A stretch of 64,000 nt of DNA from the NCBI GenBank assembly GCA_963666285.1, contig OY762711.1; one strand, 5' to 3'. The position numbers and the translations under genes were made by a program. Below are positions 1 through 64,000 of the stretch, piece by piece (within the stretch, counting starts at the first letter, position 1; every line of letters begins with the position of its first letter). The notes beneath the pieces are model-generated. The model worked only from the letters and a program-made list of their open reading frames with translations, was not told where the DNA came from and did not search any database. Origin of the DNA: Sedimentisphaerales bacterium. GTDB lineage: Bacteria > Planctomycetota > Phycisphaerae > Sedimentisphaerales > SM23-30.

Positions 1-1
1 C

Positions 2-2743
2 GAAGACGGAAAAGTCATACATGAAGAACTCGAGCTGGGCGTTTATAAAGTTGAAGAAGGAAAATATGATATAAAACAGAACGCCATTATTATCTGCGGC
101 AGCAAGGGTGAAGAATATGCAATTTGCAAGATAGACAAAATCGGGAAACTAATTGTTGCCCAAAAAGCATATTCAATATCAACCAGATATAATAAAATCA
201 TGTCAACAACAGACATATCTACCAAAACAATGAAGCAATGGTTCAGCTTGCGGTCTGTAGTACCATTTTTAGGTAAATGGTATCTGTTTAATCATATCAT
301 AGTAGATAACATTGGAAATAATTCATCTCTGGTTAAAAGTGCAGAGTGTAAGTTTAATAATGACTCGACTTTTGATATTACATTAGACGATGGAACAGGA
401 CAGGATGCGATTTCTGGTTTTCAGTGTAACTTCAAAGACGGTAAAATTAATATTTTGATGGGCAATTCCATCTTTGGTGTATGCCGTATCGATGACGGCG
501 ACCTGATAATCGAACAGCCAAACCTTGGAACGCGAATGATATTTAAACGAGAGAAGCCATCAGATAAAAAAGAACTGACAGAGGCGGATAAGGGAGAGAT
601 AAAGGCGTTGGTGCTAAAGTTCTGGCGAAAGATACGAGAGAAGGACATGGATGCCCTGATAAGCATGCATATTATCGAAAGTAACGAGCATCGAGAGCAG
701 CTGGAGAAATATCTGGGGATGATATTGGACGATATTAGACCGGGCGATCCGGGGTATCCGAGTGAAGAGAATTTGCGGATAGTTGATGTTTTTGCCGAAA
801 ATGATTATTTTGCGGCTACATTACTGCAAAAGGTATCCGATGAATGGATAGTGAGGGATATCCTGGTGAAAGAAGAGGCCGGCGAGTATAAGATGAATAT
901 GATGACGCCTGATTACCTGGAACAGATGTTGGTAGTCAAGACAGCAAGCGGAGAAAAAATCGCAGAAAAGATAAAAGAGAAGAATATCGAGATATGGGAG
1001 AGGTTTGATGACAAAAAGCTGAACGAGGTATATAACAGTTTAATAGCCGGCCAGGAAAGAGGGATAATCGCGGCGAAATATGCGAAGGAAAACGGGATGA
1101 AGCTGGTGAGTGTGTTTACTGAAGAAGTGATACGTAAGCGGCTGGAAAAGCTGAAGGCATTGACTCCGGAAGAGCTGAAGCGGGAGATATTGAGTGGAAG
1201 TGACCCGATGAACATTAAAGTTGAAGAACAGGAAAGCGGTAGAGAAGAAAAAGAAAGGCTTAAAGCTGAAAAGCCATCTGCGGAAAGTGGTTTTGGGCCG
1301 GTGGATTTTGAAGGGTTTTACCCGGATAGTGAAGATGGCGGCAGGAAACTGGATGAATTGATGGCGGCGAAAGATCGCGAGCTGCGGGCTGCGGACGAGA
1401 TAATAGAGACGGTACGAAACGGGCTGCGGCGGTATAGCGGCCGGGAAAATGTGCTGCGGTGGATTGGCAATATGTTTATCTGGGGTAAGGAGCCGCAGAA
1501 TATAAAGGCGATTGAGCTGATGTACCATGCAAGCGAATCGAAGGATTTCGGGACGGCGGTTTATTTCGGGCTGTCGGTGGTAGATGATATGACAGCTGAG
1601 ATAATCGCGGCAATGGGCGAGGTGGCGATGGAGACGGACGATTATCATAACCAGATCGGTCGGATACACTGGGGTTGTAAGAATCGCGGCAAGGTGGATG
1701 AGCTGACAGAGTATATAAAGCAGTATCTCAGAGATGAAGACCCGGCAAAACGGGAAAAGGCAAAGGATCTGATAGATTATTTTGCTGACAGTAAGGCGTT
1801 TATGGCAAAGAAAGCGGAAGAATATAAAAAAGAGATGGAGCAGAAATATGCCGGGCGGAAGGATGAGTTTAAGGAAAGATTGCTGACGGGCAGCTCTAAA
1901 GAGCGTATGTCGGTGCTGAAAGAGGAAGGCTTATTTACTATACTGGATGAATCGTTTATCGACGGGCTGGCGGCGTGTCTGAAAGACAAGGACGACGATG
2001 TTCGCAACCAGGCGGCGCGGATACTGGGCAATAAATTCGTATGGAGCGGTAAGGAACAGAATGAGCGGGTGATCGAGCTGCTGACCGCCCTGCTGGATGA
2101 TCCATCGCGTGAGGTTCGGTATACGGCGAATTATTTTGGCTTGTCGACGGTGAGCAAGCCGAGTGAAAAGCTGGTTGGGAAAATGCTGGAGACGGTGCTG
2201 GATGACCGGGAGATCAATTATTACGGGCGTGCAATTGGCGGAGTGCGTCGGAACAGTAAGTCGAGCGATGAGATTTTGAAGGGCTGGATGGAAGCCGGGG
2301 GTGAAAAAGCGGTAAAGGCATATGAGATATACGAGGATGTTTTGGGCAAACCGCTACCGAAAGAATATGCGGAGCGTTATGCCGGGCAGAAGTCTGATGT
2401 GCATGCCGGAGCGGCGGCGATGATATTCAGACTTGAACCGATTGGCAAGGAAGAATTGAGTCAGACTGTCTTGAGCTGTCTGAATGATAATAACCTGTTG
2501 GGGAAAGCGAGCGAGCTGTATATCATTGAGAAGCGTGAATCGGCGGTTGGAGTGGTAATATGTGAGAACCTGGCCGACAGAAACGCGGTGCGAGATGCGC
2601 TGGCGAAGAAAGGTTTGACAACACAGGGCTATGTGCATGGGATGATAGGCGTTGTCGGCAGCGGCTGGATGGAGCAGGGTAATCTTGACAAGATCAGGGA
2701 ACAATACAAACAAGATAAAGTAAGAATAAACAATGTGCGGTAA
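2..2743 (+). CDS. Large HEAT/PBS-repeat-containing protein, 5'-truncated by the window edge
   Basis: The frame of the 847-aa ORF (200..2743) is open from position 2 (EDGKVIHEELELG...), so the true start lies upstream of the window. HEAT-like units: LKDKDDDVRNQAARILG, LLDDPSREVRYTA, LRDEDPAKREKA. Confidence 0.75.
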   Translation, partial: EDGKVIHEELELGVYKVEEGKYDIKQNAIIICGSKGEEYAICKIDKIGKLIVAQKAYSISTRYNKIMSTTDISTKTMKQWFSLRSVVPFLGKWYLFNHIIVDNIGNNSSLVKSAECKFNNDSTFDITLDDGTGQDAISGFQCNFKDGKINILMGNSIFGVCRIDDGDLIIEQPNLGTRMIFKREKPSDKKELTEADKGEIKALVLKFWRKIREKDMDALISMHIIESNEHREQLEKYLGMILDDIRPGDPGYPSEENLRIVDVFAENDYFAATLLQKVSDEWIVRDILVKEEAGEYKMNMMTPDYLEQMLVVKTASGEKIAEKIKEKNIEIWERFDDKKLNEVYNSLIAGQERGIIAAKYAKENGMKLVSVFTEEVIRKRLEKLKALTPEELKREILSGSDPMNIKVEEQESGREEKERLKAEKPSAESGFGPVDFEGFYPDSEDGGRKLDELMAAKDRELRAADEIIETVRNGLRRYSGRENVLRWIGNMFIWGKEPQNIKAIELMYHASESKDFGTAVYFGLSVVDDMTAEIIAAMGEVAMETDDYHNQIGRIHWGCKNRGKVDELTEYIKQYLRDEDPAKREKAKDLIDYFADSKAFMAKKAEEYKKEMEQKYAGRKDEFKERLLTGSSKERMSVLKEEGLFTILDESFIDGLAACLKDKDDDVRNQAARILGNKFVWSGKEQNERVIELLTALLDDPSREVRYTANYFGLSTVSKPSEKLVGKMLETVLDDREINYYGRAIGGVRRNSKSSDEILKGWMEAGGEKAVKAYEIYEDVLGKPLPKEYAERYAGQKSDVHAGAAAMIFRLEPIGKEELSQTVLSCLNDNNLLGKASELYIIEKRESAVGVVICENLADRNAVRDALAKKGLTTQGYVHGMIGVVGSGWMEQGNLDKIREQYKQDKVRINNVR

Positions 2744-2789
2744 CAGGTGCCAGGGAAGGAAAGCCGCGAAGCGGTAAACAAATCAATAA

Positions 2790-2879
2790 CTCAAACTGAC
2801 CGATGGTCAGTTTGAGAGGTATTAGTTATTAGTTATTTGGTATTAGGGAAGGTTTGCCGCAAAGCGGCAGGCTAATTAA
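2790..2879 (+). repeat. Composite intergenic repeat, copy 1 (12-bp hairpin + 4 heptamers + GGAAGG + GC mini-hairpin + AGGCTAATTAA)
   Basis: CTCAAACTGACC-GAT-GGTCAGTTTGAG, then GTATTAG TTATTAG TTATTTG GTATTAG, GGAAGG, TGCCGC-AAA-GCGGCA, GGCTAATTAA. Homologous to 14462-14539 and 19162-19220. A partial extra unit (GGAAGG-AAA-GCCGC-GAA-GCGGT) lies at ~2753-2775. Confidence 0.8.
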
Positions 2880-3055
2880 ATCATTAATGTAACAATTTGC
2901 ATTGAATTATGTTACCGCAATAAAAAATGTAAAATCGGTCACTTTGAGTCAATAAAAATAATCCGGGAAATTTAGCTGGAAATCGGTTATAAAGGAACCA
3001 TGTGCTTGTGTTGGGCATTGTTTTTTGACATTAGCAAAAAAAGGAATGCAAAGTT

Positions 3056-3199
3056 ATGACTCGGCTTATTACTATAATAATATCATTTTCATTATTCTGG
3101 ATATGCAGTTGCAGCAATAGGCAAGATAGCAGTTCGGTTGATATTCGAAGTCTGAATTCAGAAAATAAGCGGGCAGACAACGGAAGAGATAAAGTATAA
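3056..3199 (+). CDS. Putative 47-aa small lipoprotein or 5' remnant of a lipoprotein gene
   Basis: AAGGA upstream. Translates to MTRLITIIISFSLFWICSCSNRQDSSSVDIRSLNSENKRADNGRDKV: basic N-terminus, hydrophobic core, lipobox-like ICSC. Below the ORF-track length cut-off. Confidence 0.4.
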   Translation: MTRLITIIISFSLFWICSCSNRQDSSSVDIRSLNSENKRADNGRDKV

Positions 3200-3291
3200 G
3201 TATGGATATAAATACTTATGACCGGCGATTGGGTGCAGATCGAAAAAATAATCGGAACAGAAAATATAAAGGCACACTGAAAATTGAAGTG

Positions 3292-3807
3292 TTAGATAGT
3301 ATCTTTTGCGTTTACCGGTTTAAAAATCTCAATGCCGGTGAGTGTCATGCAAGCAATAATGGCATAGAACATGCCAATTACCATAGTTGCGAGCCACGGT
3401 CCGCACCATGACGGGTCGGTATTGCGTGTAAGTACGAGCATGCCGGAGAAATATGGTATAAGCCCAATGGCAAGGCAGGCAAGACCGGTAGTATGAAGCG
3501 AAAATCTCTTTTTGTGACGCATGAGATAGTATATGTATGCCATTACAGGTACGGTCAGTAAAAATGCACGGAAGTCAACCATTATATACATATAATGAAA
3601 CGGAATAATGGCAGGAAAATTCATCCAGAACTCAGTTGAGGTAAATACATGCAGAATGTGCCCTTCTGTGAGTAAATCCAAGTCGATATCGATAACGCGT
3701 CCCATATTCATCAACAGGTATATAAACGATAATATCGCAGTTGAAGCTGCCAGACAGACGAAAAAGATCGAATAATTCAGTATTTTTTGTATTATCCCTT
3801 TAACCAT
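3292..3807 (-). CDS. Hypothetical integral membrane protein (about 4 TM segments)
   Basis: 171-aa ORF with several long hydrophobic stretches; no recognisable family motif. Confidence 0.65.
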   Translation of the reverse strand: MVKGIIQKILNYSIFFVCLAASTAILSFIYLLMNMGRVIDIDLDLLTEGHILHVFTSTEFWMNFPAIIPFHYMYIMVDFRAFLLTVPVMAYIYYLMRHKKRFSLHTTGLACLAIGLIPYFSGMLVLTRNTDPSWCGPWLATMVIGMFYAIIACMTLTGIEIFKPVNAKDTI

Positions 3808-4220
3808 AATATTTTACCTCAATACATAGTAACCATTTATACGGTTACAGTAATAAGAAACGAGTAAACAGGAAGCTGAGGTAAATATACGATTTAAAAG
3901 GACAAAAAGCAATATATGCCGGGAGGATATGATTTCCATGGTAATTACAGTAATAATATGATATAAGATATATGGCAACCTCTTAAAATTCATTTCGAGC
4001 GACAAGTTTATCTTTTGCTTGCTGACATGCGTCACATAAAACAGTGAATATAGCTCAATATGCACGATTTTTATATTCCTTGTCAGCAACCAAAATCTTA
4101 AACTATCGCATCAAAAGCAATATCCAGAGGTCACCATAAGGCTATCTAAAATAGATTCATTCAGTTTTTAATCTGTAAACAAACTAACTGTATAATATTA
4201 ATCTTAAATAGAGGACAGTC

Positions 4221-7200
4221 ATGTTAAAGTCAATTAAAGTATTGTTATGTTTATCTTTCACATTGTTAAATTTAACGAATTCTGCCAGTAGTAATGAAGC
4301 CAGATTTAACAGTTTCGAGTTCCGTTATTATTCTCAATCTGAAAAAGCAAACGGCGAAACTGATTTTAAAGGTAAAACAGAAGTATTTGACACAAATGCC
4401 CGGATAGATTTTTTGAATGCCTATACCGATTACGCATCAAAATATTTCAACGTGCCTAACCTGGATGCAAAAGCTGTATATGAGGAGCAAATATCAGATG
4501 TCATTAAAGGTATAAAGGCTCAGCCGCTGTCCGAAGTGCGCCGGACAATAAAACTGGAAGACTGGAAAGCACTGGGCTATCGTACAGGTCAGGAAGAAAC
4601 GGAAAAAGCGGTAATTGCTTTATGGGAAAAATACCCCAATGCCCAGGCAGCAGATAATCACCTGACAGTTAGTGCCGGGCGTATTGACCATAAGCTGGAC
4701 ACAGGGATGAACTGGCGATTCAAATTCAGATGGCAAGCCGGAATAGAGAAAAATAATAATACATCATTCTGTCTATCCGGTTCAGGGAAAAACATATTAG
4801 AAGTCGGCTTCGATAAAAACGGCAGTATATATATCAGGAAAGCTTCAGAAAAAACCAATATACAGTCTTACAAAACAGGAAATAATATAGAGTTTACAAT
4901 TGAAGGAGACCTGGAGAATAATTTTTACAACCTTTACCTGGATGGCAAACTTGTATTATATGCCGAACCAATGCTGGAAAAAGCAATTGAAGCAGTTGAC
5001 ACATTTTCAATTGCTACAGACGATAAAGTGATGATCGATAAGATATTTGGATATGACTATGTCAGAGATATGAAGAATAATCGGGTGCCCTACTCTCCGC
5101 GGCTGGTTATCAATAATTATTTCAGTATCAAGCCATCAATTGACCAATGGCAGGAATCGGGCTATAACGATGATAGATGGCAGTCGACGACATTGCCAGC
5201 GGTACACGGCGGATTTTACGGTAAAGAGGAAGATCTTTACCTGCGGAAAAAGATTCGTATAGGCGACTACGAGAAAGCAATATTGTCATTTGAGACAATT
5301 GACCCGGGCGGAGTAGTCTATATTAATAATAAAAAGGCAGCGACCATCAATAACCGGCTGCCGGTGAGTATCGATGCAACGCCCTACCTTAAAAAGAATG
5401 CGCAGAACCAGATAGCGGTAAAGGTGAACAGTTTCAGACTGAACAATCCTATGCTGCACTCATGTGCCGACAGGTATATAGGCTGGTTTGCGGGCAGATG
5501 CAAACTGGAGCTTACCTCAGCAGTTAATATCGATAAAATACTGATTCATACGGAAATACTTGATGGAAGCAAAGCAACACAAAGACATAAGGTAGCATTA
5601 GAAAATAGTACCGACCAGGAATTTACCGGGAAATTAGAAATATGCTACCGACCCTGGTATCCTGAGGAAGGAGCTGAACAGCTCAAGCAGATATTCGAGA
5701 TTAGAATACCAGCTCACCAGAGTATTGTACAGGAACATGATACGACTTTGAATAATGCTTCGTTATGGACATTTAAGACACCGAATCTCTACAAGGTACA
5801 AGTACTATTGAAAAACGATAAGGGTCAGCCAGTAGATGATATTGCAGCAACAACCGGCATACGAACAGTCAGCCAGGAAGGTGGTACGTTCCGGATTAAC
5901 AGCAAAGAAGAGATACTCAATGGAGTCCAGAATATGGGCTTTCGTATGCCATTTGAGGACCTGGCAAAAAATAACCGCTGCGCCCCGCTGGAAGTCCTGG
6001 TGGAAGAACTGCTAATGGCGAAAAATTGCGGGTCAAATGCCTTTCGAGTACACGTGCATGCGGCATTGAATACAGCAGACGGCATTAATGACCCAAGAAT
6101 AGCCGAGCTATGCGATCAGCTTGGCATTATGCTGATATGGCAGACCGGGGCATGGATACGTGAAGGCAGCTGGGAAGGAATCGACCTGGAAGGGCTGCCA
6201 CATTATATGGAGCAGGTTTATAATCATCCATCTATCGTAGTCTGGGAGCTGAGCAACCATCCCAATAAGTTCAAGCCAGAACCAGTGAGTAATTCATTTG
6301 ATTTTGTCAGAAAGACAATACAGGCAGCAACAGCGGTAGATACCAGCAGGTTGATATCCCCTACAACATTCTGGCAGCATACGCATATTAAAAATGATGC
6401 CGGTACCAGGGACATTCACGGCAACGATATAACAGCTCCAAGTGAATATACCCACCCATTGTGTACACGCGGCACACAGGATTCCTTAACGGGCTATGGT
6501 TTCGACTGGTATAAAGTGAGGAACTGGCCTTCAGGCTGGTCAAAAGACTGCCTGGATAACGGTCAGCGAGCGTATTTCAACTGGGAGCATGAAGAATCCA
6601 TCGCCCAGCCAAACTGGACACTATGCAAGGGTAAACCATGGTACCAGATGCAATCTTATGAATGGGACTATGACAACGGCAGTATCGGTAAAAAACTTGA
6701 TGCCGATCAATGGCGGGCCAGCCAGGGTTTCCAGGCTTTTAGCGCATATGAAGCAATGAAGAAGCAGCGTATGTTCGGCGTGTCGGGTTTTTCATGGTGC
6801 TGTCTGCATGGCGGAGCAAACTCAGGCACATATAAGAAACCTTTGATAGACTGCCTGGGCTATCCCAAACTTGCCTGGTACATACATAAATTCATATATC
6901 AGCGGGTACTGGCCGGAAGTGATAATGTAGATGTGGTTTACGGGCCGGACGATACGGTTACGCCGGTAATTCTAAACTTTGATGATGCCAAAGTAGTCGG
7001 ACTTACAATAAAGGTTCGCAACCAGAAGAACCAGGTAGTAAAGGAATTAAGCTATCCCGGAATTACGCTTGGAGAAGGTCGCAGTGTAACGAAACTGGAA
7101 CCGGTAAAGATTGACTTCCCCGGGGAAGGGTATTATGCCATAGAGTACATAGTAGAGCGGCAGGATGGTAAAGATATTTCCATGACAGCTGATTTTAAGG

Positions 7201-8387
7201 AATGGTCAGAGAAATCCCAAATAATGTTTCCGGTCAAACCAATAACATCAGGTCCTTTGCATCACTGGTTCGGCTATTATGACAAATTTCAAACAGACCC
7301 TTCCGACCGGTATGTACTGTCAATGGAAGTGGACTTTGAACATCGGACCCCTACCGAGAATGATAAGATCAAAATCGGGATGATCGACCTGAACAATAAT
7401 AACAAATGGACCGAACTGGGCAGCAGCAAAGCCTGGAACTGGCAGCAAGGGTGTATGCTGCAATGGCGGCCCGGCACAAATGAAGTGTTGTGGAATGATC
7501 GGGAGCAGGGTAAATATGTATGCCGGATCGTGAACGTGCGGACAATGGAAAAAAGAACGATCCCATACCCGATTTATACACTGAGCCCGGACGGTAAGTT
7601 TGCCTTGTCAACAGATTTCGAGCGAATACAGGATTGCAGGGCCGGTTACGGATATCCTGGAATCAGCGACAGGAACAATAAAGTGCTTGCCCCGGAAGAT
7701 GCGGGCATATATAAGATATCGCTGGACGACGGCAGCAGAAAGCAGATAGTATCAATAAAAGAGATAGCGGATATCCCCTATCCTGTTGAAAAATTATCAG
7801 GCTATAAACATTACTTCAACCACCTGGATATTAATACAGATGGAACTCGATTTGTATTTCTAAATAGATGGGTAAAACCAGGCGAAGGCAGACGTATATC
7901 ACCGTTGGGTACCCGTATGCTGACGGCTTCGGTTGACGGCGGTGAGATTCATGTGCTGAATGATTCCAAAATGACTTCGCATTTCTGGTGGAAAAACGCA
8001 AAACAATGCCTGGCATATGCCAACAGGCCGGAATCCGGCAATCACTTTTACCTGTTTGATGATGTGGTTGAAAAAAGCTATTCGATAGAAGGCAAGGAAG
8101 TATTTAACACAGACGGGCATTGCAGTTACCTGCAGAACACCGACTGGATAATGAATGATACTTACCCGGATGGAAACAGACAGATCACTTTATACCTGTA
8201 TAATACGAAAACGAAACAGAAAATCGTACTGGGTAAGTTTTTTGTGGATAAGAAATACCAGGGCGAATGGCGGGTTGATCTGCATCCGAGACAGAGCCGG
8301 GACGGTAAGAAGATTTTCGTGGACTGCCCGATAGGGAAAGAAGGCCGACAAATACTAATGGTGGATATCAGTGAATTGGACCTGTAG
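4221..8387 (+). CDS. Secreted GH2-like glycoside hydrolase fused to a C-terminal beta-propeller (TolB/oligogalacturonate-lyase-like) domain
   Basis: GAGG RBS and signal peptide. GH2 hallmarks: LWTFKTPNLY, TTGIRTV, GSNAFRVH, ELCDQLGIMLI, NHPSIVVWELSN. The last ~400 aa carry HHWFGYYDK, WNWQQGCMLQW, DGHCSY, DLHPR. Confidence 0.8.
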   Translation: MLKSIKVLLCLSFTLLNLTNSASSNEARFNSFEFRYYSQSEKANGETDFKGKTEVFDTNARIDFLNAYTDYASKYFNVPNLDAKAVYEEQISDVIKGIKAQPLSEVRRTIKLEDWKALGYRTGQEETEKAVIALWEKYPNAQAADNHLTVSAGRIDHKLDTGMNWRFKFRWQAGIEKNNNTSFCLSGSGKNILEVGFDKNGSIYIRKASEKTNIQSYKTGNNIEFTIEGDLENNFYNLYLDGKLVLYAEPMLEKAIEAVDTFSIATDDKVMIDKIFGYDYVRDMKNNRVPYSPRLVINNYFSIKPSIDQWQESGYNDDRWQSTTLPAVHGGFYGKEEDLYLRKKIRIGDYEKAILSFETIDPGGVVYINNKKAATINNRLPVSIDATPYLKKNAQNQIAVKVNSFRLNNPMLHSCADRYIGWFAGRCKLELTSAVNIDKILIHTEILDGSKATQRHKVALENSTDQEFTGKLEICYRPWYPEEGAEQLKQIFEIRIPAHQSIVQEHDTTLNNASLWTFKTPNLYKVQVLLKNDKGQPVDDIAATTGIRTVSQEGGTFRINSKEEILNGVQNMGFRMPFEDLAKNNRCAPLEVLVEELLMAKNCGSNAFRVHVHAALNTADGINDPRIAELCDQLGIMLIWQTGAWIREGSWEGIDLEGLPHYMEQVYNHPSIVVWELSNHPNKFKPEPVSNSFDFVRKTIQAATAVDTSRLISPTTFWQHTHIKNDAGTRDIHGNDITAPSEYTHPLCTRGTQDSLTGYGFDWYKVRNWPSGWSKDCLDNGQRAYFNWEHEESIAQPNWTLCKGKPWYQMQSYEWDYDNGSIGKKLDADQWRASQGFQAFSAYEAMKKQRMFGVSGFSWCCLHGGANSGTYKKPLIDCLGYPKLAWYIHKFIYQRVLAGSDNVDVVYGPDDTVTPVILNFDDAKVVGLTIKVRNQKNQVVKELSYPGITLGEGRSVTKLEPVKIDFPGEGYYAIEYIVERQDGKDISMTADFKEWSEKSQIMFPVKPITSGPLHHWFGYYDKFQTDPSDRYVLSMEVDFEHRTPTENDKIKIGMIDLNNNNKWTELGSSKAWNWQQGCMLQWRPGTNEVLWNDREQGKYVCRIVNVRTMEKRTIPYPIYTLSPDGKFALSTDFERIQDCRAGYGYPGISDRNNKVLAPEDAGIYKISLDDGSRKQIVSIKEIADIPYPVEKLSGYKHYFNHLDINTDGTRFVFLNRWVKPGEGRRISPLGTRMLTASVDGGEIHVLNDSKMTSHFWWKNAKQCLAYANRPESGNHFYLFDDVVEKSYSIEGKEVFNTDGHCSYLQNTDWIMNDTYPDGNRQITLYLYNTKTKQKIVLGKFFVDKKYQGEWRVDLHPRQSRDGKKIFVDCPIGKEGRQILMVDISELDL

Positions 8388-8424
8388 AAATGGATTATGC
8401 AGGAAGCGTACCAATTGACGTAAG

Positions 8425-8456
8425 AAAAAAGCCTGTATCCAGATGATACAGGCTTT
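8425..8456. terminator. Intrinsic terminator between convergent genes
   Basis: AAAGCCTGTATC-CAGAT-GATACAGGCTTT; the 5' A-run gives a U-tract on the minus strand. Confidence 0.8.
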
Positions 8457-8515
8457 GGGGATTTATAATTGTCTTCGGCGAAGGATAAAATCACAAGCGA
8501 GGAGCTTGTACTATT

Positions 8516-10330
8516 TTATGCTTCTTCGGGGACAGGACCAACGATAGCATCGTATTCTTTTATTGAAGAAACATCACCAGCTGTGATAAGTTTGAACAGA
8601 GTTTCAATCTTAGCTGCATTGTTGGTTATGAATCGTTTGGCAACGATTGCTTTATGCTGACGATGTTTATCGTAAGCAGAGATATCCTGATCCTTGCCAG
8701 GCTCGCAGAAGCTGTCTTTCCAGGCAGGTTCGGCAACTGACTGCTGCAGGAACAGGTGACCGACGATAAGGTCGATAGCGATATCAACCAGCTTGCGGCC
8801 ATGCAGGTCCATGTAGTCAGTACCAGGCTGAGATTTGATAAAGCTGACCGCTTCGACCATCTTTTCACGACCGGCGATAAGGATATCAACCAGATCTTTA
8901 ACTTCAGCCGGATAATCAAATGCTTCCAGCCCAGCGAGGAATTTCTCGCCGGTACCAGAACATACGCCACGCACAGCGGCGACGATCTGAAGCTGGGAAG
9001 TACCTTCATAGATAGAGGTGATACGAGCGTCACGCATGTGACGTTCAACCGGATAGTCCTTCATATATCCGCTACCACCCAAAACGCTCATAGATTCGTA
9101 TGCGACCCTGCTGCACATTTCCGAGGCATAGTATTTGCTCATCGGGGTAAGCATATCAGCCAGACGGCGATAATGCTTGAATTCTTTTTTCATTTCCTTG
9201 AGAAGAGCTTTGTCTTCAATTTCGCCTGATTCAGTTTTCAGCTCAAGACCGTTGCTGAAATCAACCGCCCAGCATGTTTCCATAGTGAGAGTACGGGCAG
9301 CTTCCAGCTCGATCTTCATTTCAACGAGAAGATCACGAACACTAGGCAGTTTTTCGATCGGCATGCCGAACTGTTCACGACTGGCGGCATAATCACGTGC
9401 CACACGGAAAGCAGCTTCGCCGATACCAAGCGACTGGGAAGCGATACCGACACGGGCACCGTTCATAAGGCTCATAACATACTTGGCCAGCCCGCGTTTA
9501 CGTTCGCCAACAAGCTGGCAAGGGGTATGATCAAAATACATTTCACAGGTAGGCGAACCATGGATACCCAGTTTGTTTTCCAGACGACGAACTTTTACGG
9601 TCGGACCGTTATCACAAACAAACAGGCTAAGGCCCATACCACCGGCACGATCTGGCTCACTGCGGGCAAGAACGAGAAGCACTTCGCCGCAACCGTTCGT
9701 GATGAAACGTTTAACACCATGCAGACGCCACTGACCGTTTGAATCCTGATAGGCACGCAGCTTAACAGCCTGTAGGTCAGAACCGGCATCAGGCTCGGTA
9801 AGAACCATAGCACCGGTACTCTTACCTTCGGCAAAGTCAGGCAGATACTGCTGTTTGATATCTTCGTTAGCAAAAGCATTGATAGTTTCCGCGATACCCT
9901 GCAGACCGTAGATGTTCATAAGAGAGGCATCGGCACGAGAAACAACATCGTTACTCATTGTATAGATAAAGTTCGGGCAATTCAGGCCGCCGAAACGGTG
10001 AGGGAGAGTAAAGCCCATAAGCTTGGCTTCGCCGAACCTGTCGATACATTCCTGCATGCCGGGAGCGTAGCTGACAGTACCATCATCATGGAGAGTATTG
10101 CCGTCGATATCTATCTGTTCAGAACGAGGCGCTACAAAATCGCCTGAGATCTGACCAACAGTATCAAGCAGCATATTATAGTTTTCAACCGCGTCATCGG
10201 CATTATCAGGAGCCCAATTGTATTTCTGGCTGTCTGAATAGTCGCCTTCCATGATATCAGCCAGCTTACCAACCGGATAATACCTGAAAAGGAACATTAC
10301 ATCATCATTATCTTTATAAAAGTTTGCCAT
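8516..10330 (-). CDS. Acyl-CoA dehydrogenase (long form, ETF-associated)
   Basis: MVLTEPDAGSDL, GVKRFITNG, ENKLGIHGSPTC, RDARITSIYEGTSQLQ. Start placed at MANF (10330) behind GGAA. Confidence 0.93.
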   Translation of the reverse strand: MANFYKDNDDVMFLFRYYPVGKLADIMEGDYSDSQKYNWAPDNADDAVENYNMLLDTVGQISGDFVAPRSEQIDIDGNTLHDDGTVSYAPGMQECIDRFGEAKLMGFTLPHRFGGLNCPNFIYTMSNDVVSRADASLMNIYGLQGIAETINAFANEDIKQQYLPDFAEGKSTGAMVLTEPDAGSDLQAVKLRAYQDSNGQWRLHGVKRFITNGCGEVLLVLARSEPDRAGGMGLSLFVCDNGPTVKVRRLENKLGIHGSPTCEMYFDHTPCQLVGERKRGLAKYVMSLMNGARVGIASQSLGIGEAAFRVARDYAASREQFGMPIEKLPSVRDLLVEMKIELEAARTLTMETCWAVDFSNGLELKTESGEIEDKALLKEMKKEFKHYRRLADMLTPMSKYYASEMCSRVAYESMSVLGGSGYMKDYPVERHMRDARITSIYEGTSQLQIVAAVRGVCSGTGEKFLAGLEAFDYPAEVKDLVDILIAGREKMVEAVSFIKSQPGTDYMDLHGRKLVDIAIDLIVGHLFLQQSVAEPAWKDSFCEPGKDQDISAYDKHRQHKAIVAKRFITNNAAKIETLFKLITAGDVSSIKEYDAIVGPVPEEA

Positions 10331-10487
10331 TTTAAATTCCGTTTTATTTGATTTACTCTTTGTGCAATTCCGCACTTTTGATTGTTCAACGTTATTTGCA
10401 AAGGCCCATTTGGGCGTTTATTGCAGCTTAAAAACTGCGAAATTAACTCTTATGCAAACGAATCTTTTTCCTGACTAATAAGCAAAA

Positions 10488-11516
10488 TTAATCCTTGGCA
10501 CGAATAGCCTTGATCATCTTTGGAAGTACTTCCTGATAATCGCCAACGATACCATAGTGTGCAACAGAGAAAATAGGAGCGTCCGGGTCGTTATTGATAG
10601 CAATAATACGAGAAGATTCGCTCATACCGGCTACGTGCTGGATAGCGCCACTAACACCAACAGCAATATATAGAGCCGGTCTAACGGTAGTACCGGTCTG
10701 CCCTACCTGGTGATCGTGGTCGATATAGCCAAGGTCAACCGCAGCACGGCTGCCGCCGGGAACACCGCCAAGCACATGGGCCAGATCCCAGATCATCTTG
10801 AAGTTTTCCTTGCTGCCGACACCGGCACCGCCGGTAACAATAACACGAGCAGCTTTGAGATTAACCTTTTTCTTGGCAACATGACGGTCAAGAATATTGA
10901 GCGGCAGATCTTCAGCAGTGATATAGCTTTCCTCGTTGATGATTTCAGCTTTTTTCTTCAGATCCTTATCAGGCATCGCCATAACGCCTTCGCGAACAGT
11001 TGCCATCTGCGGCCAGCGATCATAGTTGATAATAGTCGCGATAATATTTCCGCCGAAAGCAGGACGAATCTGCTGGAGCAGGTTTTTGTGAACATCCTTA
11101 GTCTTTGGCTCTGTATAGTCATCGATCTGGAGGTCGGTACAGTCAGCAGTCAGACCGGCACGCATAGTTGAAGCTACACGAGGAGCAAGGTCGCGACCGA
11201 TATGACTGGCACCATAAAGCATAATCTGCGGTTTGTGCTTTTGGATAAGCTCGCAGATAACCTTGGTATAACTGCAAGTCTGGTAGATGCCAAGGTCATC
11301 GTTATCGACAACATACACCTTATCGGCACCATAGTAGCCCAGTTCTTTGGCAGCTTCTGAAACGCTTCTACCGGCGAGTACAGCACCCAGTTTCACTTTA
11401 AGTGTATCGGCAAGTTCGCGCCCGCGTCCCATAAGCTCAAGAGAGACATCAGCAAGTTTGCCGTCAATCTGCTCGGCATAAACCCAGACTTCACCATTTC
11501 TGTTTACTTCTATCAT
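10488..11516 (-). CDS. etfA: Electron transfer flavoprotein subunit alpha
   Basis: GLTADCT, RPAFGGN, QVGQTG, GVSGAIQH, AINNDPDAPIF. Confidence 0.95.
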   Translation of the reverse strand: MIEVNRNGEVWVYAEQIDGKLADVSLELMGRGRELADTLKVKLGAVLAGRSVSEAAKELGYYGADKVYVVDNDDLGIYQTCSYTKVICELIQKHKPQIMLYGASHIGRDLAPRVASTMRAGLTADCTDLQIDDYTEPKTKDVHKNLLQQIRPAFGGNIIATIINYDRWPQMATVREGVMAMPDKDLKKKAEIINEESYITAEDLPLNILDRHVAKKKVNLKAARVIVTGGAGVGSKENFKMIWDLAHVLGGVPGGSRAAVDLGYIDHDHQVGQTGTTVRPALYIAVGVSGAIQHVAGMSESSRIIAINNDPDAPIFSVAHYGIVGDYQEVLPKMIKAIRAKD

Positions 11517-11610
11517 AATATTAAACTCTTTGTTTGCTGTTAGTTAATTAAGTTTTCAATCTATATTAAGAAAAACCGGCCCAAACAGTCAAAATGTTCG
11601 AGCCAACTGT

Positions 11611-12480
11611 TTAGCCGATAGTATGGTCTTCGATAAGTTCGTGTATCAGTTCCCTGATGCCATCATCGGTCGGCTCAATGCTTTTATGTTCACTGGCGGT
11701 AAGAACAACACTCTGGATGCGGTTGACCTTGGTCGGGCTGCCGCTCTTGCCACACCACTGCAAATCAGCTTCGAGATGGTCGAGATCCCATTCGTCAATA
11801 AGCAATCCGCGATCCCTAAGCGATTCGATGTCAGCGTCTGTGCCGCCGGTCGCCTTGACCTCGGTAGGACCTTTCGCCTTTTTGAACCACATCATCTGGC
11901 GAGAAACTGCCGGACGAGGGTCATTAGCGGTATCAAGAACAGTAAGGAGAGCCGGTAACTGGCACTGAACCTTTTCCCAGCCGGAACCAACACCGCGTTT
12001 GGCAGTGATAGTTTTGCCGTCAAGCTCCAGTTCTTCAACATAAGTTATCTGAGGGAATCCCAGCTTTTCAGCAGCCTGAGGTCCAACCTGAGCGGTATCA
12101 CCGTCAATCGCCTGGCGACCACAGAAAACGAGGTCTACATCTTCGATTTTCTTGACAGCACAGCTAAGAATATAGCTGGTAGCAAGAGTATCACTAGCAG
12201 CAGCACGACGGTCTGTAACAAGAATCGCACGGTCAGCACCACGGAACAGTCCCTGTCGCAGCACATCGCAGGCAGATGGCAGGCCCATAGTGAGAACAGT
12301 CACAGTACCGCCATGTTTAGCTTTTACAGCAAGAGCCATTTCCAGGGCATTTAAATCTTCAGGATTGAAGACAGCCGGCAAAGCAGCACGATTGACAGTA
12401 CCATCGTCATTCATGGCTTTTCCAGTAACTGCCTTAGTGTCTGGAACCTGTTTAACCAGTACAACACTGTTATAAGACAT
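11611..12480 (-). CDS. etfB: Electron transfer flavoprotein subunit beta
   Basis: VKQVPDT, NPEDLNALE, DTLATSY, GRQAIDGDTAQVGP, GSPTKV. Confidence 0.95.
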   Translation of the reverse strand: MSYNSVVLVKQVPDTKAVTGKAMNDDGTVNRAALPAVFNPEDLNALEMALAVKAKHGGTVTVLTMGLPSACDVLRQGLFRGADRAILVTDRRAAASDTLATSYILSCAVKKIEDVDLVFCGRQAIDGDTAQVGPQAAEKLGFPQITYVEELELDGKTITAKRGVGSGWEKVQCQLPALLTVLDTANDPRPAVSRQMMWFKKAKGPTEVKATGGTDADIESLRDRGLLIDEWDLDHLEADLQWCGKSGSPTKVNRIQSVVLTASEHKSIEPTDDGIRELIHELIEDHTIG

Positions 12481-12895
12481 ATAAACCTCTCTTAAATGTT
12501 TACTTACGCACCAAGTGCAGAAGCGTTATTGCCATAGATAAGCGTACAACTTCCCTTATCAGCACTTTTAATATCAATTAACGTCCCGGCAGGTAGTCCG
12601 AGACTGGGTAATGATAAGTTAAAACTTAATAGAAGTCAACCTTCGATTTAGCGGTTTTAACGTTTCTAACACTGAAAATAAGGTTTTATGAGCAAAACAA
12701 GAGTAAAATATCATAGATAAAACCGGAATAATACCGTATAATACAGGGCTAATCTTAATGCAATCCAAATGAAAGCTTGAGATGTAATAGATAAGTAAAG
12801 AGTAAATATGACCTTTAAGTCACATCGAAAGACGGCAGGAAAGCCAACAGCGGCTAAACTAACACTGTAAACCAAATAATAATGGATAAAAAGGT

Positions 12896-14419
12896 ATGGA
12901 ACTTCCAGTAGTATCAATTGTAGGCAGGCCAAATGTAGGAAAGAGCAGTTTGCTGAACATTCTGGCAAAAGAGCGTATTAGTATTGTAGAAGATACGCCG
13001 GGCGTAACGCGCGACCGCGTAAGTGCGGTTATAGAGATGGACGGCAAGTATTTTGAGCTGGTCGATACAGGTGGTTATGGCATTGAAGACCATGACAACC
13101 TTACCGAGCATGTTGAAAACCAGATTATGTCTGCCCTGCTGCAATCTGATGTAGTATTATTTGTGGTAGATATCCGGAGCGGTATGCTGCCGCTGGACCT
13201 GAAGGTTGCCCAGCTGCTGCGAAAGGAGAAGCTGGACGTGATCCTGGTAGCGAACAAATCCGATTCGGTGGAGCTGGACGCCGGTGCAGGAGAATTCTAC
13301 AAGCTGGGTTTCGGCGAGCCGTTATGCATCTCCGCATTGCATGCCCGCAGGCGACAGGAACTGGTAGAAGAAATCCTTGACCGCCTGGAAGGGCGTAATA
13401 CCGAAAAGCCTCAAGAAGAAGCTATGAAGATAGCGGTTGTGGGTAAGCGAAATGTCGGGAAGAGCACATTCATCAACTCACTGGCCGGTGAAGAGCGAGT
13501 GATAGTGAGTGATGTCGCAGGTACAACAAGAGATGCGGTTGATATTCGATTTGAAAAAGATAACCGCACATTTATTGTTATCGATACCGCGGGAGTTCGC
13601 AAGAAGAACAAGATGAACGACGCTAACGGAATCGAGTTCTACAGCTATACCAGAGCAGTGAATTCGATCAAGCGAGCAGATGTATCACTGTTTTTTGTTG
13701 ATGCAGCTGAGCCAATATCACAAGTTGATAAGAAACTGGCACGATTCATTATCGATAATCATAAGCCGGTAATTATTGTTGTAAATAAATGGGACCTGGC
13801 AAAAGATCGGGCAGCAACCGAAGAATACAGTGAATATTTCGATAAGGTTCTGCCAGGTTTGAACTTTGCCCCGATATGCTTTATAACGGCAAAAGAGAGT
13901 AAGAACATCAATTCCCTGATCGACCTGGCGAGTAATATTTTCAAACAGAGCCGAACAAGAGTAACAACAGGTAAAATCAATAAGCATCTGAAAAACATTA
14001 CAGCAGAGCGTTCTCCATCAGTACGCAAAAAGATTGGTCTGCCAAAGATTTATTATGGCACCCAGGTTGCGGTTAACCCACCTACCGTACTGTTGTTTGT
14101 TAATAACCCTGATAGAATAGACGAAAACTACCAGCGTTTTCTGATTAACCGCATGCGAGATGTAATGCCTTGGGGAGAGGTACCTATCAGGCTGATATTG
14201 CGGGCACGAGATGAGAAAGTCGATATCGAGTTTGACTATAAACGTGAAGAGTCAATGGAAGGTTCTATCACAGAAGAGCAGTATCGTTCAGAAGCTGTCG
14301 ATGTTACATTTGAAATAGAAGTTCCGGATGAGCCGGAATATGACGGCAGTGAAGCAGAAGAATACAATGACGACGATTTTGATTACGAATCTGAAAAGGA
14401 CAGGCACGAAGGATTTTAG
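12896..14419 (+). CDS. der: Ribosome biogenesis GTPase Der (EngA) with acidic C-terminal extension
   Basis: Two G domains (GRPNVGKS/DTGG/NKSD and GKRNVGKS/DTAG/NKWD) plus KH-like domain (PKIYYGTQV..PPTVLLFVN). Confidence 0.97.
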   Translation: MELPVVSIVGRPNVGKSSLLNILAKERISIVEDTPGVTRDRVSAVIEMDGKYFELVDTGGYGIEDHDNLTEHVENQIMSALLQSDVVLFVVDIRSGMLPLDLKVAQLLRKEKLDVILVANKSDSVELDAGAGEFYKLGFGEPLCISALHARRRQELVEEILDRLEGRNTEKPQEEAMKIAVVGKRNVGKSTFINSLAGEERVIVSDVAGTTRDAVDIRFEKDNRTFIVIDTAGVRKKNKMNDANGIEFYSYTRAVNSIKRADVSLFFVDAAEPISQVDKKLARFIIDNHKPVIIVVNKWDLAKDRAATEEYSEYFDKVLPGLNFAPICFITAKESKNINSLIDLASNIFKQSRTRVTTGKINKHLKNITAERSPSVRKKIGLPKIYYGTQVAVNPPTVLLFVNNPDRIDENYQRFLINRMRDVMPWGEVPIRLILRARDEKVDIEFDYKREESMEGSITEEQYRSEAVDVTFEIEVPDEPEYDGSEAEEYNDDDFDYESEKDRHEGF

Positions 14420-14461
14420 TTAAGCTGCAACGCCTGCTGTAAACGAAGTTGTCTTAATAAA

Positions 14462-14539
14462 ACTTAGGGCGGTCAAGTGAGCAACCTAAGTAAGGTATTA
14501 GGTATTAGGGAAGGAAACGCCTTCGGCGAGGCTAATTAA
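14462..14539 (+). repeat. Composite intergenic repeat, copy 2
   Basis: ACTTAGG...CCTAAGT hairpin, GTATTAG GTATTAG, GGAAGG, CGCC-TTC-GGCG, AGGCTAATTAA; 43 bp after the der stop. Confidence 0.75.
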
Positions 14540-14661
14540 TTTTAGCTGACGCATATGTTGGCTCCTTTTGTAATCGTTGCAATTATATATATTGTAATAT
14601 TTTATGAACGATATAAATAAAAACGAGACATAAAAAACAACGTTTTGAATGATAGTAGTAT

Positions 14662-14712
14662 AAATACAAGACCCGCTGAAGTAAAACGAACCTCAACGGG
14701 TCTTGTATTTTA
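14662..14712. terminator. Probable bidirectional terminator between der and the prepilin-type gene
   Basis: AAATACAAGACCCG...CGGGTCTTGTATTT long inverted repeat between convergent genes. Confidence 0.75.
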
Positions 14713-14747
14713 TAGGTTATATATCGTTAAATATACTGGAATTAGTT

Positions 14748-15662
14748 TTAGAAAACATCCGGGTATTTATCAAGCCAGGAAAAATTAGAATTTGAGTTAC
14801 CCATAAACTGGCTCCATACAGTTTTATTAAACCTGTCAAAAGAAACATGCCACTTGAGCGTCCATAATTCCTTCACATTGACATTGCGAGCGGAAGAATC
14901 GCCAAACAGCATATTGATGCCTTTACCATGACGGTCCATGGCAAAATTACCCATCTCTCTAGCAGCTATACCACAACCATCAGCTCCAAAAGATGGTTGA
15001 GGGACAACACATGCAATAGAGGTATCAGTATAAGGTAAATATTTTTCAGCAGAAGTATAGTCAGGAGCACCGCCACGCCATTTGCAATCACCAAAAATCG
15101 GGACATCGCCACCATGTTTAATCCTGGCGCGAGATACCCAGTAGTTATTTGCATCTCTACCCTGACTTTGCGTATCACCGGTTGGGAGAGGATTACTATG
15201 GCACCAGACGTTCATCCCGTAACTGGCAAACTCATCTTCACCCTGATTTTCATAAAGCTGACTGTCATGAGCAGGAATACTGTACATATACTTAACACCA
15301 CCAAAGACTTCATTGTTACTTGGATTCTGACGTCCCTGAATATCAACTTTATTAGCAGAAGGACAAGCTAACAATTCAGAGTTTTTCTCATATCTTTTTT
15401 TAAGACAGTAAACCCAGGAAGCACGAGGAGTGTTGCCTGCATTTTGAGTAATAAAACTCTGATAGTCAGGGAATCTATCACCCCATTCATCGGTATACAT
15501 CTGCCAGACAATACCCCACTGCTTGAGATTCGAGAGACAGACAGCACTTCTAGCCTGGTCTTTGGCTTTGTTCAAAGCCGGCATTAAAATGGCTACAAGC
15601 AGAGCAATGATAGAAATAACAACCAACAACTCGATAAGGGTAAAACCTTTTTTAGATTTCAC
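14748..15662 (-). CDS. Prepilin-type N-terminal cleavage/methylation protein with H-X9-DG-like C-terminus (planctomycete DUF1559-like)
   Basis: KKGFTLIELLVVISIIALLVAILMPALNKAK, CLSNLKQ, SYGMN, RHGKGINMLFGD. GTG start at 15662 behind GGAGG. Confidence 0.9.
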   Translation of the reverse strand: MKSKKGFTLIELLVVISIIALLVAILMPALNKAKDQARSAVCLSNLKQWGIVWQMYTDEWGDRFPDYQSFITQNAGNTPRASWVYCLKKRYEKNSELLACPSANKVDIQGRQNPSNNEVFGGVKYMYSIPAHDSQLYENQGEDEFASYGMNVWCHSNPLPTGDTQSQGRDANNYWVSRARIKHGGDVPIFGDCKWRGGAPDYTSAEKYLPYTDTSIACVVPQPSFGADGCGIAAREMGNFAMDRHGKGINMLFGDSSARNVNVKELWTLKWHVSFDRFNKTVWSQFMGNSNSNFSWLDKYPDVF

Positions 15663-16239
15663 AATAATTACCTCCAAAAAAAATATCAATACTTATTTAT
15701 AAATTTTTCTATATGCAGAGGAAAAACAATATGAATTATACAAAAGATCATCTCAGTTAAACCAGAAAGATTAACTCGCATCTCATCGCCTAACAAAAAC
15801 GAGTTGCTTCTGTTTTGTTTATAAAAACAATATTAAATGTTCGGTGAAAAACCTATTTTGCTCATAATCTTCTTAATTAAAACAGTACAAGTAAAACATT
15901 CTATACTCAGTTCAATTTTGCAATAGAACATACATGCCTACAAAGTACACATATCCAAGCCCGGTTTCAGGATATTCGCCCTTGTTCATTATATAATGTC
16001 GCAGGAGTGGCAAATGTTAACGCAAAAAATATAATAAATTCTAATTTATAGAAAAAATACAGGTATTCAGTACCAGAAAGAAAAGATAGGTAACCCCTGG
16101 AATAAAGCTGAGATATATCAGAAATACTACATGATATCAGCTAAAAATGGGCAAAATTAACATGATTGGATATTAATATAATAATTACAATAGTTTACAG
16201 AACAAGATATAAAATGGAAAGCATAGCGATATCACAAGA

Positions 16240-17082
16240 CTATAATTTGGGCTGGCATTTGGGGCAGAAATGAGTTGACCTGTTAGAAATGACAATCTTT
16301 TTGATCTCTGTGCCGCAAGTTCTGCATGCAAGTCCGGTTCGCTGATACACTTTCAGCATTTTTACGAAGTTTCCCATATCACCATAAGCATTGCGGTAAT
16401 CACTGAAAGATGTGCCACCTGCACGAATTGCTTTTTTAAGAATCTTCCTGATAGATTTTAACAGGTTATCCGCCTGTTTTTCAGAAATCTCCGAGGCTAT
16501 TGTCTCGGGATAAATTCCAGAATCAAAAAGAGATTCATCGGCATAAATATTGCCAAGCCCGGCAATACGAGTCTGGTCAAGGAGCAGATTTTTGATAACC
16601 CGCTGAGACTGCAAGATGTTATAAAACTGGCGGGAACTAATATCAAATGGCTCAGGGCCAAGTTTGCCCATCCCGGCAGAAATCATTTGCCGGTCAGGAT
16701 TGGAAATATCAAGCCGGGGATATAGCCATACCCTGCCAAAGCGGCGATGGTCAACAAACCTAAGCTGAATATTTCCAGATAAATTTATAACCAGATGGGC
16801 GTGCATTTCTAATTCTGCTTTCGGATCGGTAATCACAAATCTCCCAGTCATACCCAGCTGAATTAAAAGAGCGGTTCCCCGTGAAAAGGAAATGATAAGC
16901 CGCTTAGCACGACGACTGACAGATAACACCTTTTGCCCGACAAGTACATCAATAGATTCCTTAGCACCTTGCGGCACACACAGAATATCAGAACGGCGTA
17001 GATTAACGCTCTTAACAGTTTTGCCAGGGATAACTTCGGAGAGTCCCATGGCAATATTTTCTACTTCCGGCAACTCAGGCAC
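16240..17082 (-). CDS. mutM: Formamidopyrimidine-DNA glycosylase / AP lyase
   Basis: N-terminal PELPEVE, QLGMTG, LLDQTRIAGLGNIYADE, C-terminal zinc finger CRTC...CPKCQ. GTG start overlaps the nnrD stop (TAGTG). Confidence 0.96.
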   Translation of the reverse strand: MPELPEVENIAMGLSEVIPGKTVKSVNLRRSDILCVPQGAKESIDVLVGQKVLSVSRRAKRLIISFSRGTALLIQLGMTGRFVITDPKAELEMHAHLVINLSGNIQLRFVDHRRFGRVWLYPRLDISNPDRQMISAGMGKLGPEPFDISSRQFYNILQSQRVIKNLLLDQTRIAGLGNIYADESLFDSGIYPETIASEISEKQADNLLKSIRKILKKAIRAGGTSFSDYRNAYGDMGNFVKMLKVYQRTGLACRTCGTEIKKIVISNRSTHFCPKCQPKL

Positions 17083-17987
17083 TACTCTACTTCTCCTGCA
17101 AAATTCGATTTCCACGCCTCTGGCAGCGACTGAATAATATCCTGAGGGGTAACAGCAACTTCAGTATATTGCTCGCAGGCAAAATCGCCTGCCAGGCCAT
17201 GAATATGAACCGCAAGTGCCGCAGCATCCATTAAAGACAATCCGCTGTTTTTATATCCACAGATTCCGGCAATAATACCGGTAAGCACATCACCGCTGCC
17301 ACCGACAGCCATCCCCGGATTACCAGTACCATTTTCATAGCTTATGTTACCATTAGAAATAATAGTACCGATACCTTTAAAGATTACAATAGCTCCAGTT
17401 GTTCTCGCAAATTTTTCTGCAACCCTGATACGATTGGCAGGCATATCCTGTCTGAACCACCCTTGCCACAACCGAATCATTTCACCATGATGAGGAGTAA
17501 GAATAAAATTATCGGAAAGTTTGTCATCAATAATATTAGCCAATGCCAAACGTGCCAGACAGTTTAAGCCATCAGCATCGATAATAACAGGCTTATCTTT
17601 AACCGACAAAATCACCTCAAAAAGTAAAGCAAAACTATCCGGACTGCGACTCATACCCGGGCCTATAACAATAACGTCATTTTGAGCCACTAATGCTGCG
17701 ATATCATCCCTTTCCATTCGATTATCATCGATAACACCATCTTCGGAACACGGCAATATGTAGCTGGTAGCACCAGGAGCAAGCGAAATCGTTGTAAGCT
17801 GGCACGCCTCTGGTAATGCCATTCTTACTAATCCTGCCCCGCTCCGAAAAGCAGCATTAGCCGTCAATGCCGGAGCACCCGGCATACATCTACATCCTCC
17901 AATGATCAGGATTCTGCCAAAATCGCCTTTATGGGCGTCCTTATTCCGAGGTGGAAGCTTAATTTGATGACTGATTTTGTTAACCAT
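17082..17987 (-). CDS. nnrD: ADP-dependent NAD(P)H-hydrate dehydratase
   Basis: HKGDFG, GAGLV, IGPGM, IDADGL, LTPHHGE, GGSGDVLTG. Confidence 0.93.
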   Translation of the reverse strand: MVNKISHQIKLPPRNKDAHKGDFGRILIIGGCRCMPGAPALTANAAFRSGAGLVRMALPEACQLTTISLAPGATSYILPCSEDGVIDDNRMERDDIAALVAQNDVIVIGPGMSRSPDSFALLFEVILSVKDKPVIIDADGLNCLARLALANIIDDKLSDNFILTPHHGEMIRLWQGWFRQDMPANRIRVAEKFARTTGAIVIFKGIGTIISNGNISYENGTGNPGMAVGGSGDVLTGIIAGICGYKNSGLSLMDAAALAVHIHGLAGDFACEQYTEVAVTPQDIIQSLPEAWKSNFAGEVE

Positions 17988-18197
17988 TCACTTTGATGAT
18001 AGCACTTGAAATATAAATTGTCTAGAAGTTTATAATGTAATCCAGATAAAATAATAAGTAAAATGACGGATTGAAAAACATTTGTGATTTAGCCGGAATG
18101 GTAATATAATTGATTTTTACCAGCCATAGAGGTTGGTCAAGTAACGAAATAACAAAATAGAACTCAATTAGCGACGGACTGTTTGTATTATTAATGT

Positions 18198-19160
18198 ATG
18201 GAAGCGTTAGAATTTACACAAGGAAAGTTGTATTTCAGGCAGGCTGCTCCAGAGCCCAAAACATCTGCCGGTGAAGTTTTACTAGAGGTTGAAGCGGCGG
18301 GTATATGTTCGACAGACCTGGAAATTATGAAAGGATATATGGGCTTTGAAGGCATCCCGGGCCACGAGTTTGTCGGGAGAGTGGTAAAAGGACCAGACGA
18401 GCTGGTAGGTAAAAAAGCAGTCTCAGAAATAAATTGTGTGTGCGGCAAATGTAAGATGTGCCGCGGCGGTTTATCTACCCATTGCACAAACCGTCAGACA
18501 ATAGGCATATATAACCATAACGGAGCCTTTGCCGAGCGAATTTCAGTACCTGTCGAAAATATCCATATACTCCCTGAAGATTTTAGTAATGACCAGGCCA
18601 TATTTATAGAGCCATTGGCAGCCGCTTTCCAGATATGTCGGCAAATAGATATAACAGGCCTTGAAAAGGCAGCAGTAATCGGTGATGGCAGGCTTGGTCT
18701 GCTGGTAGTCCAGGCACTGGGAACCAAGGTAGTAAAAGAAAACCTCTTATTACTCGGTAAACACCAGGAAAAGCTGGATATAATTGAAAAACTGGGATTC
18801 CAGGGATTTTTACCTGATGAACTTCAGGTAAAACCGGAATGGGATATTGTCGTAGATTGTACCGGTAAATCCAGCGGATTTGAGACAGCAGTAAACATGC
18901 TTCGTCCGCGTGGAACTCTAATACTAAAAAGTACCTTTGTGCCTGATAAAGCAATAGACCTATCGCCGGTAGTAATTAATGAGATACAAATAATAGGTTC
19001 CAGATGCGGACCTTTTGAAGAAGCAATAAGAGCTTTAGAGGCAGGCAGAGTATCAACCGCCGGTATGATAACCGGCAGATATAAACTGAAAGATGGGATT
19101 GAAGCATTCCACGCGGCAAGCCGGCCGGAGCATGTAAAAGTAAAGATAGAAATAAAATAA
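18198..19160 (+). CDS. Zinc-dependent medium-chain dehydrogenase (MDR family)
   Basis: GICSTD, GHEFVG, structural Zn site CGKCKMCRGGLSTHC, EPLAA, GDGRLG. Confidence 0.9.
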   Translation: MEALEFTQGKLYFRQAAPEPKTSAGEVLLEVEAAGICSTDLEIMKGYMGFEGIPGHEFVGRVVKGPDELVGKKAVSEINCVCGKCKMCRGGLSTHCTNRQTIGIYNHNGAFAERISVPVENIHILPEDFSNDQAIFIEPLAAAFQICRQIDITGLEKAAVIGDGRLGLLVVQALGTKVVKENLLLLGKHQEKLDIIEKLGFQGFLPDELQVKPEWDIVVDCTGKSSGFETAVNMLRPRGTLILKSTFVPDKAIDLSPVVINEIQIIGSRCGPFEEAIRALEAGRVSTAGMITGRYKLKDGIEAFHAASRPEHVKVKIEIK

Positions 19161-19161
19161 C

Positions 19162-19220
19162 TTAAACTGACCGCCGACCAGTTTGATAGGTATCAGATAT
19201 TAGATTTTAGGTATTAGGCT
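19162..19220 (+). repeat. Composite intergenic repeat, copy 3 (hairpin + 4 heptamers)
   Basis: TTAAACTGACCGCCGACCAGTTTGATAG GTATCAG ATATTAG ATTTTAG GTATTAG aligns without gaps to 2791-2846; immediately after the stop at 19160. Confidence 0.8.
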
Positions 19221-19248
19221 AAAGATAGAATAGAAAAGAAAAACCAAG

Positions 19249-20883
19249 ATGAAACAATTTTTGCATGAAATAGCAGTCGAAGCTGGTGAGCTGGCAATGT
19301 ATTACCGGGAAAAGCTGGCAACCATAAAAATCGACCATAAAAGTAAGAAAGACCTGGTAACAGAAGCCGATGTTGCGGTTGACAACCTGCTGGTAAAGAG
19401 AATCAAAGAGAAATATCCGGACCATGGCGTCCTGGCAGAAGAAAGCGGCACCCACAGCGGAAATGAATATCGCTGGATAATTGACCCTATAGATGGTACC
19501 GGCTCATTTGTTTACGGCCACCCGGTATTTTCAATATCGATAGCGGTAGAGAGAAATGGTGAAACAATCCTGGCAGCAGTAAATGTACCGGTACTAAACA
19601 AACTGTTTGAGGCAGAACTGGGCAAAGGTGCGACATTAAACGGTTCTCCAATAGAAGTATCAGCCTGTGACGATTTCGGTTTCAGTATGCTGGCAACAGG
19701 ATTTGCCTGTCTTAGATCAGATTACGAACACAACAACATGCCTTACCTGCAGGAAATATTACCGAGAATCCAGGATTTAAGGCGACACGGCTCAGCTGCG
19801 GCAGATCTGTGCATGGTAGCCTGCGGCAGCCTTGACGGATTCTGGGAACTGCATCTGCATGAATATGATGTAGCCGCGGGAATACTCATCCTGACCGAAG
19901 CAGGCGGTAAGGTAACAAACTTTAAGGGTGAAGAACTAGCCGGAGACTTTTCTGAAATAGCCGCCTCAAACGGGATTCTGCATGACACTCTTGTTGACAT
20001 CCTAAAGAATGTCCGCCGCAAAGCTTTGCCGTTTGACTATGGCCCGGCCGAACTGGCTATGATAGATGATAAGATTACTCCCCTGGACGAGGCAATGATA
20101 AGTATTCACGACCGCAGCGTCTATTTCGGGGATGGTGTCTATGAAGCAATGCGAATATGTAACGGCAGGATCTTTGAGTTTGAAAGGCATATGGAACGGC
20201 TGAAAAACAGCCTGCAATCACTAGAGATGCTAAAATCGACAGACCTGGCCCTGGTTACAAAAAGAATACATCGGGCAGTAGAAACCTCAGGTCTGCCGGA
20301 AGCAATAGTTTATTTCCAGATAAGTCGCGGTCAGGAATACAGGAAGCACAGCTGGAGCGACGGCATTCAATCCAGATTTCTGCTGACAATCAAGAAATTT
20401 GCAATTACCGGAAAAGATTGTGTAAGTGCTATCACTCAACCGGATATGAGATGGAAGCAATGCCATATTAAATCCCTGAATTTACTACCTAATGTCCAGG
20501 CCCGCCATGCGGCAAGCCAGGCAGGGGCATATGAAGCCGTCTTGTATGATGAGCAAAAAGTTGTAACGGAAGCTACCAGTTCATCGGTACTTATGATAAA
20601 AGATAATGTAATATACGCCCCGCCATTATCAGTAAATATCCTGCCGGGAGTGACCAGGGCATTGATACTTGAATGGGCTCCGGAAATCGGGCTGGAAGTA
20701 AAAGAGGAATCATTTTCACTTGATGACATCTTTGATGCCGATGAAATTATCCTTACCGGTACGGCAACAGAGGTAAAATCAGTTGTGAAACTGGACGACA
20801 AGGAGATAGGAGACGGCAACCGCGGCCCATATGCCGAAAAGCTGCATAATATGCTGAAAAAAGCATTAAACGAGAATGCATAG
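19249..20883 (+). CDS. Fusion protein: inositol monophosphatase (SuhB-like) + PLP-dependent class IV (D-amino-acid-type) aminotransferase
   Basis: N-half: DLVTEAD, WIIDPIDGT, GSAAADL, YDVAAG. C-half: DRSVYFGDGVYE, HMERL, IKSLNLLPN, ILPGVTR, GTATEV. Confidence 0.88.
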   Translation: MKQFLHEIAVEAGELAMYYREKLATIKIDHKSKKDLVTEADVAVDNLLVKRIKEKYPDHGVLAEESGTHSGNEYRWIIDPIDGTGSFVYGHPVFSISIAVERNGETILAAVNVPVLNKLFEAELGKGATLNGSPIEVSACDDFGFSMLATGFACLRSDYEHNNMPYLQEILPRIQDLRRHGSAAADLCMVACGSLDGFWELHLHEYDVAAGILILTEAGGKVTNFKGEELAGDFSEIAASNGILHDTLVDILKNVRRKALPFDYGPAELAMIDDKITPLDEAMISIHDRSVYFGDGVYEAMRICNGRIFEFERHMERLKNSLQSLEMLKSTDLALVTKRIHRAVETSGLPEAIVYFQISRGQEYRKHSWSDGIQSRFLLTIKKFAITGKDCVSAITQPDMRWKQCHIKSLNLLPNVQARHAASQAGAYEAVLYDEQKVVTEATSSSVLMIKDNVIYAPPLSVNILPGVTRALILEWAPEIGLEVKEESFSLDDIFDADEIILTGTATEVKSVVKLDDKEIGDGNRGPYAEKLHNMLKKALNENA

Positions 20884-20913
20884 CACTTTTATCAGGTTTC
20901 AGCTAATCAAAAC

Positions 20914-20951
20914 AAAAAAGGCCATAAGAGTAATTCTTACGGCCTTTTTTT
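20914..20951. terminator. Bidirectional intrinsic terminator
   Basis: AAAAAAGGCCATAAGA-GTAAT-TCTTACGGCCTTTTTTT between convergent genes. Confidence 0.85.
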
Positions 20952-20971
20952 ATTGCTTTACGAAAGACTTA

Positions 20972-23900
20972 TCACTGTATATCTTCAATAGAAGGTGCTT
21001 TTGTAGCAAGGTTTCTCAATAATGAATCAATTTCGTTCTGGAAACCAGGCTGTGGAACCGAATAACTATAATAGTCAGTATCAGCCATCTTGTTACGTTC
21101 TTCAAACTTAGCACCTGCCAAGTCAATAGCAGCCGGGTTATAATTCATAACATTATCAGGTTCGTATACAGCAGCACTGTCAACCGGATAAGTAAGGTCA
21201 GGATTAACTTCTGTAGAGTGTTCCAGACCTAAAATATGTCCTAACTCGTGAATCGCCGTACCGGCAATAGCTGTAACAGCCATATCAACATTTTCCTCAT
21301 CAGTTCCGTCAAGGAATAAATTGTAATAATCGCCTATACTGGCCGAACCAACTGTACACATATCAGATCTGTCACTATTGTGTCTGTCAACAGTTTCTGC
21401 AATACCCATCAATCCAGAAAGCGGATAACTACCACCAATAACAACAGTGGAATGCTCCATCCTATTGACATTGAAGTCCGCAACGGAAAGAACAGCGGAA
21501 TCAGGATAATCCTCTTCGCCGTCACCATCCCGATCAACGTGGACATCAATATCAGTAACAAACTGGATAAGCTGCAGGTCTTCTCTGACTTCGGTGTCAG
21601 GATCATCCAGAGCTTCACGATAAGCATTTTCAATTTCAACGACCATACGAGCTACCATGTATTCCCAGGTAACATCAACACGATCATCAGCCAGACCGTC
21701 ACCATCGACATCATCCATAAAGTATGATGGCAGATCTTTAAAATCGTCCAGACTGAATGCAGAACGCTCAACTACATCTTCATAGGAAGCGGCAGGAAAG
21801 CTATCAGCCAAATATTCTGCGATGGTGTTTTCGCCGGTTTCCTTATCGCCAAATGACAGGTAAACAATTTGAGGTCCATCACTAGTTGCAATATTACTCT
21901 TTCCGCCATCGGTAGTTGTAATAGAAAGAGTATATGGATTAACCGAGCCATAATTATTAGTATCTACAAATCCATCACTAGTACTATTTACAAGCATTGA
22001 TACAACAATATAATAAGTACCAACTAATGTCTCAGCCACACCGTCGCCATCAAGATCTTTAAGTGTCATTGGGTCAAGGACATGATCTTCATATCCATCA
22101 ACATCCAGTGTATTGATAGCCTGAACCACATAATCAGGATCAACTAACTCATCCGGAGTAACAGTATCAGTAGAGTCTGTATAAATAGTTGCAATAGCTT
22201 CAAGGTCACTATTATACACACCCACCAGGAACTCAACATCAGATCCACCGGTATACTTAAGGGCATCAACATCAACCTGCATATACTGTCCTTCTGCAAG
22301 CTCGACTTTATAAATATCAATATCCTGCAGCATAGCCAGTTCAGAAGTGACTTCAATATGTCCGGCGGTCCCGGCGGTAAGAAGCTTACCTTCAGCACTC
22401 ATGCTCCAATCGGTACTGCCGGCAATGTCATCTCTATTAAAAATGTAAAGATTGTCATCTGAATCTTCGTCATAACGTCTCTCATCTGCAATCCATTCTG
22501 TCCCCAGACTTGAATCCATCAGATCAACAGCACTATCGTCAGGAGCAGAAGAATCATAGGCAAGCCCGCTATCAGTGACAGTAATGCCAAAATCACTATC
22601 ACCATCATTGAAGGCATAGATATTAAGATCATATTTGATCGGCTCACTGGCTACAAGGTTGTAACCGAAAAATGAATATATCAGGCTGGAACTACTGAAA
22701 GTCGGGCCAACACGCAATACATAATTGCCGTCTTCTTCAATATTTGCAACCAGTTCGATAGTACCGGAATACGGGTCGATAGTAATTTCGGCATCTTCAA
22801 CCGGTGTTGTGGTAGTATAACCCAATCCGGGACGAAGAATATCAACTGTAGAACCAAAATACAATTCCAGACTGCCGGAACCAGAGTCGGTATCAATAGA
22901 GATTGTAATGGTATTATCATCATAATCAAGAATAGCGGCACTATAAGTATCATCAATCTTGACTGAGTCAACATCGCCAAGCACAGACCAGTCGATATCA
23001 TCAATCACGAGAGTAATGTCTCCCTGACCCGTTGTATAGCTAATATCAAATTTATAGTAACCATGATCAGTATCAGTATTACCACTGCTGCTGACCTGGA
23101 CAGTACCAAGGTCTGTAGCTGTCGTCTGACCAAAATCATGTGTCTGCCAATCGCCATCATTAAGACGAATAAACATGCCGTCAGAATCATATTCAGGACT
23201 ACCCTGAACCGTACGAATCAGAATAGGTTCGCTATCATCTAAAGTACTATCAAAAGTCAGAACAGAATATTCACCTTCTTCGAGCAGCTCTATTGTCTTT
23301 GTCCTGTCCGAACCGGCATTAATAGCAGTGTCAATCTGAATAATACTGTTACCGTTATTTTCAACTGCCAGCAAGCGAGTCTTACTGTCGAAGTCCATCG
23401 CGGTAATCTCATACCCGCTATCAATAGTACCAATAATTTCCGGCCTGCCAAAATCTACATTAACGATAACATCCTGGCTACCGGAATCCGTATCAATCTT
23501 CACTTCTCGAGTATCAAATCTGATCAAGGTGTTTGTAAGAGTATCAAAACCGAAAAGTTCGTTTTTATCTTCACTTAAGACAGGATTGACATCATTTGAC
23601 GGGAAGGATCCAAATGCCAGCTCAGACACATTCCCAAGGTCAAATCCACTCATGGTCCAGTCAGAAGTAACCATGTTTTCACCCGGATTGAGAATATCTT
23701 CAAACTTGATAAGATGGTCAGTTGTGACAACTTCAATATCACCACTGCCAAAAGGATCGAAAGTGGAAGTAACCTCCACAATAGCCCAAAGCTCCGCACG
23801 ATCAACTAATTCAGTCGAGCCATCCGCAGCATTGATTTGCTTAACAGCACCAAATTCGATGCCTTTAATGCCCGTTATTCTCAGCTGAGTCTCGCCTTCG

Positions 23901-26900
23901 GTACTGACAATACTTGGAGTAATCTTTTCATAAATATCACCAAGTACACTTAAAGTCAGTTCAACATCGCCTTTTTCCGGGTTAATAGGATCTTCAACCA
24001 TAATAGGTTTAGCATCATATGTTTCTGTACTGACAAGAGCAAATACCCCCTGATCAGAATCATAAGCTAAAGCATTATAATCTGTATACACCAGAGACGC
24101 CTGGAACTCTGCCAGCAATTCATCCTGCCCTTTTTCAATCAGGTCATTCTGAATTTCAATCAATAAATCTCCGTCAAGTTCGCCTTCTAACTGACTGTAA
24201 AGGTAATTAGACAGGTATTTTCTCAGGTTGAAATCAAGAATATCATTAGCATCAAGCCTGATAGTTGTTTCAAGAACAACCGAACTAACAGTCAAATCAG
24301 TAATATCCGGCAAAATCATATCATGCTGCGGAAGGGTAGAAGTAGCATCACGGGTATCTTCACCCTGCAGTTCGCCAACCTTATCCATTGAGAACTGGCC
24401 CATAGTCCAGACAGAACCGGAATCAGCAGAGAAGTAAATATTTGCCTCACCCTCGGCAAAAGTAGCGTCAATATCAATAATCAAACTAGAACTGACATTG
24501 CCAAAAACATCTACTTCGTTAACCACTGTCACGTCAACAAACTGATTATCGCTATAAGCCCAATCAACTATACTACCGGCAAGCATTGTCTGGGTCTGGC
24601 CATTTACGGTTACGGTTTCCCAGAAATCAATATCATCGATTTCAACCTGTAGCTGCCCGGTCAGAGCCGAATTATATTCAATTGTAAAGCCATAATACAA
24701 ATCATTCTGAACAAAAGAGAATGTTTCCTTGTTTTCAGGATGATTATCGAGGTCACTGTAAATATTCAGTAAACCAGCCTGTAATGAAGCGACATCATCG
24801 CTGCCAAATTCATGGGAAGTAGTTTCGTTGGCATAAGTTATAGTAAAGGTATCACCCTTTGGCGAACCGTAATTAGGCATACCAATAAGAGTATAGCCAT
24901 CCGGACTAGAGGCAAGTCCGGCAAAATCATACTCACCGTCTTCAGCCGGATCCGGGTTCAGCCAATATTCAGCTACCGGCTGATTAGAGCTGTTAAAGGT
25001 AATTTTATAAATGGCATCCGTACGGGTAGAAGAATAATCACCTCTTTGCAGATCATGCAGGATGAGTAAGCCATCACCTTCACGAGATTGACTGATACCG
25101 GTAATATTCAGATCAGTAATTACATTACCATCAGTATCAACAATATTGCCAATCGGTGTGGCAGGATCTGAGTCTGTGGCATCCTGATCAACTATTGAGC
25201 CAAAATCACTACTGAAAATATCAGCATTCAATTCGTACAAAATTCCATCAGCTGTGACACCATAAAGAATATCACGAACCTCACCTTCGCGGTAATCCTT
25301 GTCTTCAACAAGACCAACAAGACCGTAACTGCTCAGATCAACATCAGCAACAACAACTGCAAGAGATTCACTCTGATCAATTTCGACATCTCTTTCGATA
25401 TTCTGCACTTGCACAAGTGTATAATAAGAATCACCAGAAGCTGGGATATATTCAGCAATAGCCCAGAATGAGTCACCTGAATGACCGCCAAAAGCAGATA
25501 GTGACTCGATGACACCCTGAGTTCTTATTGTAGAATTAACATCAATGAGATCATTAGCAAGAACTTCAAAAGAAGTAACAGTCTGACCATCATAACCGTC
25601 AGGACTCTCTACGCTTATCTTGAAGAAATTGCCACCCTCGTCATCGTAACCATAGAAGCTGTCACCACTGTAGAATAATTCAGACAACTCAGAAGCAACG
25701 GTAGGAGCATCACTTAAACCTTCATAATACTCATTATAGGCCACTGTACTAGTAAGCCCCAGATCGTTGTATTCTTCATGTTCTTCAACTTTGAGTAATT
25801 CAACAAATAAATTATCATACCAGTCAGCCAGGTAGTACCAGGAATCATCGTAGATACTCATATCAGATAATTGCACAGAAAGAATCTGTCCTTCCTGAAG
25901 ATTATTAAGAGTGTAATAATCATTATCCAACATTGAAACGCCACCGGTATAGCTTCTGTTATCACCCAGAGTACTGGTATATTCCCAATAATAATTCTGA
26001 GGGAAACCATCATTGGCATCAAAAGGTGCAAATGCGGTTGTAGCCAGATCACCAACATCAGCAACAGCAAATGTATAAACGAAGTCGCCGCCAGGCTGAG
26101 AGTCACCAGAAGGCAGTTCACCGGTAAATTCACCATCTAATTTAATACCCATCTTATTCTGAATAACATCAGAGTTGAGTATGATCTTATAATAATTAGC
26201 ACCTTCCAGATTTTCGAGCAATCCGCTTTCATCTGTAAACAGGATAGTATTAGTAGCCTCATCGTACCTGATACTTACACCGGTACCATAAACAAAAGTA
26301 TCATCAGTTACACCCTGCTGGAAAACCTCTTCAGTTGAAGCAAATCTCTGGTCCAGGCCATCCACCTGCACCCAAACAGCAGAACTTGCTACGTCTTCCA
26401 ATGAAAGAATATCTTTATTGATAAGATCAGTATTCAACTGTTTAGTCGAAACTTCGGCCAAATTGACATTGTCATCTCCGGCAAAACGTTCGCCATGAAC
26501 AACTACATTATCAATATCGCCGGCAGCTATAATTGCATATTCATAGCTGGTCCACTGCGTCTCATCGATAATACCTTTGATAGTAACACTATCAATATTT
26601 GAAGACTTCTCCTGAACAGTATCAACAAGTTTAATACGGATTGTATTAAAACCGGTACCGCCACCGTCAATATCAATAGAAACCGACTCTACTTGAGGAG
26701 CGTCATACTTTTCAATAATCTTAGTATTAAGAACATCATCTCCGGTAGAGAACTGTCCATCCTCACCAGGTGCAACACCGGCGGCAATGTTTGATTCAAG
26801 GAAATTACCACCAATGTATACCTTAACTATATCACCTTGATTAACTTCAACATCGCTGTCTCTGAGGTCATCGACACTTTCGAGAATCACACCTGCAACA

Positions 26901-29900
26901 ATATCACTACGGGTAACATCTCCTTTAATCTTGACGCTGACAAGGTCTTCACCCGCGACAACGGAAGCATTTTCCATACTGGCCGCAGAGAAACTCTTAA
27001 TATACCCGGTAGCTGAAATAGTAGCCTCGGCACGATCACTGGAACGTTCATCGCCAATAGCTCCGCCAACAGCAACTTTTTTAATGTCTCCATCTACGAA
27101 GATAATGCCGTCATAGTTGTTTTTGATTTGAATATTATCAACATTATCATTTGAAGTGAGAATACCTTCAAAACTGCCGTTCACCAGAATCGACCTGGCA
27201 GAATCAATACCAATAACGGCATAAGTTGAAACATTGTCAATTACGGCACGGGATATACTACCCTGGACATTGAATTCTATAGGATTATCAGAATCTGCAT
27301 TTATATCCTTAACGATCAGGTTGCCAATACTGCCGCCAACTGAAAGGCTCATAGCAGCATCAGCATCATCCAAAGTGGAATCAATACCATTGAGTACGAG
27401 TTTTCCTATGTTACCGCCGATATTTAACGAATCACCATCTTCGGAATAAACAAGGGTACCATCAACTACCAGGTTCTTTAATGAACCATCATCGCCGGTA
27501 AAAATACGACCGATCTGAAGTTCTTCATCCAGATCCCTGGTTTGAATCGTTACACTAGTCTTCGAATTAGTATCCTTCAATTGTATCGCTAGGATCTGCC
27601 CGGTTGCTGTATCAAACTGAACAGCCCCCTTTCCGACACCTGACATTTTGAAGGTTACGGTACCATCACCAACCGGGTATTCCAGACTGTCGCCAGCCTC
27701 AAAGCTCAAAAGCTGAGTACCGGGTTCCGCGGTAAGATCAAATTCATCTATATCTATAATTTCCCAGGCACGGAAACCAGAACTTCCGGAAGGTTGTGCC
27801 GGGACATTAACAGTTGTACCACCAATTTTTAATTTACCAATTTCGCCGTCGGCAAAAATACCAAACGGACGATAAGAGCCATTTTCAAGAATACCGATAT
27901 GAGAGCCAATAGTAACGCTTCCTATAGTACTGATACCATCGCCGGCTTTATCCGTTCCGTTCAGGTCACCATACATCCCATCACTACCCGGAGAAACACC
28001 CGCTGCTATACTGGAATATCTTAGGCTTTCAATCTTGATACTGTTAATATTTCCAGAGGTAGCAACTTCTCTAGTATCAACGACATCACCTTCGATTGTA
28101 TATTTAGTCATCAGGAATGCTTCATAAACTGAACAAATTTCAGCCTGTACTGTATCGCTGGTATAATCACCAGCCAGCCAGCCAGCTTCATAGTCGGCTG
28201 CCCAGGCCTGCCCCTGGAAATCTTCCAGTTCCCAGAAATCATCAGTTCCCTGACCGTCTATCTTGGCAAAATCTGCCGGATCGATAGTGCCACCAGCTCC
28301 AGGATCATAACCAACTACAATCACACTATCAGTTACATCAGTAGTAACTTCGATCTTACCGATATTACCGCCAACTACAATAGAAGCGCCACGGATAGCT
28401 GTTGCATAAATAGTACCGACATTACCAGTTACATAAATAGTACCTGAAATTATATCATCGACGATCAATTTATCAAGATCACCATCGATCAGAATTACAC
28501 CGTCTTCGGTAAGACTGCCTTCTTCACCCTCATAACTGCGAAGTATAATCTGTTCGACATCATCAGTTGAAACATAATAACTATCAAGAGAACCGGTAAT
28601 ATCAAGTCCATATCCACCATCAATAATAGCATTTCCGTAAAGATCGCAACCAACAGTCTTAATAGCACCCGTTGTCTCACCTTCAACATTTATCGCACCG
28701 TTAAGGTCACCATTTTTCACGGTAATAGAACCCAGATCATTGCCAATAGTAACATCACCGTTTAGACCGTGGGTTCCTGAAGTCTTTTCTGCCAGGTTAA
28801 TAGAAATACTTTTCGCATTTCCGGCGACAGTAATATCACCTTCGATGTCACCTGTAGTCTTTATAGTTCCCAGATCACCATCAATATTCAAATCTACTAA
28901 AATCTCAGCTTCTGTTTTACCACTGCCTAATTGAAGTTTGTTAAGATCACCGTAGATATTCAGTTCATCACCGTAATTGCCAAGATCGCCGCCACCCTTG
29001 ATCGTTCCAATATCTCCATAAATATTACCTGTAAGATCAAGGATGCCGCCAACTATAAGACTCTTGAGCTCGTAGCCTTTGAAATCGGAATTGGAGTAGT
29101 ACTGATGGCTCTGGTTCAGATAAAGGTCTGCTTCAAAATCTCCTTTAACGTTAATTGTCCCAATCTGGCCTTCAACCGTAATATTTCCACCGCCCAGCGT
29201 GCCTAGATCGCCACCAACCTGCACCTTTTTGAGATAACCGTAATCACCACCAACAACGATATTACTGATAAGGTCCTTGCCTGCCTTAATCAGGTTAAGA
29301 TCACCTTCAACCCATATCGAAGAACCGGTAATATAATTTTTCGCGGAAAGTACATTTAATGAACCGGTAGAAACGGTAAGATCATATATCGAATCACGAG
29401 CTATAATTTTATCAATACCATTGATATTATTAACACCACCAAAAATATTGGTGTCGCTGATAATATTAGCTGAAATAGTGCCTATTTTCATATCAGCACT
29501 AATATATGTACCTTCAATCGAGCCTTCTTTCTTAACATCTAATTTGTTAAGAGAATAACCGGCAGAAATATAACTATCACGAATACCATAACCGCAAACA
29601 CTAATCTGGTTAATCAAACCTGACTGATCGGTTCCGTATACAATAGTTTGGATAGCACTGGAATCTATACCAACGGCATTATTGGTTAAAGTGATTTTAT
29701 TGATATTAGAAGTTCTAATATAAGCCCCTGTCATTTCAGAATCTGCACCAGAAATCAGCAACTCATTTAGAGTATATGTATCAAAAGTGAAATCAAAATA
29801 GACAGACAGACCATTGGCAATACCAAATTCCTGGAAACCGATAGTCGAACCTATGTTAGGGCAACTCCAGCTACCTGCATAATTATAACCTTCAAGGTCG

Positions 29901-32900
29901 GCGCCATCCAGAATGGCAACCTTGTTAATATTTCCAGCAGCAATGATAGCACCGGCAATATCATGATCATAACCTTCAGCCAGTACATAATTGATATCAT
30001 TTGAAACAAAAATACCTGCCTGTGCCCATTCACCGGTACCAGGCGCTTCGAGTCCGTCACCAACATCTATCCTGCCAAGATCACCACGTACCACAATTGC
30101 AGCGCTGACCCCATCAAACTGGCCTTCAAAATCACTGTTATCTGAATTCAATTTAATACTGGAAACAGAAGCTGAAACAAAAATATCGCCATCAGCTCTT
30201 CCGGCAATACTAATTTTTTCGATAGCAACCGAGGAATACATGCCATTGTACATCGAACCGCCCGGAGCTATAGTCAAGGCATTTGCGTAAACAGTCGTTG
30301 GATCGTAAACCAATGGAGCTACAATATATTGACCGGTAGTATTTTCTGAATACCCCAGGTTGCCCTTAAGATTCACACTTTCTAAATCATAGGTAATGTC
30401 CAACAGAGCTTCTAATTCACTATCAGTCACTGCACTACCAAAATCTTCATCTGAAACGTCAGGCAGGCTCACTTCACCCACTACAATGCTAAGCATATCA
30501 CCGCCAACCCATTTTGTCTTTGTTAAACTGCTTCGCTTATCATATGGATTACCGTTCTCATCAAGCCAGTATCCACTACTATTAACAATTGTAGTTATAC
30601 CAGTATATCCAGAAGTGTTTTCTGTTGCTGTATCATCAGTATCATCAGTATCATCGTTAGTAGTGTCGGTATCAGTATCTTCAACTGCAACAGGTGCTTC
30701 AACTTCCAGCCTGAAGATTGAAACAGGTGCATTGCCAGATATAATTACATTGTTATCGATGTTACCACTTACCTGCACATAACCAATTTCTACCGGATCG
30801 TCACCTGTTGTAGATATTCGTATGCCATCTGTTGAAGTGACAGAAACAATAACATTACCGGCACCACCAGGCCATTCGCTTGGAGAAATAGTCGCAATCT
30901 CGCCCGGTAAGATACCATATACCGGGATAAGCCCCACGCTAATCACACCCCCATCATTCAAAATGGTAGTAACTTCCTCTTCTTCGCCATCTTCATTCTC
31001 AATGATCTCAGTTACTTCATAGTCCTCACCTTCATATCCGGGACTTATGGATACTTCGGAACCGGAGTCATCAATAATCTTAATAGTCTGGCCTTCATTA
31101 GAAGTCCATACAGCCGTGCCGCCACCACCAATATAAACATATCGTATATTACCAGCACCACTATATATATCAGGATTATGTGGATCAATGTTTCGACCGG
31201 TACTATAGTCAGCATAATTTGTGCCATGAATAACTATACTATCAATAATACCAGGGGAACCTTCACCATCAGCATTAGCAATCGCCCAGATATCAAACAA
31301 CCAGGTAGTATCGCCGTCGGTAATACCGCCATAATTTCCACCCGTATAAATGGAACCAATATTACCATCAGCATAAATACTGGCTGCTAAATCAGCATCA
31401 CAGTGAACAGATTGGATATCGCCACCGGCATTAATTTCCAGGTATGAATTACCTGCTGCTCTTACCTCGCCAATATTACCAAATGCCACAACATAAGATT
31501 CATCTCCAACATATGCTCCACCGGCATCATCGATCTCATATACAAAGCTTTGCAACCCTTCATGAAGAGTCTCAGTTGAAAGAGAACGAACAGATAAAAT
31601 ATCACCATTGTTTGTTTTAAACTGGCCAAGATGAATATATCCTACAACACTAATAACACCAAGATTACCATTCAAAACCTGGATACCAGGCCTGGAATCT
31701 ACCCCACCGGCATAACTGTCACTGCGGAAATCTTCTAATATTGTACCTCCGCCTAAAGCCGTCTCAGAAACACCTTCAATATCCAGACGGTAATATGACA
31801 GAGCATCTTGAATTAAAACTGTATATGCGCCGGCAATTTCGGTGGTAAATGATATTGATTTATATGCATAGGTTATAGGATCGTACTCTCCGCTTTGAGC
31901 AATTATTTCGCCATTAGGATCGTAAACGACAATACTGCCAACACTTAATGAATAGACAGCTTGAGAACCTGGATCATATGGTATACCGGTTATATCATTT
32001 ATATTTACTACTGTATCAAATAGTTTTATTTCGATTTCCTGCCCGGCCAGAGCACCAAAGCCGTAGTAATCAGAGGCGTCATAAACAATAGACTCACATT
32101 CTCCTATTACCCTGATGAGACCGTCAGAGGTCGTACCGAGAAACTGAGCTGACTCAGGCGTATCATTTGTTATGATATAATCAAGAGAACCGGAATAGAA
32201 GTCAACTGCACCTTGTGTATTCGTTCCCGATTTACGTTCTATTTCACGATATGTATTATAATACTGGATATCAGGGTTTTCTGTATCAGTTGCATCACTA
32301 TACAAATATTCAAAAACACCCGGAAACGAAGCTACATCATCATAACCCCAAACTCGTATAGGCAGCCCCCAGTCTTCATTACTCTGGAATGAACCCATCT
32401 GACCGAGAACTTCAAGAACCGTAGTTGTTGTATCGTAGATATAGCCCTGGCCGTAGTCATAATAGATTGCATTTAAGGCTGGCTGCCAGGATTCATCACT
32501 TTCATTGATACCGCCGGCCTGTGTTCCAACAGCAAGGTTTTGCAGGTCGCCATTAACAACAAATTCATTTGTCCCCAGAAACCCAGCATAAAATGTACCG
32601 ATACTACCATCCCTGACAACTACATCGCCAAATACGGGACCGGCAATACTAATCATTCCTACATCGTTTCCCTCTTCTACAACAATACCGGGGCGAATTT
32701 CGCCATTTTCCCAGACTCCGGAATAAGAATCATCAGGAGCAGGAATTGTCTGAGATGGATCCAGGTAGAAAGTAACACCATCAAACCAAATTTCTTGATC
32801 ATGATATACAGGGTAAGTGCCTATCGCCGCACCTCCGGCAAGCGAAGGAGTTTCTACGGCCACAATATCTTCATCAGTATAAAGGTAGGAAGATGTTCCG

Positions 32901-34423
32901 TCCTGAGGAGTATAAACAATAACTCCATTTTCTATAACATAACGGGTTAGGGTAATATAAACATCTGCAGTACTCTGCTTGACATACAGCTGGTAGATAT
33001 CTACAGGAAGTCCTTCAAAACCTTGATCAGTTTGAATTAAACCATCAAAAATCATCTCGTAGGTATTTAAACCAGCAAAGGTCTCTGTTGAATAAGCAGC
33101 CTGAATTACATCATTATATGTCAATGATTCAAGAAACCTGTCTGGAGGATCGTCTGGGATCTCATCATGCTGGCCCATTTCTGTGACATCAGTATATTGA
33201 AAACCAACCTGAACACCCGGAATTGTAACCCCAAATTCGACTACAACAATTTTTCCATCCGAGCGATCTCCATTATCGCCAACTTTATATTGGGTCGCAA
33301 AGAGGTCGGTATCGCCATCATGATCGAAGTCGCAATATGCCATACCGGTAACCCAGATTTCATTATCGCGATCTTCATCATATGTCGACATAATCTCGGT
33401 ATCAAGCGACCGATTACCTGTAAACTGATTTTCACCAACACTCAAGGTCAGAAACCGATATGAAGTGGAATCATAGGCGAGAAAAACCGGTTCCGTGGTA
33501 TTGTCACTGTCATTATGATTTTCTTCACTAAAAACAATAGAAGTGATATTTGGGTTCAGAGCTTCGCCCGTATCATCGTCATTATCATAGCTTCGGATAG
33601 CACTGGCAGTATAGCTGCTGGTACCATTAACTTCACCTACCGGCTCTGCTTCACCAGAAAGGGGGTCTATCGTAATAAGCACAGCTCCTTCACCGGTAAC
33701 AACACCGTTTTCATTTACCCATGGGCCTTGAACTACAGCATAAATAACTTCTTTAAAAACCGTGTCGTCATAGAAGCCATCGCCATCTGTATCAATGTCA
33801 ACATCAGCCCAGGCGAAATCAGCAGATTCAAAACCTGAGAATGTAATTGATTGCGCAAATGGGTTGTTCGTATCGCGTACCTGACCGATATAAGTAGTAG
33901 AAAAATCGCCTGTTGTATCCATCCGGTATAAATAACCATTGGTGGTGATACCGAAAGTATTACCAACAGAATCGGTAGCAGTAGCATGGAAATCCAGTCC
34001 ACTGGCAGCAATCGGGTCGATTATCTCACCGTCATTTAAACCACCATCCAGCTCACCGGTTGTACCGTCAGGCAATATATAGTCTCCAGGAATACCGACA
34101 GGATCACCATATATGTCAACACCCAAAATTTCTATAATTACATCCTGCTCTGGCCCCATGCCGCTAAGAGTGCCTATTCGCAACTCATTATAGGCATCTT
34201 CACCATGTTCTGGATCGGCATAACGGTAAATATACTCGCCCTGCTCGCCTTTCGGCAGAACCAACGTGGTAAGTAGCACGCGGTTTTCCAGCGGTTCAAG
34301 AGATAAATTACTATTTTGCAGAGATTTATACCCCTGTTTTTCCCTGGTGCGGCTCAAAAGAGCTGAAAACAGGTTATTTGCTTTTTCGATACTTCTGCGG
34401 CTTCTACGAATCAATCGCTTCAC
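20972..34423 (-). CDS. Giant (4483 aa) acidic secreted/surface protein with LEPR-XLL N-terminal motif, beta-solenoid-like repeats, PPC-like domains and C-terminal metzincin-type zinc protease motif
   Basis: AAGGAG RBS before GTG; LSLEPLENRVLL. Many V.GDL/IG.I repeats, DxDxDG Ca-binding-like loops and PPC-like segments (DIDIYKVELAEGQYMQVDVDA). HELGHILGLEH followed by NVMNY Met-turn. Confidence 0.88.
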   Translation of the reverse strand: MKRLIRRSRRSIEKANNLFSALLSRTREKQGYKSLQNSNLSLEPLENRVLLTTLVLPKGEQGEYIYRYADPEHGEDAYNELRIGTLSGMGPEQDVIIEILGVDIYGDPVGIPGDYILPDGTTGELDGGLNDGEIIDPIAASGLDFHATATDSVGNTFGITTNGYLYRMDTTGDFSTTYIGQVRDTNNPFAQSITFSGFESADFAWADVDIDTDGDGFYDDTVFKEVIYAVVQGPWVNENGVVTGEGAVLITIDPLSGEAEPVGEVNGTSSYTASAIRSYDNDDDTGEALNPNITSIVFSEENHNDSDNTTEPVFLAYDSTSYRFLTLSVGENQFTGNRSLDTEIMSTYDEDRDNEIWVTGMAYCDFDHDGDTDLFATQYKVGDNGDRSDGKIVVVEFGVTIPGVQVGFQYTDVTEMGQHDEIPDDPPDRFLESLTYNDVIQAAYSTETFAGLNTYEMIFDGLIQTDQGFEGLPVDIYQLYVKQSTADVYITLTRYVIENGVIVYTPQDGTSSYLYTDEDIVAVETPSLAGGAAIGTYPVYHDQEIWFDGVTFYLDPSQTIPAPDDSYSGVWENGEIRPGIVVEEGNDVGMISIAGPVFGDVVVRDGSIGTFYAGFLGTNEFVVNGDLQNLAVGTQAGGINESDESWQPALNAIYYDYGQGYIYDTTTTVLEVLGQMGSFQSNEDWGLPIRVWGYDDVASFPGVFEYLYSDATDTENPDIQYYNTYREIERKSGTNTQGAVDFYSGSLDYIITNDTPESAQFLGTTSDGLIRVIGECESIVYDASDYYGFGALAGQEIEIKLFDTVVNINDITGIPYDPGSQAVYSLSVGSIVVYDPNGEIIAQSGEYDPITYAYKSISFTTEIAGAYTVLIQDALSYYRLDIEGVSETALGGGTILEDFRSDSYAGGVDSRPGIQVLNGNLGVISVVGYIHLGQFKTNNGDILSVRSLSTETLHEGLQSFVYEIDDAGGAYVGDESYVVAFGNIGEVRAAGNSYLEINAGGDIQSVHCDADLAASIYADGNIGSIYTGGNYGGITDGDTTWLFDIWAIANADGEGSPGIIDSIVIHGTNYADYSTGRNIDPHNPDIYSGAGNIRYVYIGGGGTAVWTSNEGQTIKIIDDSGSEVSISPGYEGEDYEVTEIIENEDGEEEEVTTILNDGGVISVGLIPVYGILPGEIATISPSEWPGGAGNVIVSVTSTDGIRISTTGDDPVEIGYVQVSGNIDNNVIISGNAPVSIFRLEVEAPVAVEDTDTDTTNDDTDDTDDTATENTSGYTGITTIVNSSGYWLDENGNPYDKRSSLTKTKWVGGDMLSIVVGEVSLPDVSDEDFGSAVTDSELEALLDITYDLESVNLKGNLGYSENTTGQYIVAPLVYDPTTVYANALTIAPGGSMYNGMYSSVAIEKISIAGRADGDIFVSASVSSIKLNSDNSDFEGQFDGVSAAIVVRGDLGRIDVGDGLEAPGTGEWAQAGIFVSNDINYVLAEGYDHDIAGAIIAAGNINKVAILDGADLEGYNYAGSWSCPNIGSTIGFQEFGIANGLSVYFDFTFDTYTLNELLISGADSEMTGAYIRTSNINKITLTNNAVGIDSSAIQTIVYGTDQSGLINQISVCGYGIRDSYISAGYSLNKLDVKKEGSIEGTYISADMKIGTISANIISDTNIFGGVNNINGIDKIIARDSIYDLTVSTGSLNVLSAKNYITGSSIWVEGDLNLIKAGKDLISNIVVGGDYGYLKKVQVGGDLGTLGGGNITVEGQIGTINVKGDFEADLYLNQSHQYYSNSDFKGYELKSLIVGGILDLTGNIYGDIGTIKGGGDLGNYGDELNIYGDLNKLQLGSGKTEAEILVDLNIDGDLGTIKTTGDIEGDITVAGNAKSISINLAEKTSGTHGLNGDVTIGNDLGSITVKNGDLNGAINVEGETTGAIKTVGCDLYGNAIIDGGYGLDITGSLDSYYVSTDDVEQIILRSYEGEEGSLTEDGVILIDGDLDKLIVDDIISGTIYVTGNVGTIYATAIRGASIVVGGNIGKIEVTTDVTDSVIVVGYDPGAGGTIDPADFAKIDGQGTDDFWELEDFQGQAWAADYEAGWLAGDYTSDTVQAEICSVYEAFLMTKYTIEGDVVDTREVATSGNINSIKIESLRYSSIAAGVSPGSDGMYGDLNGTDKAGDGISTIGSVTIGSHIGILENGSYRPFGIFADGEIGKLKIGGTTVNVPAQPSGSSGFRAWEIIDIDEFDLTAEPGTQLLSFEAGDSLEYPVGDGTVTFKMSGVGKGAVQFDTATGQILAIQLKDTNSKTSVTIQTRDLDEELQIGRIFTGDDGSLKNLVVDGTLVYSEDGDSLNIGGNIGKLVLNGIDSTLDDADAAMSLSVGGSIGNLIVKDINADSDNPIEFNVQGSISRAVIDNVSTYAVIGIDSARSILVNGSFEGILTSNDNVDNIQIKNNYDGIIFVDGDIKKVAVGGAIGDERSSDRAEATISATGYIKSFSAASMENASVVAGEDLVSVKIKGDVTRSDIVAGVILESVDDLRDSDVEVNQGDIVKVYIGGNFLESNIAAGVAPGEDGQFSTGDDVLNTKIIEKYDAPQVESVSIDIDGGGTGFNTIRIKLVDTVQEKSSNIDSVTIKGIIDETQWTSYEYAIIAAGDIDNVVVHGERFAGDDNVNLAEVSTKQLNTDLINKDILSLEDVASSAVWVQVDGLDQRFASTEEVFQQGVTDDTFVYGTGVSIRYDEATNTILFTDESGLLENLEGANYYKIILNSDVIQNKMGIKLDGEFTGELPSGDSQPGGDFVYTFAVADVGDLATTAFAPFDANDGFPQNYYWEYTSTLGDNRSYTGGVSMLDNDYYTLNNLQEGQILSVQLSDMSIYDDSWYYLADWYDNLFVELLKVEEHEEYNDLGLTSTVAYNEYYEGLSDAPTVASELSELFYSGDSFYGYDDEGGNFFKISVESPDGYDGQTVTSFEVLANDLIDVNSTIRTQGVIESLSAFGGHSGDSFWAIAEYIPASGDSYYTLVQVQNIERDVEIDQSESLAVVVADVDLSSYGLVGLVEDKDYREGEVRDILYGVTADGILYELNADIFSSDFGSIVDQDATDSDPATPIGNIVDTDGNVITDLNITGISQSREGDGLLILHDLQRGDYSSTRTDAIYKITFNSSNQPVAEYWLNPDPAEDGEYDFAGLASSPDGYTLIGMPNYGSPKGDTFTITYANETTSHEFGSDDVASLQAGLLNIYSDLDNHPENKETFSFVQNDLYYGFTIEYNSALTGQLQVEIDDIDFWETVTVNGQTQTMLAGSIVDWAYSDNQFVDVTVVNEVDVFGNVSSSLIIDIDATFAEGEANIYFSADSGSVWTMGQFSMDKVGELQGEDTRDATSTLPQHDMILPDITDLTVSSVVLETTIRLDANDILDFNLRKYLSNYLYSQLEGELDGDLLIEIQNDLIEKGQDELLAEFQASLVYTDYNALAYDSDQGVFALVSTETYDAKPIMVEDPINPEKGDVELTLSVLGDIYEKITPSIVSTEGETQLRITGIKGIEFGAVKQINAADGSTELVDRAELWAIVEVTSTFDPFGSGDIEVVTTDHLIKFEDILNPGENMVTSDWTMSGFDLGNVSELAFGSFPSNDVNPVLSEDKNELFGFDTLTNTLIRFDTREVKIDTDSGSQDVIVNVDFGRPEIIGTIDSGYEITAMDFDSKTRLLAVENNGNSIIQIDTAINAGSDRTKTIELLEEGEYSVLTFDSTLDDSEPILIRTVQGSPEYDSDGMFIRLNDGDWQTHDFGQTTATDLGTVQVSSSGNTDTDHGYYKFDISYTTGQGDITLVIDDIDWSVLGDVDSVKIDDTYSAAILDYDDNTITISIDTDSGSGSLELYFGSTVDILRPGLGYTTTTPVEDAEITIDPYSGTIELVANIEEDGNYVLRVGPTFSSSSLIYSFFGYNLVASEPIKYDLNIYAFNDGDSDFGITVTDSGLAYDSSAPDDSAVDLMDSSLGTEWIADERRYDEDSDDNLYIFNRDDIAGSTDWSMSAEGKLLTAGTAGHIEVTSELAMLQDIDIYKVELAEGQYMQVDVDALKYTGGSDVEFLVGVYNSDLEAIATIYTDSTDTVTPDELVDPDYVVQAINTLDVDGYEDHVLDPMTLKDLDGDGVAETLVGTYYIVVSMLVNSTSDGFVDTNNYGSVNPYTLSITTTDGGKSNIATSDGPQIVYLSFGDKETGENTIAEYLADSFPAASYEDVVERSAFSLDDFKDLPSYFMDDVDGDGLADDRVDVTWEYMVARMVVEIENAYREALDDPDTEVREDLQLIQFVTDIDVHVDRDGDGEEDYPDSAVLSVADFNVNRMEHSTVVIGGSYPLSGLMGIAETVDRHNSDRSDMCTVGSASIGDYYNLFLDGTDEENVDMAVTAIAGTAIHELGHILGLEHSTEVNPDLTYPVDSAAVYEPDNVMNYNPAAIDLAGAKFEERNKMADTDYYSYSVPQPGFQNEIDSLLRNLATKAPSIEDIQ

Positions 34424-34613
34424 AGTTAACTCCTTGCTGGATAATAAGGTTCCACGTCAAAAGTCACATAGTGGCAGGCTTTATGGCAGGCAAGAATACA
34501 GGGCGGCCATAATAATAACTTTTTGTGCAAAAAGTACGCCTAAATTTCTGCTGACCGGTGGTTGCCACCGGCACGGTCCCCTGTACTTATAATTACTCTA
34601 TTATTAAGGTTTT

Positions 34614-34642
34614 ATTCTCTAATAAAGCTTCAGATTTGTCAA
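34614..34642 (-). promoter_or_regulatory. Putative sigma70-type promoter of the giant surface-protein gene
   Basis: Minus strand TTGACA-17 bp-GAGAAT, implying a ~185-nt 5' leader. Confidence 0.45.
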
Positions 34643-34905
34643 CAAAAAAATAGAAGGGCCCGCCAAATAAAATACGCCGATAAGGTTTTTATTCACAACA
34701 GCTTACAAGCTGGGCCGTCCTTAATCACACCAATAATAAGTTCTTTATTAATTATTAGCCGTTAATCGAGTAATACCAGAAAAATAAACAGATATTAGTA
34801 CTATTATTTGAAGTATTTAAAAATAAACATCGAGTTAGGTGGGCCCAGAATCGTTCGTATTAGCACATATATTACTGAAAAAAACAGTAAAATAACCAGG
34901 TATTA

Positions 34906-36084
34906 TCAATGCTGATATGCTGCCTCTGAGATTTCAGCAAGTGCCCTGACGGCAACAGAAGCATCCTCAACTGTATTAAAAGGACCACCACTAAATCTGG
35001 TAGTACCACCCCGTTCAAATGAACCTATAGCCTGATGAGCATAAGGCGCACAATGCAGCCCCGGCCTGGTTAGCAACCCATAATCTTTTTCAAGCTTCTT
35101 TGCAAGTTCGACAGGAGTGTAACCATCTACAGAGACAGAAAAAACACTCACTCGCTGCTCCAGGTTTCGCGGGCCATAGACCGTCAAGCCGTCAACCGAA
35201 TCGGCCAGGGTAAGAAATTCGCGACATACTTCCATGTCATGTTCCCGAAGCTGATCTACTCCATGATCCAGAATCCAAGAGACACCTTCGCTAAGTGCTG
35301 CTATACCAAGGGCATTATGGCTGCCTGCCTCAAATTTATCAGGCATCTCCTCCGGCTGAAACGGGTCCTCGCTTCTGCTACCGGTACCGCCCTCTTTTAA
35401 CGGGCGAAGTACACTTTCCATTCCTGGCCGAATATACAAAGCACCTGTACCAAGCGGCCCCAACAAACCTTTATGGCCGGGAAATGCCAGGAAATCAACA
35501 TTCATTTCGTCAACATTTATCGGGTAGTGACCGATGGTTTGAGCTGCATCTACAAGATAAGGAATATCATGCTCTTTTGCAATAACGCCAATTGTGTTGA
35601 CATCCTGAACACTACCGCAAACATTACTGCCATGCACACAGGCAATAAGAGCAGTATCCGGCCTGATCGCCTTTCGGACATCATCCGGATCACACATGCC
35701 ATACCGGTCAGCCTTAATATATGTAACATCAATATCAAGCTGCTCAGACAACGCATACAATGGCCGAAGAACAGAATTATGATCCATGGCGGTAGTGATG
35801 ACATGCGAGCCTGGTTTTGTCACAATTCCTTTAATAACAAGAGCTAATCCATCAGTACAATTAAATGTCATGATAATATTCTGACTATGTGTACTACCTA
35901 TCAGGCTGGCAATTCGTTCCCTGCACTTCTGGATTACCACCCCTGAAGACATAGCTTCGGCATAAGCACCCCTTCCGGCGGAAGCACCTATATGACGGCT
36001 GTAATGATCCAAGGCCTTCCATACTGATTCTGGTTTTGGAAAACTGGTTGCTGCATTGTCAAAATATATCCTTTGGCTCATCAA
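34906..36084 (-). CDS. Cysteine desulfurase family protein (class V PLP aminotransferase)
   Basis: YFDNAATSFPKP, HGSNVCG, VDAAQT, FPGHKGLLGP, RPGLHCAP. Confidence 0.93.
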   Translation of the reverse strand: MMSQRIYFDNAATSFPKPESVWKALDHYSRHIGASAGRGAYAEAMSSGVVIQKCRERIASLIGSTHSQNIIMTFNCTDGLALVIKGIVTKPGSHVITTAMDHNSVLRPLYALSEQLDIDVTYIKADRYGMCDPDDVRKAIRPDTALIACVHGSNVCGSVQDVNTIGVIAKEHDIPYLVDAAQTIGHYPINVDEMNVDFLAFPGHKGLLGPLGTGALYIRPGMESVLRPLKEGGTGSRSEDPFQPEEMPDKFEAGSHNALGIAALSEGVSWILDHGVDQLREHDMEVCREFLTLADSVDGLTVYGPRNLEQRVSVFSVSVDGYTPVELAKKLEKDYGLLTRPGLHCAPYAHQAIGSFERGGTTRFSGGPFNTVEDASVAVRALAEISEAAYQH

Positions 36085-36330
36085 TCTATAAAGCTCCTGT
36101 TTCTTTAGCTGGCTTTCTACTCCTATATTTACGTCACAAACAATTGATTTTATAAGAATTCATAAGAAAAATAAAGGATTTGATTGGAAACGAATAAAAA
36201 TGAGAACTGCAAAGTCGATATAATCACGCAATTATTCGCTTTTTTATGAAAAATTGCTGGCATAACATCTAATAATCACATAAAATACTGAACTCCAATG
36301 AAAAAAACATTGGGATTTACCCAAATATCA

Positions 36331-36403
<73 letters not shown>

Positions 36404-36409
36404 TTAAAT

Positions 36410-36448
36410 AAAGCTTGTAATAGAATATATTACAAGCTTTTTGTTTTT
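36410..36448 (+). terminator. Terminator-like hairpin after tRNA-Ala
   Basis: AAAGCTTGTAAT-AGAATAT-ATTACAAGCTTT followed by TTGTTTTT. Confidence 0.7.
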
Positions 36449-36624
36449 ACATTATCAGAATATAATAGAAACTTGGTGATAAACAGCCTTGATCCAAATA
36501 ATACTTTTACCGGCATATCATGTTATATTTCCCGGCCAGAAGACTTCTGCAATACTACTTTGTAAAGTTCTTACATCATTTCATCCTTCCGATCTATACA
36601 CGGTTTTATAGTGCATTATGAATT

Positions 36625-37929
36625 TTACTTTCCAACTTTGACACATAACATTCGTTTTTGGTCTCTAATAAGCAGTTTGCCATCAGACAATGCTATCGGA
36701 GCCCAGTTCTGGTTGGAGCCGCCAAATCTTGTCATACGATTCTCATCATTTACCCCACCCTCTGCAAGTAAGGCAGCTGAGGCCAGTGGCTTAAAGCCGG
36801 AAGGGTCCGGCTCAATAAGATACAGTGTTTTAACACCATCAGTAGCCAGAATCAGTCCATCAGCTAAAATAATACTGCCCTTGGTGAATTCCGGCGAACG
36901 ATTAGTTTTCCACATTATTTTGCCATCCATATTCATACATACCATGCCATCATGACGGCTGTTAGTTCCATATTCGGCATAAAAATGGCACTTATATAAT
37001 AATGGAGTTTTAGTCTGGTCGCCAAATTCCTCAGTTCTAAACAGTTCTGTTGTGCCGTATTTGCCATCCGCTGTCTTTTCTACCTTGATCATCAGAGCCC
37101 CGAGTTCGTATCCGCCAACGATAAGTACCTTGTTGTCACCGGCATCAACGGCGCTTGAAACAGGGATATGACAATGCCAGTTATTAAACTGCCATATAAT
37201 GTCACCTGAAAGCGGATTAATACCTACAACCTTGCCCATGTCGCCACCTCTTCGGCCCGAAGCCGTTATCATAACAACATGGTCGTTACCGTCAATTTGA
37301 ACTATAGACGGGCTAACATATCCAGCATTACCTAATGATGGAGTTTTCCATTTCACATCACCTGTGAGCTTATCATAAGCAATTACACCGGCATCTGGAG
37401 CTTGAGAGGCAATAATAAGCAGATCACCATATATTAGCGGACTTTGGGTGATAGCCCAGGTTGGTATTCTCTGACCACCGAAATCTGTCCATATATTCTT
37501 ATTCCACACAGACTTGTGTGTATTTATATCAATACAATAAAGATCTCCGTAAGGACCACAGGAATACACATGCTTATCATCAACGATCGGTACACTTCGA
37601 GAGCCCGGAAAGCTTACTGAGCCGGGCGCCTTGTATTCAAGACTCCAAAGCTCTTTACCATTTGAAAGGCCAAGGCATCTCATATTGTCACCGACCTTGT
37701 CATCTCTATCGAGCAGATAAACTTTGCCATCTTTTATGACCGGACCACCATAACCAATGCCAACATTTACAGCCCAGAGCACTTCCGGACCACTTTCCGG
37801 CCAGGATCGCAAAATCCCTTGCTCCGGAGATATTGAATCCCTATTGGGACCAAGATATTGCGGCCAGTCTGCTAGACTAATACTTGCAAATAGCATTAGA
37901 GTTAATATAATCATGAATTTAAACTTCAT
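36625..37929 (-). CDS. Secreted PQQ-binding-like beta-propeller protein (planctomycete BamB-like family)
   Basis: Signal peptide ending SLA-DWPQYLGPNRD; WPESGPEVLW, repeated GxxxW blades, WAPIALSDGKLLIRD. Start 37929 behind AGGAG. Confidence 0.88.
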   Translation of the reverse strand: MKFKFMIILTLMLFASISLADWPQYLGPNRDSISPEQGILRSWPESGPEVLWAVNVGIGYGGPVIKDGKVYLLDRDDKVGDNMRCLGLSNGKELWSLEYKAPGSVSFPGSRSVPIVDDKHVYSCGPYGDLYCIDINTHKSVWNKNIWTDFGGQRIPTWAITQSPLIYGDLLIIASQAPDAGVIAYDKLTGDVKWKTPSLGNAGYVSPSIVQIDGNDHVVMITASGRRGGDMGKVVGINPLSGDIIWQFNNWHCHIPVSSAVDAGDNKVLIVGGYELGALMIKVEKTADGKYGTTELFRTEEFGDQTKTPLLYKCHFYAEYGTNSRHDGMVCMNMDGKIMWKTNRSPEFTKGSIILADGLILATDGVKTLYLIEPDPSGFKPLASAALLAEGGVNDENRMTRFGGSNQNWAPIALSDGKLLIRDQKRMLCVKVGK

Positions 37930-38005
37930 TTGACGCTCCTTCTTAATATCAATCTTAATACCATCAGCTATAACACTGAAAATCAAGCCATTGTTAAAAA
38001 TTTAA

Positions 38006-39196
38006 TTATAAAGCAGCTTTGAGCACATTGACAATATCGGCTTCCGTCATTGGCGGCAATGCCGGCAGATTGCCCTTGCCATCGTTAATTATACGCAAAG
38101 TTTCTTTAGCATAAGTTACAATCTTTTCATCGGTGATATCCAGCTCTGAAAAATGCGTAGGACAGCCAATTTGCCTTAAAAACTCTTCAAATTTATCTAT
38201 GCCGGCCATAGCACAATCAATATCATCCGGCCCTTTGGCTTCCAAACCAAAAATTCGTTCGGCAAACTGCACGAATTTAGCGGTATTGCTCTTCGCTGCA
38301 AAACGCATCCAGGAAGGATTGATAATTGCCAGGCCTGCGGCATGAGTAATATCATGAAATGCTGAAACCGTGTGTTCTATCATATGAACCGGAAAGCCGG
38401 CACTGCCAGACCCGGAGCCAATCCAGCCATTTAACGCTACTATTGAAGCCCATTGCACCTGGGACCGGGCTTCCAGGTCTTCACCGTTATCGATTGCTCT
38501 CACTCCATATTCCATTGCAGCTAAAATAGCCCCTTCTGCAAAACGGTCCTGAATCGGAGTATTGTCAGAACTATTAAGATATGATTCGGTAATATGTGTA
38601 ATAATATCACAAACTCCATAGGCGGTTTGATTTTTGGGCACACTCACTGTAAGTTCCGGGTCCACAACTGCTACTTTAGGATAAAGACAACCTGTACTCA
38701 TAAATGATTTTTCAGTTGTTTCCTCGTTAGAGATTACAGCGCCGCAATTCATTTCTGAACCAGTCGCGGCCAGGGTAGGAACGGTAATTATAGGTAACGC
38801 CGCAGTAGGCACATGCACTTTTTTCTGGCCATGGTATATCATGTCCCAGGGATCACCATCATATAATGCAGCGGCTGCTATAGCCTTTGAAGCATCCATT
38901 GTACTGCCTCCGCCAAGTGCAACAACCATGTCACATTTATTCTCACGTGCAATTGCCGCGCCGCGTCGAACAGATGAAATCTTAGGATTAGGTTCGACTC
39001 CATCACATTCAAATACTGCAATTCCGGCATTAGAAAGACTTTTAGCAAGTCGGTCGAATGTGCCATTACGCTTGACGCTGCCGCCACCGGTTACAACCAG
39101 GGCACTTTTGCCAAATTTGCTTGCCGCTTCACCAATTCGTTCCAAAGAACCGGCACCAAAAATTAAATGTGTTGGATTGTAATATTCAAAATTCAT
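38006..39196 (-). CDS. Iron-containing alcohol dehydrogenase (butanol dehydrogenase/YqhD-like)
   Basis: NFEYYNPTHLIFG, GVEPNP, GGGSTMDASK, TLAATGSE, HMIEH, HAAGLA. Confidence 0.92.
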   Translation of the reverse strand: MNFEYYNPTHLIFGAGSLERIGEAASKFGKSALVVTGGGSVKRNGTFDRLAKSLSNAGIAVFECDGVEPNPKISSVRRGAAIARENKCDMVVALGGGSTMDASKAIAAAALYDGDPWDMIYHGQKKVHVPTAALPIITVPTLAATGSEMNCGAVISNEETTEKSFMSTGCLYPKVAVVDPELTVSVPKNQTAYGVCDIITHITESYLNSSDNTPIQDRFAEGAILAAMEYGVRAIDNGEDLEARSQVQWASIVALNGWIGSGSGSAGFPVHMIEHTVSAFHDITHAAGLAIINPSWMRFAAKSNTAKFVQFAERIFGLEAKGPDDIDCAMAGIDKFEEFLRQIGCPTHFSELDITDEKIVTYAKETLRIINDGKGNLPALPPMTEADIVNVLKAAL

Positions 39197-39231
39197 AATT
39201 ATCATCTCCATTAAAATATATTTCATTATAA

Positions 39232-40266
39232 TTAATTATTCGTAGCCGCTTCATATTCAGCATCAGTTACAGGGCCAATCCATACAACATCATTTTCGCT
39301 CATCTTCGGCGTCATGCCGACATGTACAAATTCAGAATCAGGAGCAGCTCCATGCCAATGCTCAACAGCGGCAGGTATATTAACAACATCGCCAGGCGAA
39401 AGAAGTTGAGCCTCTTTTCCCCGTTCCTGGTAATAACCAAATCCGACAGTACACAGAAGAATCTGGCCAACATCATGTTTATGCCAATAAGTGCGGGCGG
39501 CCGGTCCAAACGTAACATTATAAACAGAAATATCACATTCTTTGTTATTTGTCAGGAACGCAAGCCATGCTTTGCCGGTAAAATTGTCATCCAGTTCTAT
39601 ATCTTTGGGAAATACATCCGGCAAATGTTCACTTCTGACTAACAACAAAATAGCACTTATCTGCTCATCCGTTAAACCATTGTTTTGACCTATTACTATA
39701 TGAGCATTTAGCTGACTCTCAACCCCGCCCATTGCCGCAAGCGCCGCAATGGTTGCCAGCTCTCGAGTCCGCCAGTCAAGAGTATCTCTGGCAAAGATAT
39801 CACCAAACAGATGCGACTTTAAATACTCATCAATTGCCGGGGCGAAATCAAATAGTTCACCTTTAACAGGAAAGCCGCATAGCTCTGTCTGATTTGCCGT
39901 GCCAAAATCGATACTTTTTCCCTCTGGCAGTGGGCCGGGGATCTCTCCTTCAGTATCAACAATGCCCTTTGCCTGGCGATCTTTCAATAATTCCATAAAA
40001 TTCTGCAATGCATTCAGGCTTCGAGGAAATCCACAGTATGTATATAACTGGGTAAGTACTTCTTTAATTTCGGAAACCGTTAGTCCGGCTTCCAATCCTT
40101 CGGCCAGGGCAGCATTAAGTTTTGCCATATCACCTCTTGCCGTATACATACTTATTGTTACTATCGTATTTTCTTTAACCGTAAGGTAATTCATTGTTTG
40201 TTTCTCCGCATAACTAATATCCCCCAATAAAAAGAGAATAATTATATAAATAATACTGTATTTCAT
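39232..40266 (-). CDS. Carboxymuconolactone decarboxylase-family (tandem CMD) + cupin fusion with signal peptide
   Basis: EIKEVLTQLYTYCGFPRSLNAL, HLFGDIFARDTLDWRTRELAT; cupin VTFGPAARTYWHKH...HWHGA. Confidence 0.85.
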   Translation of the reverse strand: MKYSIIYIIILFLLGDISYAEKQTMNYLTVKENTIVTISMYTARGDMAKLNAALAEGLEAGLTVSEIKEVLTQLYTYCGFPRSLNALQNFMELLKDRQAKGIVDTEGEIPGPLPEGKSIDFGTANQTELCGFPVKGELFDFAPAIDEYLKSHLFGDIFARDTLDWRTRELATIAALAAMGGVESQLNAHIVIGQNNGLTDEQISAILLLVRSEHLPDVFPKDIELDDNFTGKAWLAFLTNNKECDISVYNVTFGPAARTYWHKHDVGQILLCTVGFGYYQERGKEAQLLSPGDVVNIPAAVEHWHGAAPDSEFVHVGMTPKMSENDVVWIGPVTDAEYEAATNN

Positions 40267-40274
40267 GTCCTGAC

Positions 40275-40802
40275 CTATATATTTGTTGTTTTGTTTATAT
40301 CGATCCATTCTTTCAATTTAGTTTTATTATCACTCCGTCCGGAGCCATACAAAGCAATTGCCTGCCCAAAAATTGAACCCGGACACGCTTGCTGTATATC
40401 ATTTTCACAACGAGCCATTCCCCCTCCGCCATGAGTAATAAATGGGATAACTTTTTTCCCCTTCAAATCATGACTCACAAGAAAACTTAAAACCGGCGGC
40501 GCCATTGTATGCCACCAGTTTGGTGTACCAATATAAATAACCTCGTATTTACCAATATCTTTCAGCATACCTTCCAACTCCGGCTTAAAGTGATCAGCAC
40601 ATTCTTTTTTAGCTTGAGTCACACAGTCATTATATCCATCTGGATATGCTTTGACGGGCTTGATCTCAAAAACATTACCATTCGTAAGTTTCTCGATTTC
40701 TTCTGCCGCGAGCCTGGTATTACCGCTATGGGAAAAATAGGCTATCAATACTCCATTTTGCTTCACATCTGACAATTTATTTTCACTTGCTTTGAAATCC
40801 AT
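40275..40802 (-). CDS. Flavodoxin (Flavodoxin_4-like)
   Basis: AYFSHSGNT, IGTPNWW, PFITHGGGG. Confidence 0.9.
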   Translation of the reverse strand: MDFKASENKLSDVKQNGVLIAYFSHSGNTRLAAEEIEKLTNGNVFEIKPVKAYPDGYNDCVTQAKKECADHFKPELEGMLKDIGKYEVIYIGTPNWWHTMAPPVLSFLVSHDLKGKKVIPFITHGGGGMARCENDIQQACPGSIFGQAIALYGSGRSDNKTKLKEWIDINKTTNI

Positions 40803-40994
40803 TATGTCTTTTCCTTATTATAAGTACCCATATCTTCTATTATCTCACCTCATAAGTAGTATACGATATTAGAGCGGTAAAGTGGTATAACGATCCTATC
40901 TATTTCTTGCCTAAAAATACGAGGAAATGTATTTTTCTTGGTAAAATCAATAATTGATTATATAATTCATTAGAAAGGTTATAGGAGATTAAAC

Positions 40995-41927
40995 ATGGCA
41001 AACAACGAAAAACAAAGCACTTACAAAAAAAATAGTAACATCGACCACTATTTGGAGCTAAAAAACTTAATTGCACAATTAACCAGCAAAGGCGAATTAC
41101 ACACTACCTTAATACCGGAACTCTCATTATTTCGCCGAGACGAGCCAACCCAGATGGTTGCCAGCTTGTACGAACCGAGCATATGCCTGGTGATCCAGGG
41201 AGCAAAACGAGTATTCCTGGGAGATGAAACATATGAGTACAACACCTCCCGCTACTTGATAACCTCAGTAAATCTGCCCGCCACTGTACAGGTCATCGAA
41301 GCCAGCCCGGAAAAACCGTATCTCGGTCTAAAACTAAATCTTAACAGACATGAAATATCAAAGATGATGGTTAACTGCAACCTGCCTTCGCCGAAAGAAC
41401 AGAAGTCAAACCGCGGCATGGCAACCGGCGAATTAACACTCCCGCTACTGACATCTTTCCAAAGACTGGTTGACCTGCTGAACCATCCTGACGATATACC
41501 TATCCTCTCTCCATTGATCCAGAAAGAAATTATTTATCGCCTGCTGACCGGTGAACAAGGCACACGCCTGCGTCAGATCGCATCTGCCGGCAGCCAGAGC
41601 CATCATATGGCCACAGTTATCGATTGGCTCAATGACAATTTTAAGAAACAGATCACTATCGATGAATTAACAGACAAAGCGTGTATGAGCACATCAACCT
41701 TCCACCATCATTTCAAATCTATTACCGCTATGAGCCCACTGCAGTATATAAAAACATTAAGACTGCATGAAGCTCGCAGGTTAATGCTTATGGAGGATAT
41801 TGATGCCGCACACGCATCATTTCATGTAGGATATGACAGCCCTTCGCAGTTCAGCCGGGAATATAAACGACAGTTCGGCGAATCTCCGCAAAAAGACATT
41901 AAAAACCTCAGCAAGGAATTTAACTAG
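40995..41927 (+). CDS. AraC family transcriptional regulator (YqhC-like, AraC_N domain)
   Basis: YEPSICLVIQGAK, ASPEKPYL, MSPLQYIK..RLHEARRLM, VGYDSPSQFSREYKR; divergent from the flavodoxin/CMD/ADH operon. Confidence 0.93.
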   Translation: MANNEKQSTYKKNSNIDHYLELKNLIAQLTSKGELHTTLIPELSLFRRDEPTQMVASLYEPSICLVIQGAKRVFLGDETYEYNTSRYLITSVNLPATVQVIEASPEKPYLGLKLNLNRHEISKMMVNCNLPSPKEQKSNRGMATGELTLPLLTSFQRLVDLLNHPDDIPILSPLIQKEIIYRLLTGEQGTRLRQIASAGSQSHHMATVIDWLNDNFKKQITIDELTDKACMSTSTFHHHFKSITAMSPLQYIKTLRLHEARRLMLMEDIDAAHASFHVGYDSPSQFSREYKRQFGESPQKDIKNLSKEFN

Positions 41928-41976
41928 ACCTCTTTCCGATTATACTGATACTGAAATTACATTGTTGCAGCCAATA

Positions 41977-42002
41977 ACATTCCCAGGCATGCATTATATT
42001 TG
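41977..42002 (+). repeat. 26-bp exact direct repeat (module right-end sequence), copy 1
   Basis: ACATTCCCAGGCATGCATTATATTTG, identical to 56291-56316. Confidence 0.9.
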
Positions 42003-42033
42003 AATAAACTCAACGGTTAACATAAGCATAAAA

Positions 42034-43038
42034 TCACCGAGGTTCAATATACTTAATCAACTCTTCACATTTTGCATTACTAAAATCTAAATTACTGCTA
42101 ATTGAATATAAAGCATATAGTGACGGGTCAGTGAATGGCTTTTTCAAATCCAAAATATTCGACATGGTCGATATAATCCAACCACAAAGTATCCCCACCC
42201 ACATAGGCAAATAAATAGTTCTAAAATGTTTCTCAGGCATATACCGCTTCGCTATCATACGATAATAACCATCTATACTTACATTCTCCGACTCCAACAC
42301 ATTAAAGGCCTGACCATTGGCCTGGCAAAGCGAAACAGCAGCAAATATTGCTCGGGCTAGATAATCAACATGCACCAACGGCCAGCGATTTTTCCCTTTC
42401 CATTTACCAAAATGCAATATAATAGGACTTTTTCTAAGAAAATCAACCGTACGTTTGGTTAATGTTGGATCATCATCACCCCAAACCGCAGCAGGACGAA
42501 CTATACAATACTTATCCTTCGGCATATGTAATTCTATCCATTTTTCAGCAAGTATCTTATACTTCGGGTAAAAATTCTTCGCCTTATCATCAAAAGCAAG
42601 CTCTGACTCACCTTCTCCCGAAAAATCCCGCATGCCGTACACATCAGTTGTCGATATAAAGACAAACTTACCAACCTCGTTTTCCAGGCAGATTTTTACT
42701 AAATGCTGAATTGACTCATAGTTGGTTTTTCGAAAATGCACTTCCCTACCAACATCAGATGCACGCCCGGCACAATGCACAATTGCAGTTAACGGAACAT
42801 TAGCATCAGTCATACATTTTACAACCACTTCATGCATTGAATCATAGCTGCAAATGTCGCCAGACAATAAACTGACATTCCCTTTTCTTTCTAATCCATC
42901 AAGCCAGTCTGGAATATGCTGATGCGTTAACGCGTATACATACCAGCCGCGTTTAACAAACTCCAAAACAGCATGAGAACCAATAAAACCACCGGCACCA
43001 GTTACAAGCACAACCTTATCAGAACGTCTTCCAATCAC
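42034..43038 (-). CDS. NAD-dependent epimerase/dehydratase (extended SDR, 3-beta-HSD-like)
   Basis: VTGAGGFIG, VHCAG, ISTTDVYG, YPKYK (YxxxK), RPAAVWG. Confidence 0.88.
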   Translation of the reverse strand: MIGRRSDKVVLVTGAGGFIGSHAVLEFVKRGWYVYALTHQHIPDWLDGLERKGNVSLLSGDICSYDSMHEVVVKCMTDANVPLTAIVHCAGRASDVGREVHFRKTNYESIQHLVKICLENEVGKFVFISTTDVYGMRDFSGEGESELAFDDKAKNFYPKYKILAEKWIELHMPKDKYCIVRPAAVWGDDDPTLTKRTVDFLRKSPIILHFGKWKGKNRWPLVHVDYLARAIFAAVSLCQANGQAFNVLESENVSIDGYYRMIAKRYMPEKHFRTIYLPMWVGILCGWIISTMSNILDLKKPFTDPSLYALYSISSNLDFSNAKCEELIKYIEPR

Positions 43039-43039
43039 T

Positions 43040-44296
43040 TTAGATTACCCTGTATTTCTTACCTGTTTCAATAATAATATCGGCAGCTCTACTTAACTGC
43101 TCTTTACTAAAACTACTCATTACACATATTCGCACACGAGCTTCCTTGTGCCTTACTGCAGGATAACTAACTATATTTGTATACACACCATCCTCAAATA
43201 ATTGCCTGTGAAATAACGCTAATTTCTCATCATCTCCTATTATAAGAGGAATTATACCGGAATTGCTTACACCAATTTCAAATCCTGCTTTTTGCAGAAT
43301 AGCCTTAAGGAAATAAATGTTTTCCCAGAGCCTGCTACGACCAGCCTTATCTTCACTAAGTAATTTAAATACCTCGACAAGGCCTGCAGCAATTGGTGCA
43401 GGTAAAGCAGTAGAAAAGAAATACGAACGAACATAAATTCTCAAATAATCTATAATCTCTTTTTTACCCGCACAATACCCACCGAGACCAGCAGGAGCCT
43501 TACTTAACATACCCACATGCATATCCACTTTATCCATAACACCATAATACTCAGCAGTTCCCCTGCCGGTAGGGCCAACTACTCCTATGCCATGAGCATC
43601 ATCAACCATCAAACGACAACGATATTCTCCTGCCAGCTCTGCAATTTCATCCAGCCTGGCCATATCACCATGCATAGAAAAGACACCATCGGTAACAATA
43701 AGTTTACCGCCATTATTACTGTCGCATTTTTCCAATATACGCCTCAAACAGCGAATATTACCATGAGGATATATCTTTATTCCTGCCCCTGAAAGCATTG
43801 CCCCATCAAATATTGATGCATGATTAGCAGAATCGTTAATTATAATATCACTCTTGCCGCACATAGCTGATATTACGCCCACATTAGTACCATAACCAGA
43901 TGGAAATACAATCGCATCCTCAGAACTATAAAAGTCTGCTATCTGTCCCTCTAACTGCTCGTGCAAATCCGTCAGACCGGCATAAAGAGAAACTGCACCC
44001 ATACCATAACCATATTTATCTATCGCTTCTTTTGCGGCTTTGATTACAACTGGATGACTATTCAGATTAAGGTATGAATTAGAACCAAGCATATAGACTT
44101 CTCTCTTACCACCCTTCTGCTCAATTTCCACTTCCGGCCGAGCATACGAACTAACTACATGACCTAAACCATCAAGTAAACCTTCCGGAGTTTCTCTCAG
44201 GCACCTTGCCAGTTCATATGCCTTATAGAATATATCATTATTTGCCACTTCGACAAAATCTTCAAAACTTTTCTTTTCAACCGTAGTATTCTTCAT
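43040..44296 (-). CDS. Alpha-oxoamine synthase family PLP enzyme (serine palmitoyltransferase/BioF/Kbl-like)
   Basis: GSNSYL, SGYGTN, NHASI, DGVFSMHG, DDAHG, GMLSKA (PLP lysine), FSTALP, YPAV...ARVR. Confidence 0.9.
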   Translation of the reverse strand: MKNTTVEKKSFEDFVEVANNDIFYKAYELARCLRETPEGLLDGLGHVVSSYARPEVEIEQKGGKREVYMLGSNSYLNLNSHPVVIKAAKEAIDKYGYGMGAVSLYAGLTDLHEQLEGQIADFYSSEDAIVFPSGYGTNVGVISAMCGKSDIIINDSANHASIFDGAMLSGAGIKIYPHGNIRCLRRILEKCDSNNGGKLIVTDGVFSMHGDMARLDEIAELAGEYRCRLMVDDAHGIGVVGPTGRGTAEYYGVMDKVDMHVGMLSKAPAGLGGYCAGKKEIIDYLRIYVRSYFFSTALPAPIAAGLVEVFKLLSEDKAGRSRLWENIYFLKAILQKAGFEIGVSNSGIIPLIIGDDEKLALFHRQLFEDGVYTNIVSYPAVRHKEARVRICVMSSFSKEQLSRAADIIIETGKKYRVI

Positions 44297-44350
44297 TTAC
44301 ACACCTCTCAATCCTCAATCATTCCATCTAAAATATAATGTACACGGTAT

Positions 44351-45547
44351 TTACTGACAATAACATTGCAACATTGACTTGCTATCACAATTAACAGCAC
44401 ACAAATTACAATTTGTACATTTAGACTTTTTCCAATTATTTTCCGCAATTTTACTAACAATATCCGGCTCGCAGATAAACGGCCGACACATACTAATAAT
44501 CGGAAGCTTAAAATCATTAACAATCTTTTGAATACTTTCAAGCGACCGTATTCCGCCAACAGCAAATACCGGCATGGAAGTAGATTCACTAATTTCTCTG
44601 GCTGCTGCCAGGTTATAATTCTCACTAAATGGTATAAAATGTTGCAGATAACTTTTTAACCTGAATCTTCGCCACACAGCCCGGATAATACCTGGCATTT
44701 TATTAAACAAAGGATTTACTTCAAAGACTTTACCAACAGGACAACCTCCCCTGAAAATATTCATTGCATATTCCATCGTGCCATAGCTGATCTCAACAGC
44801 ATCTGCTAATCCCTCTAATTGCTTAACCGTTTGTATTGTATCGGAAACTCTTAGCCCTCTATCATCACTATGGCTTAATTTAACCAGCACCGGATAACTT
44901 TCATCACATCTTTCCTTTATTTTACGTAATATTTCACAAAGCAGTAAACTGCGTTTACCCCACCTGTCATTCCTGTTGTTAGTATAAGGCGACAAAAACT
45001 GGTGTATCAGATATCCGTGAGCTGCATGAACCTGAATACCATCAAAACCTGCAATCTTGGCTCGACTTGCAGCCCTGGCAAAATCATCGATTATGGCTGA
45101 GATTTCAGCATCTGCCAGCATTCTCACTTTTTGCCGAAAATAACTGCACCTTTTACTACCGGCCCCTACAACTCCACAATTACTCACACTACTTAATGTC
45201 TGCCGACCAGTGTGAGCAATCTGCATTATCATTTTAACCTCAGGATACTCCCGCTTAACTTCACTGATTACTTTTTGCCAGGCCGTACAATGTCCTTCCG
45301 AAGCAATTCCAGCCTGATACCGCTGCATAGCTCGCCCCTGCCGACTGACATAACAAAAACCTGTAGCAATCGCACCAACACCACCGGCAGAAAGTCGCTT
45401 ATACAAATCAGCAAGCTTCTGAGATACTATTCCATCACTATCTGCCATGCCCTCATAAGTGGCTGATCGCATAAAACGGTTATCAACAGTAAGACTACCA
45501 AGCTTAACCTGTGTAAATAATAATTCCTTATTTGAACACACGATCAA
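44351..45547 (-). CDS. NADH:flavin oxidoreductase (old yellow enzyme family)
   Basis: NRFMRSATYEG, QIAHTGRQ, GFDGIQVHAAHGYLIHQFLSP, VGGIRS, C-terminal CTNCNLC. Confidence 0.9.
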   Translation of the reverse strand: MIVCSNKELLFTQVKLGSLTVDNRFMRSATYEGMADSDGIVSQKLADLYKRLSAGGVGAIATGFCYVSRQGRAMQRYQAGIASEGHCTAWQKVISEVKREYPEVKMIMQIAHTGRQTLSSVSNCGVVGAGSKRCSYFRQKVRMLADAEISAIIDDFARAASRAKIAGFDGIQVHAAHGYLIHQFLSPYTNNRNDRWGKRSLLLCEILRKIKERCDESYPVLVKLSHSDDRGLRVSDTIQTVKQLEGLADAVEISYGTMEYAMNIFRGGCPVGKVFEVNPLFNKMPGIIRAVWRRFRLKSYLQHFIPFSENYNLAAAREISESTSMPVFAVGGIRSLESIQKIVNDFKLPIISMCRPFICEPDIVSKIAENNWKKSKCTNCNLCAVNCDSKSMLQCYCQ

Positions 45548-46490
45548 CCAACTCCAAAATCATGTTAATATATTCAGCCTTGTTAGTTATTTCTCTTGCA
45601 CAAGGCGGAATACTTTTAAGCTTTGAAAAATTACCGTTAGTATTAAAAAATATTCCATGATCGCTAGATTGTTTCACTCTTCCGATCCTGACTGAATCCA
45701 TTTCAGGCATCACCCCAACCGGTAAAGTAAACATCAACTCATATTCTCCAGCTCCGCCAAACAAAAATGCCTGCGGTGCGACCCCATTTTCTTTACAAAA
45801 TACCAATACTTCCTTATCAATGGGCAGTTCATCAGTCTGAATAGAAAATTCCAAATCAGGATTATTACCTGCAAGCGTCCATAATGAATCAATAAAACCA
45901 CCACTGGTATCAATACAACCCAATGCGTTTTTCCTGATATATTCGGCTTCGATCTTTCGCAATTCAAAAGCAGGAACCGGTTTCTCCAGCAAAGCTGCCA
46001 GGTTCGCATCACATAAACTTCCGGTAACCCATAACTCCTGCTCAATCAAAGGTAATTTTCGAGATAAATATTTCTCACCATCCAGCTCTCCAATAGCCGT
46101 TGCAGTATACCGCCAATTTGCGCCGAATCCCAGATCTCCACCTATAAGGCAGCACCCGGCATTCTCCAATACTCTACTAACCCCAACTGATAATTCGGTG
46201 GAAAATTCAACATTACCGCCCTTAGACAGCACAATTGCATGAATATAATATTTTGGAATTGCACCACAGGCATACAGATCGCTGAGAACAGCAATTGCCA
46301 TATTACTCCCTAACACAGCAGCCCCAGGATCGCCGAACATATCTTCATCGGAAAACTCATCCATTGTAACCGCAATATTGCCGCCAGATACTTTTACAAT
46401 TTCCGCATCACATTCAAAAGATTTATTCAGCTGATCATCACTGCGATCGAACTGGCCAAGTATATTCTCAATTATTGCTTGTTCACGCAT
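45528..46490 (-). CDS. Thiamine-monophosphate-kinase (ThiL)/AIR-synthase-like ATP-dependent enzyme
   Basis: AVTMD, LSDLYACGA, LIGGD, WVTGSL, CIDTSGG, GGAGEYELMFT resemble divergent ThiL motifs. Confidence 0.72.
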   Translation of the reverse strand: MREQAIIENILGQFDRSDDQLNKSFECDAEIVKVSGGNIAVTMDEFSDEDMFGDPGAAVLGSNMAIAVLSDLYACGAIPKYYIHAIVLSKGGNVEFSTELSVGVSRVLENAGCCLIGGDLGFGANWRYTATAIGELDGEKYLSRKLPLIEQELWVTGSLCDANLAALLEKPVPAFELRKIEAEYIRKNALGCIDTSGGFIDSLWTLAGNNPDLEFSIQTDELPIDKEVLVFCKENGVAPQAFLFGGAGEYELMFTLPVGVMPEMDSVRIGRVKQSSDHGIFFNTNGNFSKLKSIPPCAREITNKAEYINMILELVDRVFK

Positions 46491-47400
46491 ATTCTATCCC
46501 TAACAGTTCGATTGCCCCCGGAACGATTTTCGCTTTAACAGGTAAATACCCCTTACTATCTCCATCAAATTCAACCTTTACTGAACCTGACCCATACACT
46601 TCAAGTTTCACAAACTCACTTAACCAGAGTTTTCCTTCTACCTCCAGCTTCTTAAGCGTAAACAAATCTCCTTTATAAAACTCTGGCAGAAGTTTCAACA
46701 ACCCCATTTTCCCTTTTGCCATTATCGCTAAAACATAAGCTTTCCCATCATCAGCAGAGATATCCAAACCAACTTTAATGCCTGAAGCTATATATGGATT
46801 CTTTATTATCATTATGTGAATACATGATTTTAAACTCTGCTTTTCCCCATCAACCATTACATCCAGATCATGTGGCTTATTCACTAGCAATGCTTTTATC
46901 AAACCGAATAATGTACCAAGTCTGTCACCAAAATATTTCCTGTACTTATTAGAAAAATCTGCAACATCTGACCCTAAACCAATATTTGAACTGCAGCCAA
47001 AATACCCTGTTGCGGCTTTACCGCTTTTATCTTTATATTCAATCTGAACCAGGTCAATCTTACTGCTCCTTTCACTCAAAATCACATCCACAGCCTTACC
47101 TGGCTCAACAGGCAAATTATGAAATTTGCAGAAATCAGGACTTGTGCCAGAATATAAAACTCCCATAATGCGGTTCTTTTCTCTCTGCATCACACCATTT
47201 ATGACCTCATTTATCATCCCATCACCGCCAACCGCAACTGCAATTTCCTCATTTGCCGCGGCAATCTCTGTAGCATGCCCTGGATATTCCGTTTCCATCT
47301 GACCAAAATCAACTTTAGATTTTCGCAATCTATCCAACATCACCGGCCAGAGCTTTCTCCCTTTGCCGAATCTTGAATGTGAACACATTATAAGCAGCAT
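46483..47400 (-). CDS. Diacylglycerol/sphingosine kinase family (YegS/DgkB-like) lipid kinase
   Basis: ETEYPGHA, AVGGDGMINEVING, SGTSPDF, DDG, EFDGD. Confidence 0.85.
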   Translation of the reverse strand: MLLIMCSHSRFGKGRKLWPVMLDRLRKSKVDFGQMETEYPGHATEIAAANEEIAVAVGGDGMINEVINGVMQREKNRIMGVLYSGTSPDFCKFHNLPVEPGKAVDVILSERSSKIDLVQIEYKDKSGKAATGYFGCSSNIGLGSDVADFSNKYRKYFGDRLGTLFGLIKALLVNKPHDLDVMVDGEKQSLKSCIHIMIIKNPYIASGIKVGLDISADDGKAYVLAIMAKGKMGLLKLLPEFYKGDLFTLKKLEVEGKLWLSEFVKLEVYGSGSVKVEFDGDSKGYLPVKAKIVPGAIELLGIEYA

Positions 47401-48704
47401 TATTTCCCACCATTCATATTTCTACGGTATATCCCAAGTTTCTTATAAAGCTTAGTCTCCTTACCCCTATCCCATTTCCCAACCAATTCCCTGGTATATT
47501 TCCAGGGTACAGGAGTGTGTGTAAGACCATACTTTTCAACAAGCCCGGCAATCCCCTCAGCCTGGCTGCAGCAGAGCCAATCTTCACATGGATAAGGGAA
47601 ACAACTCCTCATACGATCAAAAACCTCATCAAAACCCTCTTCGACGATATTTCCAAATGAAATATTCAGGAATTCACATGGCTGCATTTCACCTGCGGCA
47701 TTAATATAGAATCTGTCAATTGCTCCGGCAGTACAACCAAGGCCATCTGGCCGTTCTTCAAACACCTGGGCAGCCAGGGCAGGAAACTCCTTTTTGCATG
47801 ATGAGTTATATTCTTTATGCTTATCTCGAACTGCCTCAATATGCCTTTTATGCTGAACAATATCTTTACCTGAAGCCAGCCACTTCCCTGCTGGTTTTGG
47901 ATGGATAAGCTGCACAAACTGAACATCAAGTTTTTTGGCAAGCTCCATCAACCTGTCCAACTTACCACAATCCAGCTGTTGGGCTGTTAAAACACTATTA
48001 ATTGCTATCACAAGCCCAAGTTCTCTTGCCATACCAATTGCGTTACATGCTGCATTAAAAGAACCTTCAACGCCGGTAAACAAATCATGCTCAACTGCAT
48101 CAGGTGAATGTATAGAAACCATCAGTCCAAAAAGTCCTTTACCCTGCAACTCCAGAAGTTGCTCCCTGCTCACTGACCTGCCATGAGTATTTACCCATAC
48201 CTCACTTTTGTCGTCAAAAACTTCTAAAAGCTTACTCAAACGGTCAAATAGCAAAAATGGCTCCCCACCTTCAATATCAAACATAGCTACACCCTTTTCA
48301 CGCAGCTTTATTGCGACTTGCTGAAGATGCTCAAGAGCAATATCATTACCTCCATCTTTTCGCTGATAACAATGTGGACAATGGAAATCGCATGCACGCG
48401 TCATACTGTAAACAATTGTTACCGGTCGTGCCGGGCTATGGATAAGCTTTGATTCGATTGCATGAAAGAAAGCACCGGTTGGATATGCTGGCAAATATAA
48501 ATGAATTTTATAACCACTGGGGACTTTCACAGGCTTATCCGGCCAGAAAGTTTTTAACAATATTGATGCACGCCATAAAAAACTGGGATATCTTTTGGGA
48601 TTAACCCTAAACATGTAGTAAAACATCACATGCAATGCTATTCGAACATATAGCATTAGTTTTGGCACCCCGGTTATTTGCCTGGTCTGGTTAGTATATT
48701 TCAT
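47400..48704 (-). CDS. Radical SAM enzyme with twitch/SPASM-like C-terminal domain
   Basis: CDFHCPHC (CxxxCxxC), EGGEP, GCTAG..RFYINAAGEMQPCEF, CEDWLCC. Confidence 0.9.
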   Translation of the reverse strand: MKYTNQTRQITGVPKLMLYVRIALHVMFYYMFRVNPKRYPSFLWRASILLKTFWPDKPVKVPSGYKIHLYLPAYPTGAFFHAIESKLIHSPARPVTIVYSMTRACDFHCPHCYQRKDGGNDIALEHLQQVAIKLREKGVAMFDIEGGEPFLLFDRLSKLLEVFDDKSEVWVNTHGRSVSREQLLELQGKGLFGLMVSIHSPDAVEHDLFTGVEGSFNAACNAIGMARELGLVIAINSVLTAQQLDCGKLDRLMELAKKLDVQFVQLIHPKPAGKWLASGKDIVQHKRHIEAVRDKHKEYNSSCKKEFPALAAQVFEERPDGLGCTAGAIDRFYINAAGEMQPCEFLNISFGNIVEEGFDEVFDRMRSCFPYPCEDWLCCSQAEGIAGLVEKYGLTHTPVPWKYTRELVGKWDRGKETKLYKKLGIYRRNMNGGK

Positions 48705-48707
48705 TTT

Positions 48708-49694
48708 CTACGCCTTCGTATCACCATAATGACTGAAGAAAAACTGGATCAATATATAACTTGCAATCATAAGATATAATGCCAGAGTCCCATCAAAAAT
48801 TGCTATCAGGGAAACCTGCCCAGCAACACATGCCTGTATATTTGTTACAAGACTGAAATACGTTTTTTGCCCGTACGGGTTAGTAAAAAACAGATATGCT
48901 GTCCAACATTGCAAAAACAATGTCACCAGACAGCAAAACAAAAATGTCTTCTGATACAGAATTGACTCCACTGGAAGCCAATCTATTGTTATAAAAAACA
49001 CTAATGCTATCGCTGATATAAATGCTCCAATAATCCCGGCATAGCGACCTATATTTATACCATACCGTACAATAAAAGTCTTTTTCCCCGCAGCTTTATC
49101 GCCTTGATAATCTTTGAAATATGTATAATACGTCATTACCGCATTTAATATTGCTACTAATATTAAACCTGTTATCCTGTTACTTGTGAAAAATGGGTCC
49201 AATAGCGGACCACACGCCAGGAAACCATACGCCGTACACATGGATATCATAATACCAAAAACAATATTTCCTGTCAGGCTCCACGCTTTTGCATATTCAT
49301 ATAAAACATTTAACAATATACCTAAAACTGCCGGAATAATTGCCCAGGGATTCAATAGCCAACTTATAAATATCATAAATATAAGAAAAAAAATAGTTAC
49401 TACTAATGCACATTTGGGATCCAACTCACCTGTCACCATAGGCCTGTTAGGAGCATTGATTTTATCTTCTTCCAATCCAAGATAATCATTAATGATCTGA
49501 TTAATTCCCCAGCTCAAAAAAAGCATAGCTAATATCAGCATCAGCCTTTCATTAGATACAGCTCCATCCACCTTAAAATTATAAAAAGACACACCCACCC
49601 AACCTGCTATCCCTGTAACAAAAGCATAGTATAATCGCATTGACTTTATGTACGCCTTTGTAAAACCCATAACTTTTTTCAATTCTAACTCCAT
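48708..49694 (-). CDS. UbiA-family membrane prenyltransferase
   Basis: NQIINDYLGLEEDKINAPNRPMVTG and FKDYQGDKAAGKKT motifs; multiple TM helices. Start at 49694 behind GAGG. Confidence 0.88.
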   Translation of the reverse strand: MELELKKVMGFTKAYIKSMRLYYAFVTGIAGWVGVSFYNFKVDGAVSNERLMLILAMLFLSWGINQIINDYLGLEEDKINAPNRPMVTGELDPKCALVVTIFFLIFMIFISWLLNPWAIIPAVLGILLNVLYEYAKAWSLTGNIVFGIMISMCTAYGFLACGPLLDPFFTSNRITGLILVAILNAVMTYYTYFKDYQGDKAAGKKTFIVRYGINIGRYAGIIGAFISAIALVFFITIDWLPVESILYQKTFLFCCLVTLFLQCWTAYLFFTNPYGQKTYFSLVTNIQACVAGQVSLIAIFDGTLALYLMIASYILIQFFFSHYGDTKA

Positions 49695-49749
49695 TTTTCT
49701 ATCCTCAAATTCCAAAAAACTCTCATAAAAACACCAAAATAATATCCAA

Positions 49750-50322
49750 CTATAGATTCAGTATGTTTTTATCCAACATTTTCTCTCTCATCGAATCACC
49801 AAAAAGCTCTAAGTGTTTGCCTATTGTTATCATTGTCCCAATCCCAATCAAACGCCATGCTGTCGATTCTGCAAAATCTGTAACATCCTGCTTATTATTC
49901 CCATAATAACTTAAAATCATATCAACCAGGTACCTGTGAATACGATTATACATTTCTTGCAGCACTTTTTTTATATCCGGCTCATCTACCTCATTTAAGC
50001 CGGAAAAGATAATCATATAATGCCCCAATTCGGCAAAATGGGTTGATTCATAATCAAACAGTACTTCAAGCGGCTTGTTCTCCTGAAGCGTTTTGGATAT
50101 TTGCCTTTCCCAAATCTCAAGAATATTATCCGTCAGATATTTCACAGAAGCGACAAACATTGCCTTTTTGTCTTCCCATAATCGATAAAGTATCGCTTCC
50201 TTCACCCCACATTCATTGGCAATCGCAGACGTAGTCGCACGGCGATATCCAAGACACGCAAAAGCCTTAGCCACTAATGGAAGCATTTCTTTACGCTTTT
50301 CATATCTTTTATCTGTTTTCAT
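49750..50322 (-). CDS. TetR/AcrR family transcriptional regulator
   Basis: FACLGYRRATTSAIANECGVKEAILYRLWEDKKAMF HTH. Confidence 0.92.
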   Translation of the reverse strand: MKTDKRYEKRKEMLPLVAKAFACLGYRRATTSAIANECGVKEAILYRLWEDKKAMFVASVKYLTDNILEIWERQISKTLQENKPLEVLFDYESTHFAELGHYMIIFSGLNEVDEPDIKKVLQEMYNRIHRYLVDMILSYYGNNKQDVTDFAESTAWRLIGIGTMITIGKHLELFGDSMREKMLDKNILNL

Positions 50323-50339
50323 TCTTAAATCCTCAAAAC

Positions 50340-50393
50340 GTTAGCAAACACTAACTGTTAGTAAATGCTAACACTATTATCAGCAGAATGCAA
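50340..50393 (-). promoter_or_regulatory. Tandem palindromic TetR operators overlapping a putative promoter
   Basis: GTTAGCAAACACTAAC (50340-50355) and GTTAGTAAATGCTAAC (50357-50372), both GTTAG-N6-CTAAC. Minus-strand TTGCAT-17-TAGCAT overlaps the second. Confidence 0.7.
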
Positions 50394-50544
50394 AATAATT
50401 CTCAAAAAAATATGAGAGAAACCACTACACTTATACTACACTTATGCGGCTGTGTTTAATGGTATTTACAGGCATATTACAAAACTGTTAACCGCTGTTA
50501 ATAGCATAACTTACAAGATTTAAACAGTTAGCTGGATGCACTCA

Positions 50545-50584
50545 GCATGCAAGAGGTCGTCGGTTCGTTCCCGATCGGCTCCAT
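50545..50584 (+). repeat. attR-like copy of the tRNA-Ala 3' half
   Basis: GCATGCAAGAGGTCGTCGGTTCGTTCCCGATCGGCTCCAT, 1 mismatch versus 36365-36404. Confidence 0.95.
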
Positions 50585-50590
50585 ATAACA

Positions 50591-50629
50591 AAAAACGCCC
50601 TACAGAATTATTAACTGTAAGGCGTTTTT
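50591..50629. terminator. Terminator-like hairpin after the attR copy
   Basis: AAAAACGCCCTACAG-AATTATTAA-CTGTAAGGCGTTTTT. Confidence 0.75.
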
Positions 50630-50782
50630 AATTGATACTTCCTAAACTACTCCTAATCAAAAGAATTACCATTACATAGCCATAATTATATAAAGAAAAT
50701 CATAATTGCCATAATACTGGTTATATTGCCGCACATCTTAAAAAAAAGTAAAATTACTATCTTCAACATCTTGCACTTGAGC

Positions 50783-51454
50783 TTATCTTTTGGTAGCTAA
50801 AGCAGCTTCTGCCACCCTTTGACCTAATTGAACAGCAGTTTTGATACCAAACTCATCCTTAGTAATATCATCATTGTAGGCATTAACCAGGGTGGCTCCC
50901 TGGTGAGCGCCAGGCTTTCCACCTACAATCATAGCTTCATGGCAAAGAAGTGCCGCTTGTATTTGCTGAATACCCATTTCCTGCCCGCCATTCCTATAAG
51001 CACCGACAGTCAATGCACCAACCGGCACATTGGCTAACTTCAGCTCAGGTTTTCGTAAAACCGCTATACGCTCTAAAAATGACATACAAACTGAACTGAT
51101 ATTCCGAAAATATATAGGAGAGCCAATTATCATGCCATCCGGGTATGGGTCTTTAAGTTTAGGCAGAACAAGATCTGTAAAATGATCTTGCTGAAATTTA
51201 CCAGTGCTGTTCCAGCCAGAGAAATACAATTCACCCAAATCTATCAATTCAACTTGAATCTGGTTTGATATTTTACTAGCCGCATCCAAGGCAACCTGCA
51301 CTGCTGTTGCAGTTGTCTTACCTTTTCTTGGACTGCAACTAATACCGACAATTCTAACCTTACCTTCTGTTTCATCTTTTGCCTGAGCTTGTGAAGCAAA
51401 CGCAACGACTCCACCAACAGCTGCACTTTTAGCTATAAAACTTCGTCTATCCAT
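50783..51454 (-). CDS. Tat-exported flavodoxin-fold NAD(P)H-dependent FMN reductase family protein
   Basis: MDRRSFIAK twin-arginine signal with AQA cleavage site; GISCSPRKGKTT, IGSPIYF, RNGGQE. Start 51454 behind AGGAG. Confidence 0.82.
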   Translation of the reverse strand: MDRRSFIAKSAAVGGVVAFASQAQAKDETEGKVRIVGISCSPRKGKTTATAVQVALDAASKISNQIQVELIDLGELYFSGWNSTGKFQQDHFTDLVLPKLKDPYPDGMIIGSPIYFRNISSVCMSFLERIAVLRKPELKLANVPVGALTVGAYRNGGQEMGIQQIQAALLCHEAMIVGGKPGAHQGATLVNAYNDDITKDEFGIKTAVQLGQRVAEAALATKR

Positions 51455-51487
51455 AATAATACTCCTGATGTAAAAATGATTATGCAA

Positions 51488-52186
51488 TTAAGGAGCTGTA
51501 TAAATCAGCCACACACCTCCTATAAGGACTAGAACACCACATATTTTCTTCAATATAACTGAACCTTTGGATTTATCATTCCAATTCATATACCGCTGAA
51601 CGATTTCAGTAAACGTTCCCGCAAAAATAATCACAGAACAATGCCCTACACCATAGGTAAATAATAAAAGAATACCATATGAGAGGTTAGTAGAAGAAAG
51701 CTTAAATGTTACACCAAGCATTGGAGCCATATATGCAAAAGTACACGGCCCAAGCGCAATTCCAAACACAAGACCAAGGATAAATGCAGCAAGCAACCCT
51801 TTCTTCTTCATACCTATCTGCCCTGGACCGGATAACGGAATATTTATGACTTCAAGCAGATGCAGCCCCACAACAAAGAATATCAATGCTACAAAATAAT
51901 TGCCATATTGACCTATATCACCCATCATCCTGCCAGCGGCGGCAGTTATTGCACCTATAGCACCGATTGTAATCAAAATCCCAACTGAAAACAGGGTTGA
52001 TATCCAGAAAGCCCGCCTGGTAGATATTCGACCCTGTTCATCAATAAATCCAATTATCAGTGGAATACTGGCAAGATGACACGGACTTAGTACAATGCTT
52101 AGCACACCCCATATAAAAGAGGCAAGCAATGCGATAAACCAGGCTCCTTCAACGGCATTTGTTAGCTCGGTAAATAATTCCTGCAT
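51488..52186 (-). CDS. ccdA: CcdA/DsbD-type transmembrane disulfide reductase
   Basis: LSPCHLASIPL and LGPCTF conserved Cys pair; about 6 TM helices. Confidence 0.88.
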   Translation of the reverse strand: MQELFTELTNAVEGAWFIALLASFIWGVLSIVLSPCHLASIPLIIGFIDEQGRISTRRAFWISTLFSVGILITIGAIGAITAAAGRMMGDIGQYGNYFVALIFFVVGLHLLEVINIPLSGPGQIGMKKKGLLAAFILGLVFGIALGPCTFAYMAPMLGVTFKLSSTNLSYGILLLFTYGVGHCSVIIFAGTFTEIVQRYMNWNDKSKGSVILKKICGVLVLIGGVWLIYTAP

Positions 52187-52187
52187 A

Positions 52188-53108
52188 CTATTTTATTTCC
52201 AAAACATCAATCTTATTAATAATATCTTCTTCTGTATAAAAACCACTATGCCGGAAAACTTCTTTTCCCATATCGTCAAAAATAATTTGTGTTGGTATTG
52301 ACTTTACTCCATACCTTGCCGACAAAACCTGTTGCTCTTTTGCATTAATATATACTATATTCAGCTGATCTTTATATTTATTTGTCAGTGCGTCACGTAT
52401 CGGAGCCATCTTATCCGGACCGCAACAGCTGGCAGCACTAAAAATAGCAATAGTAGCTTTCTCACTGCTTCTTGCCATATCCAGTAAATTATTTTGCGAG
52501 ATTAAGGCCTGCTCCTTAAGCCAATTACCTGCAATAGAAATATCATATTTAAGACCGATGTTCTTTATATATTCAGCAACAAGAGATAGCTTTTTTTCTT
52601 GCAAAACATAAGATTTAATTTGCTCTTTTACTGCTGACAGTGGTGTCCCATTAAACACACTGACGTTTTCTTCATAAAACTTTTCAACTTCCTGGTCATT
52701 AACAGAGGTGTCGGCAAGCATATTTTCCAAATAGGCAGATATACTATTATTATCATTTTTAGACTGTATGTTATTTTTAGCATTTTCTTCCAGGGCAATA
52801 TCAGCCAGGATCTGTTTACCTGCATACTGCTCGAGAACAAACAGTAAATTTTCTTCCAACTCTGCACGAACCAGGCCGGGTTGAGATGTGATATAGTCCT
52901 TCAAGTCCTTTTCATTAATCTCAATATTTTTATACTTCAGAATAGTTCCATTTTTCAGATCTAATATTTTAGCATAGGTCAAAACACCTGTAGTTAAACT
53001 GGGATATACTTCATTTACAATATTTGACTTAACCGTAACTCTTTCTGCTGCAATTGACAGACTCCCAATTAACAGGAATATAAACATATAATAGCAATTA
53101 GTTTTCAT
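52188..53108 (-). CDS. Secreted protein: SurA-N-like helical region + atypical thioredoxin domain
   Basis: Signal peptide; VNDQEVEKFYEEN..F...PLSAVKEQIKSY; C-terminal Trx fold FSAASCCGPD...YGVKSIPTQIIFDDMGKEVFRHSG. Confidence 0.72.
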   Translation of the reverse strand: MKTNCYYMFIFLLIGSLSIAAERVTVKSNIVNEVYPSLTTGVLTYAKILDLKNGTILKYKNIEINEKDLKDYITSQPGLVRAELEENLLFVLEQYAGKQILADIALEENAKNNIQSKNDNNSISAYLENMLADTSVNDQEVEKFYEENVSVFNGTPLSAVKEQIKSYVLQEKKLSLVAEYIKNIGLKYDISIAGNWLKEQALISQNNLLDMARSSEKATIAIFSAASCCGPDKMAPIRDALTNKYKDQLNIVYINAKEQQVLSARYGVKSIPTQIIFDDMGKEVFRHSGFYTEEDIINKIDVLEIK

Positions 53109-53538
53109 TTTTGTCGCCTTTCTCAGCATCAACTCCAAATTCTTTCCACTTACCTAAGATGTCTTCTTTTGAGAAAAATCCTTCATGCCTGAAAATCTCT
53201 TTTCCAGAGGCATCAATAAATATTTGTGTTGGGATCAGGTTTATACCATACTTCTCTTTTTCACCAGGATTTTCCCAGACATCAATAAAATTCACATTGA
53301 ATGAATCTTTACATTCCACCTTCAGCTCTTCCAGAATCGGAGCCATCATTTTACATGGAATGCATTTGCCTGCACCAAGATCAATTAGAGTTGGTAAGTC
53401 AGAATTGATATTGCCTGCAATTTGCTTTTCCTGGCCAGAGTCTGTAACAGGCAAATCTTTTTTGTCTTGCTTTGCCAAAAAAGCTATCGCCACTACTACC
53501 AACAAAGCTACTACAATAATTATATTGGTTTTTTTCAT
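53098..53538 (-). CDS. Membrane-anchored thioredoxin family protein
   Basis: N-terminal TM anchor; DLGAGKCIPCKMM, IPTQIF...GKEIFRHEG. Confidence 0.9.
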   Translation of the reverse strand: MKKTNIIIVVALLVVVAIAFLAKQDKKDLPVTDSGQEKQIAGNINSDLPTLIDLGAGKCIPCKMMAPILEELKVECKDSFNVNFIDVWENPGEKEKYGINLIPTQIFIDASGKEIFRHEGFFSKEDILGKWKEFGVDAEKGDKNEN

Positions 53539-53627
53539 TATTATAACTCCTTAAAAAATGCATTATCACAGAACAAATTCATACTGCCTCAGCAATTATC
53601 ATAATAGTATAAATCTGTTAAGCAATC

Positions 53628-54002
53628 TTATTGCAGCATTTCCTTTGCTTTAGAAACAACTTTTCCAACATTCTCTTCATTTGCAGGGCTATTGCCTTTT
53701 TCAAGGCCTAAATCTGCCAGCTGAAGATGATCAAACTTGCAGAAACCTGCCTGCTCTAAAGAATTTTTCACACAATTCAGAGGACAACCATCAATAGCCA
53801 GAACCTGCTCTGCCGCTTCAGTAGTTTTCATAATGCCACTGACACGTCCACCAATTCCAGCTAGACAGAACATTTTGCCGGAACCATCTTTGGTTAACTT
53901 TCGTGCTGCCTGATCCGACACCGCTCCTACATCGGCTGCTCCGGAGCAGGCGAAAATCAACTTTGTGCCACCGCTGCATACACATGATTTTTCTGTACTC
54001 AT
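53628..54002 (-). CDS. DGC-domain putative zinc-binding protein
   Basis: FACSGAADVG, MFCLAG, AIDGCPLNC. Confidence 0.88.
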   Translation of the reverse strand: MSTEKSCVCSGGTKLIFACSGAADVGAVSDQAARKLTKDGSGKMFCLAGIGGRVSGIMKTTEAAEQVLAIDGCPLNCVKNSLEQAGFCKFDHLQLADLGLEKGNSPANEENVGKVVSKAKEMLQ

Positions 54003-54043
54003 AACAATTCCTTTTTATCGTCTTAGAAAATTATCAATATTAA

Positions 54044-54277
54044 TTAAGCTAACATAGCCTTAATATCATCAGCAGACAATACTTTCCCTGCCGATTTAAC
54101 TTCACCATCAATTGCAATCGCAGGTGTTACCATTACACCCATTGCCATTATATCATTAAGTTGAGTTACCTTTTCAATCTCAGCCTCAATTCCAAGTTCA
54201 CTAACCGCAGCTTTTGCATTACCTGCAAGTTTTTCGCATTTGGCACATCCTGTACCTAGTATTTGTATTTTTTTCAT
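54044..54277 (-). CDS. Small redox-active disulfide protein (thioredoxin_3 family)
   Basis: KIQILGTGCAKC, GVMVTPAIAIDGEVKSAG. Start 54277 behind GGAG. Confidence 0.92.
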   Translation of the reverse strand: MKKIQILGTGCAKCEKLAGNAKAAVSELGIEAEIEKVTQLNDIMAMGVMVTPAIAIDGEVKSAGKVLSADDIKAMLA

Positions 54278-54290
54278 TGTTATTTCTCCA

Positions 54291-55763
54291 TTAAAATACG
54301 GTTCCAAATATTATTCCTGAAATTGTTGCCATTACAATAACCAGAGTTACAAACACGACTGTTTTTTGCGTTCCCATCACAGAACGAATTACCAGCATAT
54401 TTGGCAAACTTAATGCCGGTCCGGCCAGCAATAAAGCTAATGCCGGTCCTTTACCCATGCCGGCACCAATTAAGCCTTGCAAAATCGGTACTTCAGTTAA
54501 AGTAGCAAAATACATAAAAGCACCGGCTACCGAAGCAAATAGATTTGCCCAAATGGAATTACCGCCGACTGCCTTAGCAACCCATTCGGGCGGGATAAGC
54601 CCCTCATGGTTAGGCCTTCCAAGCAATAAACCGGCAACAACAACACCTATAAGAAGTAATGGCAATATCTGTTTTGCAAATGTCCACGTTGAACTGAACC
54701 ATTCCTCCGGTTCACCTTTAGTTGTACTGGTAGCCCAGGAAAGCCCCATTACGGCAATTGAAAATGGGATCATTACCATCATCCCATCCATCGGTAATAT
54801 AAATGCTGAAATCACAGTTGGTATTGCAGTCAAGAGTATTTTCCACCATGGGATTGCAAACCAGGCAGTTAAAACAACTGCCAGAATCATTCCAAATCCA
54901 CTGGCAACTAACCATTTATGACTCCAGATTGAAGTCCATGCCCCAGAAACGGGTTGTTTTTCAATAATATTACTAACTGATAATTCTATCTCCTGACCTT
55001 TTTCATTCCCATCTATAAGCTTAACAACATAAGAGCCATCTTGTTCTGAATTATGTTCCGGAGCCTTGATTACGGCTGCCCTGATAGTATTCCCATCTTT
55101 CATCTTAAAACTGAAATCGTTTGGCGCACCCCAGTTTGCAAAAACAAGTACTCCTACCATAACAGCAAAAAACACTGCATTTTGCCATAATGGACGAGAT
55201 ACTTCCGGCTCTGGCATTACTGCCTGCTGATTAGCTTTGGCCATTTCTTCTTTTCTATAAATTAAATGCATTATCAAACCAATAATGACACTGAAACTTA
55301 TTGCGCCAACAGCCCTGGCTATACCAAGCTCCAAACCAAGAATTCTTGCAGTAAGAATAATTGCTAAAACATTGATCGCCGGGCCGGAGTAGAGAAATGC
55401 AGTTGCAGGACCTAAACCAGCTCCCATTTTGTATATTCCGGCAAAAAGAGGAAGAATAGTACAAGAGCATACAGCAAGGATCGAACCTGATACAGACGCA
55501 ACCGCATAAGCAAGAACTTTATTTGCTTTTGCTCCCAGGTATTTCATAACTGAAGCCTGGCTGACAAAAACAGATATTGCTCCTGCAATAAAAAATGCCG
55601 GGACAAGACATAGCAAAACATGCTCTTGGGCATACCACTTAACAAGATGAAGTGACTCCATTATCGCATTATCGAAACGTTTCCAGCCTACTGGCAGATA
55701 AAAACATCCAAGAAATATAAGAACTATCCAAAGAAGTTTTTTCCATTCACTTTTCCAAAACAT
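54291..55763 (-). CDS. ArsP/DUF318 family permease
   Basis: LAVCSCTILPLF, FLYSGPAIN, YFATLTEVP, GPALALLLAGPALSLP; ars-type gene context. Confidence 0.9.
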   Translation of the reverse strand: MFWKSEWKKLLWIVLIFLGCFYLPVGWKRFDNAIMESLHLVKWYAQEHVLLCLVPAFFIAGAISVFVSQASVMKYLGAKANKVLAYAVASVSGSILAVCSCTILPLFAGIYKMGAGLGPATAFLYSGPAINVLAIILTARILGLELGIARAVGAISFSVIIGLIMHLIYRKEEMAKANQQAVMPEPEVSRPLWQNAVFFAVMVGVLVFANWGAPNDFSFKMKDGNTIRAAVIKAPEHNSEQDGSYVVKLIDGNEKGQEIELSVSNIIEKQPVSGAWTSIWSHKWLVASGFGMILAVVLTAWFAIPWWKILLTAIPTVISAFILPMDGMMVMIPFSIAVMGLSWATSTTKGEPEEWFSSTWTFAKQILPLLLIGVVVAGLLLGRPNHEGLIPPEWVAKAVGGNSIWANLFASVAGAFMYFATLTEVPILQGLIGAGMGKGPALALLLAGPALSLPNMLVIRSVMGTQKTVVFVTLVIVMATISGIIFGTVF

Positions 55764-55779
55764 AATAATATCCTCACTG

Positions 55780-55800
55780 GGTTATTTGCACATATTACCA
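55780..55800. promoter_or_regulatory. Second putative ArsR operator upstream of the permease
   Basis: GGTTATTTGCACATATTACCA, 17/21 identical to 56156-56176. Confidence 0.5.
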
Positions 55801-55820
55801 AGTGTTATCCTAAAAAAAGA

Positions 55821-56141
55821 TTATTGAAGCAATGCAGCATGAGCTTGTGCCTGCATTTTAATAACTGACTCAATACAATCCATAAATTTCAATAAGCATG
55901 GTACTTTTAATGAATAGTAAACCTGTTTGCCTCTCTTTTCATCCTCAACAACACCGGCCTGCTTCAAAATTGAAAGATGTTTGGAAACTGTAGAGAAATC
56001 AGCCTGTATAACCTCTGCAAACTCACAAACACATTTCTCACCTTTTGAAAGCTGCTCTGTCATCCACAAGCGGGTGGGATGAGCTAAAGCCTTTAATACC
56101 TTTGCCTTAGCTTCATATAATTTTTTATCATTTTCAGTCAT
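55821..56141 (-). CDS. ArsR/SmtB family metalloregulator
   Basis: LKALAHPTRL, EKCVCE, STVSKHLSILKQAG, C-terminal PC...C. Confidence 0.93.
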   Translation of the reverse strand: MTENDKKLYEAKAKVLKALAHPTRLWMTEQLSKGEKCVCEFAEVIQADFSTVSKHLSILKQAGVVEDEKRGKQVYYSLKVPCLLKFMDCIESVIKMQAQAHAALLQ

Positions 56142-56155
56142 TTCTATTCACCTTT

Positions 56156-56203
56156 GGTCATTTGAACATATGACAATATAACCAACAATACTAATACTGT
56201 CAA
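56156..56203 (-). promoter_or_regulatory. sigma70 promoter with overlapping ArsR operator
   Basis: Minus strand TTGACA (56203-56198)-17 bp-TATATT (56180-56175); imperfect palindrome GTCATTTG-AA-CATATGAC just downstream of the -10. Confidence 0.75.
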
Positions 56204-56290
56204 TTTTTATTTTAAGTTGCTTTAAGTTTTATATTCTATTTACAATAGCATACCCCCAATTACTCCCATCACCCCCATGCGGCTGCATTG

Positions 56291-56316
56291 ACATTCCCAG
56301 GCATGCATTATATTTG
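56291..56316 (+). repeat. 26-bp exact direct repeat (module right-end sequence), copy 2
   Basis: Identical to 41977-42002. Confidence 0.9.
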
Positions 56317-56384
56317 CAACAGCTAGCTAACTACTGCATAATAAGCAACTTATAAGACAATTACACCAAATTGAACATGCCAGA

Positions 56385-56419
56385 CAAGAGACAATCAATT
56401 CAATCCCGATAGGCTACAT
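56385..56419 (+). repeat. Degenerate tRNA-Ala 3' fragment (decayed att site)
   Basis: CAAGAGACAATCAATTCAATCCCGATAGGCTACAT versus tRNA CAAGAGGTCGTCGGTTCGATCCCGATCGGCTCCAT, 26/35 ungapped. Confidence 0.7.
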
Positions 56420-56508
56420 TTCCATTCTCATTTACAATAGTTCTACCATAGCTGCAACTTTCAAACACCTGTTACACAATATTTCCTTGAGATAACATTT
56501 AAAATAGC

Positions 56509-56544
56509 AATGCCGCACCGGCCACTTGATTCCGATGCGACATT
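56509..56544 (-). terminator. Probable terminator of the hydrogenase operon
   Basis: Minus-strand AAUGUCGCAUCGG...CCGGUGCGGCAUU 13-bp stem with two G-U pairs, then GCUAUUUU. Confidence 0.6.
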
Positions 56545-56593
56545 TTAATAAATACAGCTGACAGCTATAAGGAAAAAGTTACACCACTGCCAA

Positions 56594-58018
56594 CTATATA
56601 TTTTCGATTGCTTTCCTGCTCTTTGCCGCACTTTGCAGCACACAAGGCCCGCCAACGCAGCCGCCGGTACAACTCATGACCTCAATGAAATTACCGGGAG
56701 CCTTTCCCTTGGCATACGCTTTCAAAAGAGCAATACTCTTTTTATCCAGCCCGTCAATACAAACCGGATTCAGAGCTGTTTCCCCGGCATAACTGCCCGC
56801 AACTGCGGAAGACACCCCGGAACTGATGGCAAATTTGCGTGCCGCAGCTGATGCCGTACCGTCTACCTGGGCAATATCCGGCATCTCGTCCAAAAATATT
56901 TCGGTCGCCACCAGCATAGCACCCAGCTCTTCAAAGGTTATCACATAATCAACATCTTCCAGTTCTGTTCCTTCCTTACGCTTGGCAAGACATGGGCCAA
57001 TAAACACGGTTTTAACATCGGGATTGTCAGCCTTAACCTTCCGGGCCGTAAAAGCCAATGGTGAAGGTGTATCTGATACATTGCCGCATATTTCCGGAAT
57101 ATGCTTTTTCGCAAGTTGAACATAAGATGGACAGCATGAAGTAGTCATAAACTTTTGACCTTCTGCCAGCTTATGGGCCAGCTCTTCTGCTTCGTGAGCA
57201 ATAGTTTCATCCGCTCCCTCTGCAACTTGCACAACAGAAGTAAATCCAAGTACATGCATGGCGGCAGTAAGCTGATTCCAATTAGCCTCAAACTGCCCTT
57301 CCATTGCCGGTGCCACCATAGCAGTCACATCTGTACCCTTAGTTATTTCAGCAAGGACATGAACCACCTGTGAGCACTCCATTATAGCTCCAAACGGACA
57401 GGCGTTTATACACTTGCCGCAATAGATACATTTCTCATCATCTATCACCTTCTTGCCATCCGGTCCGCTGGCTATAGCACCAACCGGGCAAGACTCTTCA
57501 CATGGAACGGGAATACGTACTACCGCATGAAAAGAACACGCACTCTGACATTTACCGCAATTGATACATTTGTCTGTATCGATTTTGGCCTTCCCGTTTA
57601 TTACGCTGACAGCATCCTTAGGACATACCATTGTACACGGTCGAGCGGCACATCCGCGGCATGCATCAGTAATATGATAATGCGCATCGGGACATGAACT
57701 GCACGCTACATCCAGAACGGTAAGAAATCTGCTGTTTGATTTTCTCTTGAGCGTCTGCCCGAGATATTCCTTGATTGTGGTCAGTTCATCAACTTCGTCT
57801 TCGACCGCTATCCCCAGCGAAGCCATACAACGATATTTGATCACCGCACGATCTTTATAAACACAACAGCGGGTAGTATTATTACGTAAAGGCCGCATCT
57901 CCAGCGGTATCCTGTCAAGGTCAGTTGAATCCTTGGGGCGGGTTACCGCATTTATGATACGAATCATAATCTCCCGGCAAATACGTCTGGCATTGTTATA
58001 TTTAGCTTCAGGCATCAT
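56594..58018 (-). CDS. Monomeric [FeFe]-hydrogenase (group B, HfsD-like)
   Basis: H-cluster motifs TTSCCPSY, GPCLAKRKE, EVMSCTGGCVGG; N-terminal ferredoxin motifs CRGCAARPC, CINCGKC, CIYCGKC. Confidence 0.92.
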   Translation of the reverse strand: MMPEAKYNNARRICREIMIRIINAVTRPKDSTDLDRIPLEMRPLRNNTTRCCVYKDRAVIKYRCMASLGIAVEDEVDELTTIKEYLGQTLKRKSNSRFLTVLDVACSSCPDAHYHITDACRGCAARPCTMVCPKDAVSVINGKAKIDTDKCINCGKCQSACSFHAVVRIPVPCEESCPVGAIASGPDGKKVIDDEKCIYCGKCINACPFGAIMECSQVVHVLAEITKGTDVTAMVAPAMEGQFEANWNQLTAAMHVLGFTSVVQVAEGADETIAHEAEELAHKLAEGQKFMTTSCCPSYVQLAKKHIPEICGNVSDTPSPLAFTARKVKADNPDVKTVFIGPCLAKRKEGTELEDVDYVITFEELGAMLVATEIFLDEMPDIAQVDGTASAAARKFAISSGVSSAVAGSYAGETALNPVCIDGLDKKSIALLKAYAKGKAPGNFIEVMSCTGGCVGGPCVLQSAAKSRKAIENI

Positions 58019-58289
58019 TCAGGCCCTCCGGCAGATCCAGCATCTCAGCGATTACTTCCATAACCTTTTCCGGGGTGGCATTACCGATCGGGACGGAATT
58101 TATGCGGACATAAGGTGCCCCGCTGAATTTACCTTTCCGGCATAAGCCAAGGCATCTGGACGCTGTAACCTCAACAAAATCCTTCCATTCTGCAGGCAGG
58201 CTTTCTTCAAAAGATTCAAACTGAACACTGCCCAAAACAAAGCAGGTTGTTCCTGCACATATCTCTATTTGTATTTTTTTGTTATGCAT
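58008..58289 (-). CDS. Thioredoxin-like [2Fe-2S] ferredoxin (NuoE-like small protein)
   Basis: ICAGTTCFVLG...CLGLC...APYVRIN. Confidence 0.88.
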   Translation of the reverse strand: MHNKKIQIEICAGTTCFVLGSVQFESFEESLPAEWKDFVEVTASRCLGLCRKGKFSGAPYVRINSVPIGNATPEKVMEVIAEMLDLPEGLNDA

Positions 58290-58310
58290 GATTATTTTTC
58301 CATTTGATTG

Positions 58311-59480
58311 TCAAATGTATTCTATTCGCACTTCTTTCAGATACTTGTTTTCTAAAATTTCTGCTATCTTTTTGATAATATTTCGCCTTATGTCAAGATC
58401 AGCCGGCAAGGTCGGATCCTGGTGGGCCTCGTTTACCTTCGTACCAACACAAAAATCAATAATATCGTGATTCTTGATATGCTCGATCATCTCTGATGCC
58501 GGAGAACCATCTTCACCTCCGCGCTCGAGAAGAGAACATACCCTGGTAAGTGTAAGGATACCTTCTGTTACCAGGTCGGCACCTTTCATTACAGAAACTG
58601 CCGGCAAACCGGCACGAGATCTCAGTTCTGTCTTTATATCAAGTTTCAGCTCTCTTGCCAGGATATTCGATGTCGTGCCGCCGCAGACTATTTTTGAGCC
58701 CTGATAACCGGTATATTTAGAGGCCCAGTAGCTGTCCTGACTCTCACGGAACGGAGGGCCTGTCATTATCATAAGCTTGCGCGGTCTGCGATAGTAAACC
58801 ACCGCACATGACATATCATCATGCGGCAGATTACCAGGCTCATAACGCAACGCCTGCTTGATCACCCGGTTTACCAGAACCCTGGCTGACAATTCCGGAT
58901 TTTCTGCCAGCTGGTCTTTTACAAATTCTACACAGCCTTTCCTGCGCCAGCCCAGTTTATGCTCTTCCGAACCAAGACCAGCCTGGGTTATTCCATCAGA
59001 AAACATAATTATCCGGTCGCCGGGGCGGGTTTTAAACCTGCTTATCTTTATTGAACGGTTCTGCCATTCTTCAAACTTCAGTTCACGGGTATCACATTCA
59101 ACTTCCTGGCCGTCACGGATAAAAATAAATGATGGGTTACCCATCTCTACAACACGCGTTTCACCGTTCAAGGTTGAATCGATAATCGTATATGTTGCAT
59201 AGCTTATTTTTCGTTCCAGGCAAACCGGCAAGGCATCCATCATAACACCAAGAGCCTTGGGCAGCTCGATTTCAGATGCGATAAACTTCTCGGCCATTGT
59301 CGCGGTCATCTTAGACAATATTGCAGCCTTTACACCACTGCCCAGGCCATCAGACAGCACAACAATATTCCTCTGCTGCTGACTGTATTTGCTGGCAATA
59401 ACAGAATCTCCGCAAATACCCTGCCGATCTTTCATGCGGCTTAGCCATTCAACTTCAACAAATATAGGTGCGCTCATCAT
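58311..59480 (-). CDS. SpoIIE/PP2C-family serine phosphatase (HfsC-like)
   Basis: ICGD, VLSDGLGSGVKA, FSDGITQ, DDMS, CGGTTS, VTEGILTL, NEAHQDP. Confidence 0.92.
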   Translation of the reverse strand: MMSAPIFVEVEWLSRMKDRQGICGDSVIASKYSQQQRNIVVLSDGLGSGVKAAILSKMTATMAEKFIASEIELPKALGVMMDALPVCLERKISYATYTIIDSTLNGETRVVEMGNPSFIFIRDGQEVECDTRELKFEEWQNRSIKISRFKTRPGDRIIMFSDGITQAGLGSEEHKLGWRRKGCVEFVKDQLAENPELSARVLVNRVIKQALRYEPGNLPHDDMSCAVVYYRRPRKLMIMTGPPFRESQDSYWASKYTGYQGSKIVCGGTTSNILARELKLDIKTELRSRAGLPAVSVMKGADLVTEGILTLTRVCSLLERGGEDGSPASEMIEHIKNHDIIDFCVGTKVNEAHQDPTLPADLDIRRNIIKKIAEILENKYLKEVRIEYI

Positions 59481-61204
59481 AACTGTTCCCTTTCCGGGTC
59501 CGGCTGATCATCTTCATAGCTGTAGGCAATAGAATTCAACAGGATTTCCGTATCTGCCATATGTTCGCCAAGACTGCTGGCTATGTTCTGAACCGTAGCC
59601 AGGTTTTTCCGCAGTACCTCTCGTGCCTTGCGAGCTATCTGCTGACGCTGCCATTGAACCTCTGTCACATCCTGGATAACAGCACCAACGGTCTCGTTTT
59701 TCTGGATAGAAAATATCGTAAGGTTAAATATCCTGCCGTCGCAATCATATCGCTCCCTGCATATATCATCACCGGTATGCAGAACCAGCCTGAAAAGGTC
59801 GCCAAAAGGAACAATCGAATTAAGCTTTGCATTCTCTAAGTTATCTAGAGCATCAAATGTCACCCTGGTATCATCGTCAAACATCTCCGCAAAGGGACGA
59901 TTACATTCTATTATCTCAAGTTTGCGGTTTACTATAACAACACCTGAAGGCATTGAACGGAGTAAGGCATTGGCTTTACGCTGGGCCTTGATACGCATAT
60001 AAGAAACACACATCTCGGATTCGGCCTTGCCCTGGAGCATTGCCGCGGCAAATTCCCTGCAGGTCTCATAGCCGCAGCCGCCGCAGTTCAGTTCGTCCTG
60101 CTGACTGTGTTTATTAAGGCTGACCAATACTGTTTGAATTTTCTGATCTGTAAACACCGGCGCAGAAACATATTCCCTGCCGTAATGCGTTTTAATGTCC
60201 AGATCAACAGCTTTATTACCTGTTTTTTGTTCGGTTAATATTTCCACATTTTTTATCACGGAAAGCCTTTTACTGATTCCCGCCTTTTGCGGACAAATAG
60301 TACCCGGTCCGTTAATACAGCCGCCGGCACAGGCAAGTGCTTCAAGAAAAACAGGCTTGTCTATATTTGTCTTCGTCAAACCTTCAAGCTCTCTAATAAT
60401 ATTGTCCAGGCCAGAGATACTAATATTTTCGACATTATTTTTTTCAAGGGTTCTTATCATTCCGCCTTCAAGGGGATAAAACATCCCCTCCCTGGCTTTA
60501 CCAAAGATATGAACTTCCTTATGATGAGAACTGCCGCTTCCCAAAGCAATGCCGGCTTCTGTCAGCAAACTATTCAGGTCAGCAAATGTCAGGGCTAAAT
60601 TGAGTAATTCCGGATTCCGGTCTGCTTCAATTTTCTTGGCAGCACAAGGGCCGAAAAATACCACCTTATACTCATCGCCATAATTCTGCTTTATCATCTT
60701 GCAGTGAGCCAGCAGTGGAGAATACAAAGATGTAATATTATCACTCAAGCCCGGCGTATACTTTTTAACCCATTCCACTACCGCGGGACATGCAGATGAG
60801 ATATATAGTTTATTTTCCCAGTTTGGCATATCCTTCATCAGCTCGCCGGATACCACTTCTGCCCCTAAAGCCGTCTCGCTAACTCCTGCGAAGCCAAGCT
60901 CGCCAAGAGCGGCAGCCATATCTTCAAGGCTGACATCTGGAAATTCACTTACCCAACTGGGTGCAAGCGAAACAAATACCGGGGTGCTTTTGAGTAAATA
61001 TCTCAGGCGATTAACATCATCTCTGATATGCTTGGCACCAACAGGACAAACCTCTACACAATGACCACAGCCAACACAATATTCCGGAAGAACATTGGCA
61101 AGGTTATTCTCTATCTGGATAGCCTTTACCGGACATTCCCGAACACATTTGTAGCAATCCTGACATTGTGCCAGCGCTGTATATACTGGAAATTTGTGGT
61201 CCAT
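59477..61204 (-). CDS. Sensory [FeFe]-hydrogenase with FeS and PAS domains (HydS/HfsB-like, group C)
   Basis: CQDCYKCVRECP, CVGCGHC; altered H-cluster motifs SSACPA, GPCAAKKIE, EALACAGGCING; NCGGCGYETC; C-terminal PAS (MPSGVVIVN). Confidence 0.92.
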   Translation of the reverse strand: MDHKFPVYTALAQCQDCYKCVRECPVKAIQIENNLANVLPEYCVGCGHCVEVCPVGAKHIRDDVNRLRYLLKSTPVFVSLAPSWVSEFPDVSLEDMAAALGELGFAGVSETALGAEVVSGELMKDMPNWENKLYISSACPAVVEWVKKYTPGLSDNITSLYSPLLAHCKMIKQNYGDEYKVVFFGPCAAKKIEADRNPELLNLALTFADLNSLLTEAGIALGSGSSHHKEVHIFGKAREGMFYPLEGGMIRTLEKNNVENISISGLDNIIRELEGLTKTNIDKPVFLEALACAGGCINGPGTICPQKAGISKRLSVIKNVEILTEQKTGNKAVDLDIKTHYGREYVSAPVFTDQKIQTVLVSLNKHSQQDELNCGGCGYETCREFAAAMLQGKAESEMCVSYMRIKAQRKANALLRSMPSGVVIVNRKLEIIECNRPFAEMFDDDTRVTFDALDNLENAKLNSIVPFGDLFRLVLHTGDDICRERYDCDGRIFNLTIFSIQKNETVGAVIQDVTEVQWQRQQIARKAREVLRKNLATVQNIASSLGEHMADTEILLNSIAYSYEDDQPDPEREQL

Positions 61205-61344
61205 AATCTATATCTCACCTTAACTGCTTGTTAAACGTACTTATACTGATCAATAAACAACTGTATCAATATAAAACAAAATTCACATCACACAAAAATG
61301 CCAGAAATAAGGTAACAGAGTGAGACTATCTACTTTCTACTCTA

Positions 61345-61584
61345 TCATTCCATCATTGAATTCAGGACATCAAGCAGCGTTCCGCTATCTACCCCAAACA
61401 AGGTTTTGGCATCCACGGTTATTACCGGCCCCTTCGCACAATTCGATTCGCAGCGGCTGCCTACCAGTTCGATTTCAGCTTCCAGCTTGTTATCACTGAT
61501 AAATGACTCTATCAACTCCAGGTTATGTTCGTTGCCCCTGGAAAAACATGAGCTGCCCATACATATTGTAATTTTATGTTTCAT
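61345..61584 (-). CDS. Thioredoxin-like [2Fe-2S] ferredoxin (HfsA-like)
   Basis: ICMGSSCFSRGN...CESNCAKGP. Confidence 0.9.
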   Translation of the reverse strand: MKHKITICMGSSCFSRGNEHNLELIESFISDNKLEAEIELVGSRCESNCAKGPVITVDAKTLFGVDSGTLLDVLNSMME

Positions 61585-61606
61585 TGGAAAAGTAAAGGTA
61601 AATGTA

Positions 61607-61647
61607 TGTTTATGCCCTATACAGGTTAACTGTATAAGGCATAAACA
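61607..61647 (-). other. Long RNA hairpin between adhE and the hfs cluster
   Basis: TGTTTATGCCTTATACAG-TTAAC-CTGTATAGGGCATAAACA on the minus strand: 18-bp stem with one G-U pair and no clean U-tract. Confidence 0.6.
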
Positions 61648-61703
61648 AGCTACACAAGTAATTAATAGAAGTAATCCGTATTATTTTTCAGAACCAGTTA
61701 CAT

Positions 61704-63998
61704 TTATTTCCGCTCAGTTTCATTTGGTCTGAACGCACTCATGTACAGTTCCTTGATTTCTCCGATCAGCGGATACCTTGGATTACATCCGGTACACTGA
61801 TCGTCAAATGCCATCTCACTCAGCTCATCCAGAGACGTAGAAAATTCCTTATCGTCAACACCGGCATCATAGATACACATCGGGATATCCAGCTGTACCT
61901 TCAGATTATTGATAGCCTCGATCAGAGCATCTACCAGTTCATCATCGGTCTTGCCTTTCAGTTCCAGGTATCGGGCGACACGGGCGTAACGACTCTTGGC
62001 ATCCGGATATTCATACTGAGAAAACGCTGCCTGCTTAGTTGGATTGTCTGAGGCATTAAACTTGATCACTTCATTGATCAGTAATGCATTCGCCAAACCA
62101 TGCGGCAGATGGAAGCGTGCTCCAAGTTTGTGTGCCATAGAATGACAGATTCCAAGGAACGCATTTGCAAAGGCCATACCGGCCATAGTTGCGGCATTGT
62201 GTACTTTTTCGCGGGCCTGGACATCGTTCATGCCGTTGGTATATGCCTTAGGCAGATACTTAAACAGTATGCGAATTGATTCCAGGGCCATCGCATTAGT
62301 ATAGTCTGTTGCGGTAACAGCTACCATCGCTTCCAGGGCATGAGTAAGTGCATCAATACCAGAAAAAGCTGTAAGCGATTTCGGCATACTCATCACCAGG
62401 TCGGCATCACAGATAGCAATATCAGGAGTCAGCTCATAGTCGGCTATCGGGTACTTCTTGCCGGTGGCATCGTCTGTTACAACCGCAAACGGGGTAACCT
62501 CACTGCCGGTACCTGATGTGGTCGGTATCGCTACCATAGTAGCCTTGCGACCCAGTTCTGGGAACTTGAATACTTTCTTACGCATATCCATAAAACGCAT
62601 TGCGATATCTTCAAATTCTACGCCAGGCGCTTCATACATCAGCCACATAATCTTGGCCGCGTCCATCGGACTGCCGCCGCCGACTGCTATGATCACATCC
62701 GGGTCAAATGTCTGCATGCGTTTAACACCGGCAAGTGTAGTGGTTATATCCGGGTCTGGTAATACATCGTAAAATACATCTGTTTCAATGCCCATGCCGT
62801 CAAGAATGTCTGTAACCTTATCAACAATACCGAGGTCAAACAGTGGCTTGTCAGTTACAACAAACGCCTTCTTTTTACCTGCCAGGTCGCCCAAAGCTAC
62901 CGGCAGACAACCGCGTTTGAAGTAGATCTTTTCCGGAACGCGGAACCATAGCATATTTTCACGACGTTCTGAAATTGTCTTGATGTTCAGCAGGTGTTTG
63001 ACACCTACGTTTTCACTTACTGCGTTTCCGCCCCAGCTGCCGCAGCCAAGAGTCAAAGATGGTTCCAGGCGGAAATTATATATATCGCCAATAGCTCCCT
63101 GGCTGGACGGCTGATTGATCAGTACCCTGCCGGTATCCATCATCTCGCCAAACTGCTCGATACGGTCAACATTCTTAAGATCGGTATATAAAACTGCGGT
63201 ATGACCTCTTCCGCCAAACTGGACCAGCTCTTCTGCCTTGGCAAATGCTGCCTGATAGTCTTTTGCCTTGTACATAGCCAATACCGGAGAAAGCTTCTCG
63301 ATACTGAAAGCTTCATCTGTACCAACTTTTTCTACTTCTCCGATCAGCACCTTGGTTTTGTCCGGCACTGTAATACCTGCTAATCCAGCAATCTTAACAG
63401 CAGGCTGGCCAACAATATTTGCATTAAGCTTACCATCATGTGCAATTACCTTTCTAACTGCATCTTTTTCCTTGTTATTCAGAATATATGCTCCCCGTTT
63501 GAGGAACTCATCTCTAACAGCATTATAAACTTCTTCTGCGACAACGACTGATTGCTCTGATGCACAAATCATACCGTTATCGAAAGTTTTACTGACAAGG
63601 ACAGAGTTTACAGCCATCGGGATATTCGCTGTCTCATCTATTACCGCCGGGGTATTACCGGCACCAACACCTATAGCCGGTTTACCGGAAGAGTAAGCGG
63701 CGTGAACCATTCCCGGCCCGCCGGTCGCCAGTACCATATCTACATTCGCCATCAAATATTTGCTCGCTTCGACTGACGGCTCATCTATCCATGCGATTAT
63801 GTCTTTAGGGGCTCCCGCCTTAACCGCGGCATGTAAAACTAACTTCGCCGCCTCGATTGTACATTTTTTCGCACGTGGATGTGGTGAAAAGATGATCGCA
63901 TTTCTGGTTTTCAAAGCAATTAAAGACTTGAAAATGGCGGTAGATGTAGGGTTAGTGGTCGGCACCACACCAGCCAAAACACCTATTGGTTCGGCAAC
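61704..63998 (-). CDS. adhE: Bifunctional acetaldehyde-CoA/alcohol dehydrogenase, 5'-truncated by the window edge
   Basis: PTTNPTST, GVGAGN, FDNGMICASEQ, LTLGCGSWGGN, GGGSPMDAAK, HSMAHKLG...HGLANA. Frame open to the window end (VAEPIGVLAG). Confidence 0.97.
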   Translation of the reverse strand, partial: VAEPIGVLAGVVPTTNPTSTAIFKSLIALKTRNAIIFSPHPRAKKCTIEAAKLVLHAAVKAGAPKDIIAWIDEPSVEASKYLMANVDMVLATGGPGMVHAAYSSGKPAIGVGAGNTPAVIDETANIPMAVNSVLVSKTFDNGMICASEQSVVVAEEVYNAVRDEFLKRGAYILNNKEKDAVRKVIAHDGKLNANIVGQPAVKIAGLAGITVPDKTKVLIGEVEKVGTDEAFSIEKLSPVLAMYKAKDYQAAFAKAEELVQFGGRGHTAVLYTDLKNVDRIEQFGEMMDTGRVLINQPSSQGAIGDIYNFRLEPSLTLGCGSWGGNAVSENVGVKHLLNIKTISERRENMLWFRVPEKIYFKRGCLPVALGDLAGKKKAFVVTDKPLFDLGIVDKVTDILDGMGIETDVFYDVLPDPDITTTLAGVKRMQTFDPDVIIAVGGGSPMDAAKIMWLMYEAPGVEFEDIAMRFMDMRKKVFKFPELGRKATMVAIPTTSGTGSEVTPFAVVTDDATGKKYPIADYELTPDIAICDADLVMSMPKSLTAFSGIDALTHALEAMVAVTATDYTNAMALESIRILFKYLPKAYTNGMNDVQAREKVHNAATMAGMAFANAFLGICHSMAHKLGARFHLPHGLANALLINEVIKFNASDNPTKQAAFSQYEYPDAKSRYARVARYLELKGKTDDELVDALIEAINNLKVQLDIPMCIYDAGVDDKEFSTSLDELSEMAFDDQCTGCNPRYPLIGEIKELYMSAFRPNETERK

Positions 63999-64000
63999 CT

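Follow-up and report, generated by a model that had tools for sequence, protein, structure and literature searches.

The seven-enzyme operon analyzed here may direct the synthesis of an undescribed sphingoid-based membrane lipid that is made without a ceramide synthase, a reading to which we give somewhat less than an even chance. Comparison of its protein families suggests that a sphingoid base would be converted to its 1-phosphate and then to its 1-diphosphate, and that a UbiA-superfamily enzyme and a radical SAM enzyme would couple it to a partner. The operon lies in the window, that is, the whole stretch of 64,000 nucleotides that was analyzed (Sedimentisphaerales bacterium, contig OY762711.1); no published account of the cluster was found in our literature search.

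Architecture of the operon

Seven intact, coupled enzyme genes behind a TetR-family regulator were confirmed as a genuine operon:

49750..50322, minus strand: TetR-family regulator, 190 aa (Pfam)
48708..49694, minus strand: membrane enzyme of the UbiA superfamily, 328 aa; its uncharacterized subfamily lies nearest to those of DGGGP synthase and chlorophyll synthase
47400..48704, minus strand: radical SAM enzyme with a twitch/SPASM-like domain, 434 aa (Pfam; conserved Cys)
46483..47400, minus strand: DAGK/sphingosine-kinase-family kinase, 305 aa (Pfam, NCBIfam)
45528..46490, minus strand: ThiL-like enzyme of the PurM fold, 320 aa, predicted to act as a kinase on lipid monophosphates (NCBIfam, alignment)
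44351..45547, minus strand: OYE-type flavoenzyme, 398 aa, with a Cys cluster near its C-terminus; tailoring step that is dispensable (Pfam, loss counts)
43040..44296, minus strand: alpha-oxoamine synthase of its own clade (type A), 418 aa, predicted long-chain-base synthase (trees)
42034..43038, minus strand: extended SDR of the 3-beta-HSD/epimerase type, 334 aa, predicted 3-keto reductase (Pfam, NCBIfam)

All eight ORFs are on the minus strand and free of internal stops. One base, 47400, is common to the radical SAM and DAGK-family genes; the DAGK-family and ThiL-like genes overlap at 46483-46490 and, provided that the TTG start is used, the ThiL-like and OYE genes at 45528-45547. The SDR and synthase genes are separated by 1 bp at 43039, the UbiA and radical SAM genes by 3 bp, and the OYE and synthase genes by 54 bp. 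The most likely UbiA start is the ATG at 49694 (328 aa; the database match is exact). The family assignments of all operon proteins have Pfam scores above the Pfam cut-offs, and the NCBIfam models that name a function each stay below their own cut-off for the window's proteins. An earlier note, made from the sequence alone, had described these reading frames, their tight coupling and the protein families; the positions, open frames, overlaps and 1-bp gap were reproduced, and the family names agree with Pfam.

Distribution of the cluster and its three synthases

The seven-gene block recurs in oxygen-avoiding bacteria of many phyla. Relatives of the UbiA enzyme are encoded on 256 GTDB stretches, 80 of which were fetched, and the synteny check that the earlier note had proposed revealed wide co-occurrence of the genes across other genomes. 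Among the 53 stretches with at least 7.2 kb downstream, to which the layout count was restricted, 26 have the gene order of the window (type A), three have that order without the OYE, 21 carry the type B set and three are decayed. Type B has additional genes for a carrier protein, in 23 loci, and for a ketosynthase, in 21, and occurs in Desulfosporosinus hippei DSM 8344, D. lacus DSM 15449 and Petroclostridium sp. X23, all named isolates. In type C, a Spt-clade serine palmitoyltransferase stands in place of the type A synthase, a pattern seen in 13 of the 15 fetched loci of one lineage and also at locus L214, with the Spt-clade gene coupled to UbiA. The recurrent neighbors of the cluster include no prenyl synthase or other isoprenoid gene, no GGGP synthase (the enzyme that supplies DGGGP synthase with its acceptor) and no transporter.

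The type A synthase has His159, Asp232, His235 and Lys266 in 97/97 aligned rows. The window's synthase forms a separate clade in the tree (support 100/99) and scores 339.7 bits against the Spt model (cut-off 640) and 366 vs 460, 314 vs 493 and 339 vs 426 bits against the cut-offs of the Kbl/BioF models; the same genome encodes its own Kbl-clade and BioF-side genes besides. An identity as Kbl or BioF was rejected on the separate clades and the scores, and the phylogeny suggested in the earlier note likewise showed no grouping with either. Membership of the Spt clade was also rejected, as the protein lies outside that clade and far below the Spt cut-off. At the substrate loop, the window's synthase and 120/120 close homologues have the Kbl-type Val102, type B synthases have threonine (22/22) and the type C enzyme has the Spt serine.

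The type C enzyme is sister to three Bacteroidota Spt proteins that exceed the cut-off (support 97/94), and itself also scores below it (499 vs 640 bits). A single clade for the synthases of types A and C was rejected (p-AU 7e-6) and the type C radical SAM nests within divergent type A; type C arose from within type A. This Spt swap is the best evidence for a serine-derived sphingoid base as the putative first product: it shows that the downstream enzymes accept the Spt product, and says nothing on serine use in types A and B. The sphingoid reading of the earlier note thus stands on the comparative side, through the Spt replacement in type C, whereas the window's own synthase falls outside the Spt clade.

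The SDR retains Ser129, Tyr157 and Lys161 in 59-60 of 60 type A rows; compared with the SDR encoded next to an Spt-clade gene of Rubrobacter, the type B enzyme gives E 6e-29 and that of the window 1e-11, at ~26% identity. The OYE has His174, His177 and Tyr179 in 99/99 rows and Cys377/380/383 in 97/99. Since it is missing in 11/86 and short in 5/86 type A loci, and also missing from type C and divergent type A, it is dispensable, which corrects the earlier note's use of it as a modifying step. A GNAT ceramide-synthase-like protein was found in 0/8 carrier genomes, several of them incomplete MAGs, and in 3/3 Spt-bearing controls, using one proxy query whose ceramide-synthase identity was inferred from its place beside a Spt-clade gene; within this scope, the absence of such an enzyme had been noticed correctly.

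Kinases, UbiA enzyme and the proposed route

The DAGK-family kinase has an intact GGDG motif, and the window's copy carries Met62 where 113/114 rows have Thr (T62M). Bacterial kinases of this family are described as phosphorylating ceramide and dihydrosphingosine (bioRxiv 10.1101/2023.05.01.538943). In the ThiL-like protein, the ATP/metal-binding Asp28/44/71/119/194 are invariant (121/121 rows) and align with the genome's true ThiL, while the window's copy has G160C at a Gly conserved in 121/121 rows. As each kinase breaks one near-invariant residue, this particular copy may be weakened. With 95 bits, against 36 for PurM, ThiL is the nearest match of the ThiL-like protein, also among solved structures. 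The protein scores 103.9 bits against the ThiL model TIGR01379 (cut-off 184.15); the window's genome has a separate ThiL gene scoring 233.5 bits, and a true ThiL is a separate gene in 5/6 carrier genomes. The C-terminal tail with which ThiL closes its thiamine site, and which is ordered only with TMP/TPP bound (PMC6416309), is replaced by ~30 other residues, and there is a new invariant acidic pair at 49-50. A housekeeping TMP kinase was thus rejected on score, replaced tail and the true ThiL encoded elsewhere, in agreement with the earlier note, and the protein is a paralogue of that ThiL.

The UbiA enzyme scores 46-74 bits against the nearest characterized UbiA families (cut-offs 212-353), with 63.6-74.1 bits for the DGGGP synthase models (cut-offs 269-353). 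It keeps three of the five aspartates (D66, D70, D180, D183, D187) given as essential in DGGGP synthase (PMC9385802). Gly73 and Tyr192 stand in place of acidic motif residues in 105/105 type A and B rows, position 73 being variable, and Gly73 not fixed, in the wider family; Asn69, Asp77, Asp195, Asp199 and the Tyr/Lys motif are retained. An identity as DGGGP synthase was rejected, the scores being below cut-off and two essential aspartates replaced; the replacement of these two aspartates fits a non-standard donor. The radical SAM has Cys105/109/112 (CxxxCxxC) and Cys324/343/378 in 101/101 rows, and no named family reaches its cut-off. Because it is naturally fused to UbiA in two lineages (P0398, P0415 and locus L211), it is tied to UbiA rather than to the amino-alcohol half of the route, where the earlier note had placed it.

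In the proposed route, the oxoamine synthase would form a 3-keto base by condensing a long-chain acyl thioester and L-serine, and the SDR would reduce this base to a sphinganine-type amino alcohol, with optional chain saturation by the OYE alongside; the DAGK-family kinase would phosphorylate C1, the ThiL-like enzyme would add the second phosphate, and UbiA and the radical SAM would displace the diphosphate at the membrane and link C1 to a second lipid or to a head group, through an oxygen or a nitrogen of that partner. A primary, non-allylic diphosphate ionizes poorly and is a poor UbiA donor; the C2 amine or the radical enzyme would have to assist this step. The wider claim is that anaerobes make two- or three-tailed sphingolipids independently of ceramide synthase, from a lipid diphosphate that would be the first known from a ThiL-fold kinase and would serve a UbiA enzyme fused to a radical SAM as a non-isoprenoid donor; it is rather unlikely. 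Should a fatty-acid carboxylate be the acceptor, which is the case for chlorophyll synthase, a 1-O-acyl ester link would result. In anoxic Black Sea sediment, 1-O-acyl ceramides account for 7.3% of lipids and bear a C28-32 chain on C1 (PMC12619533); that these orphan lipids match the product, their long chain arising by radical coupling of two C14-16 chains, is a guess of very low probability.

The base 1-phosphate could instead be the acceptor: with a phosphate on C1, a nucleophile on C2 and a chain on C3 it mimics geranylgeranylglyceryl phosphate, and UbiA would attach a housekeeping polyprenyl chain to its amine or hydroxyl. The ThiL-like enzyme would then either form a head group with a pyrophosphate or serve to recycle prenyl phosphate. 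UbiA-family enzymes as a rule take allylic donors, the closest characterized relatives are DGGGP synthase and chlorophyll synthase, and UbiA enzymes group by acceptor structure (PMC9385802); however, no prenyl synthase or isoprenoid gene recurs near the cluster, two donor-side aspartates are changed, and the ThiL-like gene is in every intact layout yet has no needed role in this scheme, which we consider unlikely. Still less probable is glycine or alanine as the amino acid used in types A and B, which would yield a 1-deoxy(methyl) amino alcohol or short aminoketone phosphorylated on its secondary hydroxyl, with products differing by layout. Val102 is the valine of all Kbl enzymes and the type B threonine is that of ALAS, but PMC11906848, which supports this, also has the valine-bearing ThAOS turning over serine; 1-deoxyceramides are common in euxinic waters (PMC11334938), yet cluster synthases differ from one another at the loop residue (V, P, T or S) and the later enzymes are conserved, and a Spt-clade enzyme took over from type A within one lineage.

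A prodiginine-like pyrrole route, from a beta-ketoacyl thioester and serine to a hydroxymethyl-pyrrole, would remove the poor-donor problem, as its diphosphate would ionize easily and suit UbiA. Among plasmid-encoded proteins, the window's synthase finds its best matches in PigH-like proteins from clusters of the prodigiosin type (40-42%, covering 97% of the length), type B has a ketosynthase and a carrier protein, and PigH/RedL chemistry is described in PMC11188435. The route is nevertheless improbable: the link to PigH has support 86/84 together with three other enzymes in one tree and is unsupported in a second, neither a ketosynthase nor a carrier domain occurs in types A and C, and a Spt-clade enzyme can occupy the synthase slot. 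Marginally less probable again is salvage or detoxification, in which ligand-sensing TetR/MarR regulators would govern the uptake into metabolism, by the kinases and UbiA, of alcohols from outside (phytol, prenols, host sphingoid bases). TetR or MarR heads several copies, the distribution is patchy with decaying copies, and two-kinase prenol salvage is known elsewhere, but nearly all intact copies retain or have replaced the oxoamine synthase, an irreversible biosynthetic enzyme, and no transporter recurs.

Known systems and genomic setting

The sphingoid diphosphate route resembles the bacterial ceramide pathway of Caulobacter and Bacteroidota (Spt, bCerS, CerR and the kinase CpgB), which makes an N-acyl sphingoid base, in its oxoamine synthase, epimerase-fold reductase and DAGK-family kinase (PMC11087976; bioRxiv 10.1101/2023.05.01.538943), as well as in the dedicated carrier protein of type B and the Spt-clade enzyme of type C; it differs in that no bCerS-like GNAT was found and in the extra ThiL-fold, UbiA and radical SAM enzymes. 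Archaeal DGGGP synthase (PDB 6M31) and ChlG/BchG, the nearest characterized UbiA relatives, both alkylate an oxygen, and DGGGP synthase has Asp66 and Asp180 where the operon's UbiA has Gly and Tyr. ThiL has in common the PurM fold, the metal-binding aspartates and the closest solved structures. PigH/RedN and RedL share the best plasmid hits, an N-terminal extension and, for PigH, serine use, whereas the operon has no carrier domain and no PigC/PigJ-type genes. In two-step prenol salvage, phytol kinase and phytyl-phosphate kinase feed UbiA-type enzymes; the logic of alcohol, phosphate, diphosphate and UbiA is the same, but the kinase families are others and the operon appears to make its own alcohol.

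PMC11334938 and PMC12619533 report hundreds of sphingolipid structures in anoxic waters and sediments for which neither producer nor pathway is known, and numerous Spt-like genes that lack a nearby bCerS or CerR. The operon is a concrete candidate for an alternative to the later steps, the second half, of the sphingolipid pathway. If this is true, three families would gain new reactions (a ThiL-fold lipid kinase, a UbiA enzyme with a non-isoprenoid substrate and a membrane-coupled radical SAM). The interchangeable synthases of types A, B and C provide a built-in control series.

The surroundings of the operon contain the following elements:

36331..36403, plus strand: tRNA-Ala(GGC), probable left end of an integrated segment
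50340-50355 and 50357-50372, no strand: twin palindromic operators GTTAG-N6-CTAAC (repeat search)
50376..50405, minus strand: sigma-70-like promoter match, 10/12 (consensus match only)
50545..50583, plus strand: attR-like 39-bp copy of the tRNA-Ala 3' part, 97% identity

The 14.2-kb segment from tRNA-Ala is probably integrated DNA. In same-genus genomes, tRNA-Ala and its upstream gene are conserved and the DNA downstream differs, and the window's UbiA was found in 0/300 other genomes of the class, including two of the same genus. The island proposed earlier is thus backed by the tRNA gene, its 3' copy and absence from relatives, but not by an integrase, none being present among the ORFs between the tRNA-Ala repeats, nor by composition, which is not atypical (GC 0.396 vs 0.412; 120/300 random windows equally deviant). 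Both palindromes of the proposed twin operators were located upstream of the TetR-UbiA operon, just downstream of the -35/-10 match at 50405..50376, such matches numbering 5 vs 2.5 +/- 1.6 in shuffled sequence. Elsewhere in the 6.35-Mb genome the palindrome has three more copies, all single, and relative L006 has one between TetR and UbiA. The regulator type is not constant across carriers, being TetR, MarR or an XRE-type HTH protein.

The operon and its surroundings

Eight intact ORFs were found on the minus strand of the window, from 50322 to 42034, in the order TetR-UbiA-radical SAM-DAGK-family kinase-ThiL-like-OYE-alpha-oxoamine synthase (AOS)-extended SDR. Each of the family names given in the earlier note was confirmed by Pfam, and our re-measured junctions agree with the gene overlaps and 1-bp gap reported there. 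None of the NCBIfam named-function models reaches its cut-off for the operon proteins. Three features surround the operon:

36331-36403, tRNA-Ala, left bracket of a 14.2 kb segment
50340-50372, two palindromes, directly downstream of a promoter match
50545-50583, 39-bp copy of the 3' part of tRNA-Ala, right bracket of the segment

One palindrome copy also precedes UbiA in the related locus L006. The operon had been described as island-borne, and this stood in part: the tRNA-Ala and its 3' copy bracket 14.2 kb, and a search of 300 other genomes of the class found the window-type UbiA in none, but the segment holds no integrase and its composition is ordinary. On this evidence as a whole we read it as probably an old insertion, with only putative status as a mobile element. 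Relatives do not share the order of the genes that follow downstream of the tRNA, so that the junction of the inserted segment cannot be fixed from them. Contigs of one sequencing study span 36366-53000 unbroken; as they may come from the source sample, they are not independent evidence. Among the sequencing runs checked for window DNA, no RNA run is listed.

Between the tRNA repeats, 36625-41927 encodes a PQQ-type beta-propeller, an iron alcohol dehydrogenase, a CMD-cupin protein, a flavodoxin and an AraC regulator; part of the stretch matches another site in a same-genus genome (G273) at 65-72%. Just beyond the repeat, 50783-56141 (minus strand) holds a putative flavin reductase, CcdA-like and thioredoxin-like proteins, a permease and an ArsR-type regulator, as read from the sequence. 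A single 4483-aa ORF (20972-34423, minus strand) probably encodes a large secreted or surface protein. Contigs C2-C4 of the window's genome are small and near-equal (65,573, 65,644 and 66,550 bases), and may be versions of one replicon.

Distribution, layouts and core gene set

A UbiA query gave 256 confirmed relatives in GTDB genomes, 80 of which were fetched, and a ThiL-like query added 75 metagenome loci. That the genes travel together elsewhere was borne out: in 53 genome loci 7.2 kb or more of downstream sequence follows UbiA, and 26 of them have the window order (type A), three the same order without OYE and 21 a second layout (type B), the remaining three being decayed. By record name, type A carriers belong to Planctomycetota, Lentisphaeria, Kiritimatiellia, Elusimicrobia, Armatimonadota and Sumerlaeia. 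Type B, ordered UbiA-OYE-carrier protein (ACP)-AOS-kinase-ThiL-like-ketosynthase (KAS)-SDR-radical SAM, is carried by Desulfosporosinus, Petroclostridium, Omnitrophota, Cloacimonas and one Bacteroidetes MAG. Protein identity between the window and type B falls from UbiA (53%) through OYE (40%), radical SAM (35%), kinase (34%), ThiL-like (33%) and AOS (30%) to SDR (20%).

Few genomes carry the cluster. In a sample of 251 from one phylum, nine had it, counting the centre (12 matched, three of these with a distant paralogue), as did two of 301 in a Bacillota-side sample; within one order, the radical SAM matched in 35 of 251 genomes. A search of 72,556 plasmids with an E-value limit of 1e-20 gave no close UbiA homologue. 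Decayed copies (L054, L067, L079 and L216) have lost synthase and SDR, carry internal deletions or retain only UbiA and OYE.

The minimal set is six functions. Of 86 type A loci with both flanking genes, some of them near-duplicates, 70 have a full-length OYE, five a short one and 11 none; it is likewise missing from type C loci (described below) and from the divergent type A loci. Several OYE-less clusters have a ferredoxin-nitroreductase gene after the SDR (L211 6126-6941; also L214, L216, L233, L236 and L245), which may be a candidate OYE stand-in, though it is missing from other OYE-less clusters. UbiA and the radical SAM are linked by natural fusion: they form a single chain in two protein clusters, P0398 (739 aa) and P0415 (721 aa), and in genome G497 a fusion of this kind is the first gene of a complete operon.

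The synthase slot and its substrate

When the synthase was placed against BioF and Kbl, as the earlier note had proposed, the window enzyme grouped with neither, forming its own clade apart from Spt (serine palmitoyltransferase), Kbl, BioF and ALAS. Locus L214 lacks the type A AOS in its slot and has a different AOS, whose gene shares 8 bases with the start of UbiA. A radical SAM close to that of L214 was present in 26 more genomes; of the 15 loci fetched from these, 13 repeat this layout (type C) and two have no AOS in the stretch. Type C synthases are 51-54% identical to an over-cut-off Bacteroidota Spt and have serine, the Spt residue, in the substrate loop. They are sister to three over-cut-off Bacteroidota Spt (97/94) within the Spt clade (100/99), yet their score of 499 falls short of the Spt cut-off of 640. 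A topology forcing the type A and C synthases together was rejected (p-AU 7e-6), and in a quick, paralogue-rooted radical SAM tree type C is nested in divergent type A via three starred branches. Taken together, these two results indicate that the type A AOS was replaced by an Spt-clade enzyme, the other five genes being retained. On the simplest reading of this swap, the synthases of types A and C would make similar products, in both cases a 3-keto long-chain base derived from serine. Gaps of ~1.3-1.5 kb, possibly insertion elements, separate the kinase and ThiL-like genes of the type C operon in L234, L245 and L246.

The position of the window AOS outside the Spt clade counts against a serine-derived base, as does its substrate-loop residue Val102, present in 120 of 120 close homologues: the available part of PMC11906848 gives serine at this position for Spt and valine for every Kbl enzyme, and type B synthases have threonine in 22 of 22 rows. 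Use of other amino acids is nevertheless improbable in our view, since an Spt-clade enzyme fills the slot in type C and the valine-bearing ThAOS is described in the same source as turning over glycine, alanine and serine. Glycine, our initial reading of the valine gatekeeper, was demoted once the Spt swap was seen. Separate origins of the type A and B synthases had been hinted at by 30% identity and separate clades, but type B is a long branch and one A+B clade was not rejected (p-AU 0.134). A pyrrole route, which would follow prodiginine chemistry (outlined in PMC11188435), draws on the best plasmid matches of the window AOS, PigH-like enzymes in prodigiosin-type clusters; this kinship is without support in a second tree, and we regard the route as highly improbable. 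Such clusters lie on plasmids of Methylocystis iwaonis and Thioclava (L175 1-19221 and L184 1-19227), and conjugative Bacteroides plasmids carry an orphan oxoamine synthase with a TetR (L186 5929-7889), outside the Spt, Kbl and BioF clades.

Kinases, UbiA and radical SAM

We class the system as a putative variant sphingoid pathway whose second half is without precedent. Our search of largely open-access literature found no publication on the gene set, and the gene-set queries gave only an archaeal lipid review. The established bacterial ceramide route, as presented in PMC11087976, comprises Spt, the GNAT-type ceramide synthase bCerS and the reductase CerR. As a proxy for bCerS we took a GNAT protein whose gene adjoins one of the Spt clade, on the assumption that it is bCerS. 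It had no homologue in the window's genome, five type A/C genomes or two type B genomes, in line with the absence remarked on previously; homologues were found in three of three Spt-bearing Bacteroidota genomes, one adjoining spt. The portions available of PMC11334938 and PMC12619533 describe many orphan sphingolipids in anoxic Black Sea waters and sediments, where Spt-like genes often lack neighbouring bCerS and CerR. A Rubrobacter radiotolerans plasmid (L185 5941-9308) carries three consecutive genes, for an Spt-clade enzyme, a GNAT-like protein and an SDR, arranged as in a ceramide locus.

Bacterial DAGK-family enzymes are reported to use ceramide and dihydrosphingosine as phosphate acceptors (bioRxiv 10.1101/2023.05.01.538943, as far as available). 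The ThiL-like protein is closer to ThiL than to PurM, HypE or SelD and retains the ThiL metal aspartates, but lacks the ThiL C-terminal tail, which is described as ordered only with thiamine ligands (PMC6416309, available part), and has an extra pair of invariant acidic residues, a possible binding site for an amine. A true ThiL is encoded separately in the window's genome and in four of five other carriers; the operon's protein is a paralogue of it and not the housekeeping enzyme.

Among characterised enzymes, the closest to the UbiA are DGGGP synthase and chlorophyll synthase, and its scores lie far under their cut-offs. Two of the five aspartates reported essential in archaeal DGGGP synthase (PMC9385802, available part) are replaced, by Gly73 and Tyr192 in 105 of 105 rows, although position 73 varies in more distant members. 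Further unnamed UbiA subfamilies (P0447, P0449, P0454, P0466, P0491 and P0485, the last with two UbiA domains in one protein) have ~20% identity and part of the altered motifs in common. Three core and three auxiliary cysteines are present in 101 of 101 radical SAM rows; PDB matches are distant (SkfB 2e-8), the reaction not being readable from relatives, and the ESM Atlas returned only generic radical SAM and UbiA clusters.

Because cells already make prenyl diphosphates, the molecule activated by two serial kinases for an enzyme that consumes a diphosphate is best seen as the operon's own alcohol. We tentatively favour a scheme in which a sphingoid base would be converted by the two kinases in series to its 1-phosphate and 1-diphosphate, the latter then being coupled at C1 by the UbiA-radical SAM unit. 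Its weak point is that a sphingoid diphosphate is a non-allylic donor. In the main rival, rather unlikely in our judgement, an ordinary prenyl chain would be transferred onto the base phosphate; salvage is the least likely of the readings weighed.

As to the window's own copy, all frames are intact. Its DAGK-family kinase has Met where 113 of 114 rows have Thr (T62M) and lacks the usual Asn-Pro near the start, a change partly common to L006 and L009; its ThiL-like protein has Cys at a position with Gly in 121 of 121 rows (G160C); and its UbiA breaks conservation at five of 105 columns, the median being one. Homologues with the kinase and ThiL-like motifs intact include those of L012 and L047. 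Judged from these alignments, the copy may be under relaxed selection.
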